Below are positions 1 to 64,000 of a stretch of DNA of 64,000 nt, piece by piece. Source of the DNA: an uncultured Pseudomonadota bacterium (GTDB lineage Bacteria > Pseudomonadota > Alphaproteobacteria > Rs-D84); the NCBI GenBank assembly GCA_902802115.1, contig CADCKW010000001.1, positions 152,700-216,699 of the forward strand. The letters are read 5' to 3'. The notes beneath the pieces were generated by a model. That model was given only the letters and a program-made list of their open reading frames with translations, made no database searches and was not told the DNA's origin. The position numbers were made by a program, and so were the translations under genes. Within the stretch, counting starts at the first letter, position 1, and the number at the start of each line of letters is the position of its first letter.

Positions 1-1
1 A

Positions 2-268
2 TTTGGCAGTGTATTTCAAATATTTAATCGCCCTGCATCTGGGGCTGACCTGACTGAACGATGGAACGAAATTATGGGCCCCGATATTGCGGCTGTTGCA
101 AAATTGGTCGCCATAAAAAAAACAGTTGGTAATAAATACAGTATTGTTATCAAACCAACAAATCCCGCATTGGCATTACAACTGTCATATTCAAACGATG
201 AAATATTGCGTCGCATAAATAAATATTTTGGCTATGCCGCAATATCAAAGATTACATATAAAAAATAG
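2..268 (+). CDS. DciA/DUF721-family protein, 5'-truncated by the window edge
   Basis: Frame is open from base 2 (FGSVFQIFNRPASGADLTERWNEIMGPDIAAVAK...LRRINKYFGYAAISKI). The W-x-E-I-x-G-x-x-I-A motif and the 'I..IN.FFG...I..I' end are typical of DUF721/DciA. Confidence 0.7.
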   Translation, partial: FGSVFQIFNRPASGADLTERWNEIMGPDIAAVAKLVAIKKTVGNKYSIVIKPTNPALALQLSYSNDEILRRINKYFGYAAISKITYKK

Positions 269-383
269 TTCTCCTCCACCGGAGGAGTACCCTGCGAATA
301 CAGGGGGAGGTGGTTTTAGTATTTCTTTTCATATTCTCTTACCACCCCGCCGCTTCGCGCCACCCCTCCAACGGATGGGAACT
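267..383. repeat. Two inverted copies of GC-rich palindromic repeat family A (267-314 forward, 341-383 reverse)
   Basis: agttctcctccaccggaggagtaccctgcgaatacagggggaggtggtt, and reverse complement agttcccatccgttggaggggtggcgcgaagcggcggggtggt. Both match the copies at 6674-6717 and 46564-46610. Confidence 0.85.
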
Positions 384-433
384 TGGAATATGATGCAATA
401 TCAAAAATAACCTTCCGCAAATAAATCTAAATC

Positions 434-552
434 GTCATCCCGGCATAGGCCGGGATCCAGTTTTGCTAAAAGCAAAACTTGTGTCATTTGGCGTTATTAC
501 ACAAGTAGTCGCCAACGGCGACTACTGGATACCGCACGCCTGCGGTATGACG
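434..552. repeat. Palindromic repeat family B (GTCATCCCG...GGGATCCAG / CTGGATACCG...CGGTATGAC)
   Basis: Hairpins gtcatcccggcataggccgggatccag (434-460), agtagtcgccaacggcgactact (505-527) and ctggataccgcacgcctgcggtatgacg (525-552). Confidence 0.65.
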
Positions 553-736
553 ACAAACTGTAATCATTCCCCGTCTTTTATCGTCACGACGGACTGTAAC
601 AAAGACAGACGAAAAAGAAGGGGTGGCACCCGCAGGGTGACGGGGTAATTGTGATAATAAAATTAATCAAAAAAAATCTGCAACAAAAATTGCAGATTTA
701 AAATTTCCTTTGATTCAGTGCATATAGAACAGACCC

Positions 737-2890
737 CTAATCATCTTCTTCTGGATTTTTTATCGTAAATGTATATCCACCCCCAGAACTCTTTTTAGAT
801 AACTGAGTATTCAATTTAGTCATTCCAAACATAATCGTTCTTAAACAAGCCTGAGCTTTGGACTTATCTAATTTTTTAGGATCAGAACCACATGTTGCTT
901 TATCTGCATACGCATTAAATACCGTCGTATTTGATGAATTCAAATGAGCACCAAGCACCCCTATATCATTTATCAACTGCTCTTTTAATTTTGGCTTCAA
1001 TTTATTTTTTTCAACCAATGGTTTCATACTTGTATAATTAGCTCTTATACACTCTAAAGCCTCCTGACTTCCCCTAGCCTCACAATCTTGCAACGCGATA
1101 TCATCATCACTTGATGAACCACCATCATCACTTGTTCCGCTGGCGACCTGCAAACTCGCCTTTAATGTCGCTTTTTCCAGCATAACCTTTAACCGTTTAA
1201 TCATAGATTCAACCATAGTATATTGTTTATACATCTGTTGTGAAATGACGGTTGATTTTAATCCAACAATGCGTTTGATTTCTTCTTGTTTGTCTGTTTT
1301 ATCCGGATTTTCTGTTTCACCGGCATTATATGCATGCACACTGCACAACGCATATGCAGGATTCACATATGAATTTGTTTCTGTATCACAACTCTGTTTA
1401 CACGATGCAGATGGATGTTCACAACAAATATCATCCTTTAAAGATTTCGAAACCGTAGCACTCCTTAAATCATCATCATTAGACACAGCACAAAATTTAT
1501 TTATTTCCTGTTTAATCTTTTCACTATTAACTTCGCTACTACTTCCAAAACTATTTGGTGCATCCTGTGATATCAAATATTCTAAAACATCTATACTCAC
1601 ACCACCCTTTTTACCACCGGCACGACGACGCCCTAATATACTCCCATCCAATGCACTGCTGGCACAACCAATACGAAGTTTATCATTATCTTCAGGATAC
1701 AACCACTTTTCTTGAACTTCCGCATCACCAAGTTCTTTATTCAATACACACATGGTATCATATTCTGGCGGTACCGGTCCATCATCCACACAATCAGCAC
1801 CACTCTTTTTAACACGCCCGCCTTTCACAGATTTACCATTTTTGCACGTATTTCCATCATACTTTGCCGCAGAAGCCTGACATATATATTCACCCCAACG
1901 ATTACACGAACCGTTTAACATCATATAAATATCGGTCATATCAACACCAACTGACTGTGCACGCACCAACGCATCGTCCAGGTTATCAACCAACGCATCG
2001 TATGGTTCAAAGAATTTCATAGCCAATTCTTTGAATTTTTTAACACGTTTTGGTCCGGTGCAATTATCACCATTTATTTCATTGCAACCGGCATAACGAA
2101 ACGCCTCGCGCATGGTTGATTTTAAATTTGCCAAACTGGAATCGACACCATCTAAACTGGTCATAATTTGTCCAGTAATTGTTGCACGCGCAATAGTATC
2201 TTCGGAAACACCTGATTTTGCCGCCGCAGTCTGTGCCGCGGTCAAACCGGTATCTGCATCTGGCGCACTCGCCCGCACCGTTGCGCTTTCAATTGCCGCA
2301 GCCTGTGCCTCGGCGGCGGCGCGTTGGCTTTCCGCCAAAGCATTTTGCAAAGACGCCATTTGTGCATTATTCTGTTCTTGCATTTGTTGCATCTGCATCT
2401 GCATTTGTTGTTGCATCACAGCAATCTGTTCGGCATTTTGTTGCGCAGCGGCAGCCTGGGCGGCGGCTTGTTGCTGTTGTGCGACCGCCTGGGACGAAGA
2501 CACCAACTGCCCTGCTATATATTCAATCAGTGCATCACCATGTTTTTTACACGCATCATTTGAATTTACACAACCCGACGCGATAGATTTTGCAACATTA
2601 AAATCGGCACAGCCCGTCCCTGAACATTTTGGTTTTGCACAACGCAAAACAACCGCCTCGCAATTACCATAATCAGCCTTGGCAACGGGGGCGTTTCCGC
2701 GTTGATTTGTCATCGTGTTCCATTGATTGCCCGCAATAGACCCCATTGCGCCATTATATCCGGTCAAATTACTGCCCGCGGTTTGTGAAATGGGTGCCGC
2801 CACCGCATACCCCAGCGGTGCAAAAACACACATAACCGACAAAATTTTTGTGATTATTCTCATATTCTCTCTTCCAAACAATTTTATCAT
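737..2890 (-). CDS. Secreted Cys-rich hypothetical protein with Gln/Ala-rich coiled coil (probable start 2863)
   Basis: 717-aa ORF. Signal peptide MRIITKILSVMCVFAPLGYAVAA, more than 30 Cys, QQQQAAAQAAAAQQ...MQQQMQMQMQQ tract. Confidence 0.85.
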   Translation of the reverse strand: MIKLFGRENMRIITKILSVMCVFAPLGYAVAAPISQTAGSNLTGYNGAMGSIAGNQWNTMTNQRGNAPVAKADYGNCEAVVLRCAKPKCSGTGCADFNVAKSIASGCVNSNDACKKHGDALIEYIAGQLVSSSQAVAQQQQAAAQAAAAQQNAEQIAVMQQQMQMQMQQMQEQNNAQMASLQNALAESQRAAAEAQAAAIESATVRASAPDADTGLTAAQTAAAKSGVSEDTIARATITGQIMTSLDGVDSSLANLKSTMREAFRYAGCNEINGDNCTGPKRVKKFKELAMKFFEPYDALVDNLDDALVRAQSVGVDMTDIYMMLNGSCNRWGEYICQASAAKYDGNTCKNGKSVKGGRVKKSGADCVDDGPVPPEYDTMCVLNKELGDAEVQEKWLYPEDNDKLRIGCASSALDGSILGRRRAGGKKGGVSIDVLEYLISQDAPNSFGSSSEVNSEKIKQEINKFCAVSNDDDLRSATVSKSLKDDICCEHPSASCKQSCDTETNSYVNPAYALCSVHAYNAGETENPDKTDKQEEIKRIVGLKSTVISQQMYKQYTMVESMIKRLKVMLEKATLKASLQVASGTSDDGGSSSDDDIALQDCEARGSQEALECIRANYTSMKPLVEKNKLKPKLKEQLINDIGVLGAHLNSSNTTVFNAYADKATCGSDPKKLDKSKAQACLRTIMFGMTKLNTQLSKKSSGGGYTFTIKNPEEDD

Positions 2891-2926
2891 AAAATATAAT
2901 TAAAAAAAAGCATAATTTTATAATTT

Positions 2927-2971
2927 CGCCCCTATTGGGGAGGGGGACCGACGAAGTCGGTGGAGGGGGTT
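2927..2971. repeat. Repeat family A variant
   Basis: cgcccctattggggagggggaccgacgaagtcggtggagggggtt. Same two-hairpin layout as 5841-5882. Confidence 0.75.
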
Positions 2972-2984
2972 CTATAAAAAGCAG

Positions 2985-3470
2985 CTATTTTATCATAACA
3001 GATGCCATATTTGCATGTGTCATTGCGATTGCGATTGCATCACTTTCGTCCGGCGTTTTTGGTTTTGCTGCCGGCAATAAAATTTTCAGCATTTTATAAA
3101 TTTGTTCTTTATCGGCATGCCCCGCCCCAGTCAGTGCCTTTTTTATAATATTTGGTTCGTATTCAAACACCGGGATTTCATTATGCGCAACCGCCACAAT
3201 CGCCGCCGCACGCGCATGTCCCAACAACAAAGTCGTCTTTGGGTTTTTATTCACAAAAATAACTTCTATGCTGCAAACATCAGGCTTAAAACTTTCACAC
3301 AATTCCACCACACCGCGAAATATAAACGCCAACCGTTCCGGCAAAGGCAACTTCGCAGGCGGCAAAATAACACCACTGGCGACATAATGTCGCTCTGGCC
3401 CATGACTGTCAATAATCGCCCAACCCGTATGCAATAAACCCGGGTCAATACCAATAATTCTCATAACCAT
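2985..3470 (-). CDS. ruvC: Holliday junction resolvase RuvC
   Basis: IIGIDPG...TGWAII, SIEVIF, HARAAAI, IKKALTGAGHADKEQI, DESDAIAIA motifs. Next to yebC. Confidence 0.97.
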   Translation of the reverse strand: MVMRIIGIDPGLLHTGWAIIDSHGPERHYVASGVILPPAKLPLPERLAFIFRGVVELCESFKPDVCSIEVIFVNKNPKTTLLLGHARAAAIVAVAHNEIPVFEYEPNIIKKALTGAGHADKEQIYKMLKILLPAAKPKTPDESDAIAIAMTHANMASVMIK

Positions 3471-3496
3471 AATTATACACCAAATTCAAATTATTT

Positions 3497-4234
3497 TCAG
3501 CATCTTAATTTTTGATATTCAGACAATATTTTATTTTGCAAATCAATCGAACCGGCCTTGGATTTTGTATATTCAATCATCTTTTGTTCTTGGGTTTTAT
3601 CCATGTTATATATCATATACAAAACATTTTCAGATAACCGCGAATTCAAATTATATCTTTCACGAAACTCTATCTGGAATTTCAATGCCCGCGAAACCAA
3701 AGAAGACACAGGATAACTATATTCTAAACCATTTGGACTATAAATAACCCTTTCTAAATCTATCGTTTTATTCAGAATAAAATTATAAAAATGCGGTGTT
3801 GGCCTGATACACTTTTCATTATGTGAATAATATACGGCATTACAGTTAAAATCAAAAACATCACTAACGACAAAACACGGGTCATCTACATAATATTGAA
3901 ACACATCAATTATGCCAAAATTTTTTGTTTGTAATTTTACCCCACCCAAAGAATTCTGGCGCATAAATGTTATATTTGGATTACGAGTAAAATCTTGTTT
4001 TTTTGATAAAATAATATCAATATCTTTGGAATTATATTGTTTTGAAAACAATTCGTTCAAAACATGGTCACGAACAAGTCCGCCAACAAAAAACAATTTT
4101 GTATCCGGTTGAAACTTCAACTCGTTTGCAACCGCATTTCCTAATGGAATAATTTTACCAGCCGCCGCCTTTATTGCCGTATCAAAACTTTCTATACAAC
4201 ACCCCATATAAAAAACCCAAAATACATCACCCAC
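3497..4234 (-). CDS. Short class II nucleotidyltransferase (CCA-adding/poly(A) polymerase head domain), divergent
   Basis: FFVGGLVRD...SKDIDII (motif A with DxD) and DFNCNAVYY (motif B-like). Only 245 aa. Confidence 0.75.
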   Translation of the reverse strand: MGDVFWVFYMGCCIESFDTAIKAAAGKIIPLGNAVANELKFQPDTKLFFVGGLVRDHVLNELFSKQYNSKDIDIILSKKQDFTRNPNITFMRQNSLGGVKLQTKNFGIIDVFQYYVDDPCFVVSDVFDFNCNAVYYSHNEKCIRPTPHFYNFILNKTIDLERVIYSPNGLEYSYPVSSLVSRALKFQIEFRERYNLNSRLSENVLYMIYNMDKTQEQKMIEYTKSKAGSIDLQNKILSEYQKLRC

Positions 4235-4294
4235 AAATTAAAAAGAGAACGGCGCAGATGCGAAGTTGTTTGTGAATAAATAAATTAGAATGAG

Positions 4295-4370
4295 ATAGAT
4301 GCGCCGTTGGTGGCGAGTGCAGTGTACAAATGCTACATAAACGAGCCACCAACAAGCAGATATCCATTAT
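4295..4370. repeat. ~78-nt structured repeat, family D copy 1
   Basis: atagatgcgccgttggtggcgagtgcagtgtac...acataaacgagccaccaacaagcagata. Homologous to 7770-7847. Confidence 0.85.
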
Positions 4371-4377
4371 AATTTAT

Positions 4378-5094
4378 TTACGCGGCGGCAGTGAATACCT
4401 TCTGCACATCATCATTTGCGTCCAGCGCATCAACCAATTTTTCGATTTTTGCATATGCCTCGTCATCTAAATCCATTGGCATATTTGGAATCCATGTCAA
4501 TTCTGCACTTTCAGGTTCGCCCAATTTATCCGCCAAGAATTTTTGAACATTGATAAAATCATCTGGTTTTGTCGTGATAATAAAACCTTCGGGTGAAGAT
4601 TCCATATTATCCACAGATGTTTCCATGATAATTTCCATCATTTCGTCTTCGGTTTTACCGATTGATGCCGGATACATAATTTGACCCGCATGATTAAACA
4701 TAAACACAACAGAGCCTTCTTCGCCCATATTTCCACCATTTTTGGCAAAAATATTACGAATTTCTGGCACAGTTCTGCGTGGATTATCGGTCAAGGCCTC
4801 TACAATAACGGGCACCGCACCCGGACCATAACCTTCGTATCGCACAGCAACAAAATTTTCTGTATTTGAACCCGACGCCTTATCTATTGCGCGTTTAATA
4901 TTATCATTTGGCATAGAATTTTTGCGCGCCTGCAAAATTGCCAAACGAAGTCTTGGGTTATTATCTGGGTTTTTATCACCCAATTTTGCCGCCATTGTTA
5001 TTTCACGTGCCAACTTTGTAAAAAGTCCGCTACGCGCCGCATCCGCCAAACCTTTTTTATGTTGGATGTTATGCCATTTACTGTGTCCGCTCAT
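4378..5094 (-). CDS. yebC: YebC/PmpR family protein
   Basis: MSGHSKWHNIQHKKG, NPRLRLAI, YEGYGPG, EALTDN, DDVQKVF. Confidence 0.97.
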   Translation of the reverse strand: MSGHSKWHNIQHKKGLADAARSGLFTKLAREITMAAKLGDKNPDNNPRLRLAILQARKNSMPNDNIKRAIDKASGSNTENFVAVRYEGYGPGAVPVIVEALTDNPRRTVPEIRNIFAKNGGNMGEEGSVVFMFNHAGQIMYPASIGKTEDEMMEIIMETSVDNMESSPEGFIITTKPDDFINVQKFLADKLGEPESAELTWIPNMPMDLDDEAYAKIEKLVDALDANDDVQKVFTAAA

Positions 5095-5144
5095 ATTTGA
5101 CCTTTTAATTAAATTGTTTTAAAATACGCGTAAAAGGATAACAA

Positions 5145-5726
5145 ATGATTGGCAAATTGCAAGGATTAGTTGATTATACCGGCGATGGATTTGTAATAAT
5201 TATGGCAGGACCTGTTGGATATAAAGTATATACCCCAGAATACCTGACCCCAAAATCAACGGTGACATTATGGATTGAAACGATTGTCCGCGAAGATTCT
5301 ATCCGTCTGTTTGGGTTCTGCACCTTGTCGGCACAAAACCTGTTCAATCAATTAACCAGTGTTTCTGGTGTTGGCCCCAAGGTCGCTTTGGCGATTATGT
5401 CATCAATAAAAACAGATACATTAATGCAGGCCATCGCAACGGGTGACGCAAAAACAATTTCCACCGCCCCGGGTGTCGGCAAAAAAGTTGCTGAAAAAAT
5501 CATTGTTGAATTGAAAAACAAAATGGGTGGCGCGACATTTAATTTTGGCGACACATCGGGCGATAATAATTCTGCCCTGGCCGATTTATTATCTGCATTG
5601 GAATCATTGGGATACAGGCGATTAGACATTATTGATATGGCACAAAACCTGGTATCGAAAAATCCAGATTTTGATGTTGCAAAACTGGTTCCAATGGCAT
5701 TAAAAGAAATAAGCAACGGAAAATAA
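5145..5726 (+). CDS. ruvA: Holliday junction branch migration protein RuvA
   Basis: MIGKLQG, VREDSIRLFGF, VSGVGPKVAL, PGVGKKVAEKIIVELK, ALESLGY. Confidence 0.97.
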   Translation: MIGKLQGLVDYTGDGFVIIMAGPVGYKVYTPEYLTPKSTVTLWIETIVREDSIRLFGFCTLSAQNLFNQLTSVSGVGPKVALAIMSSIKTDTLMQAIATGDAKTISTAPGVGKKVAEKIIVELKNKMGGATFNFGDTSGDNNSALADLLSALESLGYRRLDIIDMAQNLVSKNPDFDVAKLVPMALKEISNGK

Positions 5727-5730
5727 AAAA

Positions 5731-7101
5731 ATGAACAACGATACAATATTTGCACTTTCCAGTGGTTTTGGAAAATCTGGTGTTGCAGTAATTCGCATAT
5801 CTGGCGATAATTTGCATGATTTTGCGACCAAACTTATATTCCCCCACTTGGGGGGGACGGACCACGCAGTGGCGGGGGGGGTAAAACCTCGCCATGCATA
5901 TTTTTGCAACCTGCGGGACGAAAATGGTGATTTAATCGACCAATGTATTACGATATATTTTGCCGCACCGCAATCTTTTACCGGGCAAGATGTTATTGAA
6001 ATTCACACACATGGTGCAACCGCAGTGATAAATAAAGTCTTTTCATTTTTATCCTATAATAATATGCGTATGGCAAACCCAGGTGAATTTTCGCGCCGCG
6101 CATTTATGAATAACAAAATGGATTTAACAGATGTTGATGGTCTGGCCGCATTGTTGGATGCCCAAACCGATAAACAACGACAATTCGCATTAAAATCTAT
6201 GTTGGGTGGCGACAGTGAAACATACACCGCATGGCGTTCCAAAATGATTGAAATTTCTGCATACGCCGCGGCAATACTGGATTATGACGCAGACGATTTA
6301 CCATTAAATATTGACAAACAGATTTTAACCAAAACACGCGAATTATATAATGAAATTAAAAATACACTTTCACATTATAATATATCACGCGCAATCACAC
6401 ATGGATTTAACATCGCATTGGTTGGCGAAACAAATGTTGGTAAATCATCATTGTTTAACAAATTGATTGGTTCAAATCGTGCAATCGTATCAAATACCCC
6501 GGGCACCACACGCGATGTAATATCTGCACAAATGGATATCGATGGATTTTTGGTAAATTTATCTGATACCGCCGGTATTCGTGAAACCGGTGACGAGATT
6601 GAAAAAATGGGAATCGACAAAACCAAACAAGAACAAGATTCCGCAGATTTAATTTTGCATGTATATGCTAACGAGTTCCCCTCCCATGGAGGGGTGGCGC
6701 AAAGCGACGGGGTGGTTAATTCTGCCCCCATGAGAAAGGATAATGAAATTATCGTCATCAACAAATGCGATACTTTCGCAACACACAATAATAAAAACGC
6801 AATTTATACATCAACCAAAACAAACCAAGGCATAGACGAGTTATTAAACACAATAAGAAAAAAATTGCATGAATTTATAGACACTGGTAAAAACACAATT
6901 GTTATAAATGCACGCACACATAAATTGCTGACTGATACAGAACAAGAATTAAAACACGCAATCGACGAATATGACGGTAATTATGATATATTTGCCGAAC
7001 ATGTGCGCGCCGCCGCTGATAACATTGGAAAAATTCTGGGTGTAATCAGCGCCAACGATGTTATGGACGCAACATTTTCTCAACTGTGTCTGGGGAAATG
7101 A
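5731..7101 (+). CDS. mnmE: tRNA modification GTPase MnmE with two in-frame palindromic repeat insertions
   Basis: DTIFALSS, SFTGQDVIEIHTHG, PGEFSRRAFMNNKMDL, GETNVGKSSLFN, PGTTRD, DTAGIRE, NKCD, FSQLCLGK. Confidence 0.97.
   Translation: MNNDTIFALSSGFGKSGVAVIRISGDNLHDFATKLIFPHLGGTDHAVAGGVKPRHAYFCNLRDENGDLIDQCITIYFAAPQSFTGQDVIEIHTHGATAVINKVFSFLSYNNMRMANPGEFSRRAFMNNKMDLTDVDGLAALLDAQTDKQRQFALKSMLGGDSETYTAWRSKMIEISAYAAAILDYDADDLPLNIDKQILTKTRELYNEIKNTLSHYNISRAITHGFNIALVGETNVGKSSLFNKLIGSNRAIVSNTPGTTRDVISAQMDIDGFLVNLSDTAGIRETGDEIEKMGIDKTKQEQDSADLILHVYANEFPSHGGVAQSDGVVNSAPMRKDNEIIVINKCDTFATHNNKNAIYTSTKTNQGIDELLNTIRKKLHEFIDTGKNTIVINARTHKLLTDTEQELKHAIDEYDGNYDIFAEHVRAAADNIGKILGVISANDVMDATFSQLCLGK
5841..5882 (+). 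repeat. Repeat family A copy inside the mnmE coding sequence
   Basis: cccccacttgggggggacggaccacgcagtggcggggggggt, read as PHLGGTDHAVAGG. Confidence 0.8.
6674..6717 (+). repeat. Repeat family A copy inside the mnmE coding sequence
   Basis: agttcccctcccatggaggggtggcgcaaagcgacggggtggtt, read as EFPSHGGVAQSDGVV. Close match to the intergenic copy at 341-383 (reverse). Confidence 0.9.
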
Positions 7102-7224
7102 CGATTTTAATTAATAAAAACGGTATTTTTTATACCATTTTTATTTAGAAAAATCGATCATCGCGCCGTAGCATTGTTCGTTATCTTGAACCCAACACCC
7201 CGTCCTTACCGGCGAAGGCGGATA

Positions 7225-7249
7225 AAAAACCGCCGTTTCGGCGGTTTTT
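7225..7249. terminator. Bidirectional intrinsic terminator between mnmE and the convergent lipoprotein gene
   Basis: aaaaaccgcc-gtttc-ggcggttttt. Confidence 0.85.
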
Positions 7250-7270
7250 GTTTTATATTCTAAAAAAGCA

Positions 7271-7648
7271 TTATTTGCAGACTTCAACCGCCCACATTGT
7301 TTTACCATCAATCTTTGGATTTTTCACTGCAACACGGTAAGCAACTTGGTCTTTGGTTTCACAGTCACCAAAAACATTAACATATACATTTTCAGTATCC
7401 GCAACAATTACTTTGTTATCAAATGTATCACCCGAACCACCAAACATAACATCTGCTTCCATTGCTTGGATAGCAGCCAATTCTTCGGTCATTGGGCATT
7501 TATAAATATCACCACCCTCTCTATCTGTGGTTAATTTTTCACACCCAGAAATCAAAGTTTGTGGTTGTTGATTACATGCAGCCAAAGCCATTACTGGTAA
7601 AATCAAAAGTAATTTTTTCATGTTTTCTCCTTTTTTTGTTATCGTCAC
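7271..7648 (-). CDS. Hypothetical lipoprotein (probable start 7621)
   Basis: MKKLLLILPVMALAAC lipobox. Confidence 0.8.
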   Translation of the reverse strand: MTITKKGENMKKLLLILPVMALAACNQQPQTLISGCEKLTTDREGGDIYKCPMTEELAAIQAMEADVMFGGSGDTFDNKVIVADTENVYVNVFGDCETKDQVAYRVAVKNPKIDGKTMWAVEVCK

Positions 7649-7769
7649 GAAACTATCTTACCCCCCCGCCCCATCAATTTCAATACAATAAAAATAACAA
7701 ATTATAACAAAGGGACGCAACGCGTCCCAAAAGCACAAAACTAAAAAACTAAATATCGAAAGATAATGT

Positions 7770-7847
7770 ATAGATGCGCCGTTGTTTGCGAGCGTAGTGT
7801 ACGTGCGGCTACATGAGCGAGCAAACAACAAGCAGATATTCTATTAT
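7770..7847. repeat. ~78-nt structured repeat, family D copy 2
   Basis: atagatgcgccgttgtttgcgagcgtagtgtac...acatgagcgagcaaacaacaagcagata. Confidence 0.85.
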
Positions 7848-9418
7848 ATTTCGATATATTTCCCATCAATCAAATTCTGTTTGACCACATAATGCTTAAC
7901 CTTTTGCGTCGATGTCATCGGCAAATCATCGGTTGTCATTGCCATATGCGTCACCCATTTATATTTGGCAACGCGTTTATTCGCCTCGGCAACGGCATGC
8001 GACAGTTTTTCTGCGGTCATACCCTCTTCCACACTAAACACACCGTATGCAACCGTTTTACCTTGGACAACATGTTCAAAAACCGCAACATTTTTGACAC
8101 CTGGAATATCTAAAAACAGTGCCTCTAATTCATCTGGATAAACATTTTTGCCACTATCTAAAACAATCACTTGTTTTTTACGACCGGCAAAATGCAATTC
8201 ACCATTTTTATCCATATAGACCAAATCCCCTGTTTTGAAAAATCCACGTTCGTCAAAAGATTCTTTGTTGGCTTCGTCATTGTTCAAATAACCACCAAAC
8301 ACCTGGTGACCACGAACCCATAACATACCAATACCATTTTCATCTTTATCACGAATTTCGCATTCATTATTTCCCAATGGCGCACCAAACGCGTATGGTA
8401 TGCGCTTTTTCACCGGGCGCGAACCACAAAACGGCCCAACGGTTTCGGTCATACCATAACCTTGAATAAATGCGATACCCAAATCATTATAGAATTTTTC
8501 AACCTCTGGCTTGGTTGCCGCCCCGCCCGCAATCATCAACTGAACACGACCGCCAAATACAGCCTTGATTTGTTTTTGCACATTACGCACAATGAATCCC
8601 AGACCGATTTTCTGCAACCATTTTTGGTTTTTCAATATAAAAGAAACAATCCACCATTTTTTCTGGGATTTAATTTCTTCTATAATTTTTTTGCGGAACA
8701 ATTCCCACATTTTAGGCACAGATGGAATCACATGAGGTTTAAATTCTTTGAAATCCGCCAAAATCAATTTTGGATTTATTGATGATTGCAACAAAATACC
8801 CATTTGAAAATGCAGTGGTGCCAAAAATCCCGCAGCAAAACCAAAGATATGATACAGCGGTAAAAAACCATATAACACCCCACCCGGTTCAAACCATTGA
8901 TTAAAATCATCAAAAGAATTTGCACACTCTATCAAATTAAAATGTGTCAGTGGCACAATCTTTGGTGCGCCTGTTGAACCCGATGTAAATGACAATGTTG
9001 CAATATCATTTGCGTTTAATGGGTATGGTTCTAAATCTTCATCTGTTTCTGTGTCCTGGGTTTGAATATCAAAAAATTTAAAACCCGCTGCATCATAGAA
9101 AAAAGATTTTTCCGCCGCGACCAATTTGCATTGGGTAAGTTTCGTCATATTATCATATTCAGTTGGTGTTAAATTTGTATCCAACAACAACACGCGCGCA
9201 CCACGATACCATGCGGCGAACAAAGTCACAATAAATTCTGGAATATTGTGCGCCAACACACCCAAAGTATCACCAAAACCAACGCCAATTTTTTTCAGTG
9301 TTGTTGCACGTGCCTTGATAAATTTTGGAAAATCTTCAAATGTTATTTTTTCGCGGACCAGGAAAAGTGTCTTTGGACACTTTTCCACAGTCTGTTCAAA
9401 GAATTGGTACATATTCAT
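7844..9418 (-). CDS. AMP-binding long-chain acyl-CoA/acyl-ACP ligase, paralog 3
   Basis: FTSGSTGAPK, GYGMTET, FKTGD, GRKK..IVLDSGKNVYP, LPMTSTQKVK. Confidence 0.93.
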   Translation of the reverse strand: MNMYQFFEQTVEKCPKTLFLVREKITFEDFPKFIKARATTLKKIGVGFGDTLGVLAHNIPEFIVTLFAAWYRGARVLLLDTNLTPTEYDNMTKLTQCKLVAAEKSFFYDAAGFKFFDIQTQDTETDEDLEPYPLNANDIATLSFTSGSTGAPKIVPLTHFNLIECANSFDDFNQWFEPGGVLYGFLPLYHIFGFAAGFLAPLHFQMGILLQSSINPKLILADFKEFKPHVIPSVPKMWELFRKKIIEEIKSQKKWWIVSFILKNQKWLQKIGLGFIVRNVQKQIKAVFGGRVQLMIAGGAATKPEVEKFYNDLGIAFIQGYGMTETVGPFCGSRPVKKRIPYAFGAPLGNNECEIRDKDENGIGMLWVRGHQVFGGYLNNDEANKESFDERGFFKTGDLVYMDKNGELHFAGRKKQVIVLDSGKNVYPDELEALFLDIPGVKNVAVFEHVVQGKTVAYGVFSVEEGMTAEKLSHAVAEANKRVAKYKWVTHMAMTTDDLPMTSTQKVKHYVVKQNLIDGKYIEI

Positions 9419-9421
9419 AAT

Positions 9422-11002
9422 TTAAATACCCTTTTCTTGATATTTACCATCGATTAAATATTGACGAACGACATGATGTTTAACCTTTTGTGTTGATGTC
9501 AAAGGCAAATCGTCTGTTGTCATCGCGAAATGGGTCACCCATTTATAAGAAGCAACTTTTTTATTTTTTTCCGCGATTGCCTTTGCCAATTTTTCCATGG
9601 TCATATCACTATCCACAGAAAACACACCATATGCGACAGTTTTACCATTAACCTCGTGTTCGAAAACCGCCACATTTTTAACCCCAGGTATTTCGATAAA
9701 CAAACCTTCCAATTCATCTGGATAAACATTTTTACCGCTATCCAAAACGATGACTTGTTTTTTACGACCTGCGAAATGGAATTCACCGTTTTTATCGCAT
9801 GACACCAAATCGCCTGTGCAGAAAAATCCGTCTTTATCGAAACTTTCTTTATTGGCCGCGTCGTTATTCAAATATCCACCAAACACCTGTTTTCCTTTGA
9901 CCCACAACATACCAATACCGTTTTCGTCTTTGCTGCGGATTTCACAGCAATTTTCACCCAGTGGTGCGCCGAACGCATATGGCACACGTTTTTTTACAGG
10001 TTTAGAACAACAGATTGGTCCAACTGTTTCGGTCATACCATAACCTTGAACAAATGCCATACCTAAATTGTTATAAAAGTTTTCAACCTCTGGTTTTGTT
10101 GCGGCACCACCGGCGACCAAACAGCGCACACGACCACCGAACACCGAACGAATTTGATTCAAAACTTTATCAACCAATTTGCCCATTCCCAGCATACGCA
10201 AAGTTTTTTGATGATTCATAATAAATGATACCAACCACCATTTTTTCTTTGCTTTGACATTATCGACAATCTTTTTACGGAAAATTTCAAACACCTTTGG
10301 CACAGCCGGAATAACATGTGGTTTATATGTTGCAAAATCTTGCAATATTGCATTTGGGTTGATTGTTGATTGCAACAAAACACTCATACCAAAATGCAAA
10401 GGTGCCAAAAATCCAACTGCAAAACCAAACACATGATATAATGGTAAAAATCCATACATCATTTCACCATGGCGCAAGAAAATACTTAAACTTTCCAAAC
10501 TTTCCGAACAAGAAACCAAATTTTCATGCGTTAATGGCACAATTTTTGGGGTACCTGTTGAACCAGATGTAAATGACAGTGTTGCAATATCTTTGTCTTT
10601 TAATTTATAAGCCTTCAAAGATTCACCATCATCTTTATCTTTGGCCTGGATATCCAAAAACTTAAAGTTTTTTGTTTTATAAAAGAAAGATTTTTCTGCA
10701 ACAACAAATTTACAATCTGTGCGTTCAGTCATATTATCGTATTCAATTGGTGTTAAATTTGTATCCAATAATAATACCGTTCCACCAACATACCAAATTG
10801 CAAACAAAGTATAAATAAATTCAGGGATATTATGTGATAACAAACCAACTGTATCTCCTGGCTTTATCCCAGATGCAATCAACGATGCCGCACGTGCCTT
10901 GATAAACTTTGGCAATTGCGAAAAAGTAATATTTTCACGAACCAAAAAAACCATATCTGGATTTTTTGCTATATTCTGTTTTAACAATTCAATCATTGTC
11001 AT
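9422..11002 (-). CDS. AMP-binding long-chain acyl-CoA/acyl-ACP ligase, paralog 2
   Basis: FTSGSTGTPK, GYGMTET, FCTGD, LPLTSTQKVK. Confidence 0.93.
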   Translation of the reverse strand: MTMIELLKQNIAKNPDMVFLVRENITFSQLPKFIKARAASLIASGIKPGDTVGLLSHNIPEFIYTLFAIWYVGGTVLLLDTNLTPIEYDNMTERTDCKFVVAEKSFFYKTKNFKFLDIQAKDKDDGESLKAYKLKDKDIATLSFTSGSTGTPKIVPLTHENLVSCSESLESLSIFLRHGEMMYGFLPLYHVFGFAVGFLAPLHFGMSVLLQSTINPNAILQDFATYKPHVIPAVPKVFEIFRKKIVDNVKAKKKWWLVSFIMNHQKTLRMLGMGKLVDKVLNQIRSVFGGRVRCLVAGGAATKPEVENFYNNLGMAFVQGYGMTETVGPICCSKPVKKRVPYAFGAPLGENCCEIRSKDENGIGMLWVKGKQVFGGYLNNDAANKESFDKDGFFCTGDLVSCDKNGEFHFAGRKKQVIVLDSGKNVYPDELEGLFIEIPGVKNVAVFEHEVNGKTVAYGVFSVDSDMTMEKLAKAIAEKNKKVASYKWVTHFAMTTDDLPLTSTQKVKHHVVRQYLIDGKYQEKGI

Positions 11003-11033
11003 TTTTTATGTCCTTTATTTATAAATGAATAAA

Positions 11034-12614
11034 TTATTCATGTCTGTCAGGATATTTACCATCGATTAAATTTTTCCGCACAATATGATGCTTAATTTTT
11101 TGCGTACTGGTCACAGGTAAATCTTCTGTTGTCATCGCAAAATGGGTCACCCATTTATACGATGCAACTTTTTTATTTGCCTCGGCAACTGCATCTGCCA
11201 ACCTGTCCATTGTCATACCAGGTTCGACACTAAACACACCGTATGCAACGGTTTTATCTTTTACCTTGTGTTCAAACACCGCAACATTTTTTACACCCGG
11301 GATATCTAAAAACATGGCTTCTAATTCATCTGGATAAACATTTTTACCGCTATCCAAAACAATTACTTGTTTTTTGCGACCGGCAAAATGCAACTCACCA
11401 TTTTTATCCATATATACCATATCGCCAGTATTAAAGAACCCTTTGTCATCAAATGCTTCTTTGTTTGCCGCATCATTATTCAAATACCCACCAAACACCT
11501 GATGACCACGCAACCACAAAACACCAATGCCATTTTCGTCTTTATCGCGAATTTCGCATTCGTTATTTGTTGTCGGGCCACCCACAGAAAACGCCATACG
11601 TTTTTTATTTGGTTTTGAAATACAGATTGGTCCAACAGTTTCTGTTAAACCATAACCTTGAATAAATGCCAAACCCAAACTTTCATAGAAAGTTTCAACC
11701 TCTGGCTTGGTTGCGGCACCACCTGCAATCAACAACCTGACCCGTCCGCCGAAAATATCCAAAATAGGTTCTTGGACTTTGCGCACAAAAAATCCCAATC
11801 CCATATCGGTAATGCGTTCGCGATTGCGTAAAATAAATTCCACAATGCGCCACTTTTTTTGTGCCTTCAAAGTATCCATAATCTTATTTCTAAATAATTC
11901 CCACAAACGCGGTACAGCCGGAATAACATGCGGACGGAATTTTTTAAAATCGTCCATAATGTATTTTGGATTAACAGTTGGCTGTAAAACAATACCCGCC
12001 CCAAAATGCACAGTTGCCAAAATACCGATGGAAAAACCGAATATATGATACAAAGGCAAAAATCCATACATAACATCGCCTGAACCAAAATATTCAGCCA
12101 TATCTTCCAACGAATTTGCACACTCTGTTAAATTATAGTGTGTTAATGGCACGACCTTTGGACTGCCGGTTGAACCAGATGTAAAAGACAAAGTTGCAAT
12201 ATCACTGTCTTTGAATTCATACGGGCGCAACATTGGATTTGGCATACCGTCATTTGCGGTAATATCAATAAATTTAAACACATCTGTTTTATAGAAAAAT
12301 GACAATTCTGCAAAAACAAATTTACAATTTGCAATCGTCGCCATATTGTCATATTCAAACGGTGTTAAATTTGTATCCAACATCAATGCGCGCGCACCAA
12401 TATACCATATTGCGAACAATGTCAGCGGAAATTGAGGAATATTATGTGACAACACACCAACTGTATCACCGGCCTTGATGCCATGTTCCATCAGTGTCAC
12501 CGCACGTGCGCGAACCATTTCCATAAATTTTGAATACGTAATCCCTTCACGTACCAGAAACAGATTTTCCGGCCATTGCTGAACCGCTGTTTCTAACATA
12601 GTATTCATACTCAT
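11034..12614 (-). CDS. AMP-binding long-chain acyl-CoA/acyl-ACP ligase, paralog 1
   Basis: FTSGSTGSPK, GYGLTET, FNTGD, LPVTSTQKIK. Confidence 0.93.
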   Translation of the reverse strand: MSMNTMLETAVQQWPENLFLVREGITYSKFMEMVRARAVTLMEHGIKAGDTVGVLSHNIPQFPLTLFAIWYIGARALMLDTNLTPFEYDNMATIANCKFVFAELSFFYKTDVFKFIDITANDGMPNPMLRPYEFKDSDIATLSFTSGSTGSPKVVPLTHYNLTECANSLEDMAEYFGSGDVMYGFLPLYHIFGFSIGILATVHFGAGIVLQPTVNPKYIMDDFKKFRPHVIPAVPRLWELFRNKIMDTLKAQKKWRIVEFILRNRERITDMGLGFFVRKVQEPILDIFGGRVRLLIAGGAATKPEVETFYESLGLAFIQGYGLTETVGPICISKPNKKRMAFSVGGPTTNNECEIRDKDENGIGVLWLRGHQVFGGYLNNDAANKEAFDDKGFFNTGDMVYMDKNGELHFAGRKKQVIVLDSGKNVYPDELEAMFLDIPGVKNVAVFEHKVKDKTVAYGVFSVEPGMTMDRLADAVAEANKKVASYKWVTHFAMTTEDLPVTSTQKIKHHIVRKNLIDGKYPDRHE

Positions 12615-12683
12615 AGTAAATTTCCTTGTTGTTTTTATATTGGACGGGGTATATTATAGACCTAAAAGATAAGGAAATCAAAC

Positions 12684-13454
12684 ATGAAAATATTAACCTT
12701 GAATATAAATTCTATACGCGCCCATGTGGAAAGTTTTATGGATATTTTGCGAAATGGCGAATACGACACAATATTGGTCCAAGAATTAAAGGTCGAAAAC
12801 GCAAACTTTCCATTTATGTTATTTGACGAATTTGGATATAACATCAAGATTTTTGGGCAAAAATCATGGAACGGAGTTGCTGTATTTTCTAAATTTTCCA
12901 TCGAAGATGTCACATTTAATATGCCAAATTATGCAGATATAAATTCACGCATAATTGAATGTGTTATTGATGGGCGAATTCGCGTTATAAATACATATAT
13001 GCCAAACGGCGACAATATTGAATCACCAAAATTTCAATATAAATTGGAATGGATGCGCGCATTCAGCGAACACATCAAACAATATACCAATTCGCCCGAG
13101 GCTGTAATTATCGCTGGCGATTTTAATGTTGCAATTACCGACCGCGATATATGGAATCCAAAAAATTATATTGGTTCATCTATATCGGCCCCATCGGCAC
13201 GCGAAATCATGCAATCTTGGCTAGACGATGGCTGGGTTGATGTATGGCGCAAATTACACCCCGACACAATCGATTACACATGGTATGGATATCGTGGTCG
13301 CGACACCGTTGGCAACAAACAAGGTTTGCGCTTGGATTATTTTTTATGCAATAACACAGCCGAAAAAATGGTTAAAAATTGCGAAATAGATTTGTGCCCA
13401 CGCACCGCCCAAAAACCAACAGACCATTGTGGTTTAATGCTGGAAATTGATTAA
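12684..13454 (+). CDS. xth: Exodeoxyribonuclease III
   Basis: LTLNINSIR, LVQELK, GQKSWNGVA, YMPNG, GDFNVA, YTWY, LRLDYFL, TDHC. Confidence 0.96.
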   Translation: MKILTLNINSIRAHVESFMDILRNGEYDTILVQELKVENANFPFMLFDEFGYNIKIFGQKSWNGVAVFSKFSIEDVTFNMPNYADINSRIIECVIDGRIRVINTYMPNGDNIESPKFQYKLEWMRAFSEHIKQYTNSPEAVIIAGDFNVAITDRDIWNPKNYIGSSISAPSAREIMQSWLDDGWVDVWRKLHPDTIDYTWYGYRGRDTVGNKQGLRLDYFLCNNTAEKMVKNCEIDLCPRTAQKPTDHCGLMLEID

Positions 13455-15973
13455 TCATCAATGCGTGCCAAATCATCATAGGTTTTATATTTATCATCAC
13501 CGGTTTCAAAATATTCATACGGTGCATTGCCCACAGAATACATATTAAATAACTCTGTCACTTTATTAATTGCCGCGTTCATCATATCGCGCACTTGGGC
13601 CTCGTCAAACCATATCATTTTTGCATGAAAGTTTTTCAACTGCATAAATACCATTTTTGGATTTCTGGATTTTTCAGTTGTTGGTATTTTAAACCCATTA
13701 TTTGCCAACATATACGCTTCCAAAGGCAACTGTGGCATGGTCCCAGAATTTAATTGTGAATTATTTGGCGCACTGCCTGTTTTAATATCCAACACACCAC
13801 CGTCCCAAACCCTGTCGGCAAATGCACACACACAACGATTTGCAATAACGACCTTGCCTTCTATTTCTGGCACAGAATTTAATAGCAAATCTGCATGCTG
13901 TTCCAAAACCTTGGCAATTTCGACAAACCGTTTATGCCAGAATTTAAAAATCATACTTTCTGTATTTGTTAAATTTAAAACCTCACGCGCAGCCCTGTCC
14001 ATTTCACTAATGGTTGTGGCGCATGAAAAATCACGTGCATGTTCAACCACATCATGCACCAAAGTCCCAAATTTTCGTGCATCAACAGAAACCCACCAAT
14101 CGTCCATTGGTCGCAACCGTAAAATATGTGCAACATAAAAAGCATACGGATTATGAATCAATTTTTCTAATTCTGTCACATAAACATCACTCCAATCCGA
14201 TGGCGGATTCGGCGCAGTATAATCCAAAGGTTGCAAATCAATTTTATCGCGTTTGCGCACAGATTCTAACACATTTGTATTTTCATCAATTTCGCCACCA
14301 CGTGCCAACACACGTGATATAAACCGAGATTCTGCGGTTTTTGTTCCACCCGAATTTTCTGCACGCAACCAATAAACTTGCGCGCCGCACGACAAATTCA
14401 TAAAATCCAAAGACATCAAAGATACTTTTCTGTCTGGACTGGGCAATCCAATTTTTTCTGCAACCGCCACAGGCAACCAAGCATTTTCATACCCACGCGC
14501 AGGAAACATACCATCATTTAACCCAGTTAAAATCACGACATCTGCGGTCTGCATACGTGATTCAATGGTTCCCAACACAACAATTTTTGCAGACATATTT
14601 GGAACATCGCGCACCGCAACCGTCCCCAGCACATCGGCAATAAATGCACGCGCATCGGCACACGATAATTTAATATCATATTGCGCCAACACAGACGACA
14701 AATTTTTTATTACCAACCACACCTGACCAGATTCCACAGAATCAATTTCAAATTCAGGCTGCATAAAATCAATATTATCATTTATAATCGCGGCAATCGT
14801 GTTAAACAAATCAAAACCAGATTTCGTATAATACGATTCCCATTTTGATTGTTTTTCTTCAATCCATAAATCCAGTAAATTTAAAATTGCACGCGCGGCG
14901 GCAACACTTGCACCCGAACGCGCACCCGAAAAATCCGCTTCTAATCCTAAATCCAAAAAAGCACTTTGCAATCTTTGATTTCCGGCGGCATCAGGTGTAA
15001 TTACCATCACAGATTTATTTTGCGAAACCGCACGCGCACAAATTTCTGCCACAGATGCCGCCTCTTCACTTTCGCTATCTGCGGTTATCAAATGACAATT
15101 ATGCAAATCTTTGTCGCCCAAATATTTATCTGTATCATTACCAAACGCATAGTTCATAAAATCAATATATGACGCACCAACATCAATTGGGATAACATCA
15201 CGTGGTTCAATACCAATGCGTTTTAAAAATTTATATTCTGCATTATACGGATTTGTATTTAATTCAAAATCTTGTGCGCGACCATCAATTTTTCCAGGCA
15301 AAATAATCCGCCCATTTTGCATACCTGCAATATATTCCATTAAATCTGCGGTTGCCGGTACAGACGCCGTTGAACCACACACAATAACCAATTTATAATT
15401 ATCACAAACACCAATCCAAGAACGCACATCTTTATTTCTTTGTGCCACCGCGGTTATACGACCATTGGCAAACCCTGGCAAAACAGTTGTTAAAATATTT
15501 AACATCTTGGCTTTGGATTTAAAATGTTCGGCATATTCATTACCTGCAACCAAAGATTCCCAATCAATATCCGCACTATTCAACCCTTCATTTTCCAAGT
15601 AATCTTGGCACCGCACCAAATCGTGTGCAATTGGCAAAGCCGTTGAAATATTGCCCACCGACGAATCCGCCGATAATAATTTAGACAAAATAACAACGCG
15701 TTCCAAATTCGAAAACACTTCATTTTGAAAAACATCTTCTTCTATTTCGCCATCATCGATACCTTCGCCCAACGCAACCAATTTAGGCAACAAAATTGCA
15801 CGCGATTGATTTTTATCAACGAACATTTTTTCCGCCGAACGAACCGCACGCCTGCTGGGCAAAAAAACCAAACAATCTTGCAACGAAACATTTGCAGATT
15901 CAATCACACGCCATAATGCGTCCAGCATATGTCCAGGATTTGTCACACAAAAAATATTTTTATTTGATGCCAA
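13451..15973 (-). CDS. addB: Double-strand break repair protein AddB (PD-(D/E)XK nuclease)
   Basis: VFLPSRRAVR...LLPKL, GTIESR, VILTGLNDGMFP, VTELEKLIHNPYAFY..IL.LRP, ADRV..DIKTG, PQLPLEA, YDDLAR. Confidence 0.88.
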   Translation of the reverse strand: MASNKNIFCVTNPGHMLDALWRVIESANVSLQDCLVFLPSRRAVRSAEKMFVDKNQSRAILLPKLVALGEGIDDGEIEEDVFQNEVFSNLERVVILSKLLSADSSVGNISTALPIAHDLVRCQDYLENEGLNSADIDWESLVAGNEYAEHFKSKAKMLNILTTVLPGFANGRITAVAQRNKDVRSWIGVCDNYKLVIVCGSTASVPATADLMEYIAGMQNGRIILPGKIDGRAQDFELNTNPYNAEYKFLKRIGIEPRDVIPIDVGASYIDFMNYAFGNDTDKYLGDKDLHNCHLITADSESEEAASVAEICARAVSQNKSVMVITPDAAGNQRLQSAFLDLGLEADFSGARSGASVAAARAILNLLDLWIEEKQSKWESYYTKSGFDLFNTIAAIINDNIDFMQPEFEIDSVESGQVWLVIKNLSSVLAQYDIKLSCADARAFIADVLGTVAVRDVPNMSAKIVVLGTIESRMQTADVVILTGLNDGMFPARGYENAWLPVAVAEKIGLPSPDRKVSLMSLDFMNLSCGAQVYWLRAENSGGTKTAESRFISRVLARGGEIDENTNVLESVRKRDKIDLQPLDYTAPNPPSDWSDVYVTELEKLIHNPYAFYVAHILRLRPMDDWWVSVDARKFGTLVHDVVEHARDFSCATTISEMDRAAREVLNLTNTESMIFKFWHKRFVEIAKVLEQHADLLLNSVPEIEGKVVIANRCVCAFADRVWDGGVLDIKTGSAPNNSQLNSGTMPQLPLEAYMLANNGFKIPTTEKSRNPKMVFMQLKNFHAKMIWFDEAQVRDMMNAAINKVTELFNMYSVGNAPYEYFETGDDKYKTYDDLARIDD

Positions 15974-16514
15974 TTATTTTCCTTAAAATTTCCAGACCTG
16001 TTTTTTTTGTTGCCGATGTTATTAAAATTTCATCAACCATTGCACCATGATTTTCATGCGACAAAACCATCTGTTTTTCTTCACGAATTTTTTTATCTTT
16101 TTTTGTATAAACGATTTGATACAAAATTCCATTTTTATCGCAAAAATCCATCAATTCTAAATCAGAATCTTTTGGTCCAACACGCGAATCAATCAATATA
16201 AACAACCGTTTTAATTGCGAACGATTTTTCAAATATTTTTCCAAACGCAAAACCCAACTCATTGCCAATTCACGCGACACACGTGCATAACCATAACCCG
16301 GCAAATCAACCAATAAAACCCTATCATCAATATTAAATAGATTTAATTCTTGGGTTCGCCCAGGCGTATTTGATGTCCGCGCAATTGGCGCGCCAACCAC
16401 CGCATTTATCAACGAAGATTTACCAACATTACTGCGTCCAACAAAGGCATATTCTGGAAACTGTGTTTTTGGCAAACTTTCGACCGATGAAAAAGACCCA
16501 ACAAATTTTATCAT
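15960..16514 (-). CDS. engB: Ribosome biogenesis GTPase YihA/YsxC
   Basis: PEYAFVGRSNVGKSSLIN, TSNTPGRTQ, DLPGYGYA, TKKDK, TSA. Confidence 0.95.
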   Translation of the reverse strand: MIKFVGSFSSVESLPKTQFPEYAFVGRSNVGKSSLINAVVGAPIARTSNTPGRTQELNLFNIDDRVLLVDLPGYGYARVSRELAMSWVLRLEKYLKNRSQLKRLFILIDSRVGPKDSDLELMDFCDKNGILYQIVYTKKDKKIREEKQMVLSHENHGAMVDEILITSATKKTGLEILRKIIGIK

Positions 16515-17332
16515 TTTTTATCCCCCACCAATCGTTTATAGGCTTCCTTTTTAGAAATACCTGTGCGCGCCGCCAATTGTGCCGCCCCTGATTTTGTAGA
16601 ATCTGCAACAATATCATTTACGATTTGCGATATTTCTTCATCAGTCATTTTTTGTGTTGGTGCCGGTGCAACGCAAATAACAATTTCACCGCGTGGCGGC
16701 TCTATACGCATTAAATCCGCCGGATATCCAACAATAACTTCCTCGTGAATTTTTGTAATTTCACGCACAATTGCAATTTGTCTTTCTGGCATAACACGTG
16801 CAATCGCCGCAATAGTTGCCATAATACGATTTGGACTTTCGTAATAAATAATTGTATGGCGAATTTTATTATCATCACGCAATTTTTTCTCGTCAAAAAA
16901 ACCACAGAAAGTAAATCTATCCGTTGGAAACCCAGACAAAACCAGCGCAGAAATCGCCGCTGTTGGCCCCGGCACCATAAATATTGGCACCCCTGCACTA
17001 CGCGCAGCACGAACCAACCGGAACCCAGGGTCACTAACACCCGGCATACCTGCATCTGTCACAACCGCAACCGACAGTCCAGATTCAATTTTTTGAATTA
17101 TAGAATCAACAACCTTGACCTCGTTATGTTCATGATGAGAAATCGCCTTGGTTTTAATATCAAAATGCGCCGCCAATTTGGCAAACACACGCGTATCTTC
17201 GGCAGCAACCAAATCCACAGATTGCAAAACCTCTATCGCACGCGGCGACATATCAGCCAAATTTCCAATTGGTGTTCCAACAATATAGAGTCCCGATTGC
17301 ATTTCTAATCCTTTTATGATAAAATAATACAA
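16511..17332 (-). CDS. rsmI: 16S rRNA C1402 2'-O-methyltransferase (probable start 17302)
   Basis: LYIVGTPIGNLAD, AAEDTR, DAGMPGVSDPG, PGPTA, YESPNR, REITKIHEE, PPRGE. Confidence 0.96.
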   Translation of the reverse strand: MYYFIIKGLEMQSGLYIVGTPIGNLADMSPRAIEVLQSVDLVAAEDTRVFAKLAAHFDIKTKAISHHEHNEVKVVDSIIQKIESGLSVAVVTDAGMPGVSDPGFRLVRAARSAGVPIFMVPGPTAAISALVLSGFPTDRFTFCGFFDEKKLRDDNKIRHTIIYYESPNRIMATIAAIARVMPERQIAIVREITKIHEEVIVGYPADLMRIEPPRGEIVICVAPAPTQKMTDEEISQIVNDIVADSTKSGAAQLAARTGISKKEAYKRLVGDKK

Positions 17333-17351
17333 AAATAAATAGGCGTTTTCA

Positions 17352-18944
17352 ATGAATAGATTTCTTTTTACATTTTTAACAGTATTAATATTGGCGGGTT
17401 GCGCGGGTCAAAAACCTGAAAAACATGATTGGAACGCGGAATACACAAACGCACCAACCGGCACCCCAACCCAGATGCAATATGGCACATATTATTCAAC
17501 ATACGATTCCGCCGACAGCCAACATAACATTGCTGTTTTATTACCAACGACCGGTTCTGCGGCAACATCTGGACGCGAAATCCGTAATGGTATGGAATTG
17601 GCATTATTACAACACTCTTTGAACCAATTAAATGTGCGTTTTTATGATACTGCGAACGACACAACAACCGCAATAAACAACGCATTGATGGAAAATCCTG
17701 AAATAATTATCGGTCCATTGTTTGCAAACGACGCGATTGCATTACGCACAACCAAGCCTGACTATATGCCGGCAATATCATTTACATCAAACGCAAATGC
17801 GGTTGGCGATGGTGTTATGACGATTGCGTTAATGCCAACAAACAGTGTTGAATTAATTGTTCGTGAAATGTTTGATGATGGTATTAAAAACTTTATCATA
17901 ATGGCACCCGATACAGAATCCGGAAAAATCATGGCCGGCACCGCAAAACGCGCCAGCGAAATTTATGGTTCAACTGTTTCTGGAATATTTTTATACAAAG
18001 AACGCGACAATGATAATTTAAAAAACATTGCCGAAATGGCATCAATGAACAAGGCGCGCACCGCGGCACACAAACGGGCACGCACCGTGTTATCCGACAT
18101 TTTAACCCGCGAAGAATTAACCGGTATTGAAAAATCTAAATTATATTACCAATTGGATAAATTATCCAAAACTGACACAATTGGAACATTACCATATACC
18201 GCTGTATTATTCTTGGGGTCTTCGGACGACACAAAAACACTTGGTTCGTTTTTGCGTTATTATGGTGCAGATTCTAAAACCATAAAATTCTATGGTTCTG
18301 CCCTGCTGGATAATACAGATATCGCCGCAGATTATACAATGATGGGAACAAAATATGCGGCTCTGCCCGAACAAAATTTAACATTTACAAATTTATATAA
18401 AGAAACATATGGCAACCTGCCATCGCGTTTGGCGGCATTTGGATACGATGCGGCAAATATCGCAATGGGGACTGTATATTCTGGTCGTGCGCCGGCATCG
18501 TATTTATTGGACCCCAGTGGATATAACGGTATGTCTGGCATGTTTCGTTTAAAACCAAACGGCGACAGCGAACGCGGTTTGCGCATCATGACTGTAAATG
18601 GTTCTGGCACACCTGTATTGGTTAAAGATGCCCCAGAAAACTTTATAACACCAATTTATAATATTGAACAAAGACAAATAAAGCCTGCTGAATCTATGTC
18701 ATTGCAAACATCTGGGATAAATCCAAATGATTACATAACAATCCCAGACCGTTATAAACGCAAATATAAATCAACAACATACGGTTTAAACATGACAGAA
18801 TCAACACCACAAAAACCAGAATCTGTAATTACCGTAATACACAGCGACGATAACGATGCCGGTGTTATTGATGCCGATTATAAACCTGTTCAACTGGAAT
18901 CAATCAACAAAACAATGATAGATTCTGTTGAAATCAACGAATAA
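17352..18944 (+). CDS. LppC/LpoA-like penicillin-binding protein activator lipoprotein
   Basis: LILAGC lipobox, IAVLLP.TG, IIIGPLFA, AAFGYDA, GMSGMFRL..NG..ERGL. Divergent from rsmI, as is typical. Confidence 0.85.
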   Translation: MNRFLFTFLTVLILAGCAGQKPEKHDWNAEYTNAPTGTPTQMQYGTYYSTYDSADSQHNIAVLLPTTGSAATSGREIRNGMELALLQHSLNQLNVRFYDTANDTTTAINNALMENPEIIIGPLFANDAIALRTTKPDYMPAISFTSNANAVGDGVMTIALMPTNSVELIVREMFDDGIKNFIIMAPDTESGKIMAGTAKRASEIYGSTVSGIFLYKERDNDNLKNIAEMASMNKARTAAHKRARTVLSDILTREELTGIEKSKLYYQLDKLSKTDTIGTLPYTAVLFLGSSDDTKTLGSFLRYYGADSKTIKFYGSALLDNTDIAADYTMMGTKYAALPEQNLTFTNLYKETYGNLPSRLAAFGYDAANIAMGTVYSGRAPASYLLDPSGYNGMSGMFRLKPNGDSERGLRIMTVNGSGTPVLVKDAPENFITPIYNIEQRQIKPAESMSLQTSGINPNDYITIPDRYKRKYKSTTYGLNMTESTPQKPESVITVIHSDDNDAGVIDADYKPVQLESINKTMIDSVEINE

Positions 18945-18958
18945 AAAAGGACGAAAAA

Positions 18959-19144
18959 ATGGCAATAGGCACAGCAGTTCAACGCGGCAGTTGGGTTTAT
19001 GTATATGATGACAAAGGTCATCAATTAACCAGTATCCCTGGGGAATTACATGGTTTTACCGGTTCAACTGTTTCTGTAAAACGTGGCAACTGGGTTTATA
19101 CATTTGACGAGCATGGCCACCAAACCGGCACATTTCCATGTTAA
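18959..19144 (+). CDS. 61-aa protein built from two internal repeats
   Basis: QRGSWVYVYDDKGHQ / KRGNWVYTFDEHGHQ. RBS 'aaggacg' upstream. Confidence 0.8.
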   Translation: MAIGTAVQRGSWVYVYDDKGHQLTSIPGELHGFTGSTVSVKRGNWVYTFDEHGHQTGTFPC

Positions 19145-19150
19145 AAAATT

Positions 19151-19813
19151 CTAGTCTTTTTCTATCACAAACAATGCCATATCTATTTTTTTCATAATTG
19201 GATACATAACATCAGGATAATTTGTTAACGGCAATTTTTTAGAAAATATTTCTCGATTTTTATAATAAAAATCAAACAAGGCGTTCAAACTTTTCTTATT
19301 CACAGTTTTTGGTATATTTAACTGCCGTAATTGTTTTTTTACAAAGTCATCATAAGCCGGGACACAACCATAAACCCCCAACAAAATTTTTGTTGCCAAC
19401 GTATCAGAACATAGCCGACCATTCGATATTTTTTCCAATATATTTTTAACCACAGATACAGCCTGCAACAATGTTGTGATAAAAACATCACGATTCTTAG
19501 ACGAAATATCATCATTATTCCAACACCACAAAACATCATATTTTTCATCAAGTAATTCATCTAATAAATCTGCATATATTTTAAAATCTTTTTGTAATAA
19601 AACCGTACTACCCCGAAACATACCCCAACTAGCCAAATAAAATCCCAGATGCAACAGAGCTAAATCCGGCAAATTCCCACGCGCAGCCCGCAAAGATTCT
19701 TTGTTATTATGAAAATAAACATAACACCATTCCCAAGATTTATATCTATGATTCGGTTGTTCTGCTTTATGATAAAAATTATAGATATTGTCCGCAATCT
19801 TTTGGTTTTGCAT
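19151..19813 (-). CDS. Uncharacterised protein with YLASWGMxRG motif
   Basis: 220-aa ORF: HRYKSW, LGFYLASWGMFRGS, DTLATKILLG..GCVPAYD, YPIMKKID. Confidence 0.8.
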   Translation of the reverse strand: MQNQKIADNIYNFYHKAEQPNHRYKSWEWCYVYFHNNKESLRAARGNLPDLALLHLGFYLASWGMFRGSTVLLQKDFKIYADLLDELLDEKYDVLWCWNNDDISSKNRDVFITTLLQAVSVVKNILEKISNGRLCSDTLATKILLGVYGCVPAYDDFVKKQLRQLNIPKTVNKKSLNALFDFYYKNREIFSKKLPLTNYPDVMYPIMKKIDMALFVIEKD

Positions 19814-20031
19814 AAACGTCCCCTTTGTTTCATACCATAACTAAAAAACTTTATCTCAAAATAATCAATAACTAAAATTCTGTATAACAATTCACCTATT
19901 TTATCGCCGTGGCCGAATACCATAAACCATACCACAGCAAAAAATAAAAAAATGGTTATGATTTCACCGATGGGTGAAATTGAATAAAAGTTGAATTTAT
20001 GGTATAATTTGTTTCGCGAGAGGATTTTTGT

Positions 20032-20562
20032 ATGAATATCGGCAAAAAAATCATAATTATGGGCGGGTCTTGTTCAGGCAAATCAACAATGGCGCAGAAT
20101 TTAGGTGAAAAATTTAATTTGCCTATTGTTTATTTGGACTTATATGACCCATATGCAGTGCCAGCAGGTAAAGAGCGCGACAAAAGAAAACAAAAAATAA
20201 ATCAAGTTATCCAAGATACTGTTAAAAAAGACAGTTGGATAATTGAAGGAATATACGAATGGTATGCATTTAAAGAACGGTTAAATAGTGCAAATACCCT
20301 GATTTTACTATTATCACCGGCATATAAAAGACTTTGGTGCTATATAAAAACTTGCATTACAAAAACAAAAAGACATGGTCGCCAAGGTTTTTCTGCAAAA
20401 AATTTTCGATGGGACCATGTTTGGTATATGGTGCGAAAAAAAGATGCACCGTATGATTTGATTAACCAAGCGATCCAAAAACATCCTAATTTACAGGTTG
20501 TGAAATTAAAATCGCACAAAGAAGCGAATAAATTTTTAAAATCGGTGCAATTAAAAGGATAA
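20032..20562 (+). CDS. Adenylate kinase-like P-loop protein (FlaR/topology modulation family)
   Basis: KIIIMGGSCSGKSTMA, LPIVYLD, WIIEG.Y. Confidence 0.85.
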   Translation: MNIGKKIIIMGGSCSGKSTMAQNLGEKFNLPIVYLDLYDPYAVPAGKERDKRKQKINQVIQDTVKKDSWIIEGIYEWYAFKERLNSANTLILLLSPAYKRLWCYIKTCITKTKRHGRQGFSAKNFRWDHVWYMVRKKDAPYDLINQAIQKHPNLQVVKLKSHKEANKFLKSVQLKG

Positions 20563-20565
20563 CAA

Positions 20566-21405
20566 ATGAAAACACCAAAAGTTTCTGTCATATTACCGTG
20601 TTATAATGTTGCCAAGTTTATGGAACCTATGTTTACATCCTTGCGTAATCAGACAATGAAGGATATTGAAATAATTTGTGTAGATGATAAATCAACAGAT
20701 GATACGGTTAAAAAGATTCGTGATTTTATGAAATATGATAACCGTATTTGTTTATATAAACTTAGTAAAAACACTGGTGCATCACATGCAAGGAATTACG
20801 GATTAAAAAAATCCAACGGAAAATATGTATGTTTTCTGGATCCTGATGATTATATCGATAATGATTTTATTGAAAAATTATACAAAAGCATAACAAAAAC
20901 CAAATCTGATGTTGCAAAGGCGAGATTTAAGGTCGGTGATAAATACTGGAAAACACACGAATTGGTAAAAGAAAATTATTTATGTTTTAGTTCAGAACAT
21001 TGTTCCGCAATGTATAATAAAAAATTTTTACTGGAAAATAATATATTATATCCCGAAGATGTTATTACAGGCGAAGATGCGGTTTTTCTGTCAAACCTTG
21101 TATTGCATACCAATAAAATTATAACCATAGATAATGCTGATTACCATTATGTTCGGCGCGAAGGTTCGTTGGATGCAAAAAAATTATCGCACAAAATGGT
21201 GTTGGCCAGAATTAAGATGTTAGATTACAAGTTGCAAATGTTAAGAGAGCACGAATTTGATACCTATACTGATAAAATTATTTTTATACAACGACATATT
21301 TTGAATCATTTTTGTTATACCGTTGACCCAAAACGCATATCAGCGGCGGATAAAAAATTACTGATTAAATGGTTTATAAACAATCGAAAAAGTTTTATAG
21401 CATAA
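20566..21405 (+). CDS. Glycosyltransferase family 2
   Basis: VSVILPCYN, IICVDDKSTD, ARNYG, FLDPDDY, GEDAVF, YHYVRREGS. Confidence 0.93.
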   Translation: MKTPKVSVILPCYNVAKFMEPMFTSLRNQTMKDIEIICVDDKSTDDTVKKIRDFMKYDNRICLYKLSKNTGASHARNYGLKKSNGKYVCFLDPDDYIDNDFIEKLYKSITKTKSDVAKARFKVGDKYWKTHELVKENYLCFSSEHCSAMYNKKFLLENNILYPEDVITGEDAVFLSNLVLHTNKIITIDNADYHYVRREGSLDAKKLSHKMVLARIKMLDYKLQMLREHEFDTYTDKIIFIQRHILNHFCYTVDPKRISAADKKLLIKWFINNRKSFIA

Positions 21406-21578
21406 TCTGTCTGGGTGGATTTCCTCGGGCTTTCGCCCTGCGGGAAAACCTTAACGATTGTGGTGCGTTACACTTCCACAATCTACTTGTTTTAGAACCA
21501 ACCAACTGACGTTGGCGTGGTGCCAAATCCAAATACCCACGACCACAAAATAAAAAATGACCCGCTTGGGTCATTTTC

Positions 21579-21598
21579 TATTTTGGTGGGAGTGGGTG
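21579..21598 (-). repeat. Direct repeat of the tRNA-Tyr 3' end (second copy of 21814-21833), with its own terminator hairpin at 21551-21578
   Basis: tattttggtgggagtgggtg is identical at both sites, 235 bp apart. Confidence 0.9.
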
Positions 21599-21818
21599 CT
21601 TCCTTGATAAACAATAACAAAAATCTATAAAAATAATATCTATCGTGGGTGGATTGGCTCGGCTATCGCCTGCGCCGCATTCGTTATCACTCAAACTTCA
21701 CTTCGTTCGTTTTCGCTTACTCATTGTCGAACCGGGCAACATTCGTTGCCTATGTTTCAATCCATGAACCACAACCACAAAATAAAAATACCCACACATT
21801 CTGTGGGTATTTTTATTT

Positions 21819-21905
21819 TGGTGGGAGTGGGTGGATTCGAACCACCTCAGTCGTAAGACAACAGATTTACAGTCTGCCCCGGCTCTCCAACTCCGGCGCA
21901 CGCCC
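21819..21905 (-). tRNA. tRNA-Tyr(GTA)
   Basis: Anticodon arm GCAGA-CTGTAAA-TCTG, long variable arm, GGTGG-TTCGAAT-CCACC, encoded CCA. C4:U69 mismatch and C8. Confidence 0.95.
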
Positions 21906-22019
21906 AAAACTTTTGCCCATTTTCGCCCTGGCGAAATATGGCTTGCCTTGTCCGCCTCCGCCAAGGCTACGGCGGGACACTCAATTTTCAAACCTCGCTA
22001 CCGCTTCGGTGAAAATTGG

Positions 22020-22094
22020 TGGTGCGGGCAGCGGGAATCGAACCCGCATTTCAAGCTTGGAAGGCTTGCATACTAGCCTTTGTACTATGCCCGC
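22020..22094 (-). tRNA. tRNA-Gly(TCC)
   Basis: GCGGGCA.../TGCCCGC-A-CCA, CAAGC-CTTCCAA-GCTTG, GCGGG-TTCGATT-CCCGC. Confidence 0.96.
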
Positions 22095-22145
22095 GAAATT
22101 CCAAAGCCCGTTCATTATACCCAAAAAATTCATATATGCAAGTTT

Positions 22146-22757
22146 TTATTTTTTTATCGGCGGGAAACATGTCACACCGTCCGCCTCACAACAATTCCAA
22201 CCCAAATCCCCCAGGTCAGTATATGTTTCGCCCGCACAACAACCATCGGCATCAGGATTTGTTCCATCATCACATAACGAAAAATCTTTTTTAACCTCCA
22301 TTGGCGGAAAACAATGTTCGTTATTTTCTGTGCAACAATTAAAACCTTGTTCGCCCAAATCTGTATATGTTTCCCCTGGACAACAACCATTTGAATCCGG
22401 TGTATCACAAGACGACACTACATCTGCTGATTTTTCTTGTGTTGCATTATCAATGCTTTCAACATCTGGGGCAACTTCTACAACTTGAACCTTTACTCGA
22501 CCTGTGGAACGACCAGACGCGCGTTTGGTGCATTTTGCGCGATAATCAGTTTTTAATTTTTCCAAACGCAAAATACCATCTTCATCAATATCTTGGACAC
22601 TATTCAAAGAATCCATTTCCGCCTTGATATCTGCACAACTCATGCGCTGACCAACACCGCGTGTCTCTTGGATTTCTTCATCATCTGCATAGGCGACCGC
22701 AATTGACACTGCTGGCACCAAAGCACAAATTGATAAAAACAATATAATTTTTCTCAT
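22146..22757 (-). CDS. Secreted protein with two tandem Cys-rich modules
   Basis: Signal peptide. GCCPGETYTDLGEQGFNCC..CFPP / GCCAGETYTDLGDLGWNCC..CFPP. Confidence 0.85.
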   Translation of the reverse strand: MRKIILFLSICALVPAVSIAVAYADDEEIQETRGVGQRMSCADIKAEMDSLNSVQDIDEDGILRLEKLKTDYRAKCTKRASGRSTGRVKVQVVEVAPDVESIDNATQEKSADVVSSCDTPDSNGCCPGETYTDLGEQGFNCCTENNEHCFPPMEVKKDFSLCDDGTNPDADGCCAGETYTDLGDLGWNCCEADGVTCFPPIKK

Positions 22758-22765
22758 AAAAAATC

Positions 22766-23503
22766 CTATTCGTTAATTATTTTCTCAACCTGCATAATAA
22801 AATCAATTGCCGGGTTTGTTATCTTTTTTGCCTTGTCAAAAATTTCTTCGGCGGCATTTTGCATTTTTAATCTTTTGTATGTTTCAACAACTTCCAAAGT
22901 TTCTTCTTGGTTTAATTTATCATCACTGATACCGCGTGCGATTTCCAGTTCTTTTTTTGCCAAATCAACATATTTTTGTGCATTTTCTGGACAGCCACGT
23001 TCAGCCATTATTGCATAGATTTTTGCGCGGTCAATGCGTTGTTCTGCGTCCATACCAACATAATTTTCACCCAATTTTCTTTCTAAATTCTGTTCTATTT
23101 GCGAACAAGGTTTTTCAATTACATTTTCAACACACATAACCGTCATAACCGCATTTACATTTTGTAAATTTTGCATGAATTTATCATGATTTTCTGGACA
23201 ACCATATGCAACCAACTTTTTATAAATTTCGAAATCGTTTCTAACACCATCACAATTTTGGTCATCGCCCCAAATTCTTTTCAATAACACCTTTTCAATA
23301 GCCTGACATGATGTCAAACTTTCTTCTATAACAGTTTGATTTGATTGCTCTATTTTTTTTGTTGCAATTTTATGATTCCAATTTGCAATACCCACGCCAA
23401 CAAACATACCACATATAAACAACACAACAAAAACAGACCAAACTTTTATTCTGGAAAAACTTGTTTTTTTATTTTGCATAAACTCTCTCCTTGATATCCA
23501 CAT
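22766..23503 (-). CDS. Membrane-anchored hypothetical protein (probable start 23479)
   Basis: N-terminal TM segment and internal repeat containing GCPEN twice. Confidence 0.8.
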   Translation of the reverse strand: MWISRREFMQNKKTSFSRIKVWSVFVVLFICGMFVGVGIANWNHKIATKKIEQSNQTVIEESLTSCQAIEKVLLKRIWGDDQNCDGVRNDFEIYKKLVAYGCPENHDKFMQNLQNVNAVMTVMCVENVIEKPCSQIEQNLERKLGENYVGMDAEQRIDRAKIYAIMAERGCPENAQKYVDLAKKELEIARGISDDKLNQEETLEVVETYKRLKMQNAAEEIFDKAKKITNPAIDFIMQVEKIINE

Positions 23504-24219
23504 TATAACTTATTTACGACCCCATTTACAATGGTAATTTTTCTGTCTGCACGTGCAGCCAAATTCATATCGTGCGTCACAAACAACATAGCCATTTTAT
23601 TTTTGCGCACAACATTTAACAGCAAATCAAACACCCCAGACGCATGAACCGGGTCCAAACTGCCGGTTGGTTCATCTGCCAAAATAATTTCAGGATTATT
23701 TGCCAATGCACGTGCCACAGCGGTTCTTTGTTGTTCGCCCCCCGACATTTCGCCAGGCAAATGCAAAGCCCTGTGTTCGACATCAACGGCACGCAACAGT
23801 TTTAGCGCACGCGCCTCGGCCTCTTCTTCGGCTATACCGTTTGCCAACATTGGCATCATCACATTTTCAACCGCCGTAAAATCAGCCAACAAATTATGAC
23901 GTTGATACACAAATCCAATTTTATTACGTCGAATATTTGTGCGTTCTGCCTCTGTCATTTGATGTACTGGCTGTGAATCAATTAAAATACTGCCCGCCGT
24001 CGGTTTATCCAACAAACCGACACATTGCAACAATGTCGATTTTCCAGACCCCGATGGTCCAACCATTGCCACAATTTCACCACGTGCTAAATCAAATCCA
24101 CCACCGGTCAAAACATGCAACGGCTGTCCGCCTTCCATAAAAATTTTTTTAATATCACGCACAGACATAACAATATCTGGTCGTTTAACGCGCGACAAAG
24201 AATTTAAAATCCCCGCCAT
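23503..24219 (-). CDS. lolD: Lipoprotein-releasing ABC transporter ATPase
   Basis: GPSGSGKST, IGFVYQRHNLL, MSGGEQQR, ILADEPTG, VTHD. Clustered with lolE. Confidence 0.93.
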   Translation of the reverse strand: MAGILNSLSRVKRPDIVMSVRDIKKIFMEGGQPLHVLTGGGFDLARGEIVAMVGPSGSGKSTLLQCVGLLDKPTAGSILIDSQPVHQMTEAERTNIRRNKIGFVYQRHNLLADFTAVENVMMPMLANGIAEEEAEARALKLLRAVDVEHRALHLPGEMSGGEQQRTAVARALANNPEIILADEPTGSLDPVHASGVFDLLLNVVRKNKMAMLFVTHDMNLAARADRKITIVNGVVNKL

Positions 24220-24220
24220 A

Positions 24221-24862
24221 TTATAATTCCCTTAATCTTGAAATTAAACTTTTTACAGTTTCCGGTGCCAAAATATATGTATTATAAACTTTACGTTTTC
24301 TTAATTTTTTATACAATCTGCGTTCTTGGTCACGATTACGCGGTCTGTCCATTTCGCAAAAATATTTAATATCATTTGGCGCAAAACCAAACACCGCGCC
24401 GTCCATTATGGCACTAATATCGCCATCTTTTTTTGCATGCGGTAATTCAGGATTTAATTTTAACAGCAAATTATAATCTCGCATAACTTCATTTTTATAT
24501 TTTGCGACATCTGGTTTTTTTGATTCAATATCATCAATAATTTGTTGTTTAAAAACCGCCACCTGTTTTTCATCTTTGATAACAAACTTTACGACCAAAT
24601 CAAACCAATTATCAATAAACTCACGTCTTAAAAACTCATCACCACACATATTGATATAAAACCAATTCAGTGCGTTTTTTACCATATAAGATACAGGTGA
24701 CATATCATCAGGTAATTTATACCTGTGATAAACTTTGAAATCATTAACGCCTTTTTTACTTAAATCATTTTGTAAATCTTCGGCACTGGATTGCCAACCC
24801 TCGTGACCGTAATTCATACGCGTCACCAGATTTATTAAATTCATTTGATAATCTTTATTCAT
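24221..24862 (-). CDS. Hypothetical protein inserted between lolE and lolD
   Basis: 213-aa ORF overlapping the lolE stop and abutting lolD. Confidence 0.75.
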   Translation of the reverse strand: MNKDYQMNLINLVTRMNYGHEGWQSSAEDLQNDLSKKGVNDFKVYHRYKLPDDMSPVSYMVKNALNWFYINMCGDEFLRREFIDNWFDLVVKFVIKDEKQVAVFKQQIIDDIESKKPDVAKYKNEVMRDYNLLLKLNPELPHAKKDGDISAIMDGAVFGFAPNDIKYFCEMDRPRNRDQERRLYKKLRKRKVYNTYILAPETVKSLISRLREL

Positions 24863-26111
24863 TTCTTAACACCTCCACAGGGTCAGTATTTGCCGCCTTC
24901 CATGCTGGATATAATGTTGCCAAAAAAGCCAACAATATTGCAATAAACGCAATTCCAAACACAGTCCAAAATTCTACACGCGATGGTAATTCAGATAAAT
25001 AATACAATTCCGCAGGAAACAAATCGCGCCCTGTGGCCCATTGTAAAAATCTGCGTATCGGTTCAATATAAATCGCAATCAGTGTTCCCAACAATGTTCC
25101 AGCCGCAGAGCCAATCAAACCAATTGTTGTTCCCGACAAAACAAATATACGCATCATAGATTTGCGCGACACACCAAAAGTCCGCAAAACCGCAATATCT
25201 TTGGCTTTATCTTGGACCAACATAACCAATGAAGACACAATATTAAACACCGCAACAATAATAATCAGCATCAAAATTAAAAACATCACATTGGATTCGA
25301 CTTGTAATGCACCAACAAAACCACGATTTAAATCACGCCAATCGCGCACAATAAAACCATCAGGCAATAACCGCACCAAAGCATCACGCACAGCGGTTGT
25401 TTTTTCTGCATCTTTTAAAAATATATCAATATGCGTGACCGATTTTCCAATATTTAAATATTTCTGGGCGGTTGCAATCGGCATAAATATATACCCAGAA
25501 TCATATTCATACATTCCCATAAAGAAAGAATTTTTCACAGGATACGAAACAATTCGTGGCATTGAACCAAACGGCGTTGGTGTTGAATTATTCGCCGAAA
25601 CCAAAGACACATCATCACCCAACGCAACACCTAAATTACGCGACAATGTTGCACCCATAACCAATTCACCATCTTTGATAGCCGCCAAATCTTTGCCATA
25701 AAAACGCGTTCCACCGGTTGTTTTAGAAATCAAATCCGGCATATTTATTCCGCGAATCATCGCCCCAGAATTACGACCGTCATGCGTCACCATAACCTGA
25801 CCTTCGATAATTGGAACCACAGACACTGCGTTTGCATCAACAATTTTGTTTTGTTTAATTTTATCTATTAAATAATCATAATCCGCAATTGGACCGTCTT
25901 GATGTTGAACAACAATATGTCCATTCATACCAATAATGCGTCCCAACAAAACATCGTGAAAACCGCCCATGACCGACATAACAACAATCAATGTTGCCAC
26001 ACCCAACATAATACCAATCAGTGACACCCAAGACACCACAGAACCAAAACCGCGCTTTTTTGCACGCAAATAACGAAAGGCAACTTTTTTTTCTAACTTT
26101 GAAAACAACAT
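24855..26111 (-). CDS. lolE: Lipoprotein-releasing ABC transporter permease LolC/E
   Basis: AFRYLRAKK, SLIGIMLGVATLIVVMSVMGGF, YEYDSG, IAVLRTFG, YPAWKAA..DPVEVLRNE. Confidence 0.95.
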   Translation of the reverse strand: MLFSKLEKKVAFRYLRAKKRGFGSVVSWVSLIGIMLGVATLIVVMSVMGGFHDVLLGRIIGMNGHIVVQHQDGPIADYDYLIDKIKQNKIVDANAVSVVPIIEGQVMVTHDGRNSGAMIRGINMPDLISKTTGGTRFYGKDLAAIKDGELVMGATLSRNLGVALGDDVSLVSANNSTPTPFGSMPRIVSYPVKNSFFMGMYEYDSGYIFMPIATAQKYLNIGKSVTHIDIFLKDAEKTTAVRDALVRLLPDGFIVRDWRDLNRGFVGALQVESNVMFLILMLIIIVAVFNIVSSLVMLVQDKAKDIAVLRTFGVSRKSMMRIFVLSGTTIGLIGSAAGTLLGTLIAIYIEPIRRFLQWATGRDLFPAELYYLSELPSRVEFWTVFGIAFIAILLAFLATLYPAWKAANTDPVEVLRNE

Positions 26112-26122
26112 ACAAAATTCCT

Positions 26123-27436
26123 TTAATTATTTAATAAATCACGCACATCGTCACCAACCAACAAAGCCTCGCCTGATTTTGGTTTAACATCATCAACAAT
26201 AGACACCAAACGCGGCGACATAAACACAACCAATTCTGCAAACGGACTAATCAATGTTTCTGGGGTTGTCACAAAAGAATGTGTAGGAATACCAACAATA
26301 ACATAATTATCACCAACACTGGACGGGATATTAAACGAAGTTAATTCACCATATTTTGTTGTTAAGACTATTTTGGCATCTATCTTTTGATAACCGCCAT
26401 AATCACCATAACGACCCGTTGCCCCAATAACTAAATCTGTTTCCAATCTATCTTCTTTACTGCATTGACCGATATCAAATCGTGATTGCCAACCATTTGG
26501 AATCGAAAAAGTCCCTTGTGAAATCAATACAACATTTGATTGTTGTGCCAAAAATTCTTGCAAAGTTTTTGTATTTATTTCCGGTCCCACAACCAACGCA
26601 CGACCAACAACACCCGGTATAGACATTTTAATATTATTTTTTCCAAACGCAGGCAACAAATTCATCCATATAATTGGATTATCTGTTTTTGGATAAACAC
26701 GATACACGTCCATATCCCATGCAATCATATATTTTTTAGACGCAATATCCGCAATAATTCTGGATACTTCGCGTTCTGTTTGCGCATCGCCTTCGAACAC
26801 GACGGTTTTATCTTGCCAATTTACCAACAAATTACGCACATCTGCGCCATGCATCGCGTCCAACAAAGCCATAATTATAGATTCATCTTTTGGCATTTTA
26901 ATCATCCATTTCGCGCGGTGTTGCAAATGAATCTCGGCTGTCACTGCATCATACGAATAATATGCGCGTCCCATTTTTGCAATCAAATCAACCGTATCCG
27001 CCAAAGTTCCGGATTGAACCTCGCCTGAAATTTTTTCAACCAATTGTTCATCTGCAACAACGGACACATCTGTTCCGTCCAATAATTTATTTAATGCAGA
27101 TGCCACTGTCACATCTTTAAATTTATATTCACTGACCGTCAATTCAGGCAACGCATCACCCAATCCCAATCGCACAATTTCAATTTTTTCCGCCGGCACA
27201 ACCGACACAACCGATTGATTATTCCAATCAACTGTGCAACGCATAGGCAATTCCACAGAAAACCTTTGCGCCGTATCTGTCGTCAAAGCGGCTTTTTTTG
27301 GAAATATTGGCACAGACTTTTCATCTATGACCATATTTTCAACAACCTGGACTGTTTCATATTGTGGAACATTTTTTGCGTTTTGACACCCTGCACACAC
27401 AAAGACCGTCAAAGCATACAATAAAAAACGTTTCAT
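26123..27436 (-). CDS. Lipoprotein, putative PilN/BfpB-type secretin
   Basis: FVCAGC lipobox, STN/N-domain-like segment (DVTVASALNKLL...SGTLADTVDLIA), C-terminal ELVVFMSPRLV resembling the secretin ELVIxITPRI. Confidence 0.55.
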   Translation of the reverse strand: MKRFLLYALTVFVCAGCQNAKNVPQYETVQVVENMVIDEKSVPIFPKKAALTTDTAQRFSVELPMRCTVDWNNQSVVSVVPAEKIEIVRLGLGDALPELTVSEYKFKDVTVASALNKLLDGTDVSVVADEQLVEKISGEVQSGTLADTVDLIAKMGRAYYSYDAVTAEIHLQHRAKWMIKMPKDESIIMALLDAMHGADVRNLLVNWQDKTVVFEGDAQTEREVSRIIADIASKKYMIAWDMDVYRVYPKTDNPIIWMNLLPAFGKNNIKMSIPGVVGRALVVGPEINTKTLQEFLAQQSNVVLISQGTFSIPNGWQSRFDIGQCSKEDRLETDLVIGATGRYGDYGGYQKIDAKIVLTTKYGELTSFNIPSSVGDNYVIVGIPTHSFVTTPETLISPFAELVVFMSPRLVSIVDDVKPKSGEALLVGDDVRDLLNN

Positions 27437-27467
27437 ATTATTTTCTCCATTTTTTGTTTATAACATA

Positions 27468-27833
27468 TTATATGTTCATAATTTTTTCAAACTCTTCCAA
27501 AGTCATTTCATAAATTGGTTTTTCTGTTGGTGTGACTAAATCTTTCATACCTTCGAATTTTTCTTGAAACACCTTTATCACGCGCGCAACATCATTTGGC
27601 ACAGGCCCCGCCTGTTCTAAACGACGCGCATATTCCAAAATATATTCCAATGTATCTGCGACAAAGAATCGACCGACATAATTTTCCATCGCTATTCCGC
27701 CTTTTTCCACACAAATTGCAGACATAGTCACCAACATTTGGTTATAAAAATTAGCCAATTTGATAAAATTTTGAACAGATATCGCCATAACTTGTTCCCT
27801 TCCTCTTTTTTTCATTATAAAAACTATTGCCAC
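27468..27833 (-). CDS. Hypothetical protein (probable start 27788)
   Basis: ORF fills the gap and does not overlap known genes. Confidence 0.65.
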   Translation of the reverse strand: MAIVFIMKKRGREQVMAISVQNFIKLANFYNQMLVTMSAICVEKGGIAMENYVGRFFVADTLEYILEYARRLEQAGPVPNDVARVIKVFQEKFEGMKDLVTPTEKPIYEMTLEEFEKIMNI

Positions 27834-27862
27834 CCTAACGCAAATGTTTTATAATATAAAAC

Positions 27863-28243
27863 ATGAAAATCAAATACCTGGCATTATTATTGGCTTTAAC
27901 ATCATGTGCATCGGCAAATCGTGGCAATATTGACGATGCAACAATTTTAAATTGGGAAAATGATGCTGTCACAACCGAACAATTTGTTCGCGACCACAAA
28001 TCTTGCCTGGGATTAAAAACGAACAATTATACACCGCGTTCGCGTATTGCGCGCCTGTTATCACCGAACCAAAACGACCAAATGCCTGATTGGGACGGAA
28101 TCTGGGTCACATTTCAATCAAATGAATACAGGGACGTTGGACAACGCGCATTAATGTCTGTTCCACGCAACCAGGCATCAAAAACCGTTGGTGCATACCG
28201 CCGTTGCATGATGCGTCGCGGATACTTGCTGCGTGCAATGTAA
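27863..28243 (+). CDS. Hypothetical lipoprotein
   Basis: LALLLALTSC lipobox; DHKSC...YRRCMMRRGY. Confidence 0.8.
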   Translation: MKIKYLALLLALTSCASANRGNIDDATILNWENDAVTTEQFVRDHKSCLGLKTNNYTPRSRIARLLSPNQNDQMPDWDGIWVTFQSNEYRDVGQRALMSVPRNQASKTVGAYRRCMMRRGYLLRAM

Positions 28244-28288
28244 AAATATTTTTTTACCCCCTTTTTTATTCATAAAAAATATGCTATA

Positions 28289-28984
28289 ATGCCAAACATG
28301 AGGCGTTCAATCTGGTTTTGGTTATCTTTCTGTGCCGCCATTGTTTTGGCGATATACTTTATATCGCGAACAATTATGATTGGTCTGGGACATGGAGATA
28401 TGGCACATGTGCATAAAATATCTTTTACCGCTGATGTTGAAAACAAAGACATGACCGCATTGGTCGGCGCGGTATCAATCCCAAAAAGCACACCTTTTTA
28501 TTCCATAGACCTAGATTCTTTGACCAATAATTTAAAGGCAATACCAAATGTTCGCGATGCCGCGGTTCGCAGATTACCCAACAGTACTATCCGCGCGCGT
28601 GTATCATATTATCATGTTGTGGCGGCATGGACTGATGGCGAATATTATTTCCCTGTGTCCGACGATGGAAAAATTGTTCAAAATCCAACTGCCGAACGTC
28701 CTGAATCCGCATTACTGTTTCGTGGTTATATTCCCGAAGGCATGGATTTAACAGAAATTACAAATGCCGCAAATGACATGGCGGCTGACATTGATTATAT
28801 CGAACGCATTGAAAATCGTCGTTGGAATATACAAACAAATACAGGCATCACAATTAAATTACCCGAAGACGACTTTGCACACGCAATTGCTAATTTAATA
28901 ACAATAAATAAAAATCATAATATATTAAATCGTGACATAAGTGTAATTGATATGCGCGATGAATCGAGAATATTGGTTAAATAA
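28289..28984 (+). CDS. ftsQ: Cell division protein FtsQ/DivIB
   Basis: N-terminal TM, POTRA (IPNVRDAAVRRLP), ENRRWNI, IKLPE, VIDMR. Directly upstream of ftsA. Confidence 0.88.
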   Translation: MPNMRRSIWFWLSFCAAIVLAIYFISRTIMIGLGHGDMAHVHKISFTADVENKDMTALVGAVSIPKSTPFYSIDLDSLTNNLKAIPNVRDAAVRRLPNSTIRARVSYYHVVAAWTDGEYYFPVSDDGKIVQNPTAERPESALLFRGYIPEGMDLTEITNAANDMAADIDYIERIENRRWNIQTNTGITIKLPEDDFAHAIANLITINKNHNILNRDISVIDMRDESRILVK

Positions 28985-28987
28985 AAA

Positions 28988-30766
28988 ATGAATTTATTTG
29001 ATTCTTGTTTTTTATGCCTTGATATCGGGACCAGTTGTGTTCGCGGCATTGCGCATCGTGTATGTTCTGGCAAGATTGCAAAATCTGCAACCGCCATGTG
29101 CGACAGTTTTAATCCAGAATTTGCCGTTCGTGTTGTTATTGATAAACTGGAACACGAACTGGGGACACATTTTGAAAACGCATATGTGACTGGAAATTTT
29201 GGAAAATCTATTTTTTTACGCCAACCCCAAACAACCGTATGGAACACCGAACACAAAATCACAGACGCCGATATTCGCAGCCAGATTTCAAAACTACGTA
29301 TGCCAGACGGATATACTGGAATTCATTTAATTCCTGTTCAATATGATATTCCAACGGCACGCAAAATCGCAACCCCTGTTGGCTGTATCGACAGGGCTTT
29401 GGTTTCAACATTTGGTATTATATGTTATGAAAACGACAGATTGGCTGAAATTGTATCAATTTTAAACAAGGCACATATTCAATATAACGGTCTGTTTGAC
29501 CCTGGATATGTCCAAAACATGACATTACGCAAATCTGGTCAAACAATATTATTTATTGATATGGGGGCCGAATTTACATCTTGTTCAATATGGAACGACA
29601 ACGGTGTATGTTGGCATGAAAAATTACCAGCCGGCATGTCAAATGTCACAATGAAATTAATGGACGGATTACACATAGATTTTGACGAAGCCGAAAGAAT
29701 AAAACGCATGGTTGCAACATTGATTCCGCGCGCCATGGACAGACTTGCACCTGCGGATACGGCATATGATTTTTCACGTGGCGACGTAAATGACATTGTT
29801 GTTCCAACTGTGGTTGATATAATTGGTAAATTAAAAGATTTATGTATCACACCAATAAATGAATTTATGCCAACAAAAATAATAATCAGTGGTGGTGGCA
29901 CCGCAATAACCGGGGTTGTTGATTTTATTGGCAACGCGTTTGGATTACCGATTGAAAATTACCACACCGACGCGACAATATCTGCACTGTCAAATTATAT
30001 TTGGAAATCCCAAGAACCTGAACGCAAATTATATCTGGAAAAACAAGAACGCCGCACAGCAATTATAAATAAAATTAAAAACATTTTTATCAAGAAACAC
30101 AAAACACAAAAACCAAAATTTATTCCAATTGCCCCATCAACATTGTGTTTTAATATGTTCCGCGCATCAACATATAAACTTTTTGAATCCGCGGACATAT
30201 CGACAATTCATGTTGATATAATGGACGGATTATACGTTGATAAAATTGCTGGTGGAATCCCAGAATTAAAAACAATTCGCGCAAACACACATGCACATTT
30301 ACATGTTCATTTAATGGTTCAAAATCCATCTATTTGGGCGGCGAACGCAATTCGCGCCGGCGCAGATACAATAATTTTGGAATGTAATACACCGGGTGTA
30401 TTATCGGCATTACGCGAAATACGCGCAACCGGTCGTCGCGCCGCAATTGCAATCAACCCAGACACACCAATTGGTGAAATGGCAAAATATTTACGCGATG
30501 TTGATGAATTTCTAATTATGGCTGTTGCACCTGGTGCCGCGGGACAAAAATTTGATACAAATGTTTTACAGAAAATTTCTGCATTATCAACAACACGCAA
30601 AAAACATGGATTAAAATATATAATATCTGTTGATGGTGGAATAAACGACATAACCGCACAAAAATGTTGGGCCGCCGGTGCAGATTTCTTGGTCAGTGGT
30701 TCTTATCTGGCATCCGCACCTGATTTCACAATGGCGGTCCAAAGTTTATTAAAAAAACAAAACTAA
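28988..30766 (+). CDS. ftsA-rpe: FtsA fused in frame to ribulose-phosphate 3-epimerase
   Basis: FtsA part: LDIGTS.V, FIDMGA, DFDEAERIKR, ISGGGT. Rpe part from about base 30120: IAPS, IHVDIMDG, HVHLMV, GQKF, VDGGIN, GAD.LVSGS. One uninterrupted 592-aa ORF. Confidence 0.9.
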   Translation: MNLFDSCFLCLDIGTSCVRGIAHRVCSGKIAKSATAMCDSFNPEFAVRVVIDKLEHELGTHFENAYVTGNFGKSIFLRQPQTTVWNTEHKITDADIRSQISKLRMPDGYTGIHLIPVQYDIPTARKIATPVGCIDRALVSTFGIICYENDRLAEIVSILNKAHIQYNGLFDPGYVQNMTLRKSGQTILFIDMGAEFTSCSIWNDNGVCWHEKLPAGMSNVTMKLMDGLHIDFDEAERIKRMVATLIPRAMDRLAPADTAYDFSRGDVNDIVVPTVVDIIGKLKDLCITPINEFMPTKIIISGGGTAITGVVDFIGNAFGLPIENYHTDATISALSNYIWKSQEPERKLYLEKQERRTAIINKIKNIFIKKHKTQKPKFIPIAPSTLCFNMFRASTYKLFESADISTIHVDIMDGLYVDKIAGGIPELKTIRANTHAHLHVHLMVQNPSIWAANAIRAGADTIILECNTPGVLSALREIRATGRRAAIAINPDTPIGEMAKYLRDVDEFLIMAVAPGAAGQKFDTNVLQKISALSTTRKKHGLKYIISVDGGINDITAQKCWAAGADFLVSGSYLASAPDFTMAVQSLLKKQN

Positions 30767-31180
30767 TTATTTGATTTCAATTTTTCGTCCGCCATTACAG
30801 CAATCTGCACCACACGATGAAATATAAATATGAATAGTATCTTTGGGCAACAATCCCATTGCAACATCTGGCCACTCTATCAAAGTAATATCATGTTGCA
30901 CCGCATACGGCAAACCAACCTCGACCAATTCGCTTGCATCTGTAATTCTGTATAAATCGAAATGAGAAATTCCATCATAACTTTGCACAATGGTAAAAGT
31001 CGGGCTTGGCACCACAGTATTTTCACCGCGCAATGTTTTAATAATTGTTCGTGCAATTTCACTTTTTCCCATACCCAAATCACCATGCAACGCAACAGTC
31101 ACCGGTGCGTGCAAACTTTTTGCAAATTCGCGCGCCCATTTATGTGTGGCATCTAAATCAGGTAAGATAACTTCTTGCAT
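30767..31180 (-). CDS. tsaE: t6A biosynthesis ATPase TsaE
   Basis: LHGDLGMGKS, VPSPTFTIVQSY, HFDLYR, LIEWP. Confidence 0.95.
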   Translation of the reverse strand: MQEVILPDLDATHKWAREFAKSLHAPVTVALHGDLGMGKSEIARTIIKTLRGENTVVPSPTFTIVQSYDGISHFDLYRITDASELVEVGLPYAVQHDITLIEWPDVAMGLLPKDTIHIYISSCGADCCNGGRKIEIK

Positions 31181-31194
31181 ATAAAAACCTTTTT

Positions 31195-33192
31195 TTATTC
31201 TAACAATAACAAATCGTCTTGCATTTTATTTATTGTATCACGAATTTCCGCAGCCTCTTCAAACTCTAAATTTTCAGCCGCTTTTTTCATGCGTTTGGTC
31301 AAAGCCGCAATTTCTTTTTTCAAACTTGCCGCGTCCCAAACACCATTATTATTATAAACAAACTTGCGTTTTTTATCAACTTTTTCATTTGATTCTTTGA
31401 CTTCTTCAAACACAGCCTTGGTGACAGTTTTTGGAACAATTCCATGTTCAGCATTGTATTTCATTTGAATTTCACGACGACGCGCGGTCTCTGTCAGTGC
31501 CTCACTCATAGATTCTGTCATATTATCTGCATACAAAATAACCCGCCCGTTTGCATTACGTGCCGCACGACCAATTGTTTGAATCAAAGAACGTGTTGAA
31601 CGCAAAAATCCTTCTTTATCTGCGTCCATAATTGCAACCAATTCGCACTCTGGCACGTCCAAACCTTCACGCAACAAATTGATACCAACCAACACATCGT
31701 ATTTTCCCAACCGCAAATCACGCAACAAATCGATACGTTCCAATGTATCAATATCACTGTGCATATATCGTGCGCGCACACCATTTTCATTTAAATAATC
31801 CGTCAGTTGCTCTGCCATTTTTTTTGTTAATGTCGTCACCAGCGCACGCCCAGATATATTTTTCAACACACCCAACAAATCATCAACCTGGTGTTCAATT
31901 GGTCGAACTTCGCAAACTGGGTCCAACAGTCCTGTGGGTCTAATAACTTGTTCGGCAACAACACCACCCGATTGTTCCAACTCCCATTGCGCAGGTGTCG
32001 CCGATACAAATATTGTTTGTGGTCGCAAAGCGTCCCACTCATCAAAAGTCAAAGGTCTGTTATCCACACACGATGGCAAACGAAATCCATAATGCGACAG
32101 ATTTTCTTTACGCGCCCTGTCCCCACGCGACATTGCACCAATTTGTGGAACCGTCACATGGCTTTCATCAATAAACAATACAGCATCTTTGGGCAAATAT
32201 TCGAACAATGTTGGTGGCGGTTGTCCTGGCAACCGTCCAGTTAAATACCGCGAATAGTTTTCAATACCACGACATGTTCCGGTTGATTCCATCATTTCAA
32301 TATCGAAATTCACGCGTTCGCGTAAGCGTTGTTCTTCAATATATTTCATATTGTCATGAAAATATTTCAACCTTTCATCTAAATCTTGACGAATTTGACT
32401 AATTGCCTGTAATACAGACGGCATAGGTGTTGCATAATGAGTATTTGGATAAACAACCGCCCTATCCATTCTATGCAACTTGGCACCAGTCAAAGTATCG
32501 AATTCCCAAATTTCTTCTATTTCGTCACCCCAAAAAGAAATTTTCCATGCCAAATCTGCCAAATGCGATGGAAATAAATCCAATGTATCACCACGCACCC
32601 TGAATTCACCGCGTGTTGGTGCGACATCGTTTCGTTTATATTGAATATCAACCAAAGCCCGCACAACATCAGCCACACTAACTTTATCACCAACATTTAA
32701 CGGCAATCGCATAGACGAATATTGCTCTGGCGAACCCATACCATAAATTGCAGACACCGACGATACGACAATAACATCACGTTCTTCCAACATGGCACGT
32801 GTTGCACTGTGACGCATACGATCCAGTTGTTCGTTTATTGCAGCATCTTTATCAATATATGTGTCTGTTGTTGGAATATATGCCTCTGGCTGATAATAAT
32901 CGTAATAAGACACAAAGTATTCAACATGATTTTTTGGAAAAAACGCCTTCATTTCTGTATATAACTGTGCAGCCAAAATTTTATTAGGCGCCATTAACAA
33001 AGCCGGTCGTGATAATTCCGCAATAACATTTGCCATGGTAAAAGTTTTACCAGACCCCGTCACCCCCAATAAAACCTGGGATTTTTTACCATGTTCAACC
33101 CCATCAACCAATTCACGTATTGCGGTTGGCTGGTCACCCATTGGGGCATAATTACTTTCAAGATTAAAAATACTTTTTTTATTCACAAACAC
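31195..33192 (-). CDS. uvrB: Excinuclease ABC subunit B
   Basis: GDQPTAI, LGVTGSGKTFT, YFVSYYDYYQPEAY, DESH, GINLLREGLD, QTIGRAARN, C-terminal UVR domain. Confidence 0.98.
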   Translation of the reverse strand: MFVNKKSIFNLESNYAPMGDQPTAIRELVDGVEHGKKSQVLLGVTGSGKTFTMANVIAELSRPALLMAPNKILAAQLYTEMKAFFPKNHVEYFVSYYDYYQPEAYIPTTDTYIDKDAAINEQLDRMRHSATRAMLEERDVIVVSSVSAIYGMGSPEQYSSMRLPLNVGDKVSVADVVRALVDIQYKRNDVAPTRGEFRVRGDTLDLFPSHLADLAWKISFWGDEIEEIWEFDTLTGAKLHRMDRAVVYPNTHYATPMPSVLQAISQIRQDLDERLKYFHDNMKYIEEQRLRERVNFDIEMMESTGTCRGIENYSRYLTGRLPGQPPPTLFEYLPKDAVLFIDESHVTVPQIGAMSRGDRARKENLSHYGFRLPSCVDNRPLTFDEWDALRPQTIFVSATPAQWELEQSGGVVAEQVIRPTGLLDPVCEVRPIEHQVDDLLGVLKNISGRALVTTLTKKMAEQLTDYLNENGVRARYMHSDIDTLERIDLLRDLRLGKYDVLVGINLLREGLDVPECELVAIMDADKEGFLRSTRSLIQTIGRAARNANGRVILYADNMTESMSEALTETARRREIQMKYNAEHGIVPKTVTKAVFEEVKESNEKVDKKRKFVYNNNGVWDAASLKKEIAALTKRMKKAAENLEFEEAAEIRDTINKMQDDLLLLE

Positions 33193-33233
33193 TAATATAA
33201 TACACTATAATCAAAATACAAGGGATTAAAGAG

Positions 33234-35711
33234 ATGAATATTAAACCAAGACACAAACGTCGTTTTTTTTGGACAATCGTTGTTTTAATTGGGCTGTTTT
33301 TCATTGGCCTGATATGTATTCCACCATTTATAAACCTGAATAAAATGCGCGATTCTTTGGAATCCAAATTGTTCGAACAAACCGGTATTCAAACCAAAAT
33401 AAACGGAAATATAAATTTCAGTCTGCTGGGGACCGCAACGATTGTCGCACACGATATAACTGTTCCAAACGGCACAATTTCCAGTATATCTTTTTCTGTT
33501 CCGTTATCTCAAATGTTTAACTTGCAAAACGCAACATTAAACCAAAACATATCTATCGCAGGTGCAAAATTAAAAATCACAGACCTTTTTCCACAAACTG
33601 TAAATAATCAAATTACTATAACAAATACATCTGTTGAATTTATGAATCACGAATATAAAATTATTCGTGGTACAATACATGGCAACACATTAAATGCCTA
33701 TGTCCGCACTAATCAACACAAATACGACATTGAATATAACGATGGCGAATTCACAATATTAAACAGTGAAAACAATTTAAATATTCGTGGCACTTTGTTC
33801 CCAGACGGTGGTGCCGCCGGCGAAATGACAATCACCACAGATAAAATCAATCAATGGTTTGAATTCGAAAATCCAAAAATAACAACAACCGTCCATCTGT
33901 CTATGGATTTTAATTGGGACGGCGCATACGGATTTGATTTTACAAACATACGCATAAATAACACATACACCGGTTCAATAAAGTTAATGGAATCTGGCAT
34001 AAACATCATAGATTTAAAATCTAACAATGCAGACATTGATTTATCTTTTATCATGAACGATAAAAATTTATTAAACAAAACAAATTTGAATCTGGATTTT
34101 GATGGCGATATAAAATTTGAAAATAAAAATTATAAAAAATTTATGATTATGGCAATGGGTCGAAACAATAAATTTGCATTGAACCATGCGATACTAGACA
34201 ACATTGAATTATTCGGTGGAACATATGACAAAACCGGATTACAAAACACTAAATTAAAAATAAATGATTTACCAGAATCTTTTACATGTAATTTTTCTGG
34301 AACAAAAACAAAATGGGAATGTAAAAATTATAAATTTGGTAATATTATTGGCGATATAACAAACGATAACGGAATATTTAATATTACCGCAAAATCGCCA
34401 GATAAAATGCCACAATTAAAAACAATACGCAAATTGATTTCGCGCATTGGTGACAACGGCACAATTAAATTTACATTTTCAAATATGGCGGGCAACATGG
34501 TAATTACACCAAAACAAATGTTGCCAAAATATCGTTATGCAAAAAATGTCACATTAAACGATATAGATATGAACCTGGGATTTTTACCAGATTTCATGCA
34601 CAGTATTCCTGGGATTTACACAAATGATAATGATAAAAAAACATTTATTCCAGACAACAAACAATGGATGTTGGAAATATCAGGAAACAATTTTACATTA
34701 TCTGGCATGAACTTTAAACAACTATTACCAAACATAGATTTGCGTTTTATGAACGATATGCCATACGCGGCATCTGGCACATTTGACGGCACCAACATAG
34801 GTGATTTAAACATAATGTTGGCGGGTCACCTGTTTCGCGGTGTGGCATCAAAATCAGGAATTACATTGGAAACAAATGAACTAGATTTAAATAAATTTAT
34901 CAACTCATCTTTTGTGAATAATTTTGATGAACAAAAATTTTTAACAAATCACCCAATTGCAACATTGTTTGATTTGCCAATAAATTTATCTGTATCCGCA
35001 GAATCTGTTTTTTACAACGATAACGAATATAAAAACTTTGTATATTCATTAAAACAAAACACACAAATATTTTCTATATCCGATAACGACCGCGGACATT
35101 TATTGGCAATAATAGAACGCGATAAATTTAATTACGATATATCGATTCAATTAAATAAATTTAAAACAACCAAACCACTATTAAATTTTGAATCACCATT
35201 AAACATAGAAAACGGTGAAATTACCGCAGAAATAAAATTACAAACAATGGGACAAACCGCAAACGATTTGATTTATAACCTGAACGGCGATATAGACATG
35301 ACCCTAAATGGTGGCACATTATCAGGCTTGGGATTTGACAAGTTTTATGCATCTGCCGATTCTTTGAGTGTATTAAATGCCGAATACGCATTATCATACG
35401 CACTGGAAACCGGCACAACACGAATAAAAAAATTAAAACTGGTCGGCAAATACAACAACGGTAATTTTGAAACGACGCGTCCAATGACAATATCAATGCG
35501 TCATGTCGAAGGTGTTGGTGCAATATTTATAAACAACAAAATAACAACCGGAACATTTGATTTTGTCCTGCGTGGCACCGCACCAAAACCCGCAACAATA
35601 TCATTGGACATAAACGAAACCGGAAAACGCACATATTCAATCACAGAATTGATAAACAACATGGATATAGGATTTATGCGTGCATTTATACGAACCCACG
35701 ATAAATTTTAA
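33234..35711 (+). CDS. AsmA-like bridge lipid-transfer protein
   Basis: N-terminal TM, 'EQTG...KINGNINFSLL', long beta-rich body, C-terminal LNG.I..TLNGGTL.G. Confidence 0.75.
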   Translation: MNIKPRHKRRFFWTIVVLIGLFFIGLICIPPFINLNKMRDSLESKLFEQTGIQTKINGNINFSLLGTATIVAHDITVPNGTISSISFSVPLSQMFNLQNATLNQNISIAGAKLKITDLFPQTVNNQITITNTSVEFMNHEYKIIRGTIHGNTLNAYVRTNQHKYDIEYNDGEFTILNSENNLNIRGTLFPDGGAAGEMTITTDKINQWFEFENPKITTTVHLSMDFNWDGAYGFDFTNIRINNTYTGSIKLMESGINIIDLKSNNADIDLSFIMNDKNLLNKTNLNLDFDGDIKFENKNYKKFMIMAMGRNNKFALNHAILDNIELFGGTYDKTGLQNTKLKINDLPESFTCNFSGTKTKWECKNYKFGNIIGDITNDNGIFNITAKSPDKMPQLKTIRKLISRIGDNGTIKFTFSNMAGNMVITPKQMLPKYRYAKNVTLNDIDMNLGFLPDFMHSIPGIYTNDNDKKTFIPDNKQWMLEISGNNFTLSGMNFKQLLPNIDLRFMNDMPYAASGTFDGTNIGDLNIMLAGHLFRGVASKSGITLETNELDLNKFINSSFVNNFDEQKFLTNHPIATLFDLPINLSVSAESVFYNDNEYKNFVYSLKQNTQIFSISDNDRGHLLAIIERDKFNYDISIQLNKFKTTKPLLNFESPLNIENGEITAEIKLQTMGQTANDLIYNLNGDIDMTLNGGTLSGLGFDKFYASADSLSVLNAEYALSYALETGTTRIKKLKLVGKYNNGNFETTRPMTISMRHVEGVGAIFINNKITTGTFDFVLRGTAPKPATISLDINETGKRTYSITELINNMDIGFMRAFIRTHDKF

Positions 35712-35717
35712 TAAAAA

Positions 35718-35740
35718 AACACCCGGGAAAACCCGGGGTT
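35718..35740. terminator. Terminator hairpin between the convergent asmA-like gene and aspS
   Basis: aacacccggg-aaaa-cccggggtt, flanked by A and T runs. Confidence 0.65.
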
Positions 35741-35757
35741 TTATTATTTTACGCGAT

Positions 35758-37530
35758 TTACATTTTCTTGCGGATTTGAATATGCACATCACGCAGTTGT
35801 TGTTCGGTGACCTCGTTTGGTGACCCCATCAATAAATCTTGTCCGCGTTGATTTGCAGGGAACGCAACGATTTCGCGCAAACTGTCGCCGATACCCAAAA
35901 TCTCGGAAACAACGCGTTCAATACCAAACGCACAACCACCATGTGGTGGCGCACCATATTGGAACGAAGTATATAATCCAGAAAAGTTTTTCTCGACAGC
36001 CTCGATTGGATAGCCGGCAATTTCGAAACACTTTTTCATAATTTCCGGATTATAGTTGCGCAACCCACCACTGCAAATTTCAATACCGTTTAACACCATA
36101 TCGAATTGTGCAGCCTTGATAGAAAATGGGTCGCGTGTTGATAAATCTTCGATTGAATCAACAATAGGATACGAAAACGGATTATGCGTAAATGCCGGCG
36201 CACCACCGCGTTCAGGGTCCGGTTCAAAGAACGGGAAATTATCGACCCAGCAAAACGCGAAATCGCGTTCGCGCACCAAACCCAAATCTGCGCCTAATTT
36301 ATTACGCAATTTACCCGCTGCCTTTGCCGCATTATCGACCATATCACAAATAAAGAACAAAGATGAGTTATCACCTGCAATCTCTTTTAATTTTGCAATA
36401 CGCGCCGCATCTAATTTTTTCGCGACTGGTCCTTTTGGTTCATCGGCAAACACGATATAACCCAATCCGCCCAAGCCTAATTCTTTGACGGCATATTCGC
36501 CCAGTTTATCAAACCAAGAACGCGGACGGTCTGCACTATTTGGTGCCGGCACAGCACGCACAACCGCGCCATTTTCAATCGCATTTGCAAAGATTCCAAA
36601 ATCAGACCCGCGGAAAATTTCCGTCACATCACTGATTAAAATAGGATTACGCAAATCAGGTTTATCGCAACCATATTTCAACATTGCGTCATCATAAGAA
36701 ATATGTGGAATTGTTGGATAAACATTTGCGTCCGGCGCAAAAGTTTTTACCATTTCTGGCATAATAATCTCGCCGATGGCTTGAATATCGCCAACATCAA
36801 CAAAAGACATTTCCATATCTAATTGATAAAATTCCAACAATCTGTCTGCGCGCAAATCTTCGTCCCTGAAACAAGGCGCAATTTGGAAATAACGGTCAAA
36901 CCCAGATACCTGCAACAACTGTTTAAACATTTGTGGTGCCTGGGGCAACGCGTAAAATTTACCATGATGTAATCTGGACGGCACCAAGAAACTGCGTGCG
37001 CCTTCGGGCGAATCCGCGGTCAATAAAGGTGTTTGAAATTCGGAAAAACCCAAATCCCACATTTTATCCCTTAACCATTTCATCATTTTATTGCGCATTA
37101 AAATATTGTAATGCAATTTTTCGCGACGCAAATCCAAGAAACGATATTTATAACGCAATTCTTCACTTGTGTCTTCATCGCCAAAAACTTGGAAAGGTAA
37201 TACTTCGGCATTTGTTAAAACATTAACTTTATCAGCCTTGATTTCAATATGTCCTGTGGGAATTTTTTCATTTATTGCGTCCATATCACGCGCAACAACG
37301 GTCCCTGTAATTTGGACAACAGATTCAGGGCGAATTTTTTCTAATCTTTCGTCCCCACCATCAAACACACATTGTGTAATACCGTAATTATCGCGCAAAT
37401 CCACAAACAACAACGATCCGTGATCGCGTTTGCGATGCACCCACCCAGCCAAAGTGACTGTTTCACCCACATTGGCAATATTTAATTCGCCACAAGTATG
37501 TGTTCTGTATTTAGATTTCAAAGATAACAT
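35758..37530 (-). CDS. aspS: Aspartate-tRNA ligase
   Basis: YRTHTCGEL, RDHGSLLFVDLRD, YRFLDLRR, TPLLTADSPEGAR, ALPQAPQ, QIAPCFRDED, GAPPHGG, AFP.NQRG.DLLM. Confidence 0.98.
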   Translation of the reverse strand: MLSLKSKYRTHTCGELNIANVGETVTLAGWVHRKRDHGSLLFVDLRDNYGITQCVFDGGDERLEKIRPESVVQITGTVVARDMDAINEKIPTGHIEIKADKVNVLTNAEVLPFQVFGDEDTSEELRYKYRFLDLRREKLHYNILMRNKMMKWLRDKMWDLGFSEFQTPLLTADSPEGARSFLVPSRLHHGKFYALPQAPQMFKQLLQVSGFDRYFQIAPCFRDEDLRADRLLEFYQLDMEMSFVDVGDIQAIGEIIMPEMVKTFAPDANVYPTIPHISYDDAMLKYGCDKPDLRNPILISDVTEIFRGSDFGIFANAIENGAVVRAVPAPNSADRPRSWFDKLGEYAVKELGLGGLGYIVFADEPKGPVAKKLDAARIAKLKEIAGDNSSLFFICDMVDNAAKAAGKLRNKLGADLGLVRERDFAFCWVDNFPFFEPDPERGGAPAFTHNPFSYPIVDSIEDLSTRDPFSIKAAQFDMVLNGIEICSGGLRNYNPEIMKKCFEIAGYPIEAVEKNFSGLYTSFQYGAPPHGGCAFGIERVVSEILGIGDSLREIVAFPANQRGQDLLMGSPNEVTEQQLRDVHIQIRKKM

Positions 37531-37600
37531 TTTGGTCCCTTTTAATTATGCGGGCGCCAACAAAAACATGGATTTTTTGGCACCCGGTTTTTTTCAGTTA

Positions 37601-37706
37601 AATTTCGGGGCGCGATTTTAACGCGCGGTGCCACCCGAATTTATCACTTTACCTTGGGCTTTGGAACCTCTGTGGTTGTCAGTCACTTCACCGGCGCCGC
37701 ACCCAT
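37601..37706 (-). promoter_or_regulatory. Compact T-box riboswitch (Asp specifier) in the aspS leader
   Basis: Antiterminator AUUCGGG-UGGCACC-GCGCG-uuaaaau-CGCGC-CCCGAAAU. Stem I GCC[GGU GA A]GUG-ACUGACAAC-CAC[A GA]GGU. Confidence 0.85.
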
Positions 37707-37719
37707 AAAACATACAAAT

Positions 37720-37748
37720 ATGATATAATCAAAAAATACAGTTTGCAA
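37720..37748 (-). promoter_or_regulatory. Sigma70-like promoter for the T-box/aspS leader
   Basis: TTGCAA (37743-37748) - 17 bp - TATCAT (37720-37725) on the minus strand. Confidence 0.6.
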
Positions 37749-37766
37749 GATTTTTTAACCAAAAAC

Positions 37767-37795
37767 TTGATTTTTGACAATTCATAACATAAAAT
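37767..37795 (+). promoter_or_regulatory. Sigma70-like promoter for the structured RNA
   Basis: TTGATT - 17 bp - TAAAAT. The same TTGATT -35 precedes tRNA-Thr and rpmJ. Confidence 0.55.
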
Positions 37796-37801
37796 ACAAA
37801 T

Positions 37802-37968
37802 GTGTTCCAAGGTGTTCTTGGAATCGGGCCTCATAACCCAGCAGTAAGCGCCAGAGTGGCGTAAAAACTCCAACATTGGTTGGAGTGTGTGAATATATCG
37901 AATAAGCACACAAATCTTACTGATTGTTATGAGACTCCAACCACCTTTTATTTTTTGGTGGTTTTTTT
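37802..37968 (+). ncRNA. Unassigned structured RNA (four-way junction plus intrinsic terminator)
   Basis: Closing helices ctcataac/gttatgag and cagtaag/cttactg enclose three hairpins. Terminator aaccacc/ggtggtt followed by a T-run. Confidence 0.7.
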
Positions 37969-37983
37969 GTTTTTATAAAAATA

Positions 37984-38355
37984 ATGGAGATTTCAATGCG
38001 TCGCCCAATAAAAAAAGTTTGTTATCACGATTCTGTATCGGCCCCCGAAAATAAAAAACCACTAAAAATAATGCATAAAAAATTAGACGAATTTCGATGC
38101 AAACTTCCACCCTCTGTCGCGCACGATTTTGATAAAATATATGATGATATTATCACAGAATATTTAAAATCATATCCATTTCAACTCCGCAATATGAACG
38201 ATGATTTTGCATTGCAACTGAATACAATTATTTCAATCGTATCTACAAACAAAATCAACGCGAACATATCGCAAAAAACAAAAAACAATTTGGAACTTAT
38301 AAATCAAGAATCCATTAAACCAATCCGTAATTTAATATTAAATCAACACAAATAA
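37984..38355 (+). CDS. Hypothetical protein
   Basis: 123-aa ORF. 'ggaga' RBS before the second ATG (37996). Confidence 0.65.
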   Translation: MEISMRRPIKKVCYHDSVSAPENKKPLKIMHKKLDEFRCKLPPSVAHDFDKIYDDIITEYLKSYPFQLRNMNDDFALQLNTIISIVSTNKINANISQKTKNNLELINQESIKPIRNLILNQHK

Positions 38356-38363
38356 TTTTATCA

Positions 38364-40115
38364 TTATCTGTTATGTTGAACTTTTTTCAACACACCGCGA
38401 TTAACCAAGTATGCGCGTTGTTGCGCCTTGGTTGCATTCTCGAATTTACTGTGTTTGCCCAAACTGCCACCACGTGATTCAACGCGTTGTTGTGCCATTT
38501 TTTTAACACCTGCCCCGCGTTCGCCAGCATTTAAAACAACCTGAATCAATTCAGCATTTTGTGCATCGGTCAGTTTTTCGTTTGAATTTACCGCCAATTC
38601 CAAAACATCAATTTTAAAACCATATTCACGATACATGAAATACGCATACGCAACGCGTTCCGCAGAAATATAATCACTTAAAACAATATTGCCTGATTGA
38701 ACTTGGTTGTTTATTTTTGATAAAACATCAGCCTTTTTATTACCACCAATAATATCCAGCGCAGAATTATAATAATTCACCAAAGCCTGAGCATACGCTG
38801 TATCAATTGCGACTGTCGCCGCTTCTTGTTTTTGAACAACAGGTTTTGCTTTTACTTCTTTTTTTACCTGTTTATCATTTTGATATTGTTTTCCTGAATC
38901 AACACCAATTTTTAATAAACCTGCCAACAAAGCACCTGCGGCAACCACAGAAACCAAGCCGGTCCAAAAATGTTTTTTGGTGCGTTTTGGTTCTTGCGAT
39001 GATTTTTGTTGTTTTTTCAAATTTTTCCAATGTTCGCGCGAAGTTTTTTCTGCATCACGAATAATTTCACGATTGCGTTTTTTTTCATCACGCCCTGCTT
39101 TGATTTCTGTGCGTTTTTCGTTAATTGTTTTAACCCCAGATTGAACAACATCTTGAAATTCACCAACAACACCAGATACCGTTTTTTGCAACACAGACAT
39201 CGCTTGTTCAAAATTCGCCCTGCGTGCATCGCGTTTTTCTGCGCGTGCATTTTTATCTGTTTCTTGCTTTGCCTGTTTTAAATCTTTTTTTTCTTCTTTG
39301 CGTTTCAATTCAATCGCTTTTTCACGCGCAGATTTTTTTTCACCATGCCAAGAATTAAATTTATCTTTTAATTTACTAAACCAAGATTTCTTTGGTTCGA
39401 CATTTTCTTTAACTGCATGATTGTTATTATTGCGCAACCAACCATCTAATATATCAATAGCCTGTGTTTTTTCGTTATCTGCCACATGAACAGTTTGCAA
39501 TAATGTCAATGCCGCACTTGCATATTCATACGTCAAATTTACGGTTTTATTAACAATTGCATGTGACAATTCTAAAACTTCATCACGCATATTATCCAAA
39601 TGTTTTATCGCACGTGTATTTGTTGGATTTTTTTTAATTTTGGCACGCGCCGCCAGATATTTCTTCTGTCTTTGTTTCAATTCATCAGGACTCATTTGCG
39701 TCACATTTTTCGAACTTTTTATCACACCATTGCGATTATATGCCCCAACATAAGCAAGCACATCAAAAGACGCATATTTTTGTAATTCGCTTAATAAACG
39801 ATTGCGACGCATTTGTTCAAAACTATCAACCAACAGAGCAAAACATTGAATATCTGCGTCTGTCATTTTTTCAGGATTTTTTTCCAAAACATGACGCATA
39901 GCATCAAAATATTTTTCCGCACGATTTGCACAGATTGATTGTGTCTTGTGCGCATTGCGCGAATTATAATGATTCATCAAATGCAAATGAGCACGTTTAT
40001 AATCTTTAACCAAATCAAAAATATCATTTTGCTCTTTAACAGACAGCATATTAAAACCCCTATTCTTAAATCGACTTATAAAATATACACTAAAATTTTT
40101 AATTGTCAATAACAA
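38364..40115 (-). CDS. Large Lys/Glu-rich coiled-coil membrane protein
   Basis: 583 aa, single TM (FWTGLVSVVAAGALLAGLL) at about two-thirds of the length. Confidence 0.8.
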   Translation of the reverse strand: MLLTIKNFSVYFISRFKNRGFNMLSVKEQNDIFDLVKDYKRAHLHLMNHYNSRNAHKTQSICANRAEKYFDAMRHVLEKNPEKMTDADIQCFALLVDSFEQMRRNRLLSELQKYASFDVLAYVGAYNRNGVIKSSKNVTQMSPDELKQRQKKYLAARAKIKKNPTNTRAIKHLDNMRDEVLELSHAIVNKTVNLTYEYASAALTLLQTVHVADNEKTQAIDILDGWLRNNNNHAVKENVEPKKSWFSKLKDKFNSWHGEKKSAREKAIELKRKEEKKDLKQAKQETDKNARAEKRDARRANFEQAMSVLQKTVSGVVGEFQDVVQSGVKTINEKRTEIKAGRDEKKRNREIIRDAEKTSREHWKNLKKQQKSSQEPKRTKKHFWTGLVSVVAAGALLAGLLKIGVDSGKQYQNDKQVKKEVKAKPVVQKQEAATVAIDTAYAQALVNYYNSALDIIGGNKKADVLSKINNQVQSGNIVLSDYISAERVAYAYFMYREYGFKIDVLELAVNSNEKLTDAQNAELIQVVLNAGERGAGVKKMAQQRVESRGGSLGKHSKFENATKAQQRAYLVNRGVLKKVQHNR

Positions 40116-40150
40116 ATTACTCTATAAAAAAATAGTTAGTTGTCCCTACT

Positions 40151-40204
40151 TTATAAAAAAAACGACCATTTTTGGTCGTTAATCTTGGTAGCGGAGGAGG
40201 GACT
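40151..40204 (-). repeat. 54-bp exact direct repeat of the tRNA-Met 3' end plus terminator (copy of 40318-40371)
   Basis: ttataaaaaaaacgaccatttttggtcgttaatcttggtagcggaggagggact occurs twice, 167 bp apart. Confidence 0.95.
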
Positions 40205-40352
40205 GTATATTCCCACTCTTTTCATTCGTGGGCCCCTTTCCAAATCGCGACGGTTTTGCCACATTACATTTGCAAAACCTGCTATTTTGTCGGCCCCTGG
40301 GGGTCCTCGTCCCTGATTTATAAAAAAAACGACCATTTTTGGTCGTTAATCT

Positions 40353-40429
40353 TGGTAGCGGAGGAGGGACTCGGACCCCCGACACGCGGATTATGATTCC
40401 GCTGCTCTAACCAGCTGAGCTACTCCGCC
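40353..40429 (-). tRNA. tRNA with CAT anticodon, elongator type (Met)
   Basis: GGCGGAG.../CTCCGCT-A-CCA, GCGGA-ATCATAA-TCCGC. T-loop reads TCCGAGT. Confidence 0.93.
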
Positions 40430-40486
40430 AATGTTGTGCATTATAGATGCAAAAAAATAAAAATCCAGTAAAAAATAGTTTTTGTG

Positions 40487-40514
40487 TTGATTTTTGCTAA
40501 CCGACGGCTATAAT
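40487..40514 (+). promoter_or_regulatory. Promoter for tRNA-Thr
   Basis: TTGATT - 16 bp - TATAAT. Confidence 0.65.
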
Positions 40515-40524
40515 AGCCCTTGTC

Positions 40525-40598
40525 GCCCTAATAGTCTAGTGGTAAAACACGTCCTTGGTAAGGACGAGTCGCAAGTCCGATTCTTGCTTAGGGCACCA
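40525..40598 (+). tRNA. tRNA-Thr(GGT)
   Basis: GCCCTAA/TTAGGGC-A-CCA, CGTCC-TTGGTAA-GGACG, GCAAG-TCCGATT-CTTGC. Confidence 0.94.
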
Positions 40599-40600
40599 CG

Positions 40601-40646
40601 AAATTTTGTTAGCCCGCACAAAAAAGTGCGGGCTTAAAAAATTTCA
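40601..40646 (+). terminator. Hairpin downstream of tRNA-Thr
   Basis: gaaattttgttagcccgcac-aaaaaa-gtgcgggcttaaaaaatttc. Confidence 0.7.
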
Positions 40647-40852
40647 GTGTCGCGCCGTAGCCAATGCGTTCAACGAACAATATATATAATTTAAAATTAA
40701 TTCTTTCAATGAAATTAAGAACTAGCGTAGGCGGACAGCCTGTCTCGGCATAGCGAAGCGAAGACGGATGTCGCGCCCCAACCACCCCAACCTTTCCTTG
40801 AAAAACACGCTTTTTTGTGATATAATACCACCATAAAACAAAAGGATTTAGT

Positions 40853-41500
40853 ATGAAAAAACCTGACTACACATTACTGGGGCAATTAATTCGCGAACTG
40901 TATGACGAAAACAACAAAGTATTTGTCGAAACCACATTTGCCGTTGACGGAAACGGTTATTACAACCCAATTACTTTTGATGAAAATGGTAAAATCCAAG
41001 GAACATCTGCACATTACCCAACAAAATCTGGCGGAAAAATACCTTTCCAAAATGGCAGTTCGCTAAATTCATTTTACGCAACCAGTTTTCGTGTTGGTAA
41101 ATATACATTTCGCCAATTATTCGTCCCTGTACGCGGTGAAAAGGCATATAATATAAAATTCTTGGTACGTGGTCCAAAAAATGAAGAATCAATATATGAT
41201 TTTTCTGATCGCGAATGCATGAATATATGGTTTGCGACACAACGCGCCTGCGATGCTGGAAAACCTGGCACAAAACAATATGAATATTCAAGAAATATGA
41301 TGCGTCAATATTTATTAAACACATTACGCGATGAATCATTACGCAAAATCGCATCCCAAGATTTTATAGAACAAAAACAAGATTACACGACTATATATGA
41401 AAAAGCCTCTAAAAAATTAAAATCTTTGGGTGTTGAACCCGATGAAGTAAAAATGCACAAAACATTACGTACAATAAAGGCAAGAAACAAGGAAAAATAA
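40853..41500 (+). CDS. Hypothetical protein
   Basis: 215-aa ORF with RBS 'aaggat'. Confidence 0.75.
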   Translation: MKKPDYTLLGQLIRELYDENNKVFVETTFAVDGNGYYNPITFDENGKIQGTSAHYPTKSGGKIPFQNGSSLNSFYATSFRVGKYTFRQLFVPVRGEKAYNIKFLVRGPKNEESIYDFSDRECMNIWFATQRACDAGKPGTKQYEYSRNMMRQYLLNTLRDESLRKIASQDFIEQKQDYTTIYEKASKKLKSLGVEPDEVKMHKTLRTIKARNKEK

Positions 41501-41518
41501 GAATCTATTTTTTCCAAT

Positions 41519-42130
41519 TTGTTTTTATATGCAAAATATGATAAAATGGTCTGCATGAAGTTCAGACCATTTTTTTTATTACCAATACTGATGCCAACAA
41601 TGGCAATGGCTGAATCTGTATTTTTACCTGACAACAATCCATTTATGGGAAATTATCAAAATCAAATGTTTTACGGCATTGGCCAGGGTTTTGATACCGG
41701 TATTTTATTACCGCCACCGGTAAAGCCTGTTCCGTTTTATATTGGCACAATCACATATTCACAACCGACATCTTTTTTTCGTATTCCTGCGCGCAGAAAT
41801 TTAAATATATCTATGACACTTGGGTTAGATGAAAAAAACGGTTGGAAATGGCAAGATTACACAATTCCAATTGGATATGTCACCGAAGATATCGCCCTGT
41901 TCCGCTATAAACGAATTTATATGGGAACCGGTGCCGGCGTTGGATTACAGGCCAAAGAAAACGCGCGTTTGGGCGCAAAATTGGTTTTCCAATTCAAAGT
42001 TATGTTTGGTTATAACATCAACAAAGAATGGGCAACGGAATTATTTATCCAACATTTCTCAAACGCAAACACCGCCGAAGAAAATAATTCTTACGCATTT
42101 TACGGAATTGGTATAACACATAATTTTTAA
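41519..42130 (+). CDS. Acyloxyacyl hydrolase / lipid A 3-O-deacylase (PagL family; probable start 41555)
   Basis: Signal peptide, beta-barrel alternation, ELFIQHFSNA (H-x-SN catalytic motif), terminal F. Confidence 0.8.
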   Translation: MFLYAKYDKMVCMKFRPFFLLPILMPTMAMAESVFLPDNNPFMGNYQNQMFYGIGQGFDTGILLPPPVKPVPFYIGTITYSQPTSFFRIPARRNLNISMTLGLDEKNGWKWQDYTIPIGYVTEDIALFRYKRIYMGTGAGVGLQAKENARLGAKLVFQFKVMFGYNINKEWATELFIQHFSNANTAEENNSYAFYGIGITHNF

Positions 42131-42133
42131 TAA

Positions 42134-42796
42134 TTACCAATCTATTGGCGATTGACCTGTTTTTATTAAATAATCATTTGCCTGACTAAAATGTTTGCAA
42201 CCGAAAAATCCGCGATATGCCGACAAAGGCGATGGATGCACAGATTTTAAAACTAAATTTTTTGATACATCAACCAAAGATGCTTTCTTTTGTGCATAAC
42301 TGCCCCACAACATATAAACAACATGTTCTTTTTTTGCAACCGCACCAATTACCGCATCTGTAAATTGTTCCCAACCATGCCCCGCGTGCGATGCAGCCAA
42401 ATGCGCAATCACCGTCAATGTTGAATTTAACAGCAATACACCCTGATTTGCCCAATGTGTTAAATCACCATGTGTCGATGACGGCCGTCCTAAATCAGTT
42501 TCAATTTCACGATAAATATTTTGCAGTGATGGTGGCGGTGTAATTCCCGACGGCACAGAAAAACAAAGACCATGTGCCTGACCTGGTTCATGATATGGGT
42601 CTTGACCGATAATAACAACCTTGACTTTATCAAACGGGCATAAATTAAACGCATTAAAAATATCACGCGCACGCGGATATATTGTTTTCCCAGATAAATA
42701 TTCGCCACGCACAAAATCAGTCAATTTCCGGAAATAATCTTTATCAAATTCATCTGCCAACACAGATTTCCAAGATTCTTCAATTTTCACATCCAT
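42134..42796 (-). CDS. ung: Uracil-DNA glycosylase
   Basis: [44 protein letters not shown]. Confidence 0.98.
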
Positions 42797-43460
42797 TTTT
42801 CAATCCTTTGATTAAACCATTTTGTGCAGATTTAAATAATACAACATCAATGTATCCGCGTGGCAAATTTGTTTCTTGTTCCAAATGTGCAAACATATCA
42901 TCACAATATTTTTTAATCTCTGGATTTAATTTTTGATTATCTGCAACAACTGAACTCTGTACTCTGAACTCTGTACTCTGCATTGCAAATGCAATGCCCA
43001 ACCGTTGAATCCACCGGTCATATTTCACAACATTTTCACCCAAATTACGCGCCAAATGATTTACCGTTATATCACCAATATATGGTAATTTTTTTAAACA
43101 AGATATTTTTTCATCTAAATTTTTGCAATTATAATATTCATCACAAAACGCATTTTTATTTTGCCATACTTTGATAATAGATTTTAATTTAACATCATTT
43201 TTAAAAAACTTTTTCAAATCATCAATGGTTGGATTTTGATTCATTAACGGCATAATAATCTTATGAATTTTTTTCGCAGTATTTTGATTAAACCCACTTG
43301 CCAAAATCACATAAGACACCGCCGATGCAAACTCTGTTGGCGACAATTTTTTTGGATTTGATAAAGTATCGCGAATTTCATCAAACGATTTATCGTCACT
43401 ATCCAACCCGCGTTCGCGCAAAGTTTTTTCCAAATCAAAAAACCAATCTGCCGAAAACAT
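42780..43460 (-). CDS. HhH-GPD-like DNA glycosylase-related protein with an in-frame heptamer repeat
   Basis: [15 protein letters not shown] (HhH-like) followed by YDRWIQRL. Confidence 0.6.
42954..42980. repeat. Tandem 7-mer (ACTCTG[T/A]) x4 inside a CDS
   Basis: actctgt actctga actctgt actctg. Confidence 0.85.
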
Positions 43461-43503
43461 TTTGCATCTTTATTTTTTTATAAAAAATTTAGATGTGTAA
43501 AAA

Positions 43504-45948
<2,445 letters not shown>

Positions 45949-45994
45949 CTACAATTATCAAGGAAAAAGGCAAAAAAATTAAAGGATAAAACAC

Positions 45995-46564
45995 ATGAAA
46001 TTTAAATTGATTTATTCAGGCGACATATTTGTCAATCCTAAAAAACGGGCCCAGCATATTTCGGATATCCGCATGCAATTTCACCCTCAATTGAAAAAGT
46101 TAGTTGAACACAGCCCATGGAATAATTTAACAAAATATATGCTGCCACACGCGTCCAAGGCACCGTTAATAACGCGCCATGTCGGCGGCATAGACTGGAA
46201 CCCTATTATCAGTCCAAACCTGAAAATGATTGCAGAATTAGATATTTTGTTATTACACCCTGAAATTGTTGGGGTTGCACGCAGCGATATCGATAATCGC
46301 ATAAAAACATTGATGGACGGTCTGCGTTGCCCACAAAACGAACACGAAATTGGGACAAACACACCGGCGAACATAGGGCCAATTTTCACATTATTGGACG
46401 ACGACCATTTGGTGACAAAACTGACGGTAAATACATCACACTTGTTGGCGCACGATATTATCCCTGAAAAATATCAAGGCAGTCCAGATTCAGTATTTGT
46501 GTTAATTGATGTAAATGTCCGCGTCACCGAAGGTAATTTGGAAAACCTGCCATTCATGGTGTAA
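45995..46564 (+). CDS. Hypothetical protein with a RusA-like DxDNxxKxxxD motif
   Basis: SDIDNRIKTLMDGL, LLDDDHLV. Confidence 0.7.
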   Translation: MKFKLIYSGDIFVNPKKRAQHISDIRMQFHPQLKKLVEHSPWNNLTKYMLPHASKAPLITRHVGGIDWNPIISPNLKMIAELDILLLHPEIVGVARSDIDNRIKTLMDGLRCPQNEHEIGTNTPANIGPIFTLLDDDHLVTKLTVNTSHLLAHDIIPEKYQGSPDSVFVLIDVNVRVTEGNLENLPFMV

Positions 46565-46610
46565 GTTCCCCTCCTGTGGAGGGGAGGGCCGGCTTTGCCG
46601 GCGGGGTGGT
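46564..46610 (+). repeat. Repeat family A copy starting at the stop codon
   Basis: agttcccctcctgtggaggggagggccggctttgccggcggggtggt. Confidence 0.85.
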
Positions 46611-46658
46611 ATTCCATTTTTTTGGGTTTTACAAAAAGCACCCTACTTTATCCAATAA

Positions 46659-46686
46659 AAAAATCCCCAAATCATTGGGGATTTTT
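46659..46686. terminator. Bidirectional terminator
   Basis: aaaaatccccaa-atca-ttggggattttt. Confidence 0.85.
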
Positions 46687-46688
46687 GA

Positions 46689-47984
46689 TTATATGCTGAT
46701 TGCGTCACCCGCTTCCCTTTGTCGTGCCACCAACGCAGCCACACGTTTTGCTTCTTCGGCCTTGGCGCGTTTTAATTCATCTTGTGCATCTTCGACTTGT
46801 TTTTTCATCTTAACCTTTGCTGCACCCTTGTTAAACACACCCGCTTTATCAACATCTGCTTCGCCTTTTTCATACGCATCAATCACTTCCAAAGCCTTTT
46901 GCAACATTTTTTCCACAGACAATCTTGCCGCACGTTCATCATTGTATCTTTGTTCCATTTTTTTATTCAGCAATTTTTCTCTATCAAAATTATCACGAAA
47001 TTGGTCTCTGGATTTTTCCAATGTGGAATTTTGTTTTGTTAAAACATCGTTTTCTTTTAATAAATCGATATTTTCTTGTTCCAATGTATTTTCATAATTT
47101 GTGACATATTGTGCATCACCAGACCCAATAACTTTATTAAAATCATATTTATTATTTGCCATCTGTGACCATTGTCTTAATTGATTAAAGAATTTATCAT
47201 TGGACTCATCGCGAACATTTAAAATTTTCTGCAAACTTGGGTTTAATTGTTTTAAATTTAATACCATATGCACAACAGACGATGGTTGGGCCAAAATATT
47301 TCTAACCCTATCTGTCCCTGGCACATCTTTACTTAATTCTTTATCAAGTTCTTCATCTGTTCTGGCGAAAACATCATTTATAATTTTTAAAGCCTCGTCT
47401 GGTGTTTCAACGAAATAAATCATTTCTGCGATATCGTCCAATGTTGCATTTTCATTATTTGCCAACATTGTTGCAATATCTTTATACACACCGGCTTTCG
47501 CAGGATTTTTGACAGAATTATTATAAACTGCCTCTGCTGGTTTTTGATAATATCCTGAAAAACTTTGAAAATGTTTTAATACATCATACACCAGTTGTTT
47601 ATCTTTAAAAGATTTCATTCTATTTAAAAACATCTGCATATATGTTGTATTATCATAATACTCAACACTTCCCCAACCATTACCATTTTGTTTTGGGAAA
47701 AACACTTGTTCCGCCACAAATCGAATTGTGTTTGTGACATCTCTTGCCTCTGGCTTTCCCTTTACATCGTCCATATATTTTAACACGTTTTTCACAGTCC
47801 CAGATTTTATATCTTTATAATTCCCCAACGCTTTATGGACACTAACATTTGAATCTTTATCATTCATAGCACGGGTAACAGAGTCCCAAAATTCATAACA
47901 AGCCCTGGACCCATCTTGCCACTCTTTTTTTAAATCCATATACGCGCGAACAAATGTTTCCAAATCAAATTTAAAATCCGGCAT
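46689..47984 (-). CDS. Hypothetical protein with C-terminal coiled coil
   Basis: 431-aa ORF with RBS 'aaggag'. Confidence 0.8.
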   Translation of the reverse strand: MPDFKFDLETFVRAYMDLKKEWQDGSRACYEFWDSVTRAMNDKDSNVSVHKALGNYKDIKSGTVKNVLKYMDDVKGKPEARDVTNTIRFVAEQVFFPKQNGNGWGSVEYYDNTTYMQMFLNRMKSFKDKQLVYDVLKHFQSFSGYYQKPAEAVYNNSVKNPAKAGVYKDIATMLANNENATLDDIAEMIYFVETPDEALKIINDVFARTDEELDKELSKDVPGTDRVRNILAQPSSVVHMVLNLKQLNPSLQKILNVRDESNDKFFNQLRQWSQMANNKYDFNKVIGSGDAQYVTNYENTLEQENIDLLKENDVLTKQNSTLEKSRDQFRDNFDREKLLNKKMEQRYNDERAARLSVEKMLQKALEVIDAYEKGEADVDKAGVFNKGAAKVKMKKQVEDAQDELKRAKAEEAKRVAALVARQREAGDAISI

Positions 47985-48113
47985 AAAAATCTCCTTTTAC
48001 TAACACATAAATTATAGCATAAAAACAATACAAAATAAAACAAAAAACAAGACTGATTGGTTGTGTAAAAATCGCAACAAAATCGCCCAGCACTGCAAAT
48101 TTTTATTGGTACC

Positions 48114-49220
48114 CTACGATAACATCATAGTAATTTGGTCTTGCATTTGGAAAGTCGCCAACACAACCCACGCAATAATAACAGACACCAATAAAATACC
48201 AACACTGTTTAATGTTGATGATACAGAATCCATTTTACGCACAGAATTAGCCAAATAATCATTGGCCACACGCGAAACATTTTCGCCAAAATCGTTCATT
48301 TCAGAATATATGGTTAAATCGCCGATAATTTCATCGTTTGGAAATTCGCGCCCTGTTTTATCCAACGCAACCCCTAAATTATCACCATTTGCAATATATT
48401 GCAAAGTATTTTCCAAAATATCGCGCAAATATCTGTTTGAATTATCCGCCAAAGTCCGCATTGCATCTGGCACCGCAACACCCGCACGCACCATTGCCGA
48501 CAAAGACATCATCCACCCAACCGACACATACATTTTATAAATACTCCATGGTGGCAAAACATCAAACAAAGTCCGCAAACCCCCACGCCAATTTGCCAAA
48601 CTTGCCCAAACCAAGAAAATAACAACCAACATAAATCCAACAATAACATGCCAATAATTTATACAAAACTGTGACACACTAATTAAAATCCCAGCGGCAC
48701 CACCAAACACAACATTTGGACCCGCAACCGATGTCAATGGTGGCACCAAATACACACCAACCATAACAATAATACCAAATGTCAAAGCCAACAAAAACAA
48801 AGGATACGCGATTGCGTTGCGCATTGCGCGTTTAATTTTTGTAATACCATTTACCACCCTATCCAGATTTTCCAACGAAATAACCAAATCTGTCACATTT
48901 GCAGACGTCACCAACAAAATTTCGGAATCAGGCAACCAACCACGCGTAGAATCCGCAAAACTAAGTCCCATTTCCAGATTTTTTTGCCACATACGCATTG
49001 CAATAGCAAACGGTTCATCGGGTTTTCGTCCATTTTTAGATTCAATATCTTCTATACGACTCAACGCGTCCATCAAAGAAAAATTATTGCGCAACAACGA
49101 CGCCAATTTTCGTATCAGCGCCAATCGTCTGTCGGTATTCAATTTGAACACCATTTTTGCATATAAAATTTCTAATTTTTCCATGCGTTTAATATTCCCC
49201 TGGTCTGTCCAGTAATCCAA
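48114..49220 (-). CDS. Type II secretion F / PilR-BfpE inner-membrane platform protein (probable start 49184)
   Basis: LASLLRNNFSL.DAL, AIAYP, three TM segments, second T2SSF repeat (L..MVRAGV). Confidence 0.88.
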   Translation of the reverse strand: MDYWTDQGNIKRMEKLEILYAKMVFKLNTDRRLALIRKLASLLRNNFSLMDALSRIEDIESKNGRKPDEPFAIAMRMWQKNLEMGLSFADSTRGWLPDSEILLVTSANVTDLVISLENLDRVVNGITKIKRAMRNAIAYPLFLLALTFGIIVMVGVYLVPPLTSVAGPNVVFGGAAGILISVSQFCINYWHVIVGFMLVVIFLVWASLANWRGGLRTLFDVLPPWSIYKMYVSVGWMMSLSAMVRAGVAVPDAMRTLADNSNRYLRDILENTLQYIANGDNLGVALDKTGREFPNDEIIGDLTIYSEMNDFGENVSRVANDYLANSVRKMDSVSSTLNSVGILLVSVIIAWVVLATFQMQDQITMMLS

Positions 49221-50811
49221 CCCAACGTTCTAATTCATCGACACCAATGATACCACGCAACATTAATTCCGCCGCAGATTCCTTTAATGTGCGTCCGTCC
49301 ATTTCTTCCAACCAATATTTAACCGCCATATCGGTATTTCCTGCCAATGCAATCCGTAAAAACTCACTGTTTGTGATAATGATTTCACCAGCCTTGATAC
49401 GACCAATAGTGCCTGAACCATTACACTCGCTGCAACCTGGTCCTTTGATAAAGACTTGTTTTAATCCAATTTCGCCAAACGCGTCCATCACGCGTGAATA
49501 TGCCGAATGTTCTGGGTGATTTGATAAAGCCTCGCGACAATGCGGACACAGTTTTTTAAACAAACGCATAGACACCAAACCACGCATTAATGTTTCGTCT
49601 TTTAATTTAAAACTTTCAATTCCCATATCCAACAATCGTGTCAAAGCCGCCATTGCAGAATTCGCATGCAAAGTCGTCCAAACATTATGTCCCGACAATG
49701 CACCACGCACCGTTAATTGCGCCGCCGCCAAAGTCCTGATTTCACCAACCATCAATGTATCCGGGTCACTACGCAATGCCGCCGCCAAAGCCTCGGTATA
49801 TTTTTCATCGCGTTGTTCTTCGTTCATAGCATTTACGACCGGCATTTGATGTGCGCCAAATATTTTTTGTTCAACTGGATTTTCCACAGTAATCATATTT
49901 ATTTCATAATTGCGTTCTTTTAACATCATCGACATATTGCGAACCAATGTTGTTGATTTACCTGATGATGTAGGTCCCGCAACAATAACCAATCCGGTTG
50001 GATACGCACGCAAACGCATTAACAACCTTTGTTCATATTCACCAAATTCTTGTTCTGTTTTGATACCTTCGGACGGATTATCATACAACAATCGCATAAC
50101 AACATAACGTGTTCCATATGCGATTGGATTAAATTGCATACGAATACTGGTGACACCTGCTGGCAAATACAAATCGCGGGTTCCACGCAAAGGTGTTCGA
50201 CCATCTTTTTGTGCTGATTGATATTCATTTTGTGCATAGTTAGAATTTGAAATATCCGCCGACGCAAAAGCCGCCCTAACAAAAGATTCCCCCCAACCCG
50301 AATTATATTCCAACACAGGTTGCATACTGCCATCTATACGGAAATAAATTGTTGTCTGGTCAGCCACCTCGATATGCACATCACTAACCTTTTGTGCGGC
50401 CGCACGCGCGATAATATCGACAAAATCTTTTTGCATTTGGTTGTCGAAATCATTTCTTTGACGCGCCCCAGAACCCAATCTTTCTTCGTATGTTTTATAT
50501 ATCGCCGACACCAAACCCAAATCGGAATAAAACGGTTCCCGATAATTCATACCGCGTTCGCGCAACAAATCCAAAAAAGCCAACACACGCCCATCGTATT
50601 TATGCGTCCGCGAAATAATAATCTCGCCCCCAGAAAAATACGCAATCAAACTCTGGACATCTTTGGATAATTCCATTTTTGCCCCAGTTGCCGTCAATAA
50701 ACGATTACCATTAGAAAACAAATAATCAATGATTTCTTTTATTTCGGCACCTTCCATGCCGGCTGGCACAGACGGTTTTAATGCGGTTAAATTTTCTGTA
50801 TCTTTACTCAT
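49189..50811 (-). CDS. GspE/PilB-family assembly ATPase (PilQ/BfpD-like)
   Basis: SDVHIE, FRIDG, GPTSSGKSTTL, TVENPVE, LRSDPD.LMVGEIR, GH.V.TTLHAN, CPHC...CSEC. Confidence 0.93.
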   Translation of the reverse strand: MSKDTENLTALKPSVPAGMEGAEIKEIIDYLFSNGNRLLTATGAKMELSKDVQSLIAYFSGGEIIISRTHKYDGRVLAFLDLLRERGMNYREPFYSDLGLVSAIYKTYEERLGSGARQRNDFDNQMQKDFVDIIARAAAQKVSDVHIEVADQTTIYFRIDGSMQPVLEYNSGWGESFVRAAFASADISNSNYAQNEYQSAQKDGRTPLRGTRDLYLPAGVTSIRMQFNPIAYGTRYVVMRLLYDNPSEGIKTEQEFGEYEQRLLMRLRAYPTGLVIVAGPTSSGKSTTLVRNMSMMLKERNYEINMITVENPVEQKIFGAHQMPVVNAMNEEQRDEKYTEALAAALRSDPDTLMVGEIRTLAAAQLTVRGALSGHNVWTTLHANSAMAALTRLLDMGIESFKLKDETLMRGLVSMRLFKKLCPHCREALSNHPEHSAYSRVMDAFGEIGLKQVFIKGPGCSECNGSGTIGRIKAGEIIITNSEFLRIALAGNTDMAVKYWLEEMDGRTLKESAAELMLRGIIGVDELERWVGLLDRPGEY

Positions 50812-50815
50812 TTTA

Positions 50816-51562
50816 TTACCGACTTGATATATTTAAATTTTGTGTTTCACCATCTTTACTAAACACAACACCATCTTCCAATGATATAGATTTCACAACA
50901 AAACCGTCGATTTTTTTACCAACCGTCACGCGTTTTGTTTGCCCTGTTTCCAAATCAGACAATGTTGCCTGCAATTGATTACCCGCACCCATAACATTTA
51001 CCAATTTATACAAAGAAGAAATATCAACCCAATCTTCATCTTGATTTTCTTCCACTATGGGTTTCTTTTTTGCCGATTGAGATTTTTTTGCAGAATTCGT
51101 TGCAACCGGTGCCGCATATGTTTCATTTTCAGCCGCCGCAATCAAAGCCTTTTTCTCTGCCTCTATACGCGCAGCCTCGGCTTCCAATTTTGCTTTTTCA
51201 TTTTGTAAAATCTGCTGTTCTTGTTCTGCGCGTCCAGATAGCGTGTCCATTTCCATTTGCAGTTTGATTTTTTCAGCCGCCAATCTATCCAAATCCAAAT
51301 CCAATTGTGCGCGTTCTTTTTCCAATTCCATTAAAACTTTTTGCTGTTCTAAATCTGTAATTTTTTGAAATACAGACCCATCAACATCATAACTCGCAAC
51401 AGACATAGCCGACAAATCATCTGCGGCATCATTGGTTAAATAATCATAAGAATCTTCTTCAACCAAATTTTCGAAATCATCGTCCGCATACGACATAACC
51501 GGCATAGAAAACACCGCAAACAAACCGAACAACAAACCAAACAATTTAATTTTATTTTGCAT
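50816..51562 (-). CDS. PilP-like type IVb pilus biogenesis protein
   Basis: Signal peptide, coiled coil, C-terminal beta domain (VNVMGAGNQLQATL...GFVVKSIS.DGV). Lies between PilO2 and the ATPase. Confidence 0.7.
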   Translation of the reverse strand: MQNKIKLFGLLFGLFAVFSMPVMSYADDDFENLVEEDSYDYLTNDAADDLSAMSVASYDVDGSVFQKITDLEQQKVLMELEKERAQLDLDLDRLAAEKIKLQMEMDTLSGRAEQEQQILQNEKAKLEAEAARIEAEKKALIAAAENETYAAPVATNSAKKSQSAKKKPIVEENQDEDWVDISSLYKLVNVMGAGNQLQATLSDLETGQTKRVTVGKKIDGFVVKSISLEDGVVFSKDGETQNLNISSR

Positions 51563-52874
51563 AGATTATAACCTCATAGTTCCAATTGCGTGATATTGCA
51601 TTCCACGCGCAACGCGTGACATAAACACCACCAAAATCTTCAAACATTTTTGTAAATTGCATTGGCAATAATTTTGAACTCACTGCAATTTCTACAATGT
51701 TTAATTTTGCTGTATCAACACCATTTGTTAATGTATCAACAACAATCTTTGTTTTTGCGTCCATGTGCGCCGTTTGAAACAAACTGACAACATTGCGTTC
51801 AATTGTTTCAGCATCGCGTTCGTCCAAAGACGCCACATGTTCAATATTTGGCAAAGCAACACTAACACTCAAAGTATTGTCATCTATTTCAACAACACTC
51901 GCCCCAGGTAAAAAATCCGCCGCCACAGAATAAAAACCGTCTAATGATCCAAATTTTCTGTTAAATTCTGCCGTTGCGCGTGTTTCATCACAAACAACAT
52001 TTGATTGTGACCAACCGGTCACAGGCTGCATCAAAAATCCAATTGCCTGATAGCATTGTTTTGCACGCGCAACCGGTTCTGGCAAATTAGTATATGGCAA
52101 AACCAGCGGTTCGACTTCTGTTTTTTGAATATCAAATTCTGCATCTAACTCTTTATTTTTTTCTTCGACCTGACGTTTATATTCCGCAACTAATTCAGGG
52201 TCCAATTCAACTTTTTTTGGCGCAGTAATTTTATTGATTGGTTCGCGAAATATAAAATACAACGCACCAAAGAAAATCAAAAACAAAACCGCAGAAAACA
52301 CAACAGGCGCCCAACGACTGATTGCGCGCAAATTATATTTTGTTTTGCGTGGCAACAAAGTATTCAAATCGCGTGCAGATGCGCGTGGTATTCCCCATGA
52401 ATTCGGCGCAATAAATGCGGTCCAATCTGGAATCTTTGAAAATTTGGCATATTCTGCGCGCGCATCGGCCTCGTCACTGTATAATTTATCAGCCAAAATA
52501 ATACCATTACGCACAGCCAACAAATAATATTTTTTATCAACAATAAAAACCGCCAAAAATGAAGAATACTCGGACAAAGTATCAACAATTTCTGCGGCAG
52601 CCGATGGCATACCTGCATAAAATCCACGATGTTTTGGTGCCAAACCAACCATGGACCGATATTCAACAAATAAATTTGCTTTAACCTTGGAATTTTTTGT
52701 TAAAACGCGCGCATAATTTTTTGCACTGTACCCAACCGCAACCGGTTGCCAAAACAACCCAGCGGCAAAACGTTTTTTATTTACATGCAACAAATTAGAC
52801 AATGTTTTATCACCAAACCCGAACAATTTGTTGAATAAAAAACTGAAAAAAGCGCCTATAACCGTATCTAACAA
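51552..52874 (-). CDS. Type IVb pilus protein PilO2
   Basis: KRFAAGLFWQ, YYLLAVRNG.IL.D, central TM, CYQAI...GW...C. Confidence 0.75.
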   Translation of the reverse strand: MLDTVIGAFFSFLFNKLFGFGDKTLSNLLHVNKKRFAAGLFWQPVAVGYSAKNYARVLTKNSKVKANLFVEYRSMVGLAPKHRGFYAGMPSAAAEIVDTLSEYSSFLAVFIVDKKYYLLAVRNGIILADKLYSDEADARAEYAKFSKIPDWTAFIAPNSWGIPRASARDLNTLLPRKTKYNLRAISRWAPVVFSAVLFLIFFGALYFIFREPINKITAPKKVELDPELVAEYKRQVEEKNKELDAEFDIQKTEVEPLVLPYTNLPEPVARAKQCYQAIGFLMQPVTGWSQSNVVCDETRATAEFNRKFGSLDGFYSVAADFLPGASVVEIDDNTLSVSVALPNIEHVASLDERDAETIERNVVSLFQTAHMDAKTKIVVDTLTNGVDTAKLNIVEIAVSSKLLPMQFTKMFEDFGGVYVTRCAWNAISRNWNYEVIIYAK

Positions 52875-52951
52875 TTTATTTCATCTCTCCTGCAAACAAT
52901 TATAACAAAAAAAGATAATCTTTGGCAAACAGATAATATCCAATATTATTT

Positions 52952-53299
52952 TTATTTGTTATTTAATTTTTCAAATTTGGCACCACAATCATAAACACGC
53001 GCAACCATATTATATTTATATTCTGGTCCAAACATCACCCATGACTTTTGTTGTTTATCATCAACCTCTAACCAAACAACATTTCCAGACCGCCCAGTTG
53101 TCACAATTTGATTTTTTAAATATTGAATTGCATCATCATGGGAATAAAATTCTGCCTCGGCACTCATTTTATATAAATAAACACAATTTGCTGGGGCGGT
53201 ATCAACAACAACCAATTTATCAGCACCCGACATTGGTTCAACTGTATTATTACATGCCGCCAACAAACAAACCAAACCACACAAAAATATTTTTTTCAT
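52952..53299 (-). CDS. Small lipoprotein (DUF4156-like)
   Basis: CLLAAC lipobox; CVYL...LKNQ...GNVV...VYDC. Confidence 0.7.
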   Translation of the reverse strand: MKKIFLCGLVCLLAACNNTVEPMSGADKLVVVDTAPANCVYLYKMSAEAEFYSHDDAIQYLKNQIVTTGRSGNVVWLEVDDKQQKSWVMFGPEYKYNMVARVYDCGAKFEKLNNK

Positions 53300-53354
53300 T
53301 TTTTCCTCCTTGTCCCACGAAGCCTTGGCGAAGTGGGATCCTTTTTTTTATAAA

Positions 53355-54293
53355 TCACTTTTCAACAATTTCGTAATTTTCTGGGTCGCTAAACAATTTT
53401 CTTAAAACCAGATTATTTAACGCATGACTACCTTTATATGACACCAAATCACCAACAATAATTCCCCCAGATAAAAACATATCACCCAACGCATCTATTA
53501 CTTTGTGACGAACAAACTCATTTTCCCAATACAGATTATTTAATACACCGTCACCTTTGGCATTAACAACGATAACATTATGTTCATTTGCACCATGTGC
53601 CATACCATGCTTTTTTAAAACTTCCCACTCTGAAATTTTTCCAAAAGTGCGTGCATGTGCAACATTTTTAATAAAATTATTTTGTGATTTTTTTGTGCCA
53701 TCAAACAAATAAGAAAAACTTTGGTCACCAATAATTTTTTCAGGATAAACCAATGTCGCCGTCACATTTAAACCACGACCATCATTTGGCATCAACTTTA
53801 CAAAACCACTGGTTTTTCGCCCAGCCAGTTTATTTATAATCCAAAATTTTAACCTTTCAATTCTAGAAATATTTTTCTTGGCCTCTGCCGATGTCACAAC
53901 AACTTCGCGTTTAACAATTATGCGTTTTAATTTTTTTCCAACAACCCCAACAGACAAAAATTTTTCCATAAATTCAGCCGCACTACCGTCCAGTATCGGT
54001 GTTTCTGGACCATCTATTTCAACGATTGCACTATCAACACCAACCAACATCAACGCAGCCATAAAATGTTCAATTGTTTGGACATGTGGCGCACCCATAT
54101 TTCCAATTGTGGTATTACGCATTTTTGTTTCACCAACATTTGAATATATGGCGGGTATATCGAACTTTTTATCCAAATCCACACGATGAAAAACTATTCC
54201 TGGGACCTTGGACGGTTTAATAACCATTGTGACAGGTTTTCCACTGTGAATACCATGACCCGAAATAGAAAATTTTTTCTTAAAAGTTGCCAT
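53355..54293 (-). CDS. lpxC: UDP-3-O-acyl-GlcNAc deacetylase
   Basis: GHGIHSG, TIEHFMAAL, ETPILDGSA, ARTFG, RHKVIDALGD, GSHALN. Confidence 0.95.
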   Translation of the reverse strand: MATFKKKFSISGHGIHSGKPVTMVIKPSKVPGIVFHRVDLDKKFDIPAIYSNVGETKMRNTTIGNMGAPHVQTIEHFMAALMLVGVDSAIVEIDGPETPILDGSAAEFMEKFLSVGVVGKKLKRIIVKREVVVTSAEAKKNISRIERLKFWIINKLAGRKTSGFVKLMPNDGRGLNVTATLVYPEKIIGDQSFSYLFDGTKKSQNNFIKNVAHARTFGKISEWEVLKKHGMAHGANEHNVIVVNAKGDGVLNNLYWENEFVRHKVIDALGDMFLSGGIIVGDLVSYKGSHALNNLVLRKLFSDPENYEIVEK

Positions 54294-55200
54294 TTAATTT
54301 TTCCTCTAACCAGTTAAAGAACATTTTATCAATCTTGGTATCTAATCTTGCAAACTTGATTTCATCACGCACATTTTGTGGCAACCTTACCCAGTCTTTT
54401 TCAGTTGTCACCAACTTTGCATTTTTTTTATCTGCCAAATTTAATAAATCTTTGATATCTTGTTCTGTATATTGATAATGGTCAGCATAAGATTTTTTAT
54501 AAACAACATTTTTTAATTGTTGAAAGAATTTTTCAGGATATCCAATTCCCGCAAACGCAACCAATTTTTCATCTTCATCATATGGCGATAAGGTTGTATT
54601 TTCTGCATAAAATACCGGGATATTTGCCGGCAATTTTAAATCAGGTAATTTTATATTTTTTTTATTTGCACGCACAATAATAATTGCATCAGCCCGCATT
54701 AACCCAGACCGCCCTTCGCGCATAGGACCCGCAGGCAACAAAAAACCATTACCAAAACCCAAAGCCTCGTCAATAACAACCACAGAAATATCTTTATTTA
54801 TTGACAGGTTTTGAAATCCATCGTCCATAACAATTGGTGTATTTGATTTTTGTTTATTTAATAAAACAATATTACTTTTTCTGTCGCCTGTATGAACATT
54901 TAAACCATATCGCGCCAACATCAAAGCCTCGTCACCAACACCATTTGTCTTGTTTGATTTTTTATAACCACGCATAACAACGGGCGCATCTAAAAATTCA
55001 GCAATTTGACGAACAATCGGTGTTTTACCAACACCACCCGCCAAAATATTACCAACACAAATAATTTTACGACGCGATATATATGGATTTTTTGCGCGAT
55101 GCCGCATTATTAATTTATTAGCCAACCAATACAGCCCCGACATTGGCAACAAAGCCAACGCAAGTGCAGATTTATGCAAAAACCAATAAGGTGTTTTCAT
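54280..55200 (-). CDS. lpxK: Tetraacyldisaccharide 4'-kinase
   Basis: CVGNILAGGVGKTP, RGY, GDEALML, MDDGFQN, LPAGPMRE, AFAGIGYPEKFF, TTEKD. Confidence 0.96.
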   Translation of the reverse strand: MKTPYWFLHKSALALALLPMSGLYWLANKLIMRHRAKNPYISRRKIICVGNILAGGVGKTPIVRQIAEFLDAPVVMRGYKKSNKTNGVGDEALMLARYGLNVHTGDRKSNIVLLNKQKSNTPIVMDDGFQNLSINKDISVVVIDEALGFGNGFLLPAGPMREGRSGLMRADAIIIVRANKKNIKLPDLKLPANIPVFYAENTTLSPYDEDEKLVAFAGIGYPEKFFQQLKNVVYKKSYADHYQYTEQDIKDLLNLADKKNAKLVTTEKDWVRLPQNVRDEIKFARLDTKIDKMFFNWLEEKLNGNF

Positions 55201-55994
55201 TATTTTTTTCTCAATTTTTCTTTTTCTAATTTTTTCGCCTCGCGCAATTTGCGTTTAAAATCAGTCGCTGTCAAACCTTCTTCAACATGCATCAAGTTAA
55301 AAATCTTGTCCAAATCACGCATTTGTTTTACACAAATTCTTTCAATTTTTTCGCGTTCTTTTTCAAAAGCCTCGGTTTTAATTTTTGATTTCACAAAAAT
55401 AGGCTCACCCACATCAACAATGGTTTTTGCAAACGGCAAAGTCACCAAATATCTGTCCCAACGGGTTTGAAACCATGATTTAGACGAAGAAAAACAAACC
55501 GGAATAATTGGCACATTTGCCATTTTTGCAAAATACATTGCCCCGTCTTGCAATTTCAAAGACGGACCACTGGGGCCATCTGGACACATAACAATACAAC
55601 GACCCTCGTTATGCAAAACACGCACACCTTCGCGCAGAACAGACACCGCACCGGACGAAGTACTGCCGTATATGGCGGTTGCACCAAACAGCCGTTGAAT
55701 CTTTGCCATCAACCTGCCGTCTTTATGGCGACTGGCAACGGCACAAGACCGCATGCGGTACAATAACATAATCACACTGGGCACCATTGTTCGCCCATGC
55801 CACACCACAAATACAGCCGGTTTTTTACGATATTCGCGCAAAATGCGTTTATTACGCACATGATTACAACATGTAATATAAATCAAAAACACAACAAAAA
55901 CGGCAAACCCTGCAACAAACCATTGCACAGGCGCCGAACTAACAATAGGTTCAATAACATATTTTTTAAACTTTGACATATATTTTTTCACCAT
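55200..55994 (-). CDS. DUF374 lysophospholipid acyltransferase family protein
   Basis: VWHGR, SRHKDGRL, GSTS.G, PDGPSGP, WDRYLVTLPF. Confidence 0.88.
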   Translation of the reverse strand: MVKKYMSKFKKYVIEPIVSSAPVQWFVAGFAVFVVFLIYITCCNHVRNKRILREYRKKPAVFVVWHGRTMVPSVIMLLYRMRSCAVASRHKDGRLMAKIQRLFGATAIYGSTSSGAVSVLREGVRVLHNEGRCIVMCPDGPSGPSLKLQDGAMYFAKMANVPIIPVCFSSSKSWFQTRWDRYLVTLPFAKTIVDVGEPIFVKSKIKTEAFEKEREKIERICVKQMRDLDKIFNLMHVEEGLTATDFKRKLREAKKLEKEKLRKK

Positions 55995-56111
55995 TAAAAA
56001 TTCACAGGAATCTTAGCAATAATAAAAATACAATGCAAGGGACAAAAGCCCTAAAAAACACTAACAAACGGTTTTAAGTGAAATTTTTTAAAAAAAACAT
56101 AGTGTTTTTTA

Positions 56112-56139
56112 TTGACATTTAATAAATTTAGTATATAAT
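56112..56139 (+). promoter_or_regulatory. Consensus sigma70 promoter for tRNA-fMet
   Basis: TTGACA - 16 bp - TATAAT. Confidence 0.85.
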
Positions 56140-56153
56140 AGACATTACGTTAT

Positions 56154-56230
<77 letters not shown>

Positions 56231-56593
56231 ATTTAAATAAAAAGGCACCACAAATGGTGCCTTTTTATTTAAACTTGTATTGTTGGTGATTTGAACCAAC
56301 GAGGAAAGTTGGTTCAACCGCAGGCGAAAGGCGAACGAAAGTGCGCCGGTGAGCAAAGCGAATGAGCCAAGGTGGCGAAGCAAATCCATCTCTACATATA
56401 AATATATAACTACAAATTTGCGCGCAGACACTATGTGTCGAGCGAAAGAATTCCATCGGCACTTTATGCCTGCTGGGCATTCGTTAGCACTCAAACTTCG
56501 TTATCACTCGTTTTTGCTTACTCATAGTCCATCTCCCACCATATTTTGCAATAAAACCAAAAAAGTGGCGTTTTATCGCCACTTTTGAACTCA

Positions 56594-56968
56594 TTAGTGC
56601 TTTTTACACAATTTTGTGCATTTTTTATTGCAACTTTTATTCGCACTTTTTTGTGTCGCATTATTTGTAATAGTATCTGTTGTTGTTCGTTCTGTATATT
56701 CCACAGAATCTTCAATTTCATTTAATGTTTCTGTATTACTGATTTCAAATGAAAATTCTTCTTTTGAAATCATAAATTGTGGAACATCAGATTCAACACT
56801 ATCAAAACAACCACATAAAAATAACTCTGATGTTGATGTTTTTACTGTTTTTCCATTTTGTTCAGTGGTAGTAGTGCTTCTTTCATTTGGTAAACACTTA
56901 CCAACAATTGTATTATTATCACATGCACATAAACATAATAAAACGGGTAAAACATATAATCTTTTCAT
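56594..56968 (-). CDS. Hypothetical lipoprotein
   Basis: VLLCLCAC lipobox. Confidence 0.75.
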   Translation of the reverse strand: MKRLYVLPVLLCLCACDNNTIVGKCLPNERSTTTTEQNGKTVKTSTSELFLCGCFDSVESDVPQFMISKEEFSFEISNTETLNEIEDSVEYTERTTTDTITNNATQKSANKSCNKKCTKLCKKH

Positions 56969-57153
56969 TATTTATCCTTTTTATGAATACTAAGATTATA
57001 TTCTAATATATTATTTCTTTCAATATTTAAACTTTCTTTTGCTTATTATTTTTTATATCTTTTCTCATTTTCTCAATATTTTTCCAAGATTTCTGCCTTT
57101 TCTTTTCTTTTTCTTTTCTCTTTTTTTCTTCTTTTTTACATTTTAAGAAAAGA

Positions 57154-58848
57154 CTATTTGTTTCTCACCAATACCCATTTTGGTGTTTGTCTTGTACCAA
57201 TATTACTTATAATACCCCTTTCATGCATTCTATGTAATATATTGCTTATTTTTTTATTTTTTTGCTCTCTAGTAAGTGATTTTGGAAGATTATTCAATAA
57301 TAAATCATTTATTGTCCTACGGTCTACAAAAGACACCTCTTTTAAGGTTTTTATGATTATATCTTCACAATATCTGTTTCCAAAAATAGAATGTTTTAAA
57401 TATTCAGATTTTTCATTCGTTGTTTCTGCTATTGAAGCTGATATATAAATATTTGGATATCTTCCTTCTATGTATTGCAACCTTCTAAGTTCATCTGCTT
57501 CTTGTTTAGAAATATTTTTACCCTTTTGTAATTTATCTAAATACATAATATGTCTTAAAGATATATCTCGGTTGTTTAATAATAATTGGGCATAATTTTT
57601 ATCTATTACAGAACCTATTATTTCCAATTTTACACGTTCATTATCCAGATCATAATCTGGCAATGGAAATAACCTTTCTTTTTGAAGCATGAACATCTTT
57701 CTTATTCCTCTACCAACAGTATCAATCATATTAAGCCCAAGCATTGCTTCTGCCAAAAATTTATTTCTATATACTATTGAATGATATCCTTTTTCTATCA
57801 CATTTTCTACTGTACCAGGAATAAAACTTCCTGCGTTTTCAAATATAAGCCTATCTTCTTTTTCAATAACGTTTATTCTTGAACATTTTTCATAGTCCTG
57901 ATGAGCTATACAATTATTTAGTGCTTCCCTTATTAAATAAGGATCATATTTATCAATTTCTTCAGGAAAAAGATCGTTTTTGATATATCTATATTTCAAA
58001 TTTCTTATTTTACTATACACACCACTAACAGATAATATAAATGGAGGATAAAAATGTTGATAATCAACAGTATCTCCTTTTGAATCTAACAACATCCAAG
58101 TTATCTGTGCTACATATGGAGATAATAAATCTCTACTTTCTGGTTTACCTAGTAGTATGATGGCTGTGTTTGTAATTTTTCCATTTTTTAACAATTTTGC
58201 ATTTTTTAAAAAAGTGAACTTATCCCACTCGTCTATTTCTCTTTTTGGAATCCTCCCATTTTTTATTGAAAAGTTTTCTTTAGCGACAAGTACAGCTTCA
58301 TCAGAAATATCATCTAATGTTGCATTTTGAACAATTTTTGCTGACCAATCTTCCTTTACCTCATTTAAAATATTTCTTTGTGTTTGCTCATCCATATCTC
58401 GTAAATCTTCACCTATTCTCATTAATGGAATACCATAAAATCTCAATAATCCTCCCACAGGTCTTGAAGGAATTTTTATAACCAACACTCTTTTATCATC
58501 TACATTAAAAACATCTATTTCTATTCGTATACCAAGTTTTTCATATATACTTTTCTTAACAATTTCTAGATTTTCACAGGCATTTGTTCCAACTATTTCT
58601 TTATTATTATCCATACCAAGAATTAGCTTTCCACCTAGTTCATTTCCTAAAGCAACACAATAAGCATAAATACAATTTCTTTTATTAATATCCCCTAAAG
58701 TAGAATAACTGGCTTTTGCCTCTTTAAATTCTAAATGCTCGTTTTCATGACCTGTAATATTTAATAAATCAAAAAATTCTTGTTTTGTCATACGAATCGT
58801 TTCCTTTTTGCTACTAAACAACATAATAAAAAAGAGTCGTTTTTTCAA
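57154..58848 (-). CDS. Schlafen/AlbA_2 + HATPase_c_4 (RecG-C-like) + wHTH protein (probable start 58791)
   Basis: ENEHLEFKEA, VALGNELGG.LILGM, RIGE, IREALNNCIAHQDY, N.GSFI, YRNKFLA.AM..LNMIDTVGRGIR. Confidence 0.88.
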   Translation of the reverse strand: MKKRLFFIMLFSSKKETIRMTKQEFFDLLNITGHENEHLEFKEAKASYSTLGDINKRNCIYAYCVALGNELGGKLILGMDNNKEIVGTNACENLEIVKKSIYEKLGIRIEIDVFNVDDKRVLVIKIPSRPVGGLLRFYGIPLMRIGEDLRDMDEQTQRNILNEVKEDWSAKIVQNATLDDISDEAVLVAKENFSIKNGRIPKREIDEWDKFTFLKNAKLLKNGKITNTAIILLGKPESRDLLSPYVAQITWMLLDSKGDTVDYQHFYPPFILSVSGVYSKIRNLKYRYIKNDLFPEEIDKYDPYLIREALNNCIAHQDYEKCSRINVIEKEDRLIFENAGSFIPGTVENVIEKGYHSIVYRNKFLAEAMLGLNMIDTVGRGIRKMFMLQKERLFPLPDYDLDNERVKLEIIGSVIDKNYAQLLLNNRDISLRHIMYLDKLQKGKNISKQEADELRRLQYIEGRYPNIYISASIAETTNEKSEYLKHSIFGNRYCEDIIIKTLKEVSFVDRRTINDLLLNNLPKSLTREQKNKKISNILHRMHERGIISNIGTRQTPKWVLVRNK

Positions 58849-59112
58849 TAAAGTTTTAACTTATTACCAACATAGTGTGACGTTATTAAAAATATTTAAC
58901 ACAAATCCAGCAAACCCAATTTATCTTTAAAAAGTTGTATTTCATGCTCGATAGCTATTAAATCCTGATAATAATTAGCTCGAGGACCGCACACCGAGCA
59001 CAACCAGTTTAGATAAAAAAACATCCAAAAATTTGGGTGTTTTTTATTTAATTTGTTCTGGGATTTGAACCAACGAGTTATACGGATAGAAACACACCAA
59101 TTTACCAAAAAC

Positions 59113-59457
59113 TCACCCAACCAAATCGAACGACATTTCTATCAATTTTTGGACATTTTTTAATGGTATTGTTCCGTCCAATAACACAGTTATCCATTTT
59201 TGTTTATTCATATGATATGCTGGCAATATTCCATTAACCCCACGCAACAAATCGACATTATCGGTTTTAAGATTTATAAAATCAACCGCGCCATCGCCTG
59301 ACAATTTCAATGTTTTACGTGGTAATTCTGCAACCAAAGCAAACCATTTTTGATTACCATTATTACGAAACACAAAAAAAGTTGGATATTTTTTCCATAA
59401 ATATTCAGGCTTTGCGCCATACTTTTTTGCTACAAATTTTACTATATCGTCTTTCAT
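59113..59457 (-). CDS. MmcQ/YjbR family protein
   Basis: KWFALV, INLK, PAYHMNKQKWITV, LI.MSF.L. Confidence 0.92.
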   Translation of the reverse strand: MKDDIVKFVAKKYGAKPEYLWKKYPTFFVFRNNGNQKWFALVAELPRKTLKLSGDGAVDFINLKTDNVDLLRGVNGILPAYHMNKQKWITVLLDGTIPLKNVQKLIEMSFDLVG

Positions 59458-60077
59458 TTACAGTTTGCTAATTCTTTATATTGTTTATTTTCTTCATCAA
59501 TTTTGGCATTACGCAGTTCTTCGGCCGCAGATATTTTTTGTTTTACCAAAACAACATCTGGGTGATTTTGTAATTTATAATTTATTTCATCGATTGCGGC
59601 ACTGATATCTGTATCATTTTTAACATATACCGGCATAATTGAATTAGCCGCCGAATACACAGAATTTTTCAAATCATCTTGGAAATCATCAATCACAGAC
59701 AGATAAGCATTAATATGTTCGCCTTCGTGTTCCAAAACAACCTTGTATGAACAAGAATTCACACCATGACGCATATCGACCTTGACCAAGAAATCACTAT
59801 AACCAATAATCGCATTTATACTTTTAACACCAATACAATATCCATCACGATTAGGCAATTCATCAATATTTACAACAATATCATATTCATCAACCAAAGT
59901 CGCAACAACATTACCATGATAAAAATCCATCATTTTCAAAGGCTGACCAACCTTTTTAACCCAATCAGGTTTATTTATTTGCACAGTTGGTTTTGTTTTG
60001 TAAATCACACATTTATCACGCGCATACCCACCAGATATGACAAAAACAGATAAAAAAAATGCAATAAATTTATACAT
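59454..60077 (-). CDS. Secreted protein with HExxH motif (possible zinc peptidase)
   Basis: Signal peptide; VLEHEGEHIN. Confidence 0.65.
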   Translation of the reverse strand: MYKFIAFFLSVFVISGGYARDKCVIYKTKPTVQINKPDWVKKVGQPLKMMDFYHGNVVATLVDEYDIVVNIDELPNRDGYCIGVKSINAIIGYSDFLVKVDMRHGVNSCSYKVVLEHEGEHINAYLSVIDDFQDDLKNSVYSAANSIMPVYVKNDTDISAAIDEINYKLQNHPDVVLVKQKISAAEELRNAKIDEENKQYKELANCK

Positions 60078-62493
60078 TTTTCTTTAAGTATTCTTCGACA
60101 AAACCACTCCCAAATTGTTTATATAATTCCTCGGCTAATAAAACCGATGAACGCCCAGATTCAAATAACCTTAATAAATTACCCAAACCACCTAATTCTG
60201 TATTTAAAATAACAGATTCCCCTGTGACCGGACGCGACAACAACACCGCGCGTTTTAAATTAGGATATGCTTTACCTTGGATAAACGCCATTTCCAACGG
60301 ATTTAATTTCCAGTGTTCATAATCCGCGACATCTGCCGCAGGATTACGGAAAAATAACACCGTTTGTGCCTGACCACGAACAACATCACCAATTCCCAGT
60401 TTATCCAAAACATTTGCGCGTTGGAAAGCCACCATATATGCCTGACGATTTTTACGACCTTCTTGCAGACCTGTAATAAAATTATCGCGGAACATTTTGT
60501 TTTCCAACATAGGTGCGGTTTCGTCAATCATAATCAAAGACGGATTTCCACCTGAAACAGTTGTATTATTAATTCTATGTAAAATATATGAAATAACTGC
60601 CGGCGCTAAATCAGGGTCTTGCAAAATATCTGTAAAATCAAAAGTGGTAAGTCTGGATTGTAAATCCAAAGTATCACTATCTTCATTAAACATATCGCCA
60701 TATTGCAAATCATCAACCCACTTTTTTAACGCAGGCCGCATATTACCACTGGACGAAAAACAACTTTCCCACAGATTTTTTAACTTTCTGTCTTTATCAG
60801 CCAAATAATCAAAATTAACCGATACCGCACGCGCGATTTCGTCCGCCGATGCCGCATCGTTTTGCCCAGAAATCATTGCAAACCAACGACGCAAAAACGC
60901 ACGATTTGCAACCGTATCAGCCATTTTTAATGGATTTAAATGTGTTTCAAAAGATTTTTCATTTTCATCGGCTTTTTTGTCGCGTCCCTGCATAGTGATA
61001 TATTTACCACCCACCGCCAAAGTAAATATTTCGGCACCTTTGTTTCTATCAAAGAAAAATGCTTTTAATTTTTGATGACGCAATGATTGTGCAATCAAAA
61101 ATGAATACAATGTTGTTTTACCGCCACCGGTTGGACCGATTGTTAAACTGTGTCCAACTGCCACCGGGGCATCTGAAACATGGAATTGGAATTGATAAGG
61201 TGTTCCTTGGGCTGTGGGGAAAACAACCAATGGTCCCGGACCCCAATCACTGTTTGCATGACCACGCGGCACCGCGTCCATAGGAATTGAAATTGCGGCT
61301 GTTTTTGATAACAATTTAAAACTGCGTGGGAAAACATCAAACCCCGGAATAAGTGAAAACATAGAAACACGTGATGCAAATGTTTCAACAACCGGTGAAA
61401 CACCAAACGAAGCCGATATTTTCTTAAATTCTGCGACATATTTTTCCAAATCTTCTTGTGTATCTGCAAACAACATAAACAAAGGATAAAAATTAACCAA
61501 ACTTTGATTTCCAGAAACATTTTCGTCCATAATACTTTCCGCAGCATCTAATTGTTCCATGGTTGATTCTTCGTGTTTTTCGTCCATTGTTGATTGTGTT
61601 TGACGCAAAGCCGTTGCGACATCTGCAACGCCCATAATACGAAAACCACTCATACAAATCATTTCTGTTTGAATTGTTGATACATTTATAAAAAATTCTT
61701 CGTCCAAATAATCAGGTGCAATTTTGAAAGAAATAGCCGCCGCATATTTTATATTACCACCACTTTCATATTTAATAAATCCAGATTGTAAAAATTCAAC
61801 ATCATCAACCGTCACTAAATTTGCAATATTTTTATCCGCAACCGCCGGTTCTGGTTTTGTCACAGGTGATAAAATCCGGCCAAAAAATCGTGCCATATTG
61901 TTTTTATCATTATTTTTTAATAATGTTGGTTTATAACCCGCAAACATTGATTCAATATAATTACAGCATTGATTTAACTTTTCGGTCGCGTCCGCCCCAG
62001 ACACAGAAATCACAATATAATAGTTATTAGAAAAAATCTTTAAACCTTGATTTTTCCATTTATCATAAATCATCTGCAAAGTTGGTTGATGAAATTCATA
62101 ATCCATATTTTCATTAACGGCATCTCTGGTGGTAAAAAAGCGCAAAACGACATTTGGGTCTTTGATTTGATTAAACAAACTGGCACGCAAATCTAAAAAT
62201 CTGGCACGTGTTTCATCATCTTGCAAACCTGTTTGAACACCGTCCAAATGATAAACCCTGACCACAGAATCATCATTTAAAACCAAAGTATTGTCTTTTT
62301 TAACATTTTTAAACGGCAAATAGTCAGAATATGAACTGTACCCGAATTTAGGGAAAATTTTTCGCGTTAAAACAGGCAGATATAACATCAAAGCGATAAA
62401 AACAACCACAACAACCATAACCAACACCGTCAATGTGATTGGAAAATCACTGTTGCCGGCAAAATATTCAAAAATCTGGTTATAATCTATCAT
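60070..62493 (-). CDS. virB4: VirB4-family type IV secretion ATPase
   Basis: PTAQGTPY.FQFH, TIGPTGGGKTTL, FFDRNKG, IMIDET, EGRKNR. Directly downstream of virB3. Confidence 0.92.
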   Translation of the reverse strand: MIDYNQIFEYFAGNSDFPITLTVLVMVVVVVFIALMLYLPVLTRKIFPKFGYSSYSDYLPFKNVKKDNTLVLNDDSVVRVYHLDGVQTGLQDDETRARFLDLRASLFNQIKDPNVVLRFFTTRDAVNENMDYEFHQPTLQMIYDKWKNQGLKIFSNNYYIVISVSGADATEKLNQCCNYIESMFAGYKPTLLKNNDKNNMARFFGRILSPVTKPEPAVADKNIANLVTVDDVEFLQSGFIKYESGGNIKYAAAISFKIAPDYLDEEFFINVSTIQTEMICMSGFRIMGVADVATALRQTQSTMDEKHEESTMEQLDAAESIMDENVSGNQSLVNFYPLFMLFADTQEDLEKYVAEFKKISASFGVSPVVETFASRVSMFSLIPGFDVFPRSFKLLSKTAAISIPMDAVPRGHANSDWGPGPLVVFPTAQGTPYQFQFHVSDAPVAVGHSLTIGPTGGGKTTLYSFLIAQSLRHQKLKAFFFDRNKGAEIFTLAVGGKYITMQGRDKKADENEKSFETHLNPLKMADTVANRAFLRRWFAMISGQNDAASADEIARAVSVNFDYLADKDRKLKNLWESCFSSSGNMRPALKKWVDDLQYGDMFNEDSDTLDLQSRLTTFDFTDILQDPDLAPAVISYILHRINNTTVSGGNPSLIMIDETAPMLENKMFRDNFITGLQEGRKNRQAYMVAFQRANVLDKLGIGDVVRGQAQTVLFFRNPAADVADYEHWKLNPLEMAFIQGKAYPNLKRAVLLSRPVTGESVILNTELGGLGNLLRLFESGRSSVLLAEELYKQFGSGFVEEYLKKNV

Positions 62494-62780
62494 GCGGGTA
62501 ATCTTTGTGGCACCTTGTGTTTAAACAGTTGTATTCTTGCAGATAAAATCTGGCCAATTTGTGGGTCGCGCCTGGAATATATCGCCAAAACCATATGAAC
62601 AAACATCACAGACAATAAAAAAATCACCGGACTAATATCATAATCAAAAAACACCAAAGAAACGACATAAATCGCAATAAAAGCAACAAATTGCACGACA
62701 AAATTGATTACGGCCAACGAATATGGCACGTAAAAAATACGCGGCGGGTTTGCCAAAGCTTTTAAAACTTGCTGTCTCAT
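62490..62780 (-). CDS. virB3: VirB3-family protein
   Basis: ALANPPRIFYVP, two TM segments, RRDP. Overlaps the virB4 start by 4 bp. Confidence 0.85.
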   Translation of the reverse strand: MRQQVLKALANPPRIFYVPYSLAVINFVVQFVAFIAIYVVSLVFFDYDISPVIFLLSVMFVHMVLAIYSRRDPQIGQILSARIQLFKHKVPQRLPA

Positions 62781-62793
62781 TTCTTCCTACACT

Positions 62794-63058
62794 TGTTAAT
62801 AATTATAACACTTTTCAACATTTTTTAACAAGCAGAAAAATAAAAACCAAAAATTTGTTAAAATGGTTAAAAACATATAAGTTTTTCAACAGTTTTTATT
62901 TTGTGTTATTTTTTAACAATTTAAAAATTTTCCTTAAAAATCTGGGAAAAAATTGTTAAAAACCTGTTAATAAAAAACTAAAAACCGTTTTTAACAATTT
63001 TAACAGCCCCAACAAAAACAACAAAAATATATATTATTTATTTGATTTTTGTTAAAAA
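62794..63058. repeat. AT-rich intergenic cluster of TTWTNAACA 9-mers (candidate oriC or regulator array)
   Basis: Forward copies at 62812, 62822, 62883, 62910, 62988. Reverse copies at 62794, 62954, 62965, 63050. Confidence 0.7.
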
Positions 63059-63091
63059 CCGTTTATAATCACTTGGCAAAAAGGATTTGAT

Positions 63092-63223
63092 ATGAAATTT
63101 TTAAGTTCATTAAAGGCATGGAAAAAACGCGGTGATATTAAACAAATTCGTCGTGGCAAACAGATTATTTTAATTGACCCTAAAAATCCTAAATTAAAGG
63201 CTAAACAGGGCTTTAAAAAATAA
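63092..63223 (+). CDS. rpmJ: 50S ribosomal protein bL36, Cys-free type (absent from the ORF track)
   Basis: MKFLSSLKAWKKRGDIKQIRRGKQIILIDPKNPKLKAKQGFKK. RBS 'aagga'; promoter TTGATT-16-TATAAT at 63042-63069. Confidence 0.9.
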   Translation: MKFLSSLKAWKKRGDIKQIRRGKQIILIDPKNPKLKAKQGFKK

Positions 63224-63241
63224 TATGGCCTAACAAAAATT

Positions 63242-63266
63242 AAATACCCGATTGGGTATTTTTTTT
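63242..63266. terminator. Terminator between rpmJ and the convergent sufD-like gene
   Basis: aaataccc-gatt-gggtattttttt. Confidence 0.8.
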
Positions 63267-63275
63267 ATAAAACAC

Positions 63276-63959
63276 TTAAAAATCGGGATTTGTAATAAAA
63301 GCCTCGCGCATTACACTTAAAATTTCTGGGTCTGTTAAACCTGCGGTATGTAAATATTCGATTTGTGGTGCTGTTGGTCGGGCAATATTTGCACTGTGTG
63401 CGGCAAATCCTGGTTCCGCAGATATTTTTTGTTGTGGGCTGAAAATAATTTTTGCATCTTTTTCGGCCATCGCAGAAAATTCAATATTTGAATTACAATC
63501 TTCACAATATTTATAAATATTGGCAACACCATTTAATTTTGATACTGAATTTTTATATGCCAGCAATCGATTTTTTACCAAAATACCAGTTTTTCTGCAT
63601 AAATGATGCGCATATATATTATATGTTAAATTACCATAATTTTCCATAACGATAAAACATGTAATATTTGAATCCATACCACTGTTTTTAATAACAATTT
63701 CAAAATCAGTAATATTTTCTGTTTTAACATTAACACTCAGGAATATTTTTTGGTTTTTAACATTTTCATTTATATCAATATTTAAAACATTATGACCTGA
63801 TAAATTACCAACATATATATAATGCACCGGTAAATCATAATTTTTTGAAATAACCGGGCTTTCCAAAGTGGAAATTTCAGGACAAAACAAACCGTCCCGA
63901 AAAACAATAGTTTCTGCGGGAAAAGGTTTTATGTTGAAATCTTGCCAGATGTATGACAT
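63276..63959 (-). CDS. SufB/SufD-family Fe-S cluster assembly protein (short, SufD-like)
   Basis: Beta-helix body; C-terminal PQQKI....AAHSA.I....QIEYL..AGL.....R.AFI. Confidence 0.7.
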   Translation of the reverse strand: MSYIWQDFNIKPFPAETIVFRDGLFCPEISTLESPVISKNYDLPVHYIYVGNLSGHNVLNIDINENVKNQKIFLSVNVKTENITDFEIVIKNSGMDSNITCFIVMENYGNLTYNIYAHHLCRKTGILVKNRLLAYKNSVSKLNGVANIYKYCEDCNSNIEFSAMAEKDAKIIFSPQQKISAEPGFAAHSANIARPTAPQIEYLHTAGLTDPEILSVMREAFITNPDF

Positions 63960-64000
63960 ATTACTCTTATTATAAAGGATTTTATTATGGGATTCAATTG

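Follow-up and report, generated by a model that had tools for sequence, protein, structure and literature searches.

In the 64-kb window analysed here (the whole stretch of DNA under study), the gene for the tRNA-modification GTPase MnmE contains two double-hairpin modules of 43-45 nt in frame, together with 15 nt from the head of a third (Table 1). The host gene itself is readily recognized from its Pfam domains (TrmE_N, 2.7e-35; MMR_HSR1, 8.6e-24; MnmE_helical, 1.9e-36) and its match to the MnmE structure 1xzp in the PDB (8.9e-66), and its P-loop is undamaged, as are DTAG, NKCD and the CLGK motif at the C terminus. At site 1 the translation reads I36-FPHLGGTDHAVAGGV-K52, with the module corresponding to F37-V51 within an N-terminal domain loop, and its DNA is predicted to fold into two hairpins (-10.7 kcal/mol). 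At site 2 it reads E315-FPSHGGVAQSDGVV, the module corresponding to E315-V329 (EFPSHGGVAQSDGVV) in the G domain, between the G3 and G4 motifs. The short fragment beside it matches the head of complete subfamily-B modules, which L203 has at both of the hotspots (AATTCCGCCCCCATGGGG) and which also occur in the orthologs P0004, P0012 and P0030; site 2 of the window gene is made up of one module and a fraction of another. Insert-bearing peptides predicted for MnmE include EFPSHGGVAQSDGVVNSAPMR and LIFPHLGGTDHAVAGGVKPR.

Table 1. Position of mnmE and of the repeat modules within the window.
Feature	Position	Strand	Description
mnmE	5731-7101	+	456 aa; tRNA U34 carboxymethylaminomethyl-modification GTPase; host gene (ORF list)
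Site-1 module	5838-5882	+	45 nt; ATTCCCCCACTTGGGGGGGACGGACCACGCAGTGGCGGGGGGGGT; replacement unit reaches 5886
Site-2 module	6674-6716	+	43 nt; AGTTCCCCTCCCATGGAGGGGTGGCGCAAAGCGACGGGGTGGT
Truncated head fragment	6718-6732	+	AATTCTGCCCCCATG = NSAPM; second module subfamily (SAPxGR...GGGG)
Intergenic module	267-314	+	Left arm of ORF-less inverted doublet (module→ ←module)
Intergenic module	341-383	-	Right arm of the same doublet; closest relative of the site-2 copy in the window
Probable module (tentative)	567-646	+	Hairpin 1 (ATTCCCC ... GGGGTGG) split by ~47 nt of other DNA; 3' part 616-646 intact
Intergenic solo module	2924-2970	+	CGCCCC-headed subfamily; between a 717-aa gene and ruvC
Solo module	46564-46610	+	Abuts the stop codon of a 189-aa ORF

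The first-pass annotation had reported two palindromic repeats in frame in mnmE, and both the sequence and its translation agree with this, apart from three 5' bases missing from the first repeat as it was then drawn (5841-5882). It had also assigned the two copies to a single family, A. They do have a common architecture, consisting of a TTC head, a hairpin with C-rich and G-rich arms, a small second hairpin and a tail with a run of G, but their identity is only 66%. Because architecture rather than sequence is shared, the site-1 module is better placed in a sister subfamily of the site-2 module. The claim that the second copy is nearly identical to an intergenic repeat at 341-383 holds at 38/43 positions (88%), as a reverse complement, an orientation that was left unstated; this pair is the longest inverted repeat detected in the window by a repeat finder.

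Across the family, modules are 42-50 nt long and consist of an (A/G)TTC head, two hairpins and a CGGGG(T/A)GG(T/G) tail. The first hairpin has a C-rich arm, a 3-nt loop and a G-rich arm, and the second is variable, usually being closed by a C-GNA-G triloop (60/127 loops). Compensatory changes occur at four of the five pairs in hairpin 2 (19 cells compared with 4.0±1.7 in shuffles, 0/500), suggesting that the structure of the module is under constraint. The modules tend to be open in all six reading frames, and this was considered as a sign of selection. It was set aside, the enrichment being modest and mostly a by-product of GC content (54% of modules are free of stop codons in six frames, compared with 25% of fully shuffled and 46% of partly shuffled sequences). 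A strict two-hairpin descriptor gave 23 hits against 4 in reversed-sequence controls, a G·A mismatch causing it to miss the copies at 6674 and 341; a relaxed version is more sensitive, with 41 hits against 12 in controls and false hits in GC-rich loci. Searching with the site-2 43-mer and three mismatches returned only the query itself, the copy at 341 having five mismatches, and dinucleotide shuffles lead to an expectation of 0 matches even at ≤3 mismatches. Rfam gave no match at the gathering threshold or at E≤1 except for tRNAs and two sub-threshold chance hits, and identified no intron in the module regions of the window.

Further copies lie between genes, both in the window and in the loci of relatives. 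The complete doublet at 267-383 is missing from the related strain L001, which also lacks the module beside ruvC (the spacer there is ~29 nt, compared with 94 in the window) and has no counterpart of the 567-646 stretch. The strongest predicted fold is that of the solo module at 46564-46610 (-15.9 kcal/mol, z = -4.5). Inverted doublets are also present in L022, L138 and L139, and solo copies are numerous. Matches to the head hairpin were found in more than 120 metagenome contigs that range from 29 to 68% GC. Phages and plasmids were considered as vectors and rejected, the head motif being present in just 2 of 2.9 million viral contigs and in one PLSDB plasmid (Pleomorphomonas).

Comparison with 190 distinct MnmE orthologs demonstrates that both empty and filled alleles are common. 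Both inserts are absent in 122 of them, where the protein has a base length of ~431 aa, and 68 alleles bear an insert. Considered separately, the site-1 insert is absent in 141 and the site-2 module in 155, the latter comprising 148 with the base loop length and seven with a longer native loop. The empty alleles anticipated in the first-pass annotation are thus readily found, and most orthologs do not have alignable residues of the same length at these positions. One subclade has a longer native loop at site 2 (TPENxP...SRIGPN) that is not a module. Length variation of at least 5 aa is restricted to the two sites and a minor third one, and the mnmE genes of strains with 95-97% nucleotide identity may hold different modules or none; for example, L001 (96.6% identity) is filled at site 1 and empty at site 2. 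By parsimony, at least 31 gain or loss events are needed at site 1 and at least 27 at site 2. Both sites are recurrent hotspots for several module subfamilies. An internal deletion is recorded in L002, where site 1 retains hairpin 1 alone, and a tandem array of four modules in L027. The flanks beside some alleles are locally diverged (site 2 of L001 and site 1 of L202), and for this reason part of the apparent turnover is ascribed to import by recombination rather than new insertion.

It could be argued that no mobile DNA is involved, with the loops expanding locally by slippage or GC-biased conversion, or with the inserts arising as assembly artefacts. The loops of GTPases do vary naturally in length, as in the subclade with the longer native loop. 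However, this reading is already refuted by the 88% identity with copies 6 kb and 40 kb away, in unrelated genes and in metagenomes, and the same mnmE alleles were recovered from independent assemblies and runs (X1, X2, X4, X5, P0001 and P0002). We give this explanation practically no credence.

The junctions of closely related alleles reveal what happens to the target. In the filled and empty pairs L006/L206 and L207/L042, module DNA stands in place of 19-30 native nt and the flanks are identical; in the second pair (97% nucleotide identity), 49 nt homologous to the site-1 unit replace 19 native nt. In MnmE, then, the modules took the place of native codons in the loops and were not cleanly inserted. 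A target-site duplication or a fixed target motif was looked for at the MnmE sites and none was found. Such replacement without duplication would probably point to repair of a nuclease-initiated break rather than cut-and-paste transposition. The bases 5' to modules are mostly A or G and otherwise variable, and empty-site DNA differs between lineages, for which reason a recognition sequence for a nuclease is not evident. GGTGGT was considered as a target, prompted by one QueA site (site a) and the tandem arrays, and was rejected, as it finds no support at the remaining sites. In a QueA pair of ~89% identity (L174 and L225) the empty allele reads AAGTTCC at the site, and the two are too diverged to give exact junctions. 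Insertions at gene 3' ends behave differently from those in the MnmE loops in that they are accompanied by duplications of 36-53 nt of the gene end, as for the doublet at dciA in the window and in L046 at mnmE, and so more than one route of insertion may exist. There is also a bias in the genes that are targeted: across 1.43 Mb of Enterousia-like loci, genuine modules within coding sequences are found in mnmE only (~18, compared with ~14 between genes), and other coding sequences are affected elsewhere, within the genes for QueA and AspRS.

In the protein, site 1 lies between the helix at residues 29-36 and the strand at 56-62 of the N-terminal domain, and site 2 between DTAG (residues 279-282) and NKCD (344-347), in agreement with the loops to which they had initially been assigned. 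An AlphaFold model gives pLDDT below 50 and no secondary structure for residues 41-48 (site 1) and 317-334 (site 2), and both inserts are thus modelled as disordered surface loops. Contigs from RNA libraries (the metatranscriptome contigs X26 and X27) cross site 2 without a gap or joint. The inserts are tolerated and, on the RNA evidence at site 2, transcribed, and the modules are apparently also translated.

Insertions of this general type are found in mitochondria. The GC clusters of yeast and the ‘byp’ elements of Magnusiomyces are mobile, GC-rich palindromic clusters of 30-60 nt that land in protein genes of AT-rich genomes; these are organellar, and byps are skipped by the ribosome. The MnmE modules differ from byps in being in frame, stop-free and apparently translated. 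The mitochondrial example, with GC-rich hairpin inserts of similar size, nevertheless raises the question of whether the inserts in MnmE are removed before the mature protein is formed, by intron-like RNA excision, ribosomal bypassing or protein splicing, leaving the protein unchanged. Bypassing of a comparable insert also occurs in T4 gene 60 (bioRxiv 10.1101/2022.08.31.505936). Several observations make removal very improbable here. In every MnmE allele the frame is kept, the insert is stop-free and the net change is in whole codons, whereas the lengths of free modules fall into all three classes modulo 3 (54/46/27). Furthermore, the RNA-library contigs retain the site-2 insert and no joints were seen in them, the pair of take-off and landing codons with an adjacent stop is absent, and 15 aa is far below the size of an intein.

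A candidate for the gene that mobilizes the modules comes from related loci. DUF559 is a very large family whose members are annotated just as ‘endonuclease domain-containing protein’. In related MAGs, free-standing elements of ~450 bp consist of a DUF559 ORF between inverted modules (module→DUF559 ORF←module), and inverted modules flank the ORF at each locus inspected (L027, L028, L046, L199, L208-L212 and L213-L222). The G-rich tail of the module is located 5-10 nt upstream of the ATG of DUF559, a position like that of a ribosome-binding site. The same arrangement occurs in frame within QueA, at two different positions, and within AspRS, where the DUF559 ORF is read through in frame with modules alone as its flanks. 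The site-2 module of the window has 88% identity with the terminal repeat on the left of the element carried within QueA in L089. In the related loci the ORF matches Pfam PF04480 at 1e-26 to 1e-29 and is homologous to PDB 3hrl (1e-16); it keeps the E-x-D...H-D motif, with IEID...H invariant. In previous work, DUF559 has been placed in the Vsr-like branch of PD-(D/E)XK nucleases (PMC3424549) and in the EDxHD family of homing endonucleases (PMC9403480, PMC3384342), and its genes are reportedly enriched among those flanked by inverted repeats (PMC9881135). The window contains no DUF559 ORF in a six-frame hmmsearch. Forms without an ORF, including solo modules, inverted doublets and tandem arrays, far outnumber the full elements.

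These findings lead to an explanation that we consider probable: the inserts in MnmE are solo copies of a module that serves as the terminal inverted repeat of a ~450-bp selfish element encoding DUF559, a Vsr-like, EDxHD-type PD-(D/E)XK nuclease, and units without an ORF are moved in trans. The architecture suggests that these would be non-autonomous units on which the endonuclease acts in trans. Modules have a high GC content and seldom contain stops, and so an event that changes the length by a net multiple of three would yield a peptide of 10-17 aa rich in Gly and Pro; the insert may persist only in a disordered surface loop. A module in such a loop could then turn over quickly through exchange between strains by homologous recombination, and additional routes may be tandem amplification, loss of the DNA between the two G-runs and conversion by another copy of the module.

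A related possibility is that complete elements once homed into the MnmE loops and later lost the ORF and one arm, leaving solo modules that are immobile. Loops of QueA and AspRS do hold full elements in frame, solo or decayed modules are present at further sites of QueA, and L046 has a full DUF559 element at the 3' end of mnmE. The patchy distribution of empty, filled and degenerate alleles fits a cycle of invasion, decay and loss, and the diverged flanks at some alleles resemble co-conversion tracts. Against this, none of the 68 insert-bearing MnmE alleles has a DUF559 ORF, an ORF remnant or a second arm at site 1 or 2, and random deletion should leave some. In the clean pairs, native DNA leads straight to the module or modules with identical flanks; simple deletion does not produce the many intergenic solo copies or direct tandem arrays with as many as four modules; and modules greatly exceed DUF559 ORFs in number. 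Homing followed by decay is on balance unlikely.

Movement of the modules as single strands by an unseen Y1 transposase (RAYT or TnpA), as for REP/REPIN or IS200/IS605 elements, would make DUF559 a frequent neighbour or a preferred target. Modules resemble REPs in being short, GC-rich hairpins, present as solo copies and as inverted doublets like REPINs (such as 267-383 in the window, L138 and L139), and in the lack of target duplication, which is also a property of IS200/IS605; the C-GNA-G triloops speak for DNA in single-stranded form. The presumed mobilizing RAYT gene of REPs is itself flanked by inverted repeats (PMC3184786), just as DUF559 is by modules. However, REPs are palindromes of 20-40 bp identified by a GTAG or CGTC tag at one of their ends (PMC3733652), and modules have no such tag, with a head of (A/G)TTC, a tail of GG(T/G)GGT, two hairpins and a G-tail. 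Y1_Tnp is absent from the Pfam listings of the window genes and the neighbouring loci, and the gene found between inverted modules, where a RAYT would be expected between REPs, is consistently a Vsr-like PD-(D/E)XK nuclease in place of a Y1 HUH transposase. Target DNA is replaced, with no landing 3' of a fixed tetranucleotide, and the 5' flanks vary. Modules are common within genes and occur on contigs of 29-68% GC rather than in one genus, whereas REPs are extragenic. A Y1 route is quite improbable. The inverted repeats of module doublets also recall MITEs derived from DDE insertion sequences. The short target-site duplication of fixed length expected for these is seen neither in the clean pairs nor at the 3'-end insertions, where the duplications are variable; no DDE transposase was found between matching ends, DUF559 being the only ORF seen there.

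Returning to the DUF559 element, it shares features with EDxHD or Vsr-like homing endonucleases such as I-Bth0305I (PMC3239194, PMC3384342, PMC2677866), which invade conserved housekeeping genes with patchy presence and absence. One site can also hold different nuclease families, the 3' end of mnmE having DUF559 in L046 and a GIY-YIG gene in L016, which parallels the exchange of HNH, VSR-like and GIY-YIG genes at phage sites. However, known members are carried by group I introns or by inteins, or stand alone in intergenic DNA, whereas DUF559 here has hairpin terminal inverted repeats and many ORF-less derivatives, and can form an internal in-frame domain of a host enzyme without an intron or intein.

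In their effect on proteins, the modules are closest to the Rickettsia palindromic elements (RPEs) of ~105-146 bp (Ogata et al. 2000; PMC3184786). Both are dispersed palindromic repeats that occupy intergenic DNA as well as in-frame positions in conserved genes and add a surface peptide while function is kept, and in both the repeat itself encodes no transposase. They are set apart, by description, by the smaller size of the modules (42-50 nt) and by a host that is a gut ‘Candidatus Enterousia’-like alphaproteobacterium rather than Rickettsia. Modules also have an identifiable partner gene, DUF559, repeatedly strike the same two loops of one gene and are polymorphic within species. The initial proposal of independent, RPE-like insertions from a different family of dispersed repeat, adding peptide to MnmE, is supported by the empty orthologs and the intergenic copies. 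The hotspots, the replacement events, the composite nature of site 2, the inverted position of the 341-383 copy in a doublet with 267-314 and the link with DUF559 had gone unmentioned. We read the system as having an outcome like that of RPEs and an architecture like that of REP/RAYT, with a different nuclease.

No published description of the module or the element was found in the literature on DUF559, on EDxHD nucleases or for the literal module sequence. It is possible, and we propose only tentatively, that module-DUF559-module represents a class of mobile element not previously described in bacteria, a Vsr-like endonuclease with double-hairpin terminal repeats that spreads among phylogenetically distant bacteria and seeds ORF-less modules. 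These would repeatedly rewrite surface loops of conserved enzymes, in particular tRNA-related ones (MnmE, QueA and AspRS). Translation of its ends and ORF as additional protein domains could allow such an element to live in essential genes with neither intron nor intein. If true, this would give the DUF559 family a biological role.

To our knowledge, in-frame palindromic inserts have mostly been seen as a curiosity of Rickettsia, with no known mobilizing enzyme. With a candidate partner gene identifiable, the mechanism of insertion becomes testable. For DUF559, a function is suggested for a nuclease gene that survives in host enzymes as a translated internal domain. There are also practical consequences: modules break metagenome assemblies, inflate length variation among orthologs and can lead gene callers and strain typing astray, and the two loops of MnmE are proven to accept inserted peptides. 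Strains with ~97% identity whose peptides differ at these two loops of a GTPase from an essential pathway provide a natural experiment in which selfish DNA creates and erases protein sequence.

The product of mnmE has all three Pfam domains and clear homology to MnmE proteins of solved structure (PDB 1xzp, 8.9e-66), and it retains intact P-loop, DTAG, NKCD and C-terminal CLGK motifs. Two GC-rich segments interrupt this otherwise 38% GC gene, and both are translated within its ORF, as the first-pass annotation had claimed in describing two in-frame palindromic repeats. Each is a GC-rich module of 42-50 nt with an (A/G)TTC head, a first hairpin, a variable second hairpin and a G-run tail. The noted resemblance of the site-2 copy to 341-383 was confirmed, with 38 of 43 positions identical, although as the reverse complement, and this pair forms the longest inverted repeat of the window; dinucleotide-shuffled sequence gave no match to the site-2 copy even with three mismatches allowed. 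Assignment of both MnmE copies to one family holds for architecture, but not for sequence, in which they are only 66% identical. Folded as single-stranded DNA, the module copies of the window take a common two-hairpin shape (-8 to -16 kcal/mol). The complete site-2 module is followed by AATTCTGCCCCCATG (6718-6732), the head of subfamily B.

Features of the window, with modules and neighbouring observations
Feature	Position	Strand	Description
mnmE	5731-7101	+	456-aa MnmE
Site-1 module	5838-5882	+	N-terminal domain; translation FPHLGGTDHAVAGGV
Site-2 module	6674-6716	+	G domain; translation EFPSHGGVAQSDGVV
Further module copies	267-314, 2924-2970, 46564-46610	+	Two-hairpin fold
Module doublet	267-383		In dciA 3' end
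Duplication of dciA end	233-268, 389-424		36 nt, diverged, ~24/36 identical; flanks doublet
Multi-hairpin element	433-554		ORF-less; GTCATCCCGGC-ATA-GGCCGGGAT...ATACCGCA-CGC-CTGCGGTATGAC
Cys-rich protein	737-2890	-	717 aa (746 aa in L001); signal-like N-terminus, long Gln/Ala repeat; no real Pfam match
ORF between ruvC and yebC	3497-4234	-	245 aa; not in syntenic relative L001; weak sub-threshold match (E = 0.003) to poly(A) polymerase/nucleotidyltransferase head domain
AMP-binding paralogs	7844-12614	-	Three in tandem, acyl-CoA synthetase-like, 524-526 aa, DNA 67-77% identical; arrangement conserved in L001 and L203
Direct repeat	40142-40204, 40309-40371		63 nt, 97%, 167 nt apart; the 3' end of a tRNA gene falls within the second copy, so that the tRNA 3' end and terminator hairpin are duplicated
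tRNA gene	40356-40429	-	

The host is one of the uncultured alphaproteobacteria of gut and rumen that bear the label 'Candidatus Enterousia' or 'Alphaproteobacteria bacterium', and a bovine-gut sequencing run contains the exact window sequence. In an alignment of 190 distinct MnmE sequences (58-98% identity, commonest length ~431 aa), 122 had neither insert, 33 had site 1 only, 19 had site 2 only and 16 had both. The segments are thus insertions and not native loops, in line with the empty alleles anticipated from the sequence. Length varies by 5 aa or more only at window residues ~35-50 and 315-340 and at a minor site after NKxD, and both loops are insertion hotspots. They hold several subfamilies (FPxxGG...GGV, SAPxGR...GGGG, NNPxL...FRGRV, SSPL...GVV and others), along with tandem arrays (four modules in L027) and a partly deleted copy at site 1 of L002, where hairpin 1 alone is left. 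On a neighbour-joining tree with the hotspots masked, parsimony required at least 31 presence/absence changes at site 1 and 27 at site 2.

The window and the related loci L001, L202 and L203 are 95-97% identical outside the hotspots, yet have four different combinations. The window has an FPx-type module at site 1 and module A plus a fragment at site 2; L001 shares the former and is empty at site 2; L202 has a different subfamily at site 1 and shares site 2; and L203 has subfamily B at both. Contigs of two other runs have 69 different bases in place of 5830-5886. In the pair L006 and L206 (97.5% identity), module DNA of 81 nt occupies the position of 30 native nt in the empty allele, and in the pair L207 and L042 (97% identity), ATTCCCCC...GGGGGGGGTAAAA (49 nt) replaces 19 nt. 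In both pairs the flanks agree right up to the junction without any duplication, which makes these events replacements that add a net number of whole codons. Other alleles have locally diverged flanks, which indicates that some changes are imports by homologous recombination. In L202 this concerns ~40 nt on either side of site 1. Long stretches of mnmE hardly differ between the window and L001, but within 6672-6790 identity drops to ~65% over the ~60 nt that follow site 2 and contain the NKxD region; these form a recombination patch associated with the insert.

An AlphaFold2 model of the window MnmE (mean pLDDT 71.8) supports the proposed placement in loops. Residues 41-48, between helix 29-36 and strand 56-62, and 317-334, between strands 307-312 and 339-344, have pLDDT below 50 and no secondary structure. 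The replacements in MnmE are shown to be recent, recurrent and in frame, and to lie in disordered loops. The MnmE copies are also transcribed, allowing for possible DNA carry-over in such libraries: contigs of two metatranscriptome libraries span site 2 gap-free, a third contains a subfamily-B allele, and no skipping joints were found.

Scanning metagenome contigs with GTTCCCCTCCNNNGGAGGGGTGG placed the module head in at least 120 contigs of 29-68% GC and, judging from contig names, of many projects (among the matches listed). Long ORFs of low-GC contigs contain many of the copies, which occur there in either orientation and in each of the six frames. Across 127 distinct copies, hairpin 2 differs in sequence and length yet remains paired; in the 42-nt class, four of five pairs have compensatory changes (19 cells versus 4.0±1.7 when shuffled, 0/500). 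These data show the module to be a dispersed repeat under structural constraint. The hairpin-2 loop is C-GNA-G in 60 of the 127, a triloop of very high stability in DNA, and this hints at a role for the module as single-stranded DNA.

The proposed search of other coding sequences found modules in frame within QueA (L089, L091, L127, L136, L141, L158, L163, L174, L179), AspRS (L140), endonuclease III (Nth, L157) and carbamoyl-phosphate synthase (CarB, L184) of metagenome contigs. QueA is interrupted by ~145 aa at two different positions in different contigs, the insert consisting of a module, a DUF559 (Vsr-like endonuclease) domain and an inverted module; AspRS contains the same unit, Nth an ORF-less doublet and CarB a solo module. 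Counting units, doublets and solo modules, QueA has at least three sites. QueA alleles of 349-354 aa fall into one 90% cluster with an allele of 527 aa, the DUF559 unit being the difference. An empty QueA allele (P0248, L225 ~1595-1612) has GTAAAAAGTTCCGAT at the element position of other alleles; this includes the module head AAGTTCC, which may reflect chance, a target or the footprint of an excision. In Enterousia-like MAGs, units also stand free between thrS and yebC (L027, L028). Inverted modules were present at every DUF559 locus inspected, including L199, L208-L212 (beside a tRNA gene) and L213-L222, and the ORF is always directed away from a complete module, with the G-rich tail of that module 5-10 nt ahead of the ATG. 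The module is thus shown to form the inverted ends of DUF559 units; the left repeat of a QueA-borne element and the window site-2 module share 88% identity, and a six-frame hmmsearch found no DUF559 ORF in the 64-kb window. DUF559 matches PDB 3hrl (1e-16), keeps the E-x-D...H-D motif and is very large (7949 matches at E≤1e-10 among 8000 scored candidates, mostly 115-122 aa). It has been grouped with Vsr and the EDxHD homing endonuclease I-Bth0305I (PMC3424549, PMC9403480, PMC3384342), and its genes are reported to be enriched among those flanked by inverted repeats (PMC9881135).

Over 1.43 Mb of sequence surrounding mnmE in 81 relatives, genuine in-CDS modules occurred only in mnmE (~18, versus ~14 intergenic), and tolerant loops alone are an insufficient explanation of this bias. 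A third target lies at the 3' end of mnmE. Directly 3' of mnmE, L046 (3168-3729) has a 456-nt DUF559 element between two copies of the last 17 codons (53-nt duplication, 48/53 identical), and L016 (11251-11877) has a 523-nt element in the same position, with duplicated flanks of 52 nt (47/52 identical). The latter encodes a GIY-YIG nuclease (PF01541, 4.9e-13) and its hairpin ends differ from those of the DUF559 element. mnmE stays intact in both, and two unrelated nuclease families thus use one site; a phage precedent exists for one nuclease family taking the place of another at a given site. The doublet in dciA and the left copy of its flanking duplication are absent from the 97%-identical L001, and the window dciA therefore has a replaced C-terminus (KITYKK versus KITFRK). 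The ends and inner hairpins of the ORF-less element at 433-554, also found in L001, match the terminal repeats of the L016 GIY-YIG element (11375-11817), and it belongs to a second family of hairpin elements associated with nucleases in this genome.

We suggest that ORF-less modules are non-autonomous partners of the DUF559 nuclease, and that new copies would arise from repair of nuclease-initiated breaks. Later turnover may involve recombination between strains, conversion among module copies, slippage from one G-run to the other and tandem amplification. As the main alternative, solo modules might be decay products of complete homing elements, but this is less likely given the direct tandem arrays and the absence of ORF remnants from 68 filled MnmE alleles. 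A RAYT-type mechanism is less probable still: the modules have no GTAG or CGTC tag, and no Y1 transposase domain was found among the Pfam matches of window genes and neighbouring loci. The outcome is RPE-like, the architecture resembles REP/RAYT and the nuclease resembles EDxHD homing endonucleases, but the module and its DUF559 element do not have the full defining set of features of any of the three. A full-text literature search (DUF559, EDxHD and the literal module sequence) found no published description of the module-DUF559 element. We tentatively propose that it may represent a new class, a nuclease-plus-hairpin element resident in frame within housekeeping genes.

Follow-up and report, generated by a model that had tools for sequence, protein, structure and literature searches.

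FtsA provides the principal membrane anchor for the division ring of bacteria, and its mode of action is considered to depend on a free C-terminal helix. In a 64,000-nucleotide stretch of DNA from an uncultured alphaproteobacterium of the order Rs-D84 (hereafter the window), an ftsA gene directly after ftsQ was predicted to continue, in one reading frame, into a complete gene for ribulose-5-phosphate 3-epimerase (Rpe). This raises the question of whether such a gene is genuine and, if it is, what joining the two proteins may mean. Our analysis agreed with the original prediction on the gene itself: positions 28988-30766 of the forward strand form one ORF of 592 aa, starting 3 nt past the ftsQ stop (28984). 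The locus contains the following features.

27827..27855, + strand: candidate operon promoter, the best sigma-70-like match (TTGCCA-17-TATAAT, 11/12), upstream of the lipoprotein gene
27863..28243, + strand: conserved lipoprotein gene (126 aa, lipobox LTSC), directly before ftsQ
28289..28984, + strand: ftsQ, with POTRA_1 and FtsQ_DivIB_C domains
28988..30766, + strand: ftsA::rpe fusion ORF, 592 aa, recognized by its single reading frame, domain matches, relatives and junction-spanning contigs
30767..31180, - strand: tsaE, convergent, its stop codon touching the fusion stop with zero intergenic bases

The promoter is a positional lead only, because promoter-like sites in the region were not above shuffle expectation. 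The lipoprotein, which has no Pfam or NCBIfam match, is 65-90% identical across Rs-D84 loci, and tsaE lies next to the fusion in most loci. With ftsQ upstream and a convergent tsaE downstream, the dcw order ftsQ-ftsA-ftsZ is not matched. The earlier remark that no ftsZ follows was correct, as the next gene is tsaE and the tubulin signature GGGTG[ST]G was absent from the 64-kb window; it was also absent from ±10 kb around the fusion in 83 related loci (L001-L083). No separate rpe or ftsA was found within ±10 kb of the fusion, and a search with an FtsA HMM revealed no other FtsA-like gene in any locus examined; the sole second match, in the Enterousia locus L019, was MreB (464 bits).

The chance that ftsA and rpe are really two genes, joined only by a sequencing or assembly error that erased a stop codon or frameshift, is practically negligible. 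The junction, where a lost stop had been considered, was spanned by gap-free, indel-free contigs from four independent metagenome runs that differed by substitutions only, and codon-by-codon alignment of five relatives (L082, L002, L014, L001 and L003) to the window gene revealed no internal stops. Among sequences from NCBI, ENA, JGI and Logan, the frame was kept in 53 species-level genomes and in over 120 protein clusters. Odd-length matches that could have passed for unfused relatives (P0125, P0123 and P0121) proved to be pieces of fused genes, cut off at a contig end or frameshifted. On inspection, the A-rich linker contained no in-frame X XXY YYZ heptamer of the kind used in programmed frameshifting. 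The RNA data consisted of a few short, low-depth contigs, none of which crossed the junction. The ftsA-rpe fusion is genuine and conserved.

The two halves and their junction

The protein is divided into the following parts.

28988..30010, + strand: FtsA core, residues 1-341, recognized by HMM, profile against PDB, Foldseek and conservation profile
30014..30088, + strand: predicted long helix, residues 343-367 (AF2 model)
30089..30118, + strand: polybasic flexible connector, residues 368-377 (IKKHKTQKPK), with pLDDT <50 at 369-375
30119..30763, + strand: complete Rpe (beta/alpha)8 barrel, residues 378-592, aligned end to end to 2FLI
30209-30211, 30215-30217, 30308-30310 and 30632-30634, + strand: Rpe metal/catalytic residues H408, D410, H441 and D549, respectively

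The FtsA core is divergent yet complete, comprising the actin fold, the 1C/SHS2 domain and the ATP-binding motifs, and its end at about residue 341 (nt ~30010) lies close to the base, 30003, near which it had been placed originally. Pfam FtsA (PF14450) matched residues 189-325 with 42.6 bits (cut-off 31.8), SHS2_FTSA matched residues 84-142 weakly in the window and with 33-44 bits in distant fused members, and an HMM built from 105 canonical FtsAs matched the half with an E value of 3e-53. The NCBIfam equivalog TIGR01174 scored 81 bits, under its cut-off of 176; by sequence, the half is a member of the FtsA family and not a curated equivalog. In the AF2 model (pLDDT 88), all four FtsA subdomains were obtained at high confidence, with 1C (SHS2) replacing 1B in the predicted actin/ASKHA fold according to both the model and Foldseek. 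Given that the window contains a type IVb-pilus-like cluster and that a weak PilM_2 match was present, PilM was considered as an identity for this half. It was rejected, since both profile and structure comparisons strongly favor FtsA (against PDB, E values of 3e-28 to 8e-18 for FtsA and ~1e-12 for PilM and MreB; in Foldseek, top matches all FtsA with E ~1e-24 and TM 0.65-0.75, above PilM with TM 0.59) and the gene follows ftsQ.

The motifs of the half are phosphate-1 LDIGTS (11-16), phosphate-2 IDMGAEFTS (190-198) and adenosine SGGG (301-304), in which D12, G14, T15, D191, G193 and G302-304 align with the FtsA nucleotide motifs. These are retained in ~63 of the 72 fused sequences, and nucleotide binding is predicted from them. 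The phosphate-2 loop reads GAEF where canonical FtsA has GGGT. According to the conservation profile, conservation within the FtsA half peaks at the ATP motifs and the surface loop of subdomain 2B. This strongly conserved loop (MDRLAPADTAYDFSR, residues 250-264) is the sole lead towards a putative binding of the FtsZ C-terminal peptide, or towards late divisome recruitment.

An amphipathic basic segment resembling the membrane-targeting helix of FtsA had been noticed past the core. It is present as IINKIKNIFIKK (residues 359-370, nt 30062-30097), which comprises the C-terminal end of the helix 343-367 plus residues 368-370; it sits where the membrane-targeting helix would be, but is internal. 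Its hydrophobic moment of 0.61, compared with 0.65-0.68 for the true C-terminal helices of two unfused FtsAs (L057 and L069), is inside the upper background range (background mean 0.54, 95th percentile 0.79), and the mean of the fused family is 0.69. The linker (346-377) has a net charge of +10 in the window and +8 to +13 across all Enterousia-level sequences; within that clade its length and charge are conserved while its sequence is variable. Distant fused members have short linkers, some without an amphipathic helix. The AF2 model (pTM 0.59) has a disordered connector and no confident packing between the domains.

The Rpe half was described at the outset as complete with all metal ligands, and the alignment to S. 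pyogenes Rpe (2FLI) supports this over the full length of the barrel. Foldseek superposed the two with TM 0.91 and an rmsd of 1.4 Å over 209 columns at 37% identity; H408, D410, H441 and D549 align to H34, D36, H67 and D176 of 2FLI, and the Met cushions M412, M443 and M511 align as well, all seven residues being invariant in the relatives compared. The phosphate loops are PGAAGQ (515-520) and GS (571-572), and the H, D, H, D ligands are kept in 69 of the 72 fused sequences. Pfam Ribul_P_3_epim (PF00834) matched residues 381-574 with 150 bits (cut-off 21), and the NCBIfam subfamily NF004076 scored 179 bits, over its cut-off of 165. The Rpe equivalog TIGR01163 scored 159 bits, under its cut-off of 212.6, and the model for D-allulose-6-P epimerase also scored, with 141 bits; the specificity for ribulose-5-phosphate is therefore a prediction. 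The fold and the catalytic residues of both halves are intact in the window protein.

Distribution, selection and origin

The same fusion was sought in relatives, and its full-length form was found in over 120 protein clusters and in 53 species-level genomes from gut Alphaproteobacteria of Rs-D84, Ca. Enterousia among them, where it occupies the equivalent syntenic position. The best 120 matches, with identities down to 54%, are all full-length two-domain proteins. Synteny at the 53 fused species genomes follows the order lolE-orf437-orf121-lipoprotein>ftsQ>fusion<tsaE<uvrB, with ftsQ directly before the fusion gene in 53/53 loci. Rpe is still attached in representatives whose FtsA half is merely 24-31% identical, gene fission was found in none of the 72 sampled fused sequences despite divergence to ~25% identity, and no complete unfused member of the fused FtsA subfamily was found among the matches. 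With dN/dS values of 0.081 for the FtsA core, 0.118 for the linker and 0.051 for Rpe, the fusion is under purifying selection. Rs-D84 genomes are smaller than 1 Mb and have lost most biosynthesis, although the non-oxidative pentose-phosphate pathway is kept except for transaldolase (PMC12306168).

The original prediction knew of no description of such a fusion; likewise, our literature search found no paper mentioning an FtsA-Rpe fusion. The fusion is ancient, order-wide in Rs-D84 (including Candidatus Enterousia) and apparently undescribed. Because databases list the fused proteins just as "ribulose-phosphate 3-epimerase" or "hypothetical protein", Rs-D84 genomes will be counted as FtsA-less in automated surveys.

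In two AT-rich lineages (P0134 and P0130), the metal ligands of Rpe and the DxG motif of FtsA are gone, and the orthologous position still holds an uninterrupted ORF of 589 codons. Their fusion gene has a GC content of 20%, at which stop codons would arise easily, yet the ORF is intact; dN/dS is 0.31-0.39 (<1), based on merely 14-24 substitutions per pair. Retention of the full ORF despite catalytic loss in both halves may be a hint at functional coupling; with halves that simply act as two independent enzymes, it would be difficult to account for.

By their Rpe halves, all fused proteins group in one clan (60/60 bootstraps), and the fusion therefore arose once. Two other gut alphaproteobacterial MAGs (L057 and L069) have the operon-like order ftsQ-ftsA-ABC-rpe. 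As in the fusion, their ftsA and rpe point the same way, here within 2 kb of each other, and there is no adjacent ftsZ; the C-terminus of their FtsA is an amphipathic helix (FGKIRKFINDNF) that resembles the fusion junction. Unlike in the fusion, the genes are separate with an ABC exporter gene between them, and the Rpe is canonical (FVPN, PGFGGQ). This arrangement is not supported as the direct precursor and is a parallel only, since the Rpe tree places the standalone Rpes of these MAGs as sister to the fused clade in just 2/60 bootstraps; the proposed precursor gene order is therefore unproven.

Readings of the fusion

We favor, with a probability of roughly 55%, a single FtsA-Rpe polypeptide that was fixed once in the Rs-D84 ancestor during genome shrinkage, with both modules keeping their ancestral jobs in the lineage of the window. 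As far as sequence can tell, this is most likely a bifunctional protein born of genome reduction, its Rpe tethered at the membrane or the divisome. The shrinking genome would have removed the stop codon and the spacer between ftsA and a downstream rpe. The FtsA module, nucleotide-binding and actin-like, would act at the inner membrane face in division together with FtsQ, and the helix and polybasic stretch (343-377) may be a remnant of the FtsA membrane-targeting tail that still holds the membrane. Since the Rpe barrel begins ~10 residues past the helix, we propose that it is kept next to FtsA at the membrane and would interconvert ribulose-5-P and xylulose-5-P there. Co-localization of Rpe with the divisome would be a by-product, not the purpose, of the fusion. 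The order-wide retention and strong purifying selection indicate that both modules matter; a neutral fusion in the course of genome reduction explains them equally well. Of the two interpretations offered originally, a physical link of the divisome to pentose-phosphate metabolism and a hitch-hiking of Rpe on the membrane, the evidence favors neither. Several observations count against our favored reading: the FtsA half is far below its equivalog cut-off, the phosphate-2 loop is altered and ftsZ is not adjacent. In addition, a helix with a 215-residue domain behind it may not insert like a free C-terminal helix.

A closer coupling, in which the Rpe barrel is integral to the FtsA machine, for example by spacing or cross-linking filaments through the oligomerization typical of Rpe, or as a pentose-phosphate sensor that tunes assembly, is possible but clearly less probable. 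It would tie division to the sugar-phosphate supply in a partner-dependent bacterium. The absence of splitting among the 72 fused sequences argues for it, as do the purifying selection on the linker (dN/dS 0.12), whose length and charge are kept at the Enterousia level, and the intact ORF of the lineages without catalytic motifs. Separate metabolic enzymes are known to regulate FtsZ elsewhere, namely GdhZ and KidO in Caulobacter, UgtP in B. subtilis and OpgH in E. coli. Altered cell size in mutants of E. coli rpe and other pentose-phosphate genes (PMC5825171) was also counted in favor of coupling. However, the AF2 model packs the domains against each other nowhere with confidence, and the short, helix-free linkers of distant members mean that the geometry is not strictly conserved. 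The dN/dS of the degenerate lineages is based on few substitutions. Gene fusions in general are harder to lose than to gain, and retention alone is weak evidence for coupling for this reason. A stricter version, somewhat more doubtful still, is that the divisome anchor can no longer do without the barrel as a structural or regulatory module, for example an FtsA-bundling hub or a pentose-phosphate-gated switch, entrenched even in P0134 and P0130.

It is unlikely that only Rpe matters and that the FtsA-like half is a decayed relic, at most a membrane or oligomerization anchor, in cells divided by other proteins. The ~25% identity of this half to canonical FtsA, its score under the equivalog cut-off, the loss of the phosphate-1 Asp in several deep branches with Rpe intact, the database names mentioning Rpe alone and the lack of a nearby ftsZ (64-kb window; ±10 kb in 83 loci) are consistent with a relic. 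A relic would nevertheless not be expected to have a core dN/dS of 0.08, its strongest conservation in the ATP motifs and 2B loop, four confidently modelled subdomains and a constant position directly downstream of ftsQ, in loci where the only other FtsA-like match is MreB. Slightly less likely again is that two proteins arise from the one ORF, through proteolysis in the linker or internal initiation, giving an FtsA with a C-terminal helix and a free Rpe. The disordered, Lys-rich connector (369-375) may be accessible to proteases, and a cut there would restore a canonical FtsA C-terminus, but the variability of the linker sequence leaves no conserved cleavage motif evident. There is no Met in residues 346-389; the first is M390, within the barrel and past strand beta-1, and internal initiation would therefore truncate Rpe.

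Comparison with known systems

Canonical FtsA from E. coli, T. maritima, S. aureus and V. maritimus (PDB 7Q6D, 1E4G/4A2A, 3WQT and 7Q6F) shares with the fusion the actin-like fold with 1C/SHS2, the DxGT, DxG and GGG nucleotide motifs, the gene position right after ftsQ and a basic amphipathic helix past the core. The fusion differs in its shorter core (~345 aa compared with ~390), its low identity (~25% in sequence, 13-15% in structural alignment), GAEF in place of GGGT, the equivalog score under the cut-off and the non-adjacent ftsZ; moreover, its helix is internal and followed by a 215-aa enzyme, whereas that of canonical FtsA is C-terminal. In Rs-D84, the predicted counterpart of that helix is buried in the middle of a protein with an enzyme of central metabolism attached, an arrangement kept despite very deep divergence. 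Were the two halves coupled only physically, the fusion would be a clean natural experiment, indicating that a large and probably oligomeric cargo close to the membrane is compatible with FtsA and that an amphipathic helix in an internal position can be enough to bind the membrane. Were the coupling functional, cell division would be hard-wired to the pentose-phosphate pathway in these minimal, partner-dependent gut bacteria.

Known Rpes (S. pyogenes 2FLI, potato 1RPX and human 3OVP) have the full barrel, the H/D/H/D ligands, the Met cushions and the phosphate loops in common with the fused Rpe. The latter differs from them by the 377 N-terminal residues of FtsA and linker, by YV(D/x)(K/x) for FVPN and PGAAGQ for PGFGGQ, by a TIGR01163 score under the cut-off and by forming a clan of its own. 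As for the metabolic regulators of division, an obligatory Rpe module would, if real, make this the first covalent division module of a metabolic enzyme and FtsA, perhaps in a lineage whose relationship to FtsZ is unusual. GdhZ, KidO, UgtP and OpgH resemble the fusion in that they, too, bring an enzyme of central metabolism, or its homologue, into physical contact with the division machinery. These proteins are separate gene products that bind reversibly and target FtsZ, whereas the link described here, known from sequence, is covalent and involves FtsA.

The fused gene and its surroundings

ORF listing of the window placed FtsA and ribulose-5-phosphate 3-epimerase (Rpe) in a single ORF, which starts 3 nt past the stop codon of the preceding 231-aa gene; that gene encodes FtsQ, based on its POTRA_1 and FtsQ_DivIB_C domains. 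Every element of the original prediction, i.e., one ORF after ftsQ with both parts and no ftsZ next to it, was found in place by the ORF, domain, neighbour and motif analyses, and the tubulin signature GGGTG[ST]G was absent from the whole 64-kb window.

Features of the window (window positions)
7844-12614, minus strand: three tandem paralogous ORFs, ~525 aa each
26123-27436, minus strand: 437-aa gene, between lolE and the ftsQ operon
27468-27833, minus strand: 121-aa gene, between lolE and the ftsQ operon
27827-27855: best promoter-like match (11/12), upstream of the lipoprotein gene
27863-28243, plus strand: lipoprotein gene (126 aa, lipobox LTSC), directly upstream of ftsQ, without Pfam or NCBIfam family
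28988..30766, plus strand: fusion ORF, 592 aa
30766/30767: abutting stops of the fusion and of convergent tsaE, directly 3' with zero intergenic bases and followed by uvrB
48114-52874 and 53355-55200, minus strand: T2SSF, T2SSE and PilO-like cluster (type IVb pilus/T2SS-like), adjoining lpxC-lpxK
57154-58848: Schlafen AlbA_2/HATPase_c_4 protein, in a low-GC stretch
60070-62493: VirB4/TrbE-like ATPase, in the same low-GC stretch

The best 120 of 611 database matches, from NCBI, ENA, JGI and Logan assemblies, were all ~590 aa long with both Pfam domains, at identities falling from 95% to 54%, and, with each species represented by one genome, a scan recovered the full-length fusion in 53 species-level genomes. 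In each of four independent gut-metagenome runs (bovine, sheep and two others), a gap-free contig spanned the whole ORF including the junction and differed from the window gene by substitutions only, without insertions or deletions. No internal stops were present in five relatives aligned codon by codon. The concern that a stop or frameshift might split the gene was thereby dispelled, and an artefact is vanishingly improbable. Three odd-length matches, considered as unfused versions, proved to be pieces of fused genes, either frameshifted or cut off at a contig end.

No terminator-like site was found between the fusion and tsaE stops, and their abutment fits extreme genome compaction. The promoter-like match upstream of the lipoprotein gene suggests that the lipoprotein gene, ftsQ and the fusion form an operon, with promoter-like site counts in the region not above chance overall. 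Conservation of the lipoprotein (65-90% identity across Rs-D84 loci) exceeds that of both FtsQ and the FtsA half, and this protein may be a partner in division or in the envelope, encoded in the same operon. The 437-aa and 121-aa genes keep their place in almost every Rs-D84 locus and had no significant family match, only weak ones to STN and DUF1722. The remaining window content consists of housekeeping genes, with no further divisome or pentose-phosphate genes. While lpxC is linked to ftsZ in many Proteobacteria, lpxC-lpxK of the window lacks ftsZ. The stretch 56000-64000 has a GC of ~0.30 compared with ~0.38 elsewhere and may be an integrated mobile element. The tandem triplet, of which both scanned ORFs are AMP-binding (acyl/aryl-CoA ligase-like), is unusual for a genome < 1 Mb.

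The FtsA half, the junction and the Rpe half

Domain matches and most conserved FtsA-half windows (residues of the fusion)
6-20: conserved window, phosphate-1 loop
58-72: conserved window
84-142: weak SHS2_FTSA match
189-203: conserved window, phosphate-2 loop
189-325: Pfam FtsA PF14450, 42.6 bits, above the gathering score
250-264 (nt 29735-29779): conserved window, 2B loop MDRLAPADTAYDFSR
381-574: Ribul_P_3_epim, 150 bits

The NCBIfam FtsA equivalog TIGR01174 scored only 81 bits (cut-off 176). Three lines, i.e., HMM, profile and predicted structure, nevertheless identify the N-terminal half as a predicted FtsA. An HMM from 105 canonical FtsAs matched the ORF at E 3e-53; the N-terminal-half profile reached 3e-28 to 8e-18 with solved FtsAs, compared with only ~1e-12 for PilM and MreB. 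The best structural matches of the AlphaFold2 model (mean pLDDT 88.4) were FtsA of S. aureus, V. maritimus, T. maritima and E. coli (E ~1e-24 to 1e-20, TM 0.65-0.75), with PilM below them (TM 0.59). The core is ~45 residues shorter than canonical FtsA. Its LDIGTS aligns with canonical LDIGTA and its SGGG is the counterpart of TGGA, whereas IDMGAEFTS aligns with DIGAGTMD (V. maritimus) and DIGGGTMD (E. coli), making the phosphate-2 loop, GAEF, atypical. GAE-type loops are found in ATP-binding PilM proteins, which offers a lead. The 2B residues 243-263 are modeled with low confidence (pLDDT ~57-75 at the 250-264 loop) yet are highly conserved, and the loop may serve as a partner-binding or filament interface. 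In the fetched loci the FtsA HMM found no second FtsA-like gene; its sole extra match was MreB.

The junction was modeled as one long helix (343-367) and a disordered stretch (369-375), leading into strand beta-1 of the barrel. An amphipathic basic segment had been noted after FtsA as resembling its membrane-targeting helix, and this was upheld in part. The segment IINKIKNIFIKK is present at residues 359-370, with hydrophobics at i, i+1, i+4, i+7 and i+8, and the linker carries a net charge of +8 to +13 in all Enterousia-level sequences; however, its 11-residue hydrophobic moment of 0.61 (family mean 0.69) lies below the background 95th percentile of 0.79 (background mean 0.54). This value is close to those of the true C-terminal helices of unfused FtsAs from two related loci, L069 (0.65) and L057 (0.68). 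The amphipathic signal alone is modest; together with charge and position it fits a putative retained membrane-targeting sequence. A short linker that lacks an amphipathic helix is seen in some distant members (L050/P0149, P0141, P0164, P0232).

The Rpe half can be aligned over its full length with S. pyogenes Rpe (2FLI, residues 4-215 of 220), and its model superposes on 2FLI at 1.4 Å (TM 0.91). The proposal of a complete Rpe with all metal ligands was confirmed: H408, D410, H441 and D549 align with 2FLI H34, D36, H67 and D176, respectively, and M412, M443 and M511 are invariant. All four ligands are kept in 69/72 fused sequences, the exceptions being L047, cut by a contig end, and clusters P0130 and P0134. 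Canonical FVPN and PGFGGQ are replaced by YVDK and PGAAGQ. The NCBIfam Rpe subfamily NF004076 was passed (179 bits, cut-off 165). The Rpe equivalog TIGR01163 was missed (159 vs 212.6 bits) and an allulose-6-P epimerase model also scored well, so the Rpe substrate of the fusion is a presumed one.

Distribution and origin of the fusion

The fusion is carried by species of Candidatus Enterousia and by MAGs labelled "Alphaproteobacteria bacterium" or "Rickettsiales bacterium", all of gut origin (human, chicken, horse, ruminant, rabbit and termite). Enterousia has been assigned to the uncultured order Rs-D84, with genomes of 0.75-1.0 Mb from which most biosynthesis, respiration and part of glycolysis are missing, which keep MreB, RodA, MrdA and the non-oxidative pentose-phosphate pathway minus transaldolase, and whose bacteria are predicted to rely on partners (PMC12306168); FtsA, FtsZ and the fusion are unmentioned there. 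Gene order is near-invariant: lolE, the 437-aa and 121-aa genes, lipoprotein, ftsQ, fusion, convergent tsaE and uvrB, and an AsmA-like gene. In a few loci accB-accC stand in for the upstream genes; the ftsQ>fusion pair is the constant unit.

When the FtsA half alone was searched against 1.84 billion representative proteins, proteins of 550-623 aa filled nearly all of the top ranks, with identity falling to 24-30%, while ordinary 390-450-aa FtsAs entered only from E ~1e-13 at ~25% identity. The distant long matches, from Alphaproteobacteria/"Rickettsiales" MAGs, likewise end in an Rpe domain and are named "ribulose-phosphate 3-epimerase" or "hypothetical protein"; public annotation masks the FtsA half. 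In a neighbour-joining tree of 25 fused and the 27 nearest standalone Rpe domains, the fused halves formed one clan (60/60 bootstraps), which points to one ancient fusion event, unreversed in the sampled lineages.

Only 2/27 of the standalone-rpe loci carry ftsA within 10 kb, both in gut alphaproteobacterial MAGs. These loci (L057:6128-10618 and L069:6083-10591) have the order ftsQ, canonical ftsA, ABC exporter(-like) gene and standalone rpe, with an ftsA of 414-423 aa ending in an amphipathic helix (…FGKIRKFINDNF) and no adjoining ftsZ. They show that an operon-like neighbourhood of ftsA and rpe is possible in related gut lineages, which makes fusion by deletion in shrinking genomes plausible. 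Their order was rejected as a demonstrated precursor and is a parallel only, since the tree does not place their Rpe as sister of the fused clade (2/60 bootstraps).

Constraint and possible function

In the comparison with the closest relative (95% aa identity, dS ~0.3), the FtsA core had a dN/dS of 0.081, the linker 0.118 and Rpe 0.051; in more distant pairs both domains lay at 0.12-0.23 and the linker, with dS saturated, at 0.33-0.58. Mean majority frequency in 52 Enterousia-level sequences was highest in the Rpe half (0.78), followed by the FtsA subdomains (0.60-0.73) and the linker (0.42-0.48). That FtsA is a relic and Rpe the sole functional half is unlikely. In five deep branches besides P0134 (P0132, P0133, P0143, P0147, P0148), the canonical phosphate-1 DxG of FtsA is gone, with D12 or G14 replaced, while Rpe is intact. 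Cleavage into two proteins is a decidedly poor candidate, and a full Rpe from separate initiation also appears unlikely, since residues 346-389 contain no Met and the first, M390, lies past beta-1.

A true functional coupling of the halves, structural or metabolite-sensing, is a tentative possibility. In P0134 the ligands HDHD have become YTHC (H408, D410 and D549 changed) and FtsA DIGTS has become SIAEG, so that the DxG motif is gone; P0130 has Rpe ligands altered much as in P0134. The P0134 gene occupies the exact orthologous slot (L084-L087; gene L084:10001-11770). Its GC content is 20%, and its 589 codons remain uninterrupted in ten or more members of the cluster. Among members dN/dS is 0.31-0.39, from small counts (per pair, 14-24 nonsynonymous and 10-17 synonymous differences); the ORF thus seems still constrained though neither half can be a normal enzyme. 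Fusion dN/dS in this lineage is near that of its own ftsQ (0.44) and well above that of its own uvrB (0.04). This constraint is the main sign hinting that the fusion may have a non-catalytic, structural role.

The best-supported reading, to which we give slightly better than even odds (about 0.55), is a real bifunctional protein with an active, membrane-tethered Rpe. Gene fusion, once, in a reducing genome would have produced it; the FtsA module would act with FtsQ at the membrane, and the retained internal amphipathic and polybasic segment would bind the membrane and thereby tether Rpe there.

The fusion was not known to have been described, and full-text searches for FtsA, Rpe and fusion returned nothing relevant, nor do the Enterousia and Rs-D84 papers mention it. 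It is chiefly of interest to cell-division specialists, tempered by the real possibility of a functionally neutral fusion. Both domains are well known; new is the architecture, in which the putative FtsA membrane helix is made internal and a central-metabolism enzyme is appended, order-wide.

Follow-up and report, generated by a model that had tools for sequence, protein, structure and literature searches.

A compact T-box-like leader upstream of aspS in Alphaproteobacteria, a candidate sensor of uncharged tRNA-Asp and tRNA-Asn

Our results suggest that the aspS gene of an uncultured alphaproteobacterium is preceded by a leader of the T-box family that senses uncharged tRNA-Asp (tRNA-Asn in about 30% of its relatives) and controls aspS through a translational output, a reading to which we give a probability of about 0.7. 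That the leader is a selected, T-box-derived RNA able to sense tRNA-Asp or tRNA-Asn is very likely, judging from its own sequence and from those of its relatives. By the same sequence features it is a new structural variant of the T-box riboswitch, with a K-turn, a matched specifier followed by a purine, and a UGGN-ACC bulge matched to N73. Among the usual features of T-boxes it has neither the elbow platform nor Stem II, it has no Stem III and no G.U sensor, and it does not reach the Rfam threshold.

Results

The aspS locus and its relatives

The window (the whole stretch of DNA analysed here, 64,000 nt) carries aspS on its minus strand, at 35758..37530, coding for a bacterial-type aspartate--tRNA ligase (AspRS) of 590 amino acids (NCBIfam NF001750, 704 bits). 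The window also codes for LpxC, an AsmA-like protein, GyrB, UvrB, MnmE and type II/IV secretion parts, a gene content that fits a Gram-negative chromosome. A protein similarity search found the closest loci, whose AspRS is 74-89% identical to that of the window, in 12 related alphaproteobacterial MAGs from rumen, colon and other gut samples. These loci are labelled Alphaproteobacteria, Candidatus Enterousia (in NCBI taxonomy, Alphaproteobacteria incertae sedis) or uncultured Rickettsiales, and the DNA runs with the aspS locus come from bovine, sheep, goat and other gut metagenomes. In the sparse metatranscriptome contigs, which come from the guts of sheep and from other gut samples, leader and aspS coding sequence are continuous back to the K-turn at least; note that these contigs are assembled and may include DNA.

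A consensus scan of the minus strand places a promoter-like TTGCAA-17-TATCAT at 37720..37748, with a predicted transcript start near 37713. The two hexamers of the promoter named in the first-pass annotation are present, and the relatives carry, when compared by eye, similar -35 and -10 hexamers at the same place, just 5' of Stem I; the match by itself is not above chance, promoter-like matches being as frequent in shuffled sequence (3 found vs 2.4 expected). A short upstream ORF, AUGGGUGCG...UGA, which runs over Stem I, was considered and set aside because it is not conserved in the relatives.

A T-box antiterminator joined to a minimal Stem I

The T-box antiterminator, or discriminator, occupies 37602..37640 of the minus strand and reads AUUCGGG-[UGGCACC]-GCGCG-UUAAAAU-CGCGC-CCCGAAAU. 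Here AUUCGGG and CCCGAAAU form helix A1, GCGCG and CGCGC form helix A2, and the 7-nt bulge UGGCACC (37633-37627, minus strand) lies between the two helices. This assignment comes from the alignment to RF00230, in which posterior probabilities are near 1 over the antiterminator, and from covariation, with changes on both sides at positions 4-6 of A1 and 5-7 of A2. On the leader region RF00230 scores 32 bits (E = 1.4e-5), almost wholly from the antiterminator, the Stem I, Stem II and Stem III segments of the model being deleted. At the gathering threshold of Rfam, which is 93 bits for this family, no T-box is called in the window. Thus the textbook antiterminator with a UGGCACC bulge that the first-pass annotation had described is found where it was placed, its two helices covary and the Rfam model matches it, while as a match to the whole family the leader stays below the threshold. 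The window contains the T-box core pattern a single time, none of 100 shuffles contains it, and no further T-box-like antiterminator was found elsewhere in the window or in 763 kb of clade DNA centred on aspS.

On the 5' side of the antiterminator lies a minimal Stem I (37655..37705, minus strand), which sequence and covariation resolve into P0, a C-stem, a K-turn, a 3-bp stem and a 9-nt specifier loop. The full string is UGGGU-GC-GGCGCC-[GGU]-GA-A-GUG-(ACUGACAAC)-CAC-A-GA-GGUUCC-AAA-GCCCA. P0 (UGGGU/GCCCA, 37705-37701 with 37659-37655) is paired in 68% of cases in the alignment, and in the 6-bp C-stem (GGCGCC/GGUUCC, 37698-37693 with 37668-37663) all 6 pairs change on both sides. The K-turn consists of the bulge GGU followed by G.A and A.G; above it stands the 3-bp upper stem GUG/CAC, in which 2 of the 3 pairs change on both sides, and this stem is closed by the specifier loop ACUGACAAC (A-CU-GAC-AA-C, 37683-37675), with the Asp codon GAC at 37680-37678 followed by A. 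Stem I and the antiterminator are joined by a 14-nt linker, AGGUAAAGUGAUAA (37641..37654, minus strand), that contains the conserved string AAAGUNAUAA, as judged from the alignment, the Rfam consensus and the motif given in PMC7583486. From P0 to the end of A1 the minimal T-box spans about 105 nt. Stem I with its K-turn, the 3-bp stem, the GAC followed by A and the gap of about 14 nt had all been proposed from a first reading of the sequence; they lie where they were placed, and the K-turn, the 3-bp stem and the C-stem show compensatory changes.

Across the elements the specifier loop has the consensus N-C-Y-[G/A]AC-A-M-N. Its inner seven nucleotides in the window, CU-GAC-AA, match the consensus of a tRNA anticodon loop (C32 U33 NNN A37 A38). 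Two tRNAs with complementary anticodons form stable complexes, and recognition of this anticodon-loop-like heptaloop may resemble such complexes. In addition, the distance from the specifier to the T-box is fixed at 45-48 nt, and the matches to the search pattern described below span 65-70 nt although the pattern permitted an 18-nt range. This fixed spacing suggests that the C-stem and P0, beyond the K-turn, may serve as a geometric ruler.

The architecture is conserved and covaries

In all 12 relatives, GGGUGGCACCGCGC and the K-turn hairpin precede aspS. Note that the relatives were picked by AspRS similarity alone, and thus form a sample that is unbiased as to the RNA. A pattern scan of metagenome contigs, in which the codon and the N of UGGN were left free, yielded 97 further loci from ruminant and gut samples. 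In 104 of the 110 loci, which are all those with enough downstream DNA, residue 1 of AspRS starts 48-158 nt past the T-box. The search pattern fixed TGA, GA, some loop letters, AGU.A.AA and GGGUGG.ACCGCG, so the invariance of these letters among the 97 metagenome matches is partly by construction.

Counts were made at fixed offsets, over 96 unique leaders, and in an alignment of 95 sequences. The K-turn, meaning a 3-nt bulge and G.A/A.G with a covarying C-stem alongside, is present in 96 of the 96 unique leaders; its GA/GA is partly set by the search pattern, yet it is seen in 12 of the 12 protein-defined relatives. In the 95-sequence alignment, 89.5% of the cells assigned to helices are paired, compared with 36-53% in controls whose partners are shifted by 1-3 columns. 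These shifted controls have covariation scores of 0.08-0.14, the alignment itself one of 0.50, which 0 of 500 shuffles reach. The covariance model R1, built from the alignment, finds aspS leaders of the clade only, at 84-113 bits, and, apart from L021 and L022 (described below), the other alphaproteobacterial aspS loci sampled (L013-L066) showed no T-box motif. In the orthologous aspS leaders the K-turn and the UGGC are kept, both in the 12 relatives and in the 97 metagenome loci.

The Shine-Dalgarno region is complementary to C-rich strands of the leader

About 16 nt past the antiterminator a second hairpin, GGGUGCCAA ... UUGGCGCCC, was recognised in consensus folds (37552..37585, minus strand). 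It is followed by the Shine-Dalgarno (SD) region AAGGGACC (AAGGGA) and the aspS AUG at 37528..37541 (minus strand), assigned from the ORF and from SD complementarity statistics; after the hairpin the leader ends in AAAAGGGACCAAA-AUG. We call the T-box 5' strand a, the antiterminator 3' strand (GCGCCCC...) b, the strand GG(G)UGCC c, its variable partner d, and the Shine-Dalgarno region SD, so that the second hairpin is c:d. A scan for terminator-like sites found none in the leader, in agreement with the earlier remark that it has no U-tailed terminator; U-tailed hairpins were seen by eye elsewhere in the window.

Of the 92 unique leaders, 88 have the c:d hairpin and four, all of them short, lack it. 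The variation in this hairpin, in the form of wobbles and mismatches, lies in d, c being almost invariant; this argues that c has a second, invariant partner. Two candidates are at hand: c is complementary to b (GCGCCC/GGGUGC, both strands of which are invariant across leaders) and also to the bulge, with a perfect 7-nt match (UGGCACC/GGUGCCA; -12.6 kcal/mol). Since the fourth position of c is always U and never C, the pairing with the bulge appears to fit better than that with b. The downstream strand GGUGCC(A) contains GCCA, like the 3' end of a tRNA. From these complementarities, the near-invariant GGUGCC(A) may be a built-in pseudo-ligand of the bulge that is displaced by the tRNA 3' end, and its displacement would relay the signal through the c:d hairpin to the SD. 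A different mimic of the tRNA end, a UCCA in the c:d loop, was discarded because it occurs in only 38 of 85 hairpins.

AAGGA is the SD of most genes in the window, while the aspS leaders have the variants GGGACC, GGGGUC, GGGUGU, GGUGU and GGCGA. Pairing of the aspS SDs with b and with d amounts to -8.1 and -7.0 kcal/mol, respectively, vs -4.4 and -3.5 kcal/mol for the other SDs of the window, and the best SD partner in each aspS leader averages -8.5 kcal/mol vs -4.3 kcal/mol for generic SDs; the bulge, too, is complementary to the SD. Moreover, d covaries with the SD: leaders with ACACC in d have GGUGU, those with UCGCC have GGCGA, and at the residues in question d is mismatched to c and matched to the SD (permutation p = 0.0002 over 57 unique combinations, uncorrected for phylogeny). 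Because the aspS SDs are so unusually complementary to C-rich strands, the output is probably translational. Of the two modes suggested in the first-pass annotation, translational or Rho-based, it is the translational one that receives some support from these statistics. As modelled here, control of translation initiation by C-rich strands that sequester the G-rich SD is the best-supported output, and we give it about an even chance.

Thermodynamic modelling places the antiterminator fold and its alternatives close together, at a median of 0.76 kcal/mol (range 0-8). In the UGCGGGG lineage, the predictions favour a b:SD fold (GCCCCU/AGGGGU, enclosing c:d) over the antiterminator fold by 1-7 kcal/mol; this predicted fold is the arrangement of classical translational T-boxes. 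In the window leader, the antiterminator together with c:d (the 'on' fold) is the predicted minimum-energy fold even without tRNA. Predicted SD accessibility barely shifts across the family (0.36 vs 0.42), and the predicted anti-SD partner varies by lineage, no single sequestrator helix being kept across them. An insertion of about 35 nt, palindromic, is tolerated between the c:d hairpin and the SD; this insertion variant of the leader is also found among the metatranscriptome contigs.

The lack of a conserved sequestrator helix and the tolerated insertion, together with an antiterminator predicted to be stable alone in many leaders (that of the window included), would also suit a functional minimal T-box whose output runs through Rho-dependent termination, RNA polymerase pausing or mRNA decay. 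We consider such an output unlikely, since the leader contains no intrinsic terminator, is short, structured and A-rich, which would make it a poor Rho-loading site, and has SDs that are unusually complementary to the C-rich strands and covary with d.

Other pairings within the leader were set aside. Consensus folds of two subgroups pair the linker AAAGUGAUA with the start codon region UGUUAUCUUU over 9 bp. This helix is not family-wide: over 61 unique pairs its median is -3.1 kcal/mol, a value equalled or bettered by 40% of shuffled linkers, and it is strong (-9 kcal/mol) only in the AAC/AUUCGGG lineage. In the minimum-energy fold of the window GGUUCC, the 3' strand of the C-stem, pairs with the SD GGGACC; the relatives have GGAACC/GGCACC and the pairing is not conserved. 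Finally, a simple relay with b:c and d:SD as its off state is energetically disfavoured in the window, since c:d, at -19 kcal/mol, far outweighs b:c at -12 kcal/mol, and it is kept as a lineage-dependent possibility only.

Modules of the classical T-box that the leader lacks

The distal part of Stem I, with its AG bulge and distal loop, is absent, as the 3-bp helix above the K-turn ends in the specifier loop. Stem II, the F-box and the IIA/B pseudoknot are absent as well: some 14-20 unpaired nt, with no helix, lead from Stem I to A1. In both our alignment and the RF00230 alignment no helix interrupts the purine string AAAGUNAUAA, which aligns with the Rfam consensus 'AAAGuG-[Stem III]-AAaUa-GGGUGG' minus its Stem III; RRRxG ... 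AA is the purine string that normally flanks Stem III (PMC7583486). The alignment therefore upholds the first-pass annotation where it reported the distal T-loops, Stem II and the pseudoknot as missing, and adds Stem III to that list. A2 departs from the classical type too, its closing pair beside the bulge being G-C, not G.U, in 95 of 95 sequences. In canonical T-boxes a G.U wobble closes A2, and it has been called the primary steric sensor of the aminoacyl group. With G-C in its place, discrimination between charged and uncharged tRNA is uncertain. Furthermore, structural work since 2019 has concluded that truncation of Stem I makes Stem II essential and that an antiterminator deprived of Stem III shows no appreciable tRNA binding (PMC7583486). 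Since the literature thus holds both stems to be needed, a conserved natural element without either is of interest.

Fuller T-boxes precede aspS in two gut MAGs labelled Rickettsiales (L021 and L022), whose AspRS is 53% identical. These have a K-turn, a 3-4-bp stem, a loop CAACA or UUAACAC (AAC then A), a Stem II with GAA/AGUA motifs, the F-box CGGGCAAGCCCGUUA, a Stem III, and an antiterminator with the canonical CGUCC. They resemble the window leader in preceding aspS, in having AAC-A, a specifier of the Asn-Asp type, in a small loop above the K-turn, and in the UGGC bulge, and in L021 too no U-tailed terminator was seen; they differ from it in keeping Stem II, the F-box/pseudoknot region (CCGUUA), Stem III and the G.U pair (CGUCC). 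Two further T-boxes, in L067 and L079 (labelled Clostridia or Eubacteriales), have a long Stem I, a Stem III, an AAC specifier and U-tailed terminators, and no Stem II. RF00230 scores are 29-32 bits for the window family, 49-55 bits for L021 and L022, and 71-72 bits for L067 and L079. Compared in sequence, the window family looks like the end of a reduction series that would run from full T-boxes, through an ultrashort Stem I with Stem II and Stem III, to the window type.

Known systems share parts of this economy. The ultrashort-Stem-I T-box of actinobacterial ileS (Sherwood et al. 2015; Mycobacterium tuberculosis and Nocardia structures 6UFG and 6UFM, as cited in PMC7583486) also presents its specifier in the loop capping a short stem that sits right on the K-turn, with no distal double T-loop platform, no U-tailed terminator and a presumed Shine-Dalgarno output. 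In contrast to the window leader, it keeps Stem II with an S-turn, the IIA/B pseudoknot, Stem III and the A2 G.U, and it is actinobacterial and serves ileS where ours is alphaproteobacterial and serves aspS. T-boxes of the glyQS type (Bacillus, Geobacillus, Oceanobacillus) resemble the window leader in having no Stem II or pseudoknot and a linker that joins the K-turn to the discriminator; unlike it, they need a long Stem I with an elbow-binding platform, and have Stem III and an intrinsic terminator. In Clostridium acetobutylicum an Asn-specifier T-box controls tRNA-dependent Asn synthesis (Saad et al. 2012, as cited in PMC4206432). This T-box and those of L067 and L079 are, like the AAC members of the window family, aspS-linked, with an AAC that reads tRNA-Asn and a UGGC bulge. 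Those of L067 and L079 are, unlike the window leader, classical long-Stem-I transcriptional T-boxes with U-tailed terminators, and we take the C. acetobutylicum element to be of the same long-Stem-I transcriptional type.

T-boxes are regarded as mainly Gram-positive. Earlier surveys reported only two in Proteobacteria, both typical and located before leuA in Deltaproteobacteria (PMC2494555), and in the full-text literature searched we found no report of T-boxes in Alphaproteobacteria or of the minimal architecture of the window type. The truncated-Stem-I model of TBDB was used for a search of its own on Actinobacteria only, and elsewhere only on what the standard model, RF00230, had already detected (PMC7778990). 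Given this search scope, and with RF00230 scores so far under the threshold, the window family would probably escape standard annotation.

Loss of Stem III, replacement of the G.U sensor by G-C and an 'on' fold that is thermodynamically favoured in the window are what one might expect if the leader bound tRNA and were blind to charging, or were a constitutive structural leader, in either case a relic of a T-box like those of L021 and L022. We hold this to be quite improbable, because selection on the leader is strong across lineages whose AspRS have diverged to 75% identity: 21 pairs are kept with many compensatory changes, the bulge and the purine string are invariant, and the codon slot alternates between two meaningful codons only, where a relic would decay.

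The specifier alternates between Asp and Asn codons

Left free in the search pattern, the codon slot is GAC (Asp) in 68 of the 97 metagenome matches, and no triplet other than GAC and AAC was found in it. The triplet is always followed by A, as GAC-A or AAC-A, and always lies upstream of aspS. On a neighbour-joining tree built from 750 nt of coding sequence, parsimony requires about 10 switches between GAC and AAC. All 110 elements have UGGC in the bulge. The UGGC of the original proposal is thus constant, and its GAC gives way to AAC (Asn) in 29 of the 97. This toggling, the G-C in place of G.U in A2 and the intermediate T-boxes had not been noticed in the first-pass annotation.

Bacterial tRNA-Asp has G73. 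The tRNA-Asn(GUU) of L104, which is the one such gene in the clade DNA examined, ends in G73-CCA, and the predicted match of the UGGC bulge to a tRNA 3' GCCA holds for this clade tRNA as well. Where Asn-tRNA is made through GatCAB, a non-discriminating AspRS serves both tRNA-Asp and tRNA-Asn (cf. PMC2494555, PMC4206432). Asn-specifier T-boxes precede aspS in four other loci, namely L021, L022, L067 and L079. By means of a G.U pair, GAC could read the Asn anticodon GUU as well, while AAC would exclude tRNA-Asp.

That the leader is a protein operator and not a tRNA sensor, whether for AspRS autoregulation via an anticodon-arm mimic or for a K-turn-binding protein, is very improbable: the specifier hairpin does look like an anticodon arm (CU-NNN-AA loop) and proteins bind to K-turns (PMC7583486), but the triplet GAC/AAC is the complement of the Asp/Asn anticodons and not a copy of them, so the hairpin is not a tRNA-Asp mimic for binding AspRS, which would show GUC/GUU, and the full T-box sequence with a UGGC matched to G73 would be left unexplained.

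Discussion

We therefore return to a T-box-family leader that would sense uncharged tRNA and act on the translation of aspS. From the leader's anatomy and from known T-box structures we infer how recognition could proceed, including both the binding of tRNA and the discrimination between its charged and uncharged forms. The tRNA anticodon GUC would pair with GAC, displayed in the anticodon-loop-like heptaloop on its 3-bp stem, and the K-turn would redirect P0 and the 6-bp C-stem, which would then measure out, like a ruler, the way to the discriminator. There the free tRNA 3' end, GCCA, would pair with the UGGC bulge of A1/A2, with the purine string AAAGUNAUAA assisting a discriminator that has no Stem III. 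Once uncharged tRNA is bound, the C-rich 3' strand of the antiterminator would be locked, the c:d hairpin would form and the G-rich SD would be free, a step that we propose with moderate confidence. Without tRNA, a C-rich strand would pair with the SD; depending on the lineage, this strand would be b, d (a downstream copy of b) or the bulge region.

T-boxes are the textbook example of how an RNA can sense which tRNA it has bound and whether that tRNA is charged. We propose, tentatively and from sequence comparison, that in a Gram-negative alphaproteobacterium two sequence-specific contacts might suffice for the sensing of charging, one through an anticodon-loop-like specifier hairpin set on a K-turn and one through a discriminator that has neither Stem III nor the G.U. 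If true, a two-contact T-box would overturn the indispensability of Stem II (or of the elbow platform) and of Stem III. If functional, the leader would also be the smallest natural tRNA-sensing core, its architecture conserved by more than 100 sequences, and would offer a compact scaffold for engineered tRNA-responsive switches. It would further illustrate a stepwise simplification of T-boxes, with intermediates in other gut alphaproteobacterial MAGs. Finally, the switching between GAC and AAC would represent a natural experiment on which of the two, tRNA-Asp or tRNA-Asn, a cell monitors when it adjusts the amount of AspRS, an enzyme that may charge both.

T-boxes of other architectures upstream of aspS

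Two further kinds of T-box were found in front of aspS among the loci that we compared, which are MAG or metagenome contigs. In gut MAGs labelled Rickettsiales, the aspS leaders (L021:1679-1833 and L022:2828-2972) combine an ultrashort Stem I, bearing an AAC specifier, with Stem II, an F-box, Stem III and the G.U pair. They score 49-55 bits against RF00230, the Rfam T-box model, below its threshold, and they appear to represent a second unannotated type of alphaproteobacterial T-box. Note that in L022 the CACCA of the T-box bulge region is complementary to a Shine-Dalgarno-like UUGGUGA.

MAGs labelled Clostridia or Eubacteriales carry aspS T-boxes with a long Stem I, no Stem II, an AAC (Asn) specifier and a U-tailed terminator (L067:2710-2897 and L079:769-958). 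These also fall below the Rfam threshold (71-72 bits vs 93), and the AspRS proteins of these MAGs are 50% identical to that of the window.

Predicted lineage-specific pairings in the leader

In the lineage that combines the AAC specifier with AUUCGGG, the sequence UUAUCACU, located just 3' of the AUG, is perfectly complementary to AGUGAUAA in the linker joining Stem I to the antiterminator, with a pairing energy of -9 kcal/mol. This complementarity between the linker and codons 2-4 occurs in L004, L011, L095, L105, L130, L149, L155, L170 and L122. Within these codons the lineage uses synonymous Ser and Leu codons unlike those of the other lineages, and the pairing may form a mask over the start region that is specific to the AAC/AUUCGGG lineage.

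In the window's own leader, the Shine-Dalgarno sequence GGGACC (37534-37539, minus strand) is fully complementary to GGUUCC (37663-37668, minus strand), the 3' strand of the C-stem, which is the lower Stem I helix. The GGUUCC/GGGACC pairing is seen in the minimum-energy fold of this leader and is not kept in relatives.

A palindromic insertion in aspS leaders

Many aspS leaders contain, at an identical site between the c:d hairpin, which follows the antiterminator, and the Shine-Dalgarno region, a palindromic insertion of approximately 35 nt (AUCCCACUUCGC...GCUUCGUGGGACAAG), which resembles a small mobile hairpin of the REP or MITE kind. It was located in L101, L096, L111, L114, L122, L136, L139, L142, L147, L148, L163, L085 and L161, the last with two tandem copies, and is present in metatranscriptome contigs too. 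The window's leader lacks it (equivalent site approximately 37543-37573), despite the N-terminal part of its AspRS being 100% identical to that of the insertion-bearing L101 over the approximately 260 residues compared.

Genomic surroundings

Across the aspS loci examined, 73 tRNA-Thr(GGU) genes were found. Most loci of the window's close relatives carry this gene; in L001 (2616-2686) it precedes the aspS leader by approximately 130 nt, on the same strand. In the window it is found approximately 2.8 kb from the leader and on the opposite strand (40525-40598, plus strand); therefore, this region has been rearranged.

A hairpin ACCACC...GGUGGU followed by a long U run (37940-37985, plus strand) reads as an intrinsic terminator. 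Thus, in contrast to what is seen in the aspS leader, this genome does use U-tailed terminators. Finally, three tandem ORFs of approximately 525 aa each occupy 7844-12614 (minus strand); the two that were scanned both encode AMP-binding (adenylate-forming) enzymes.
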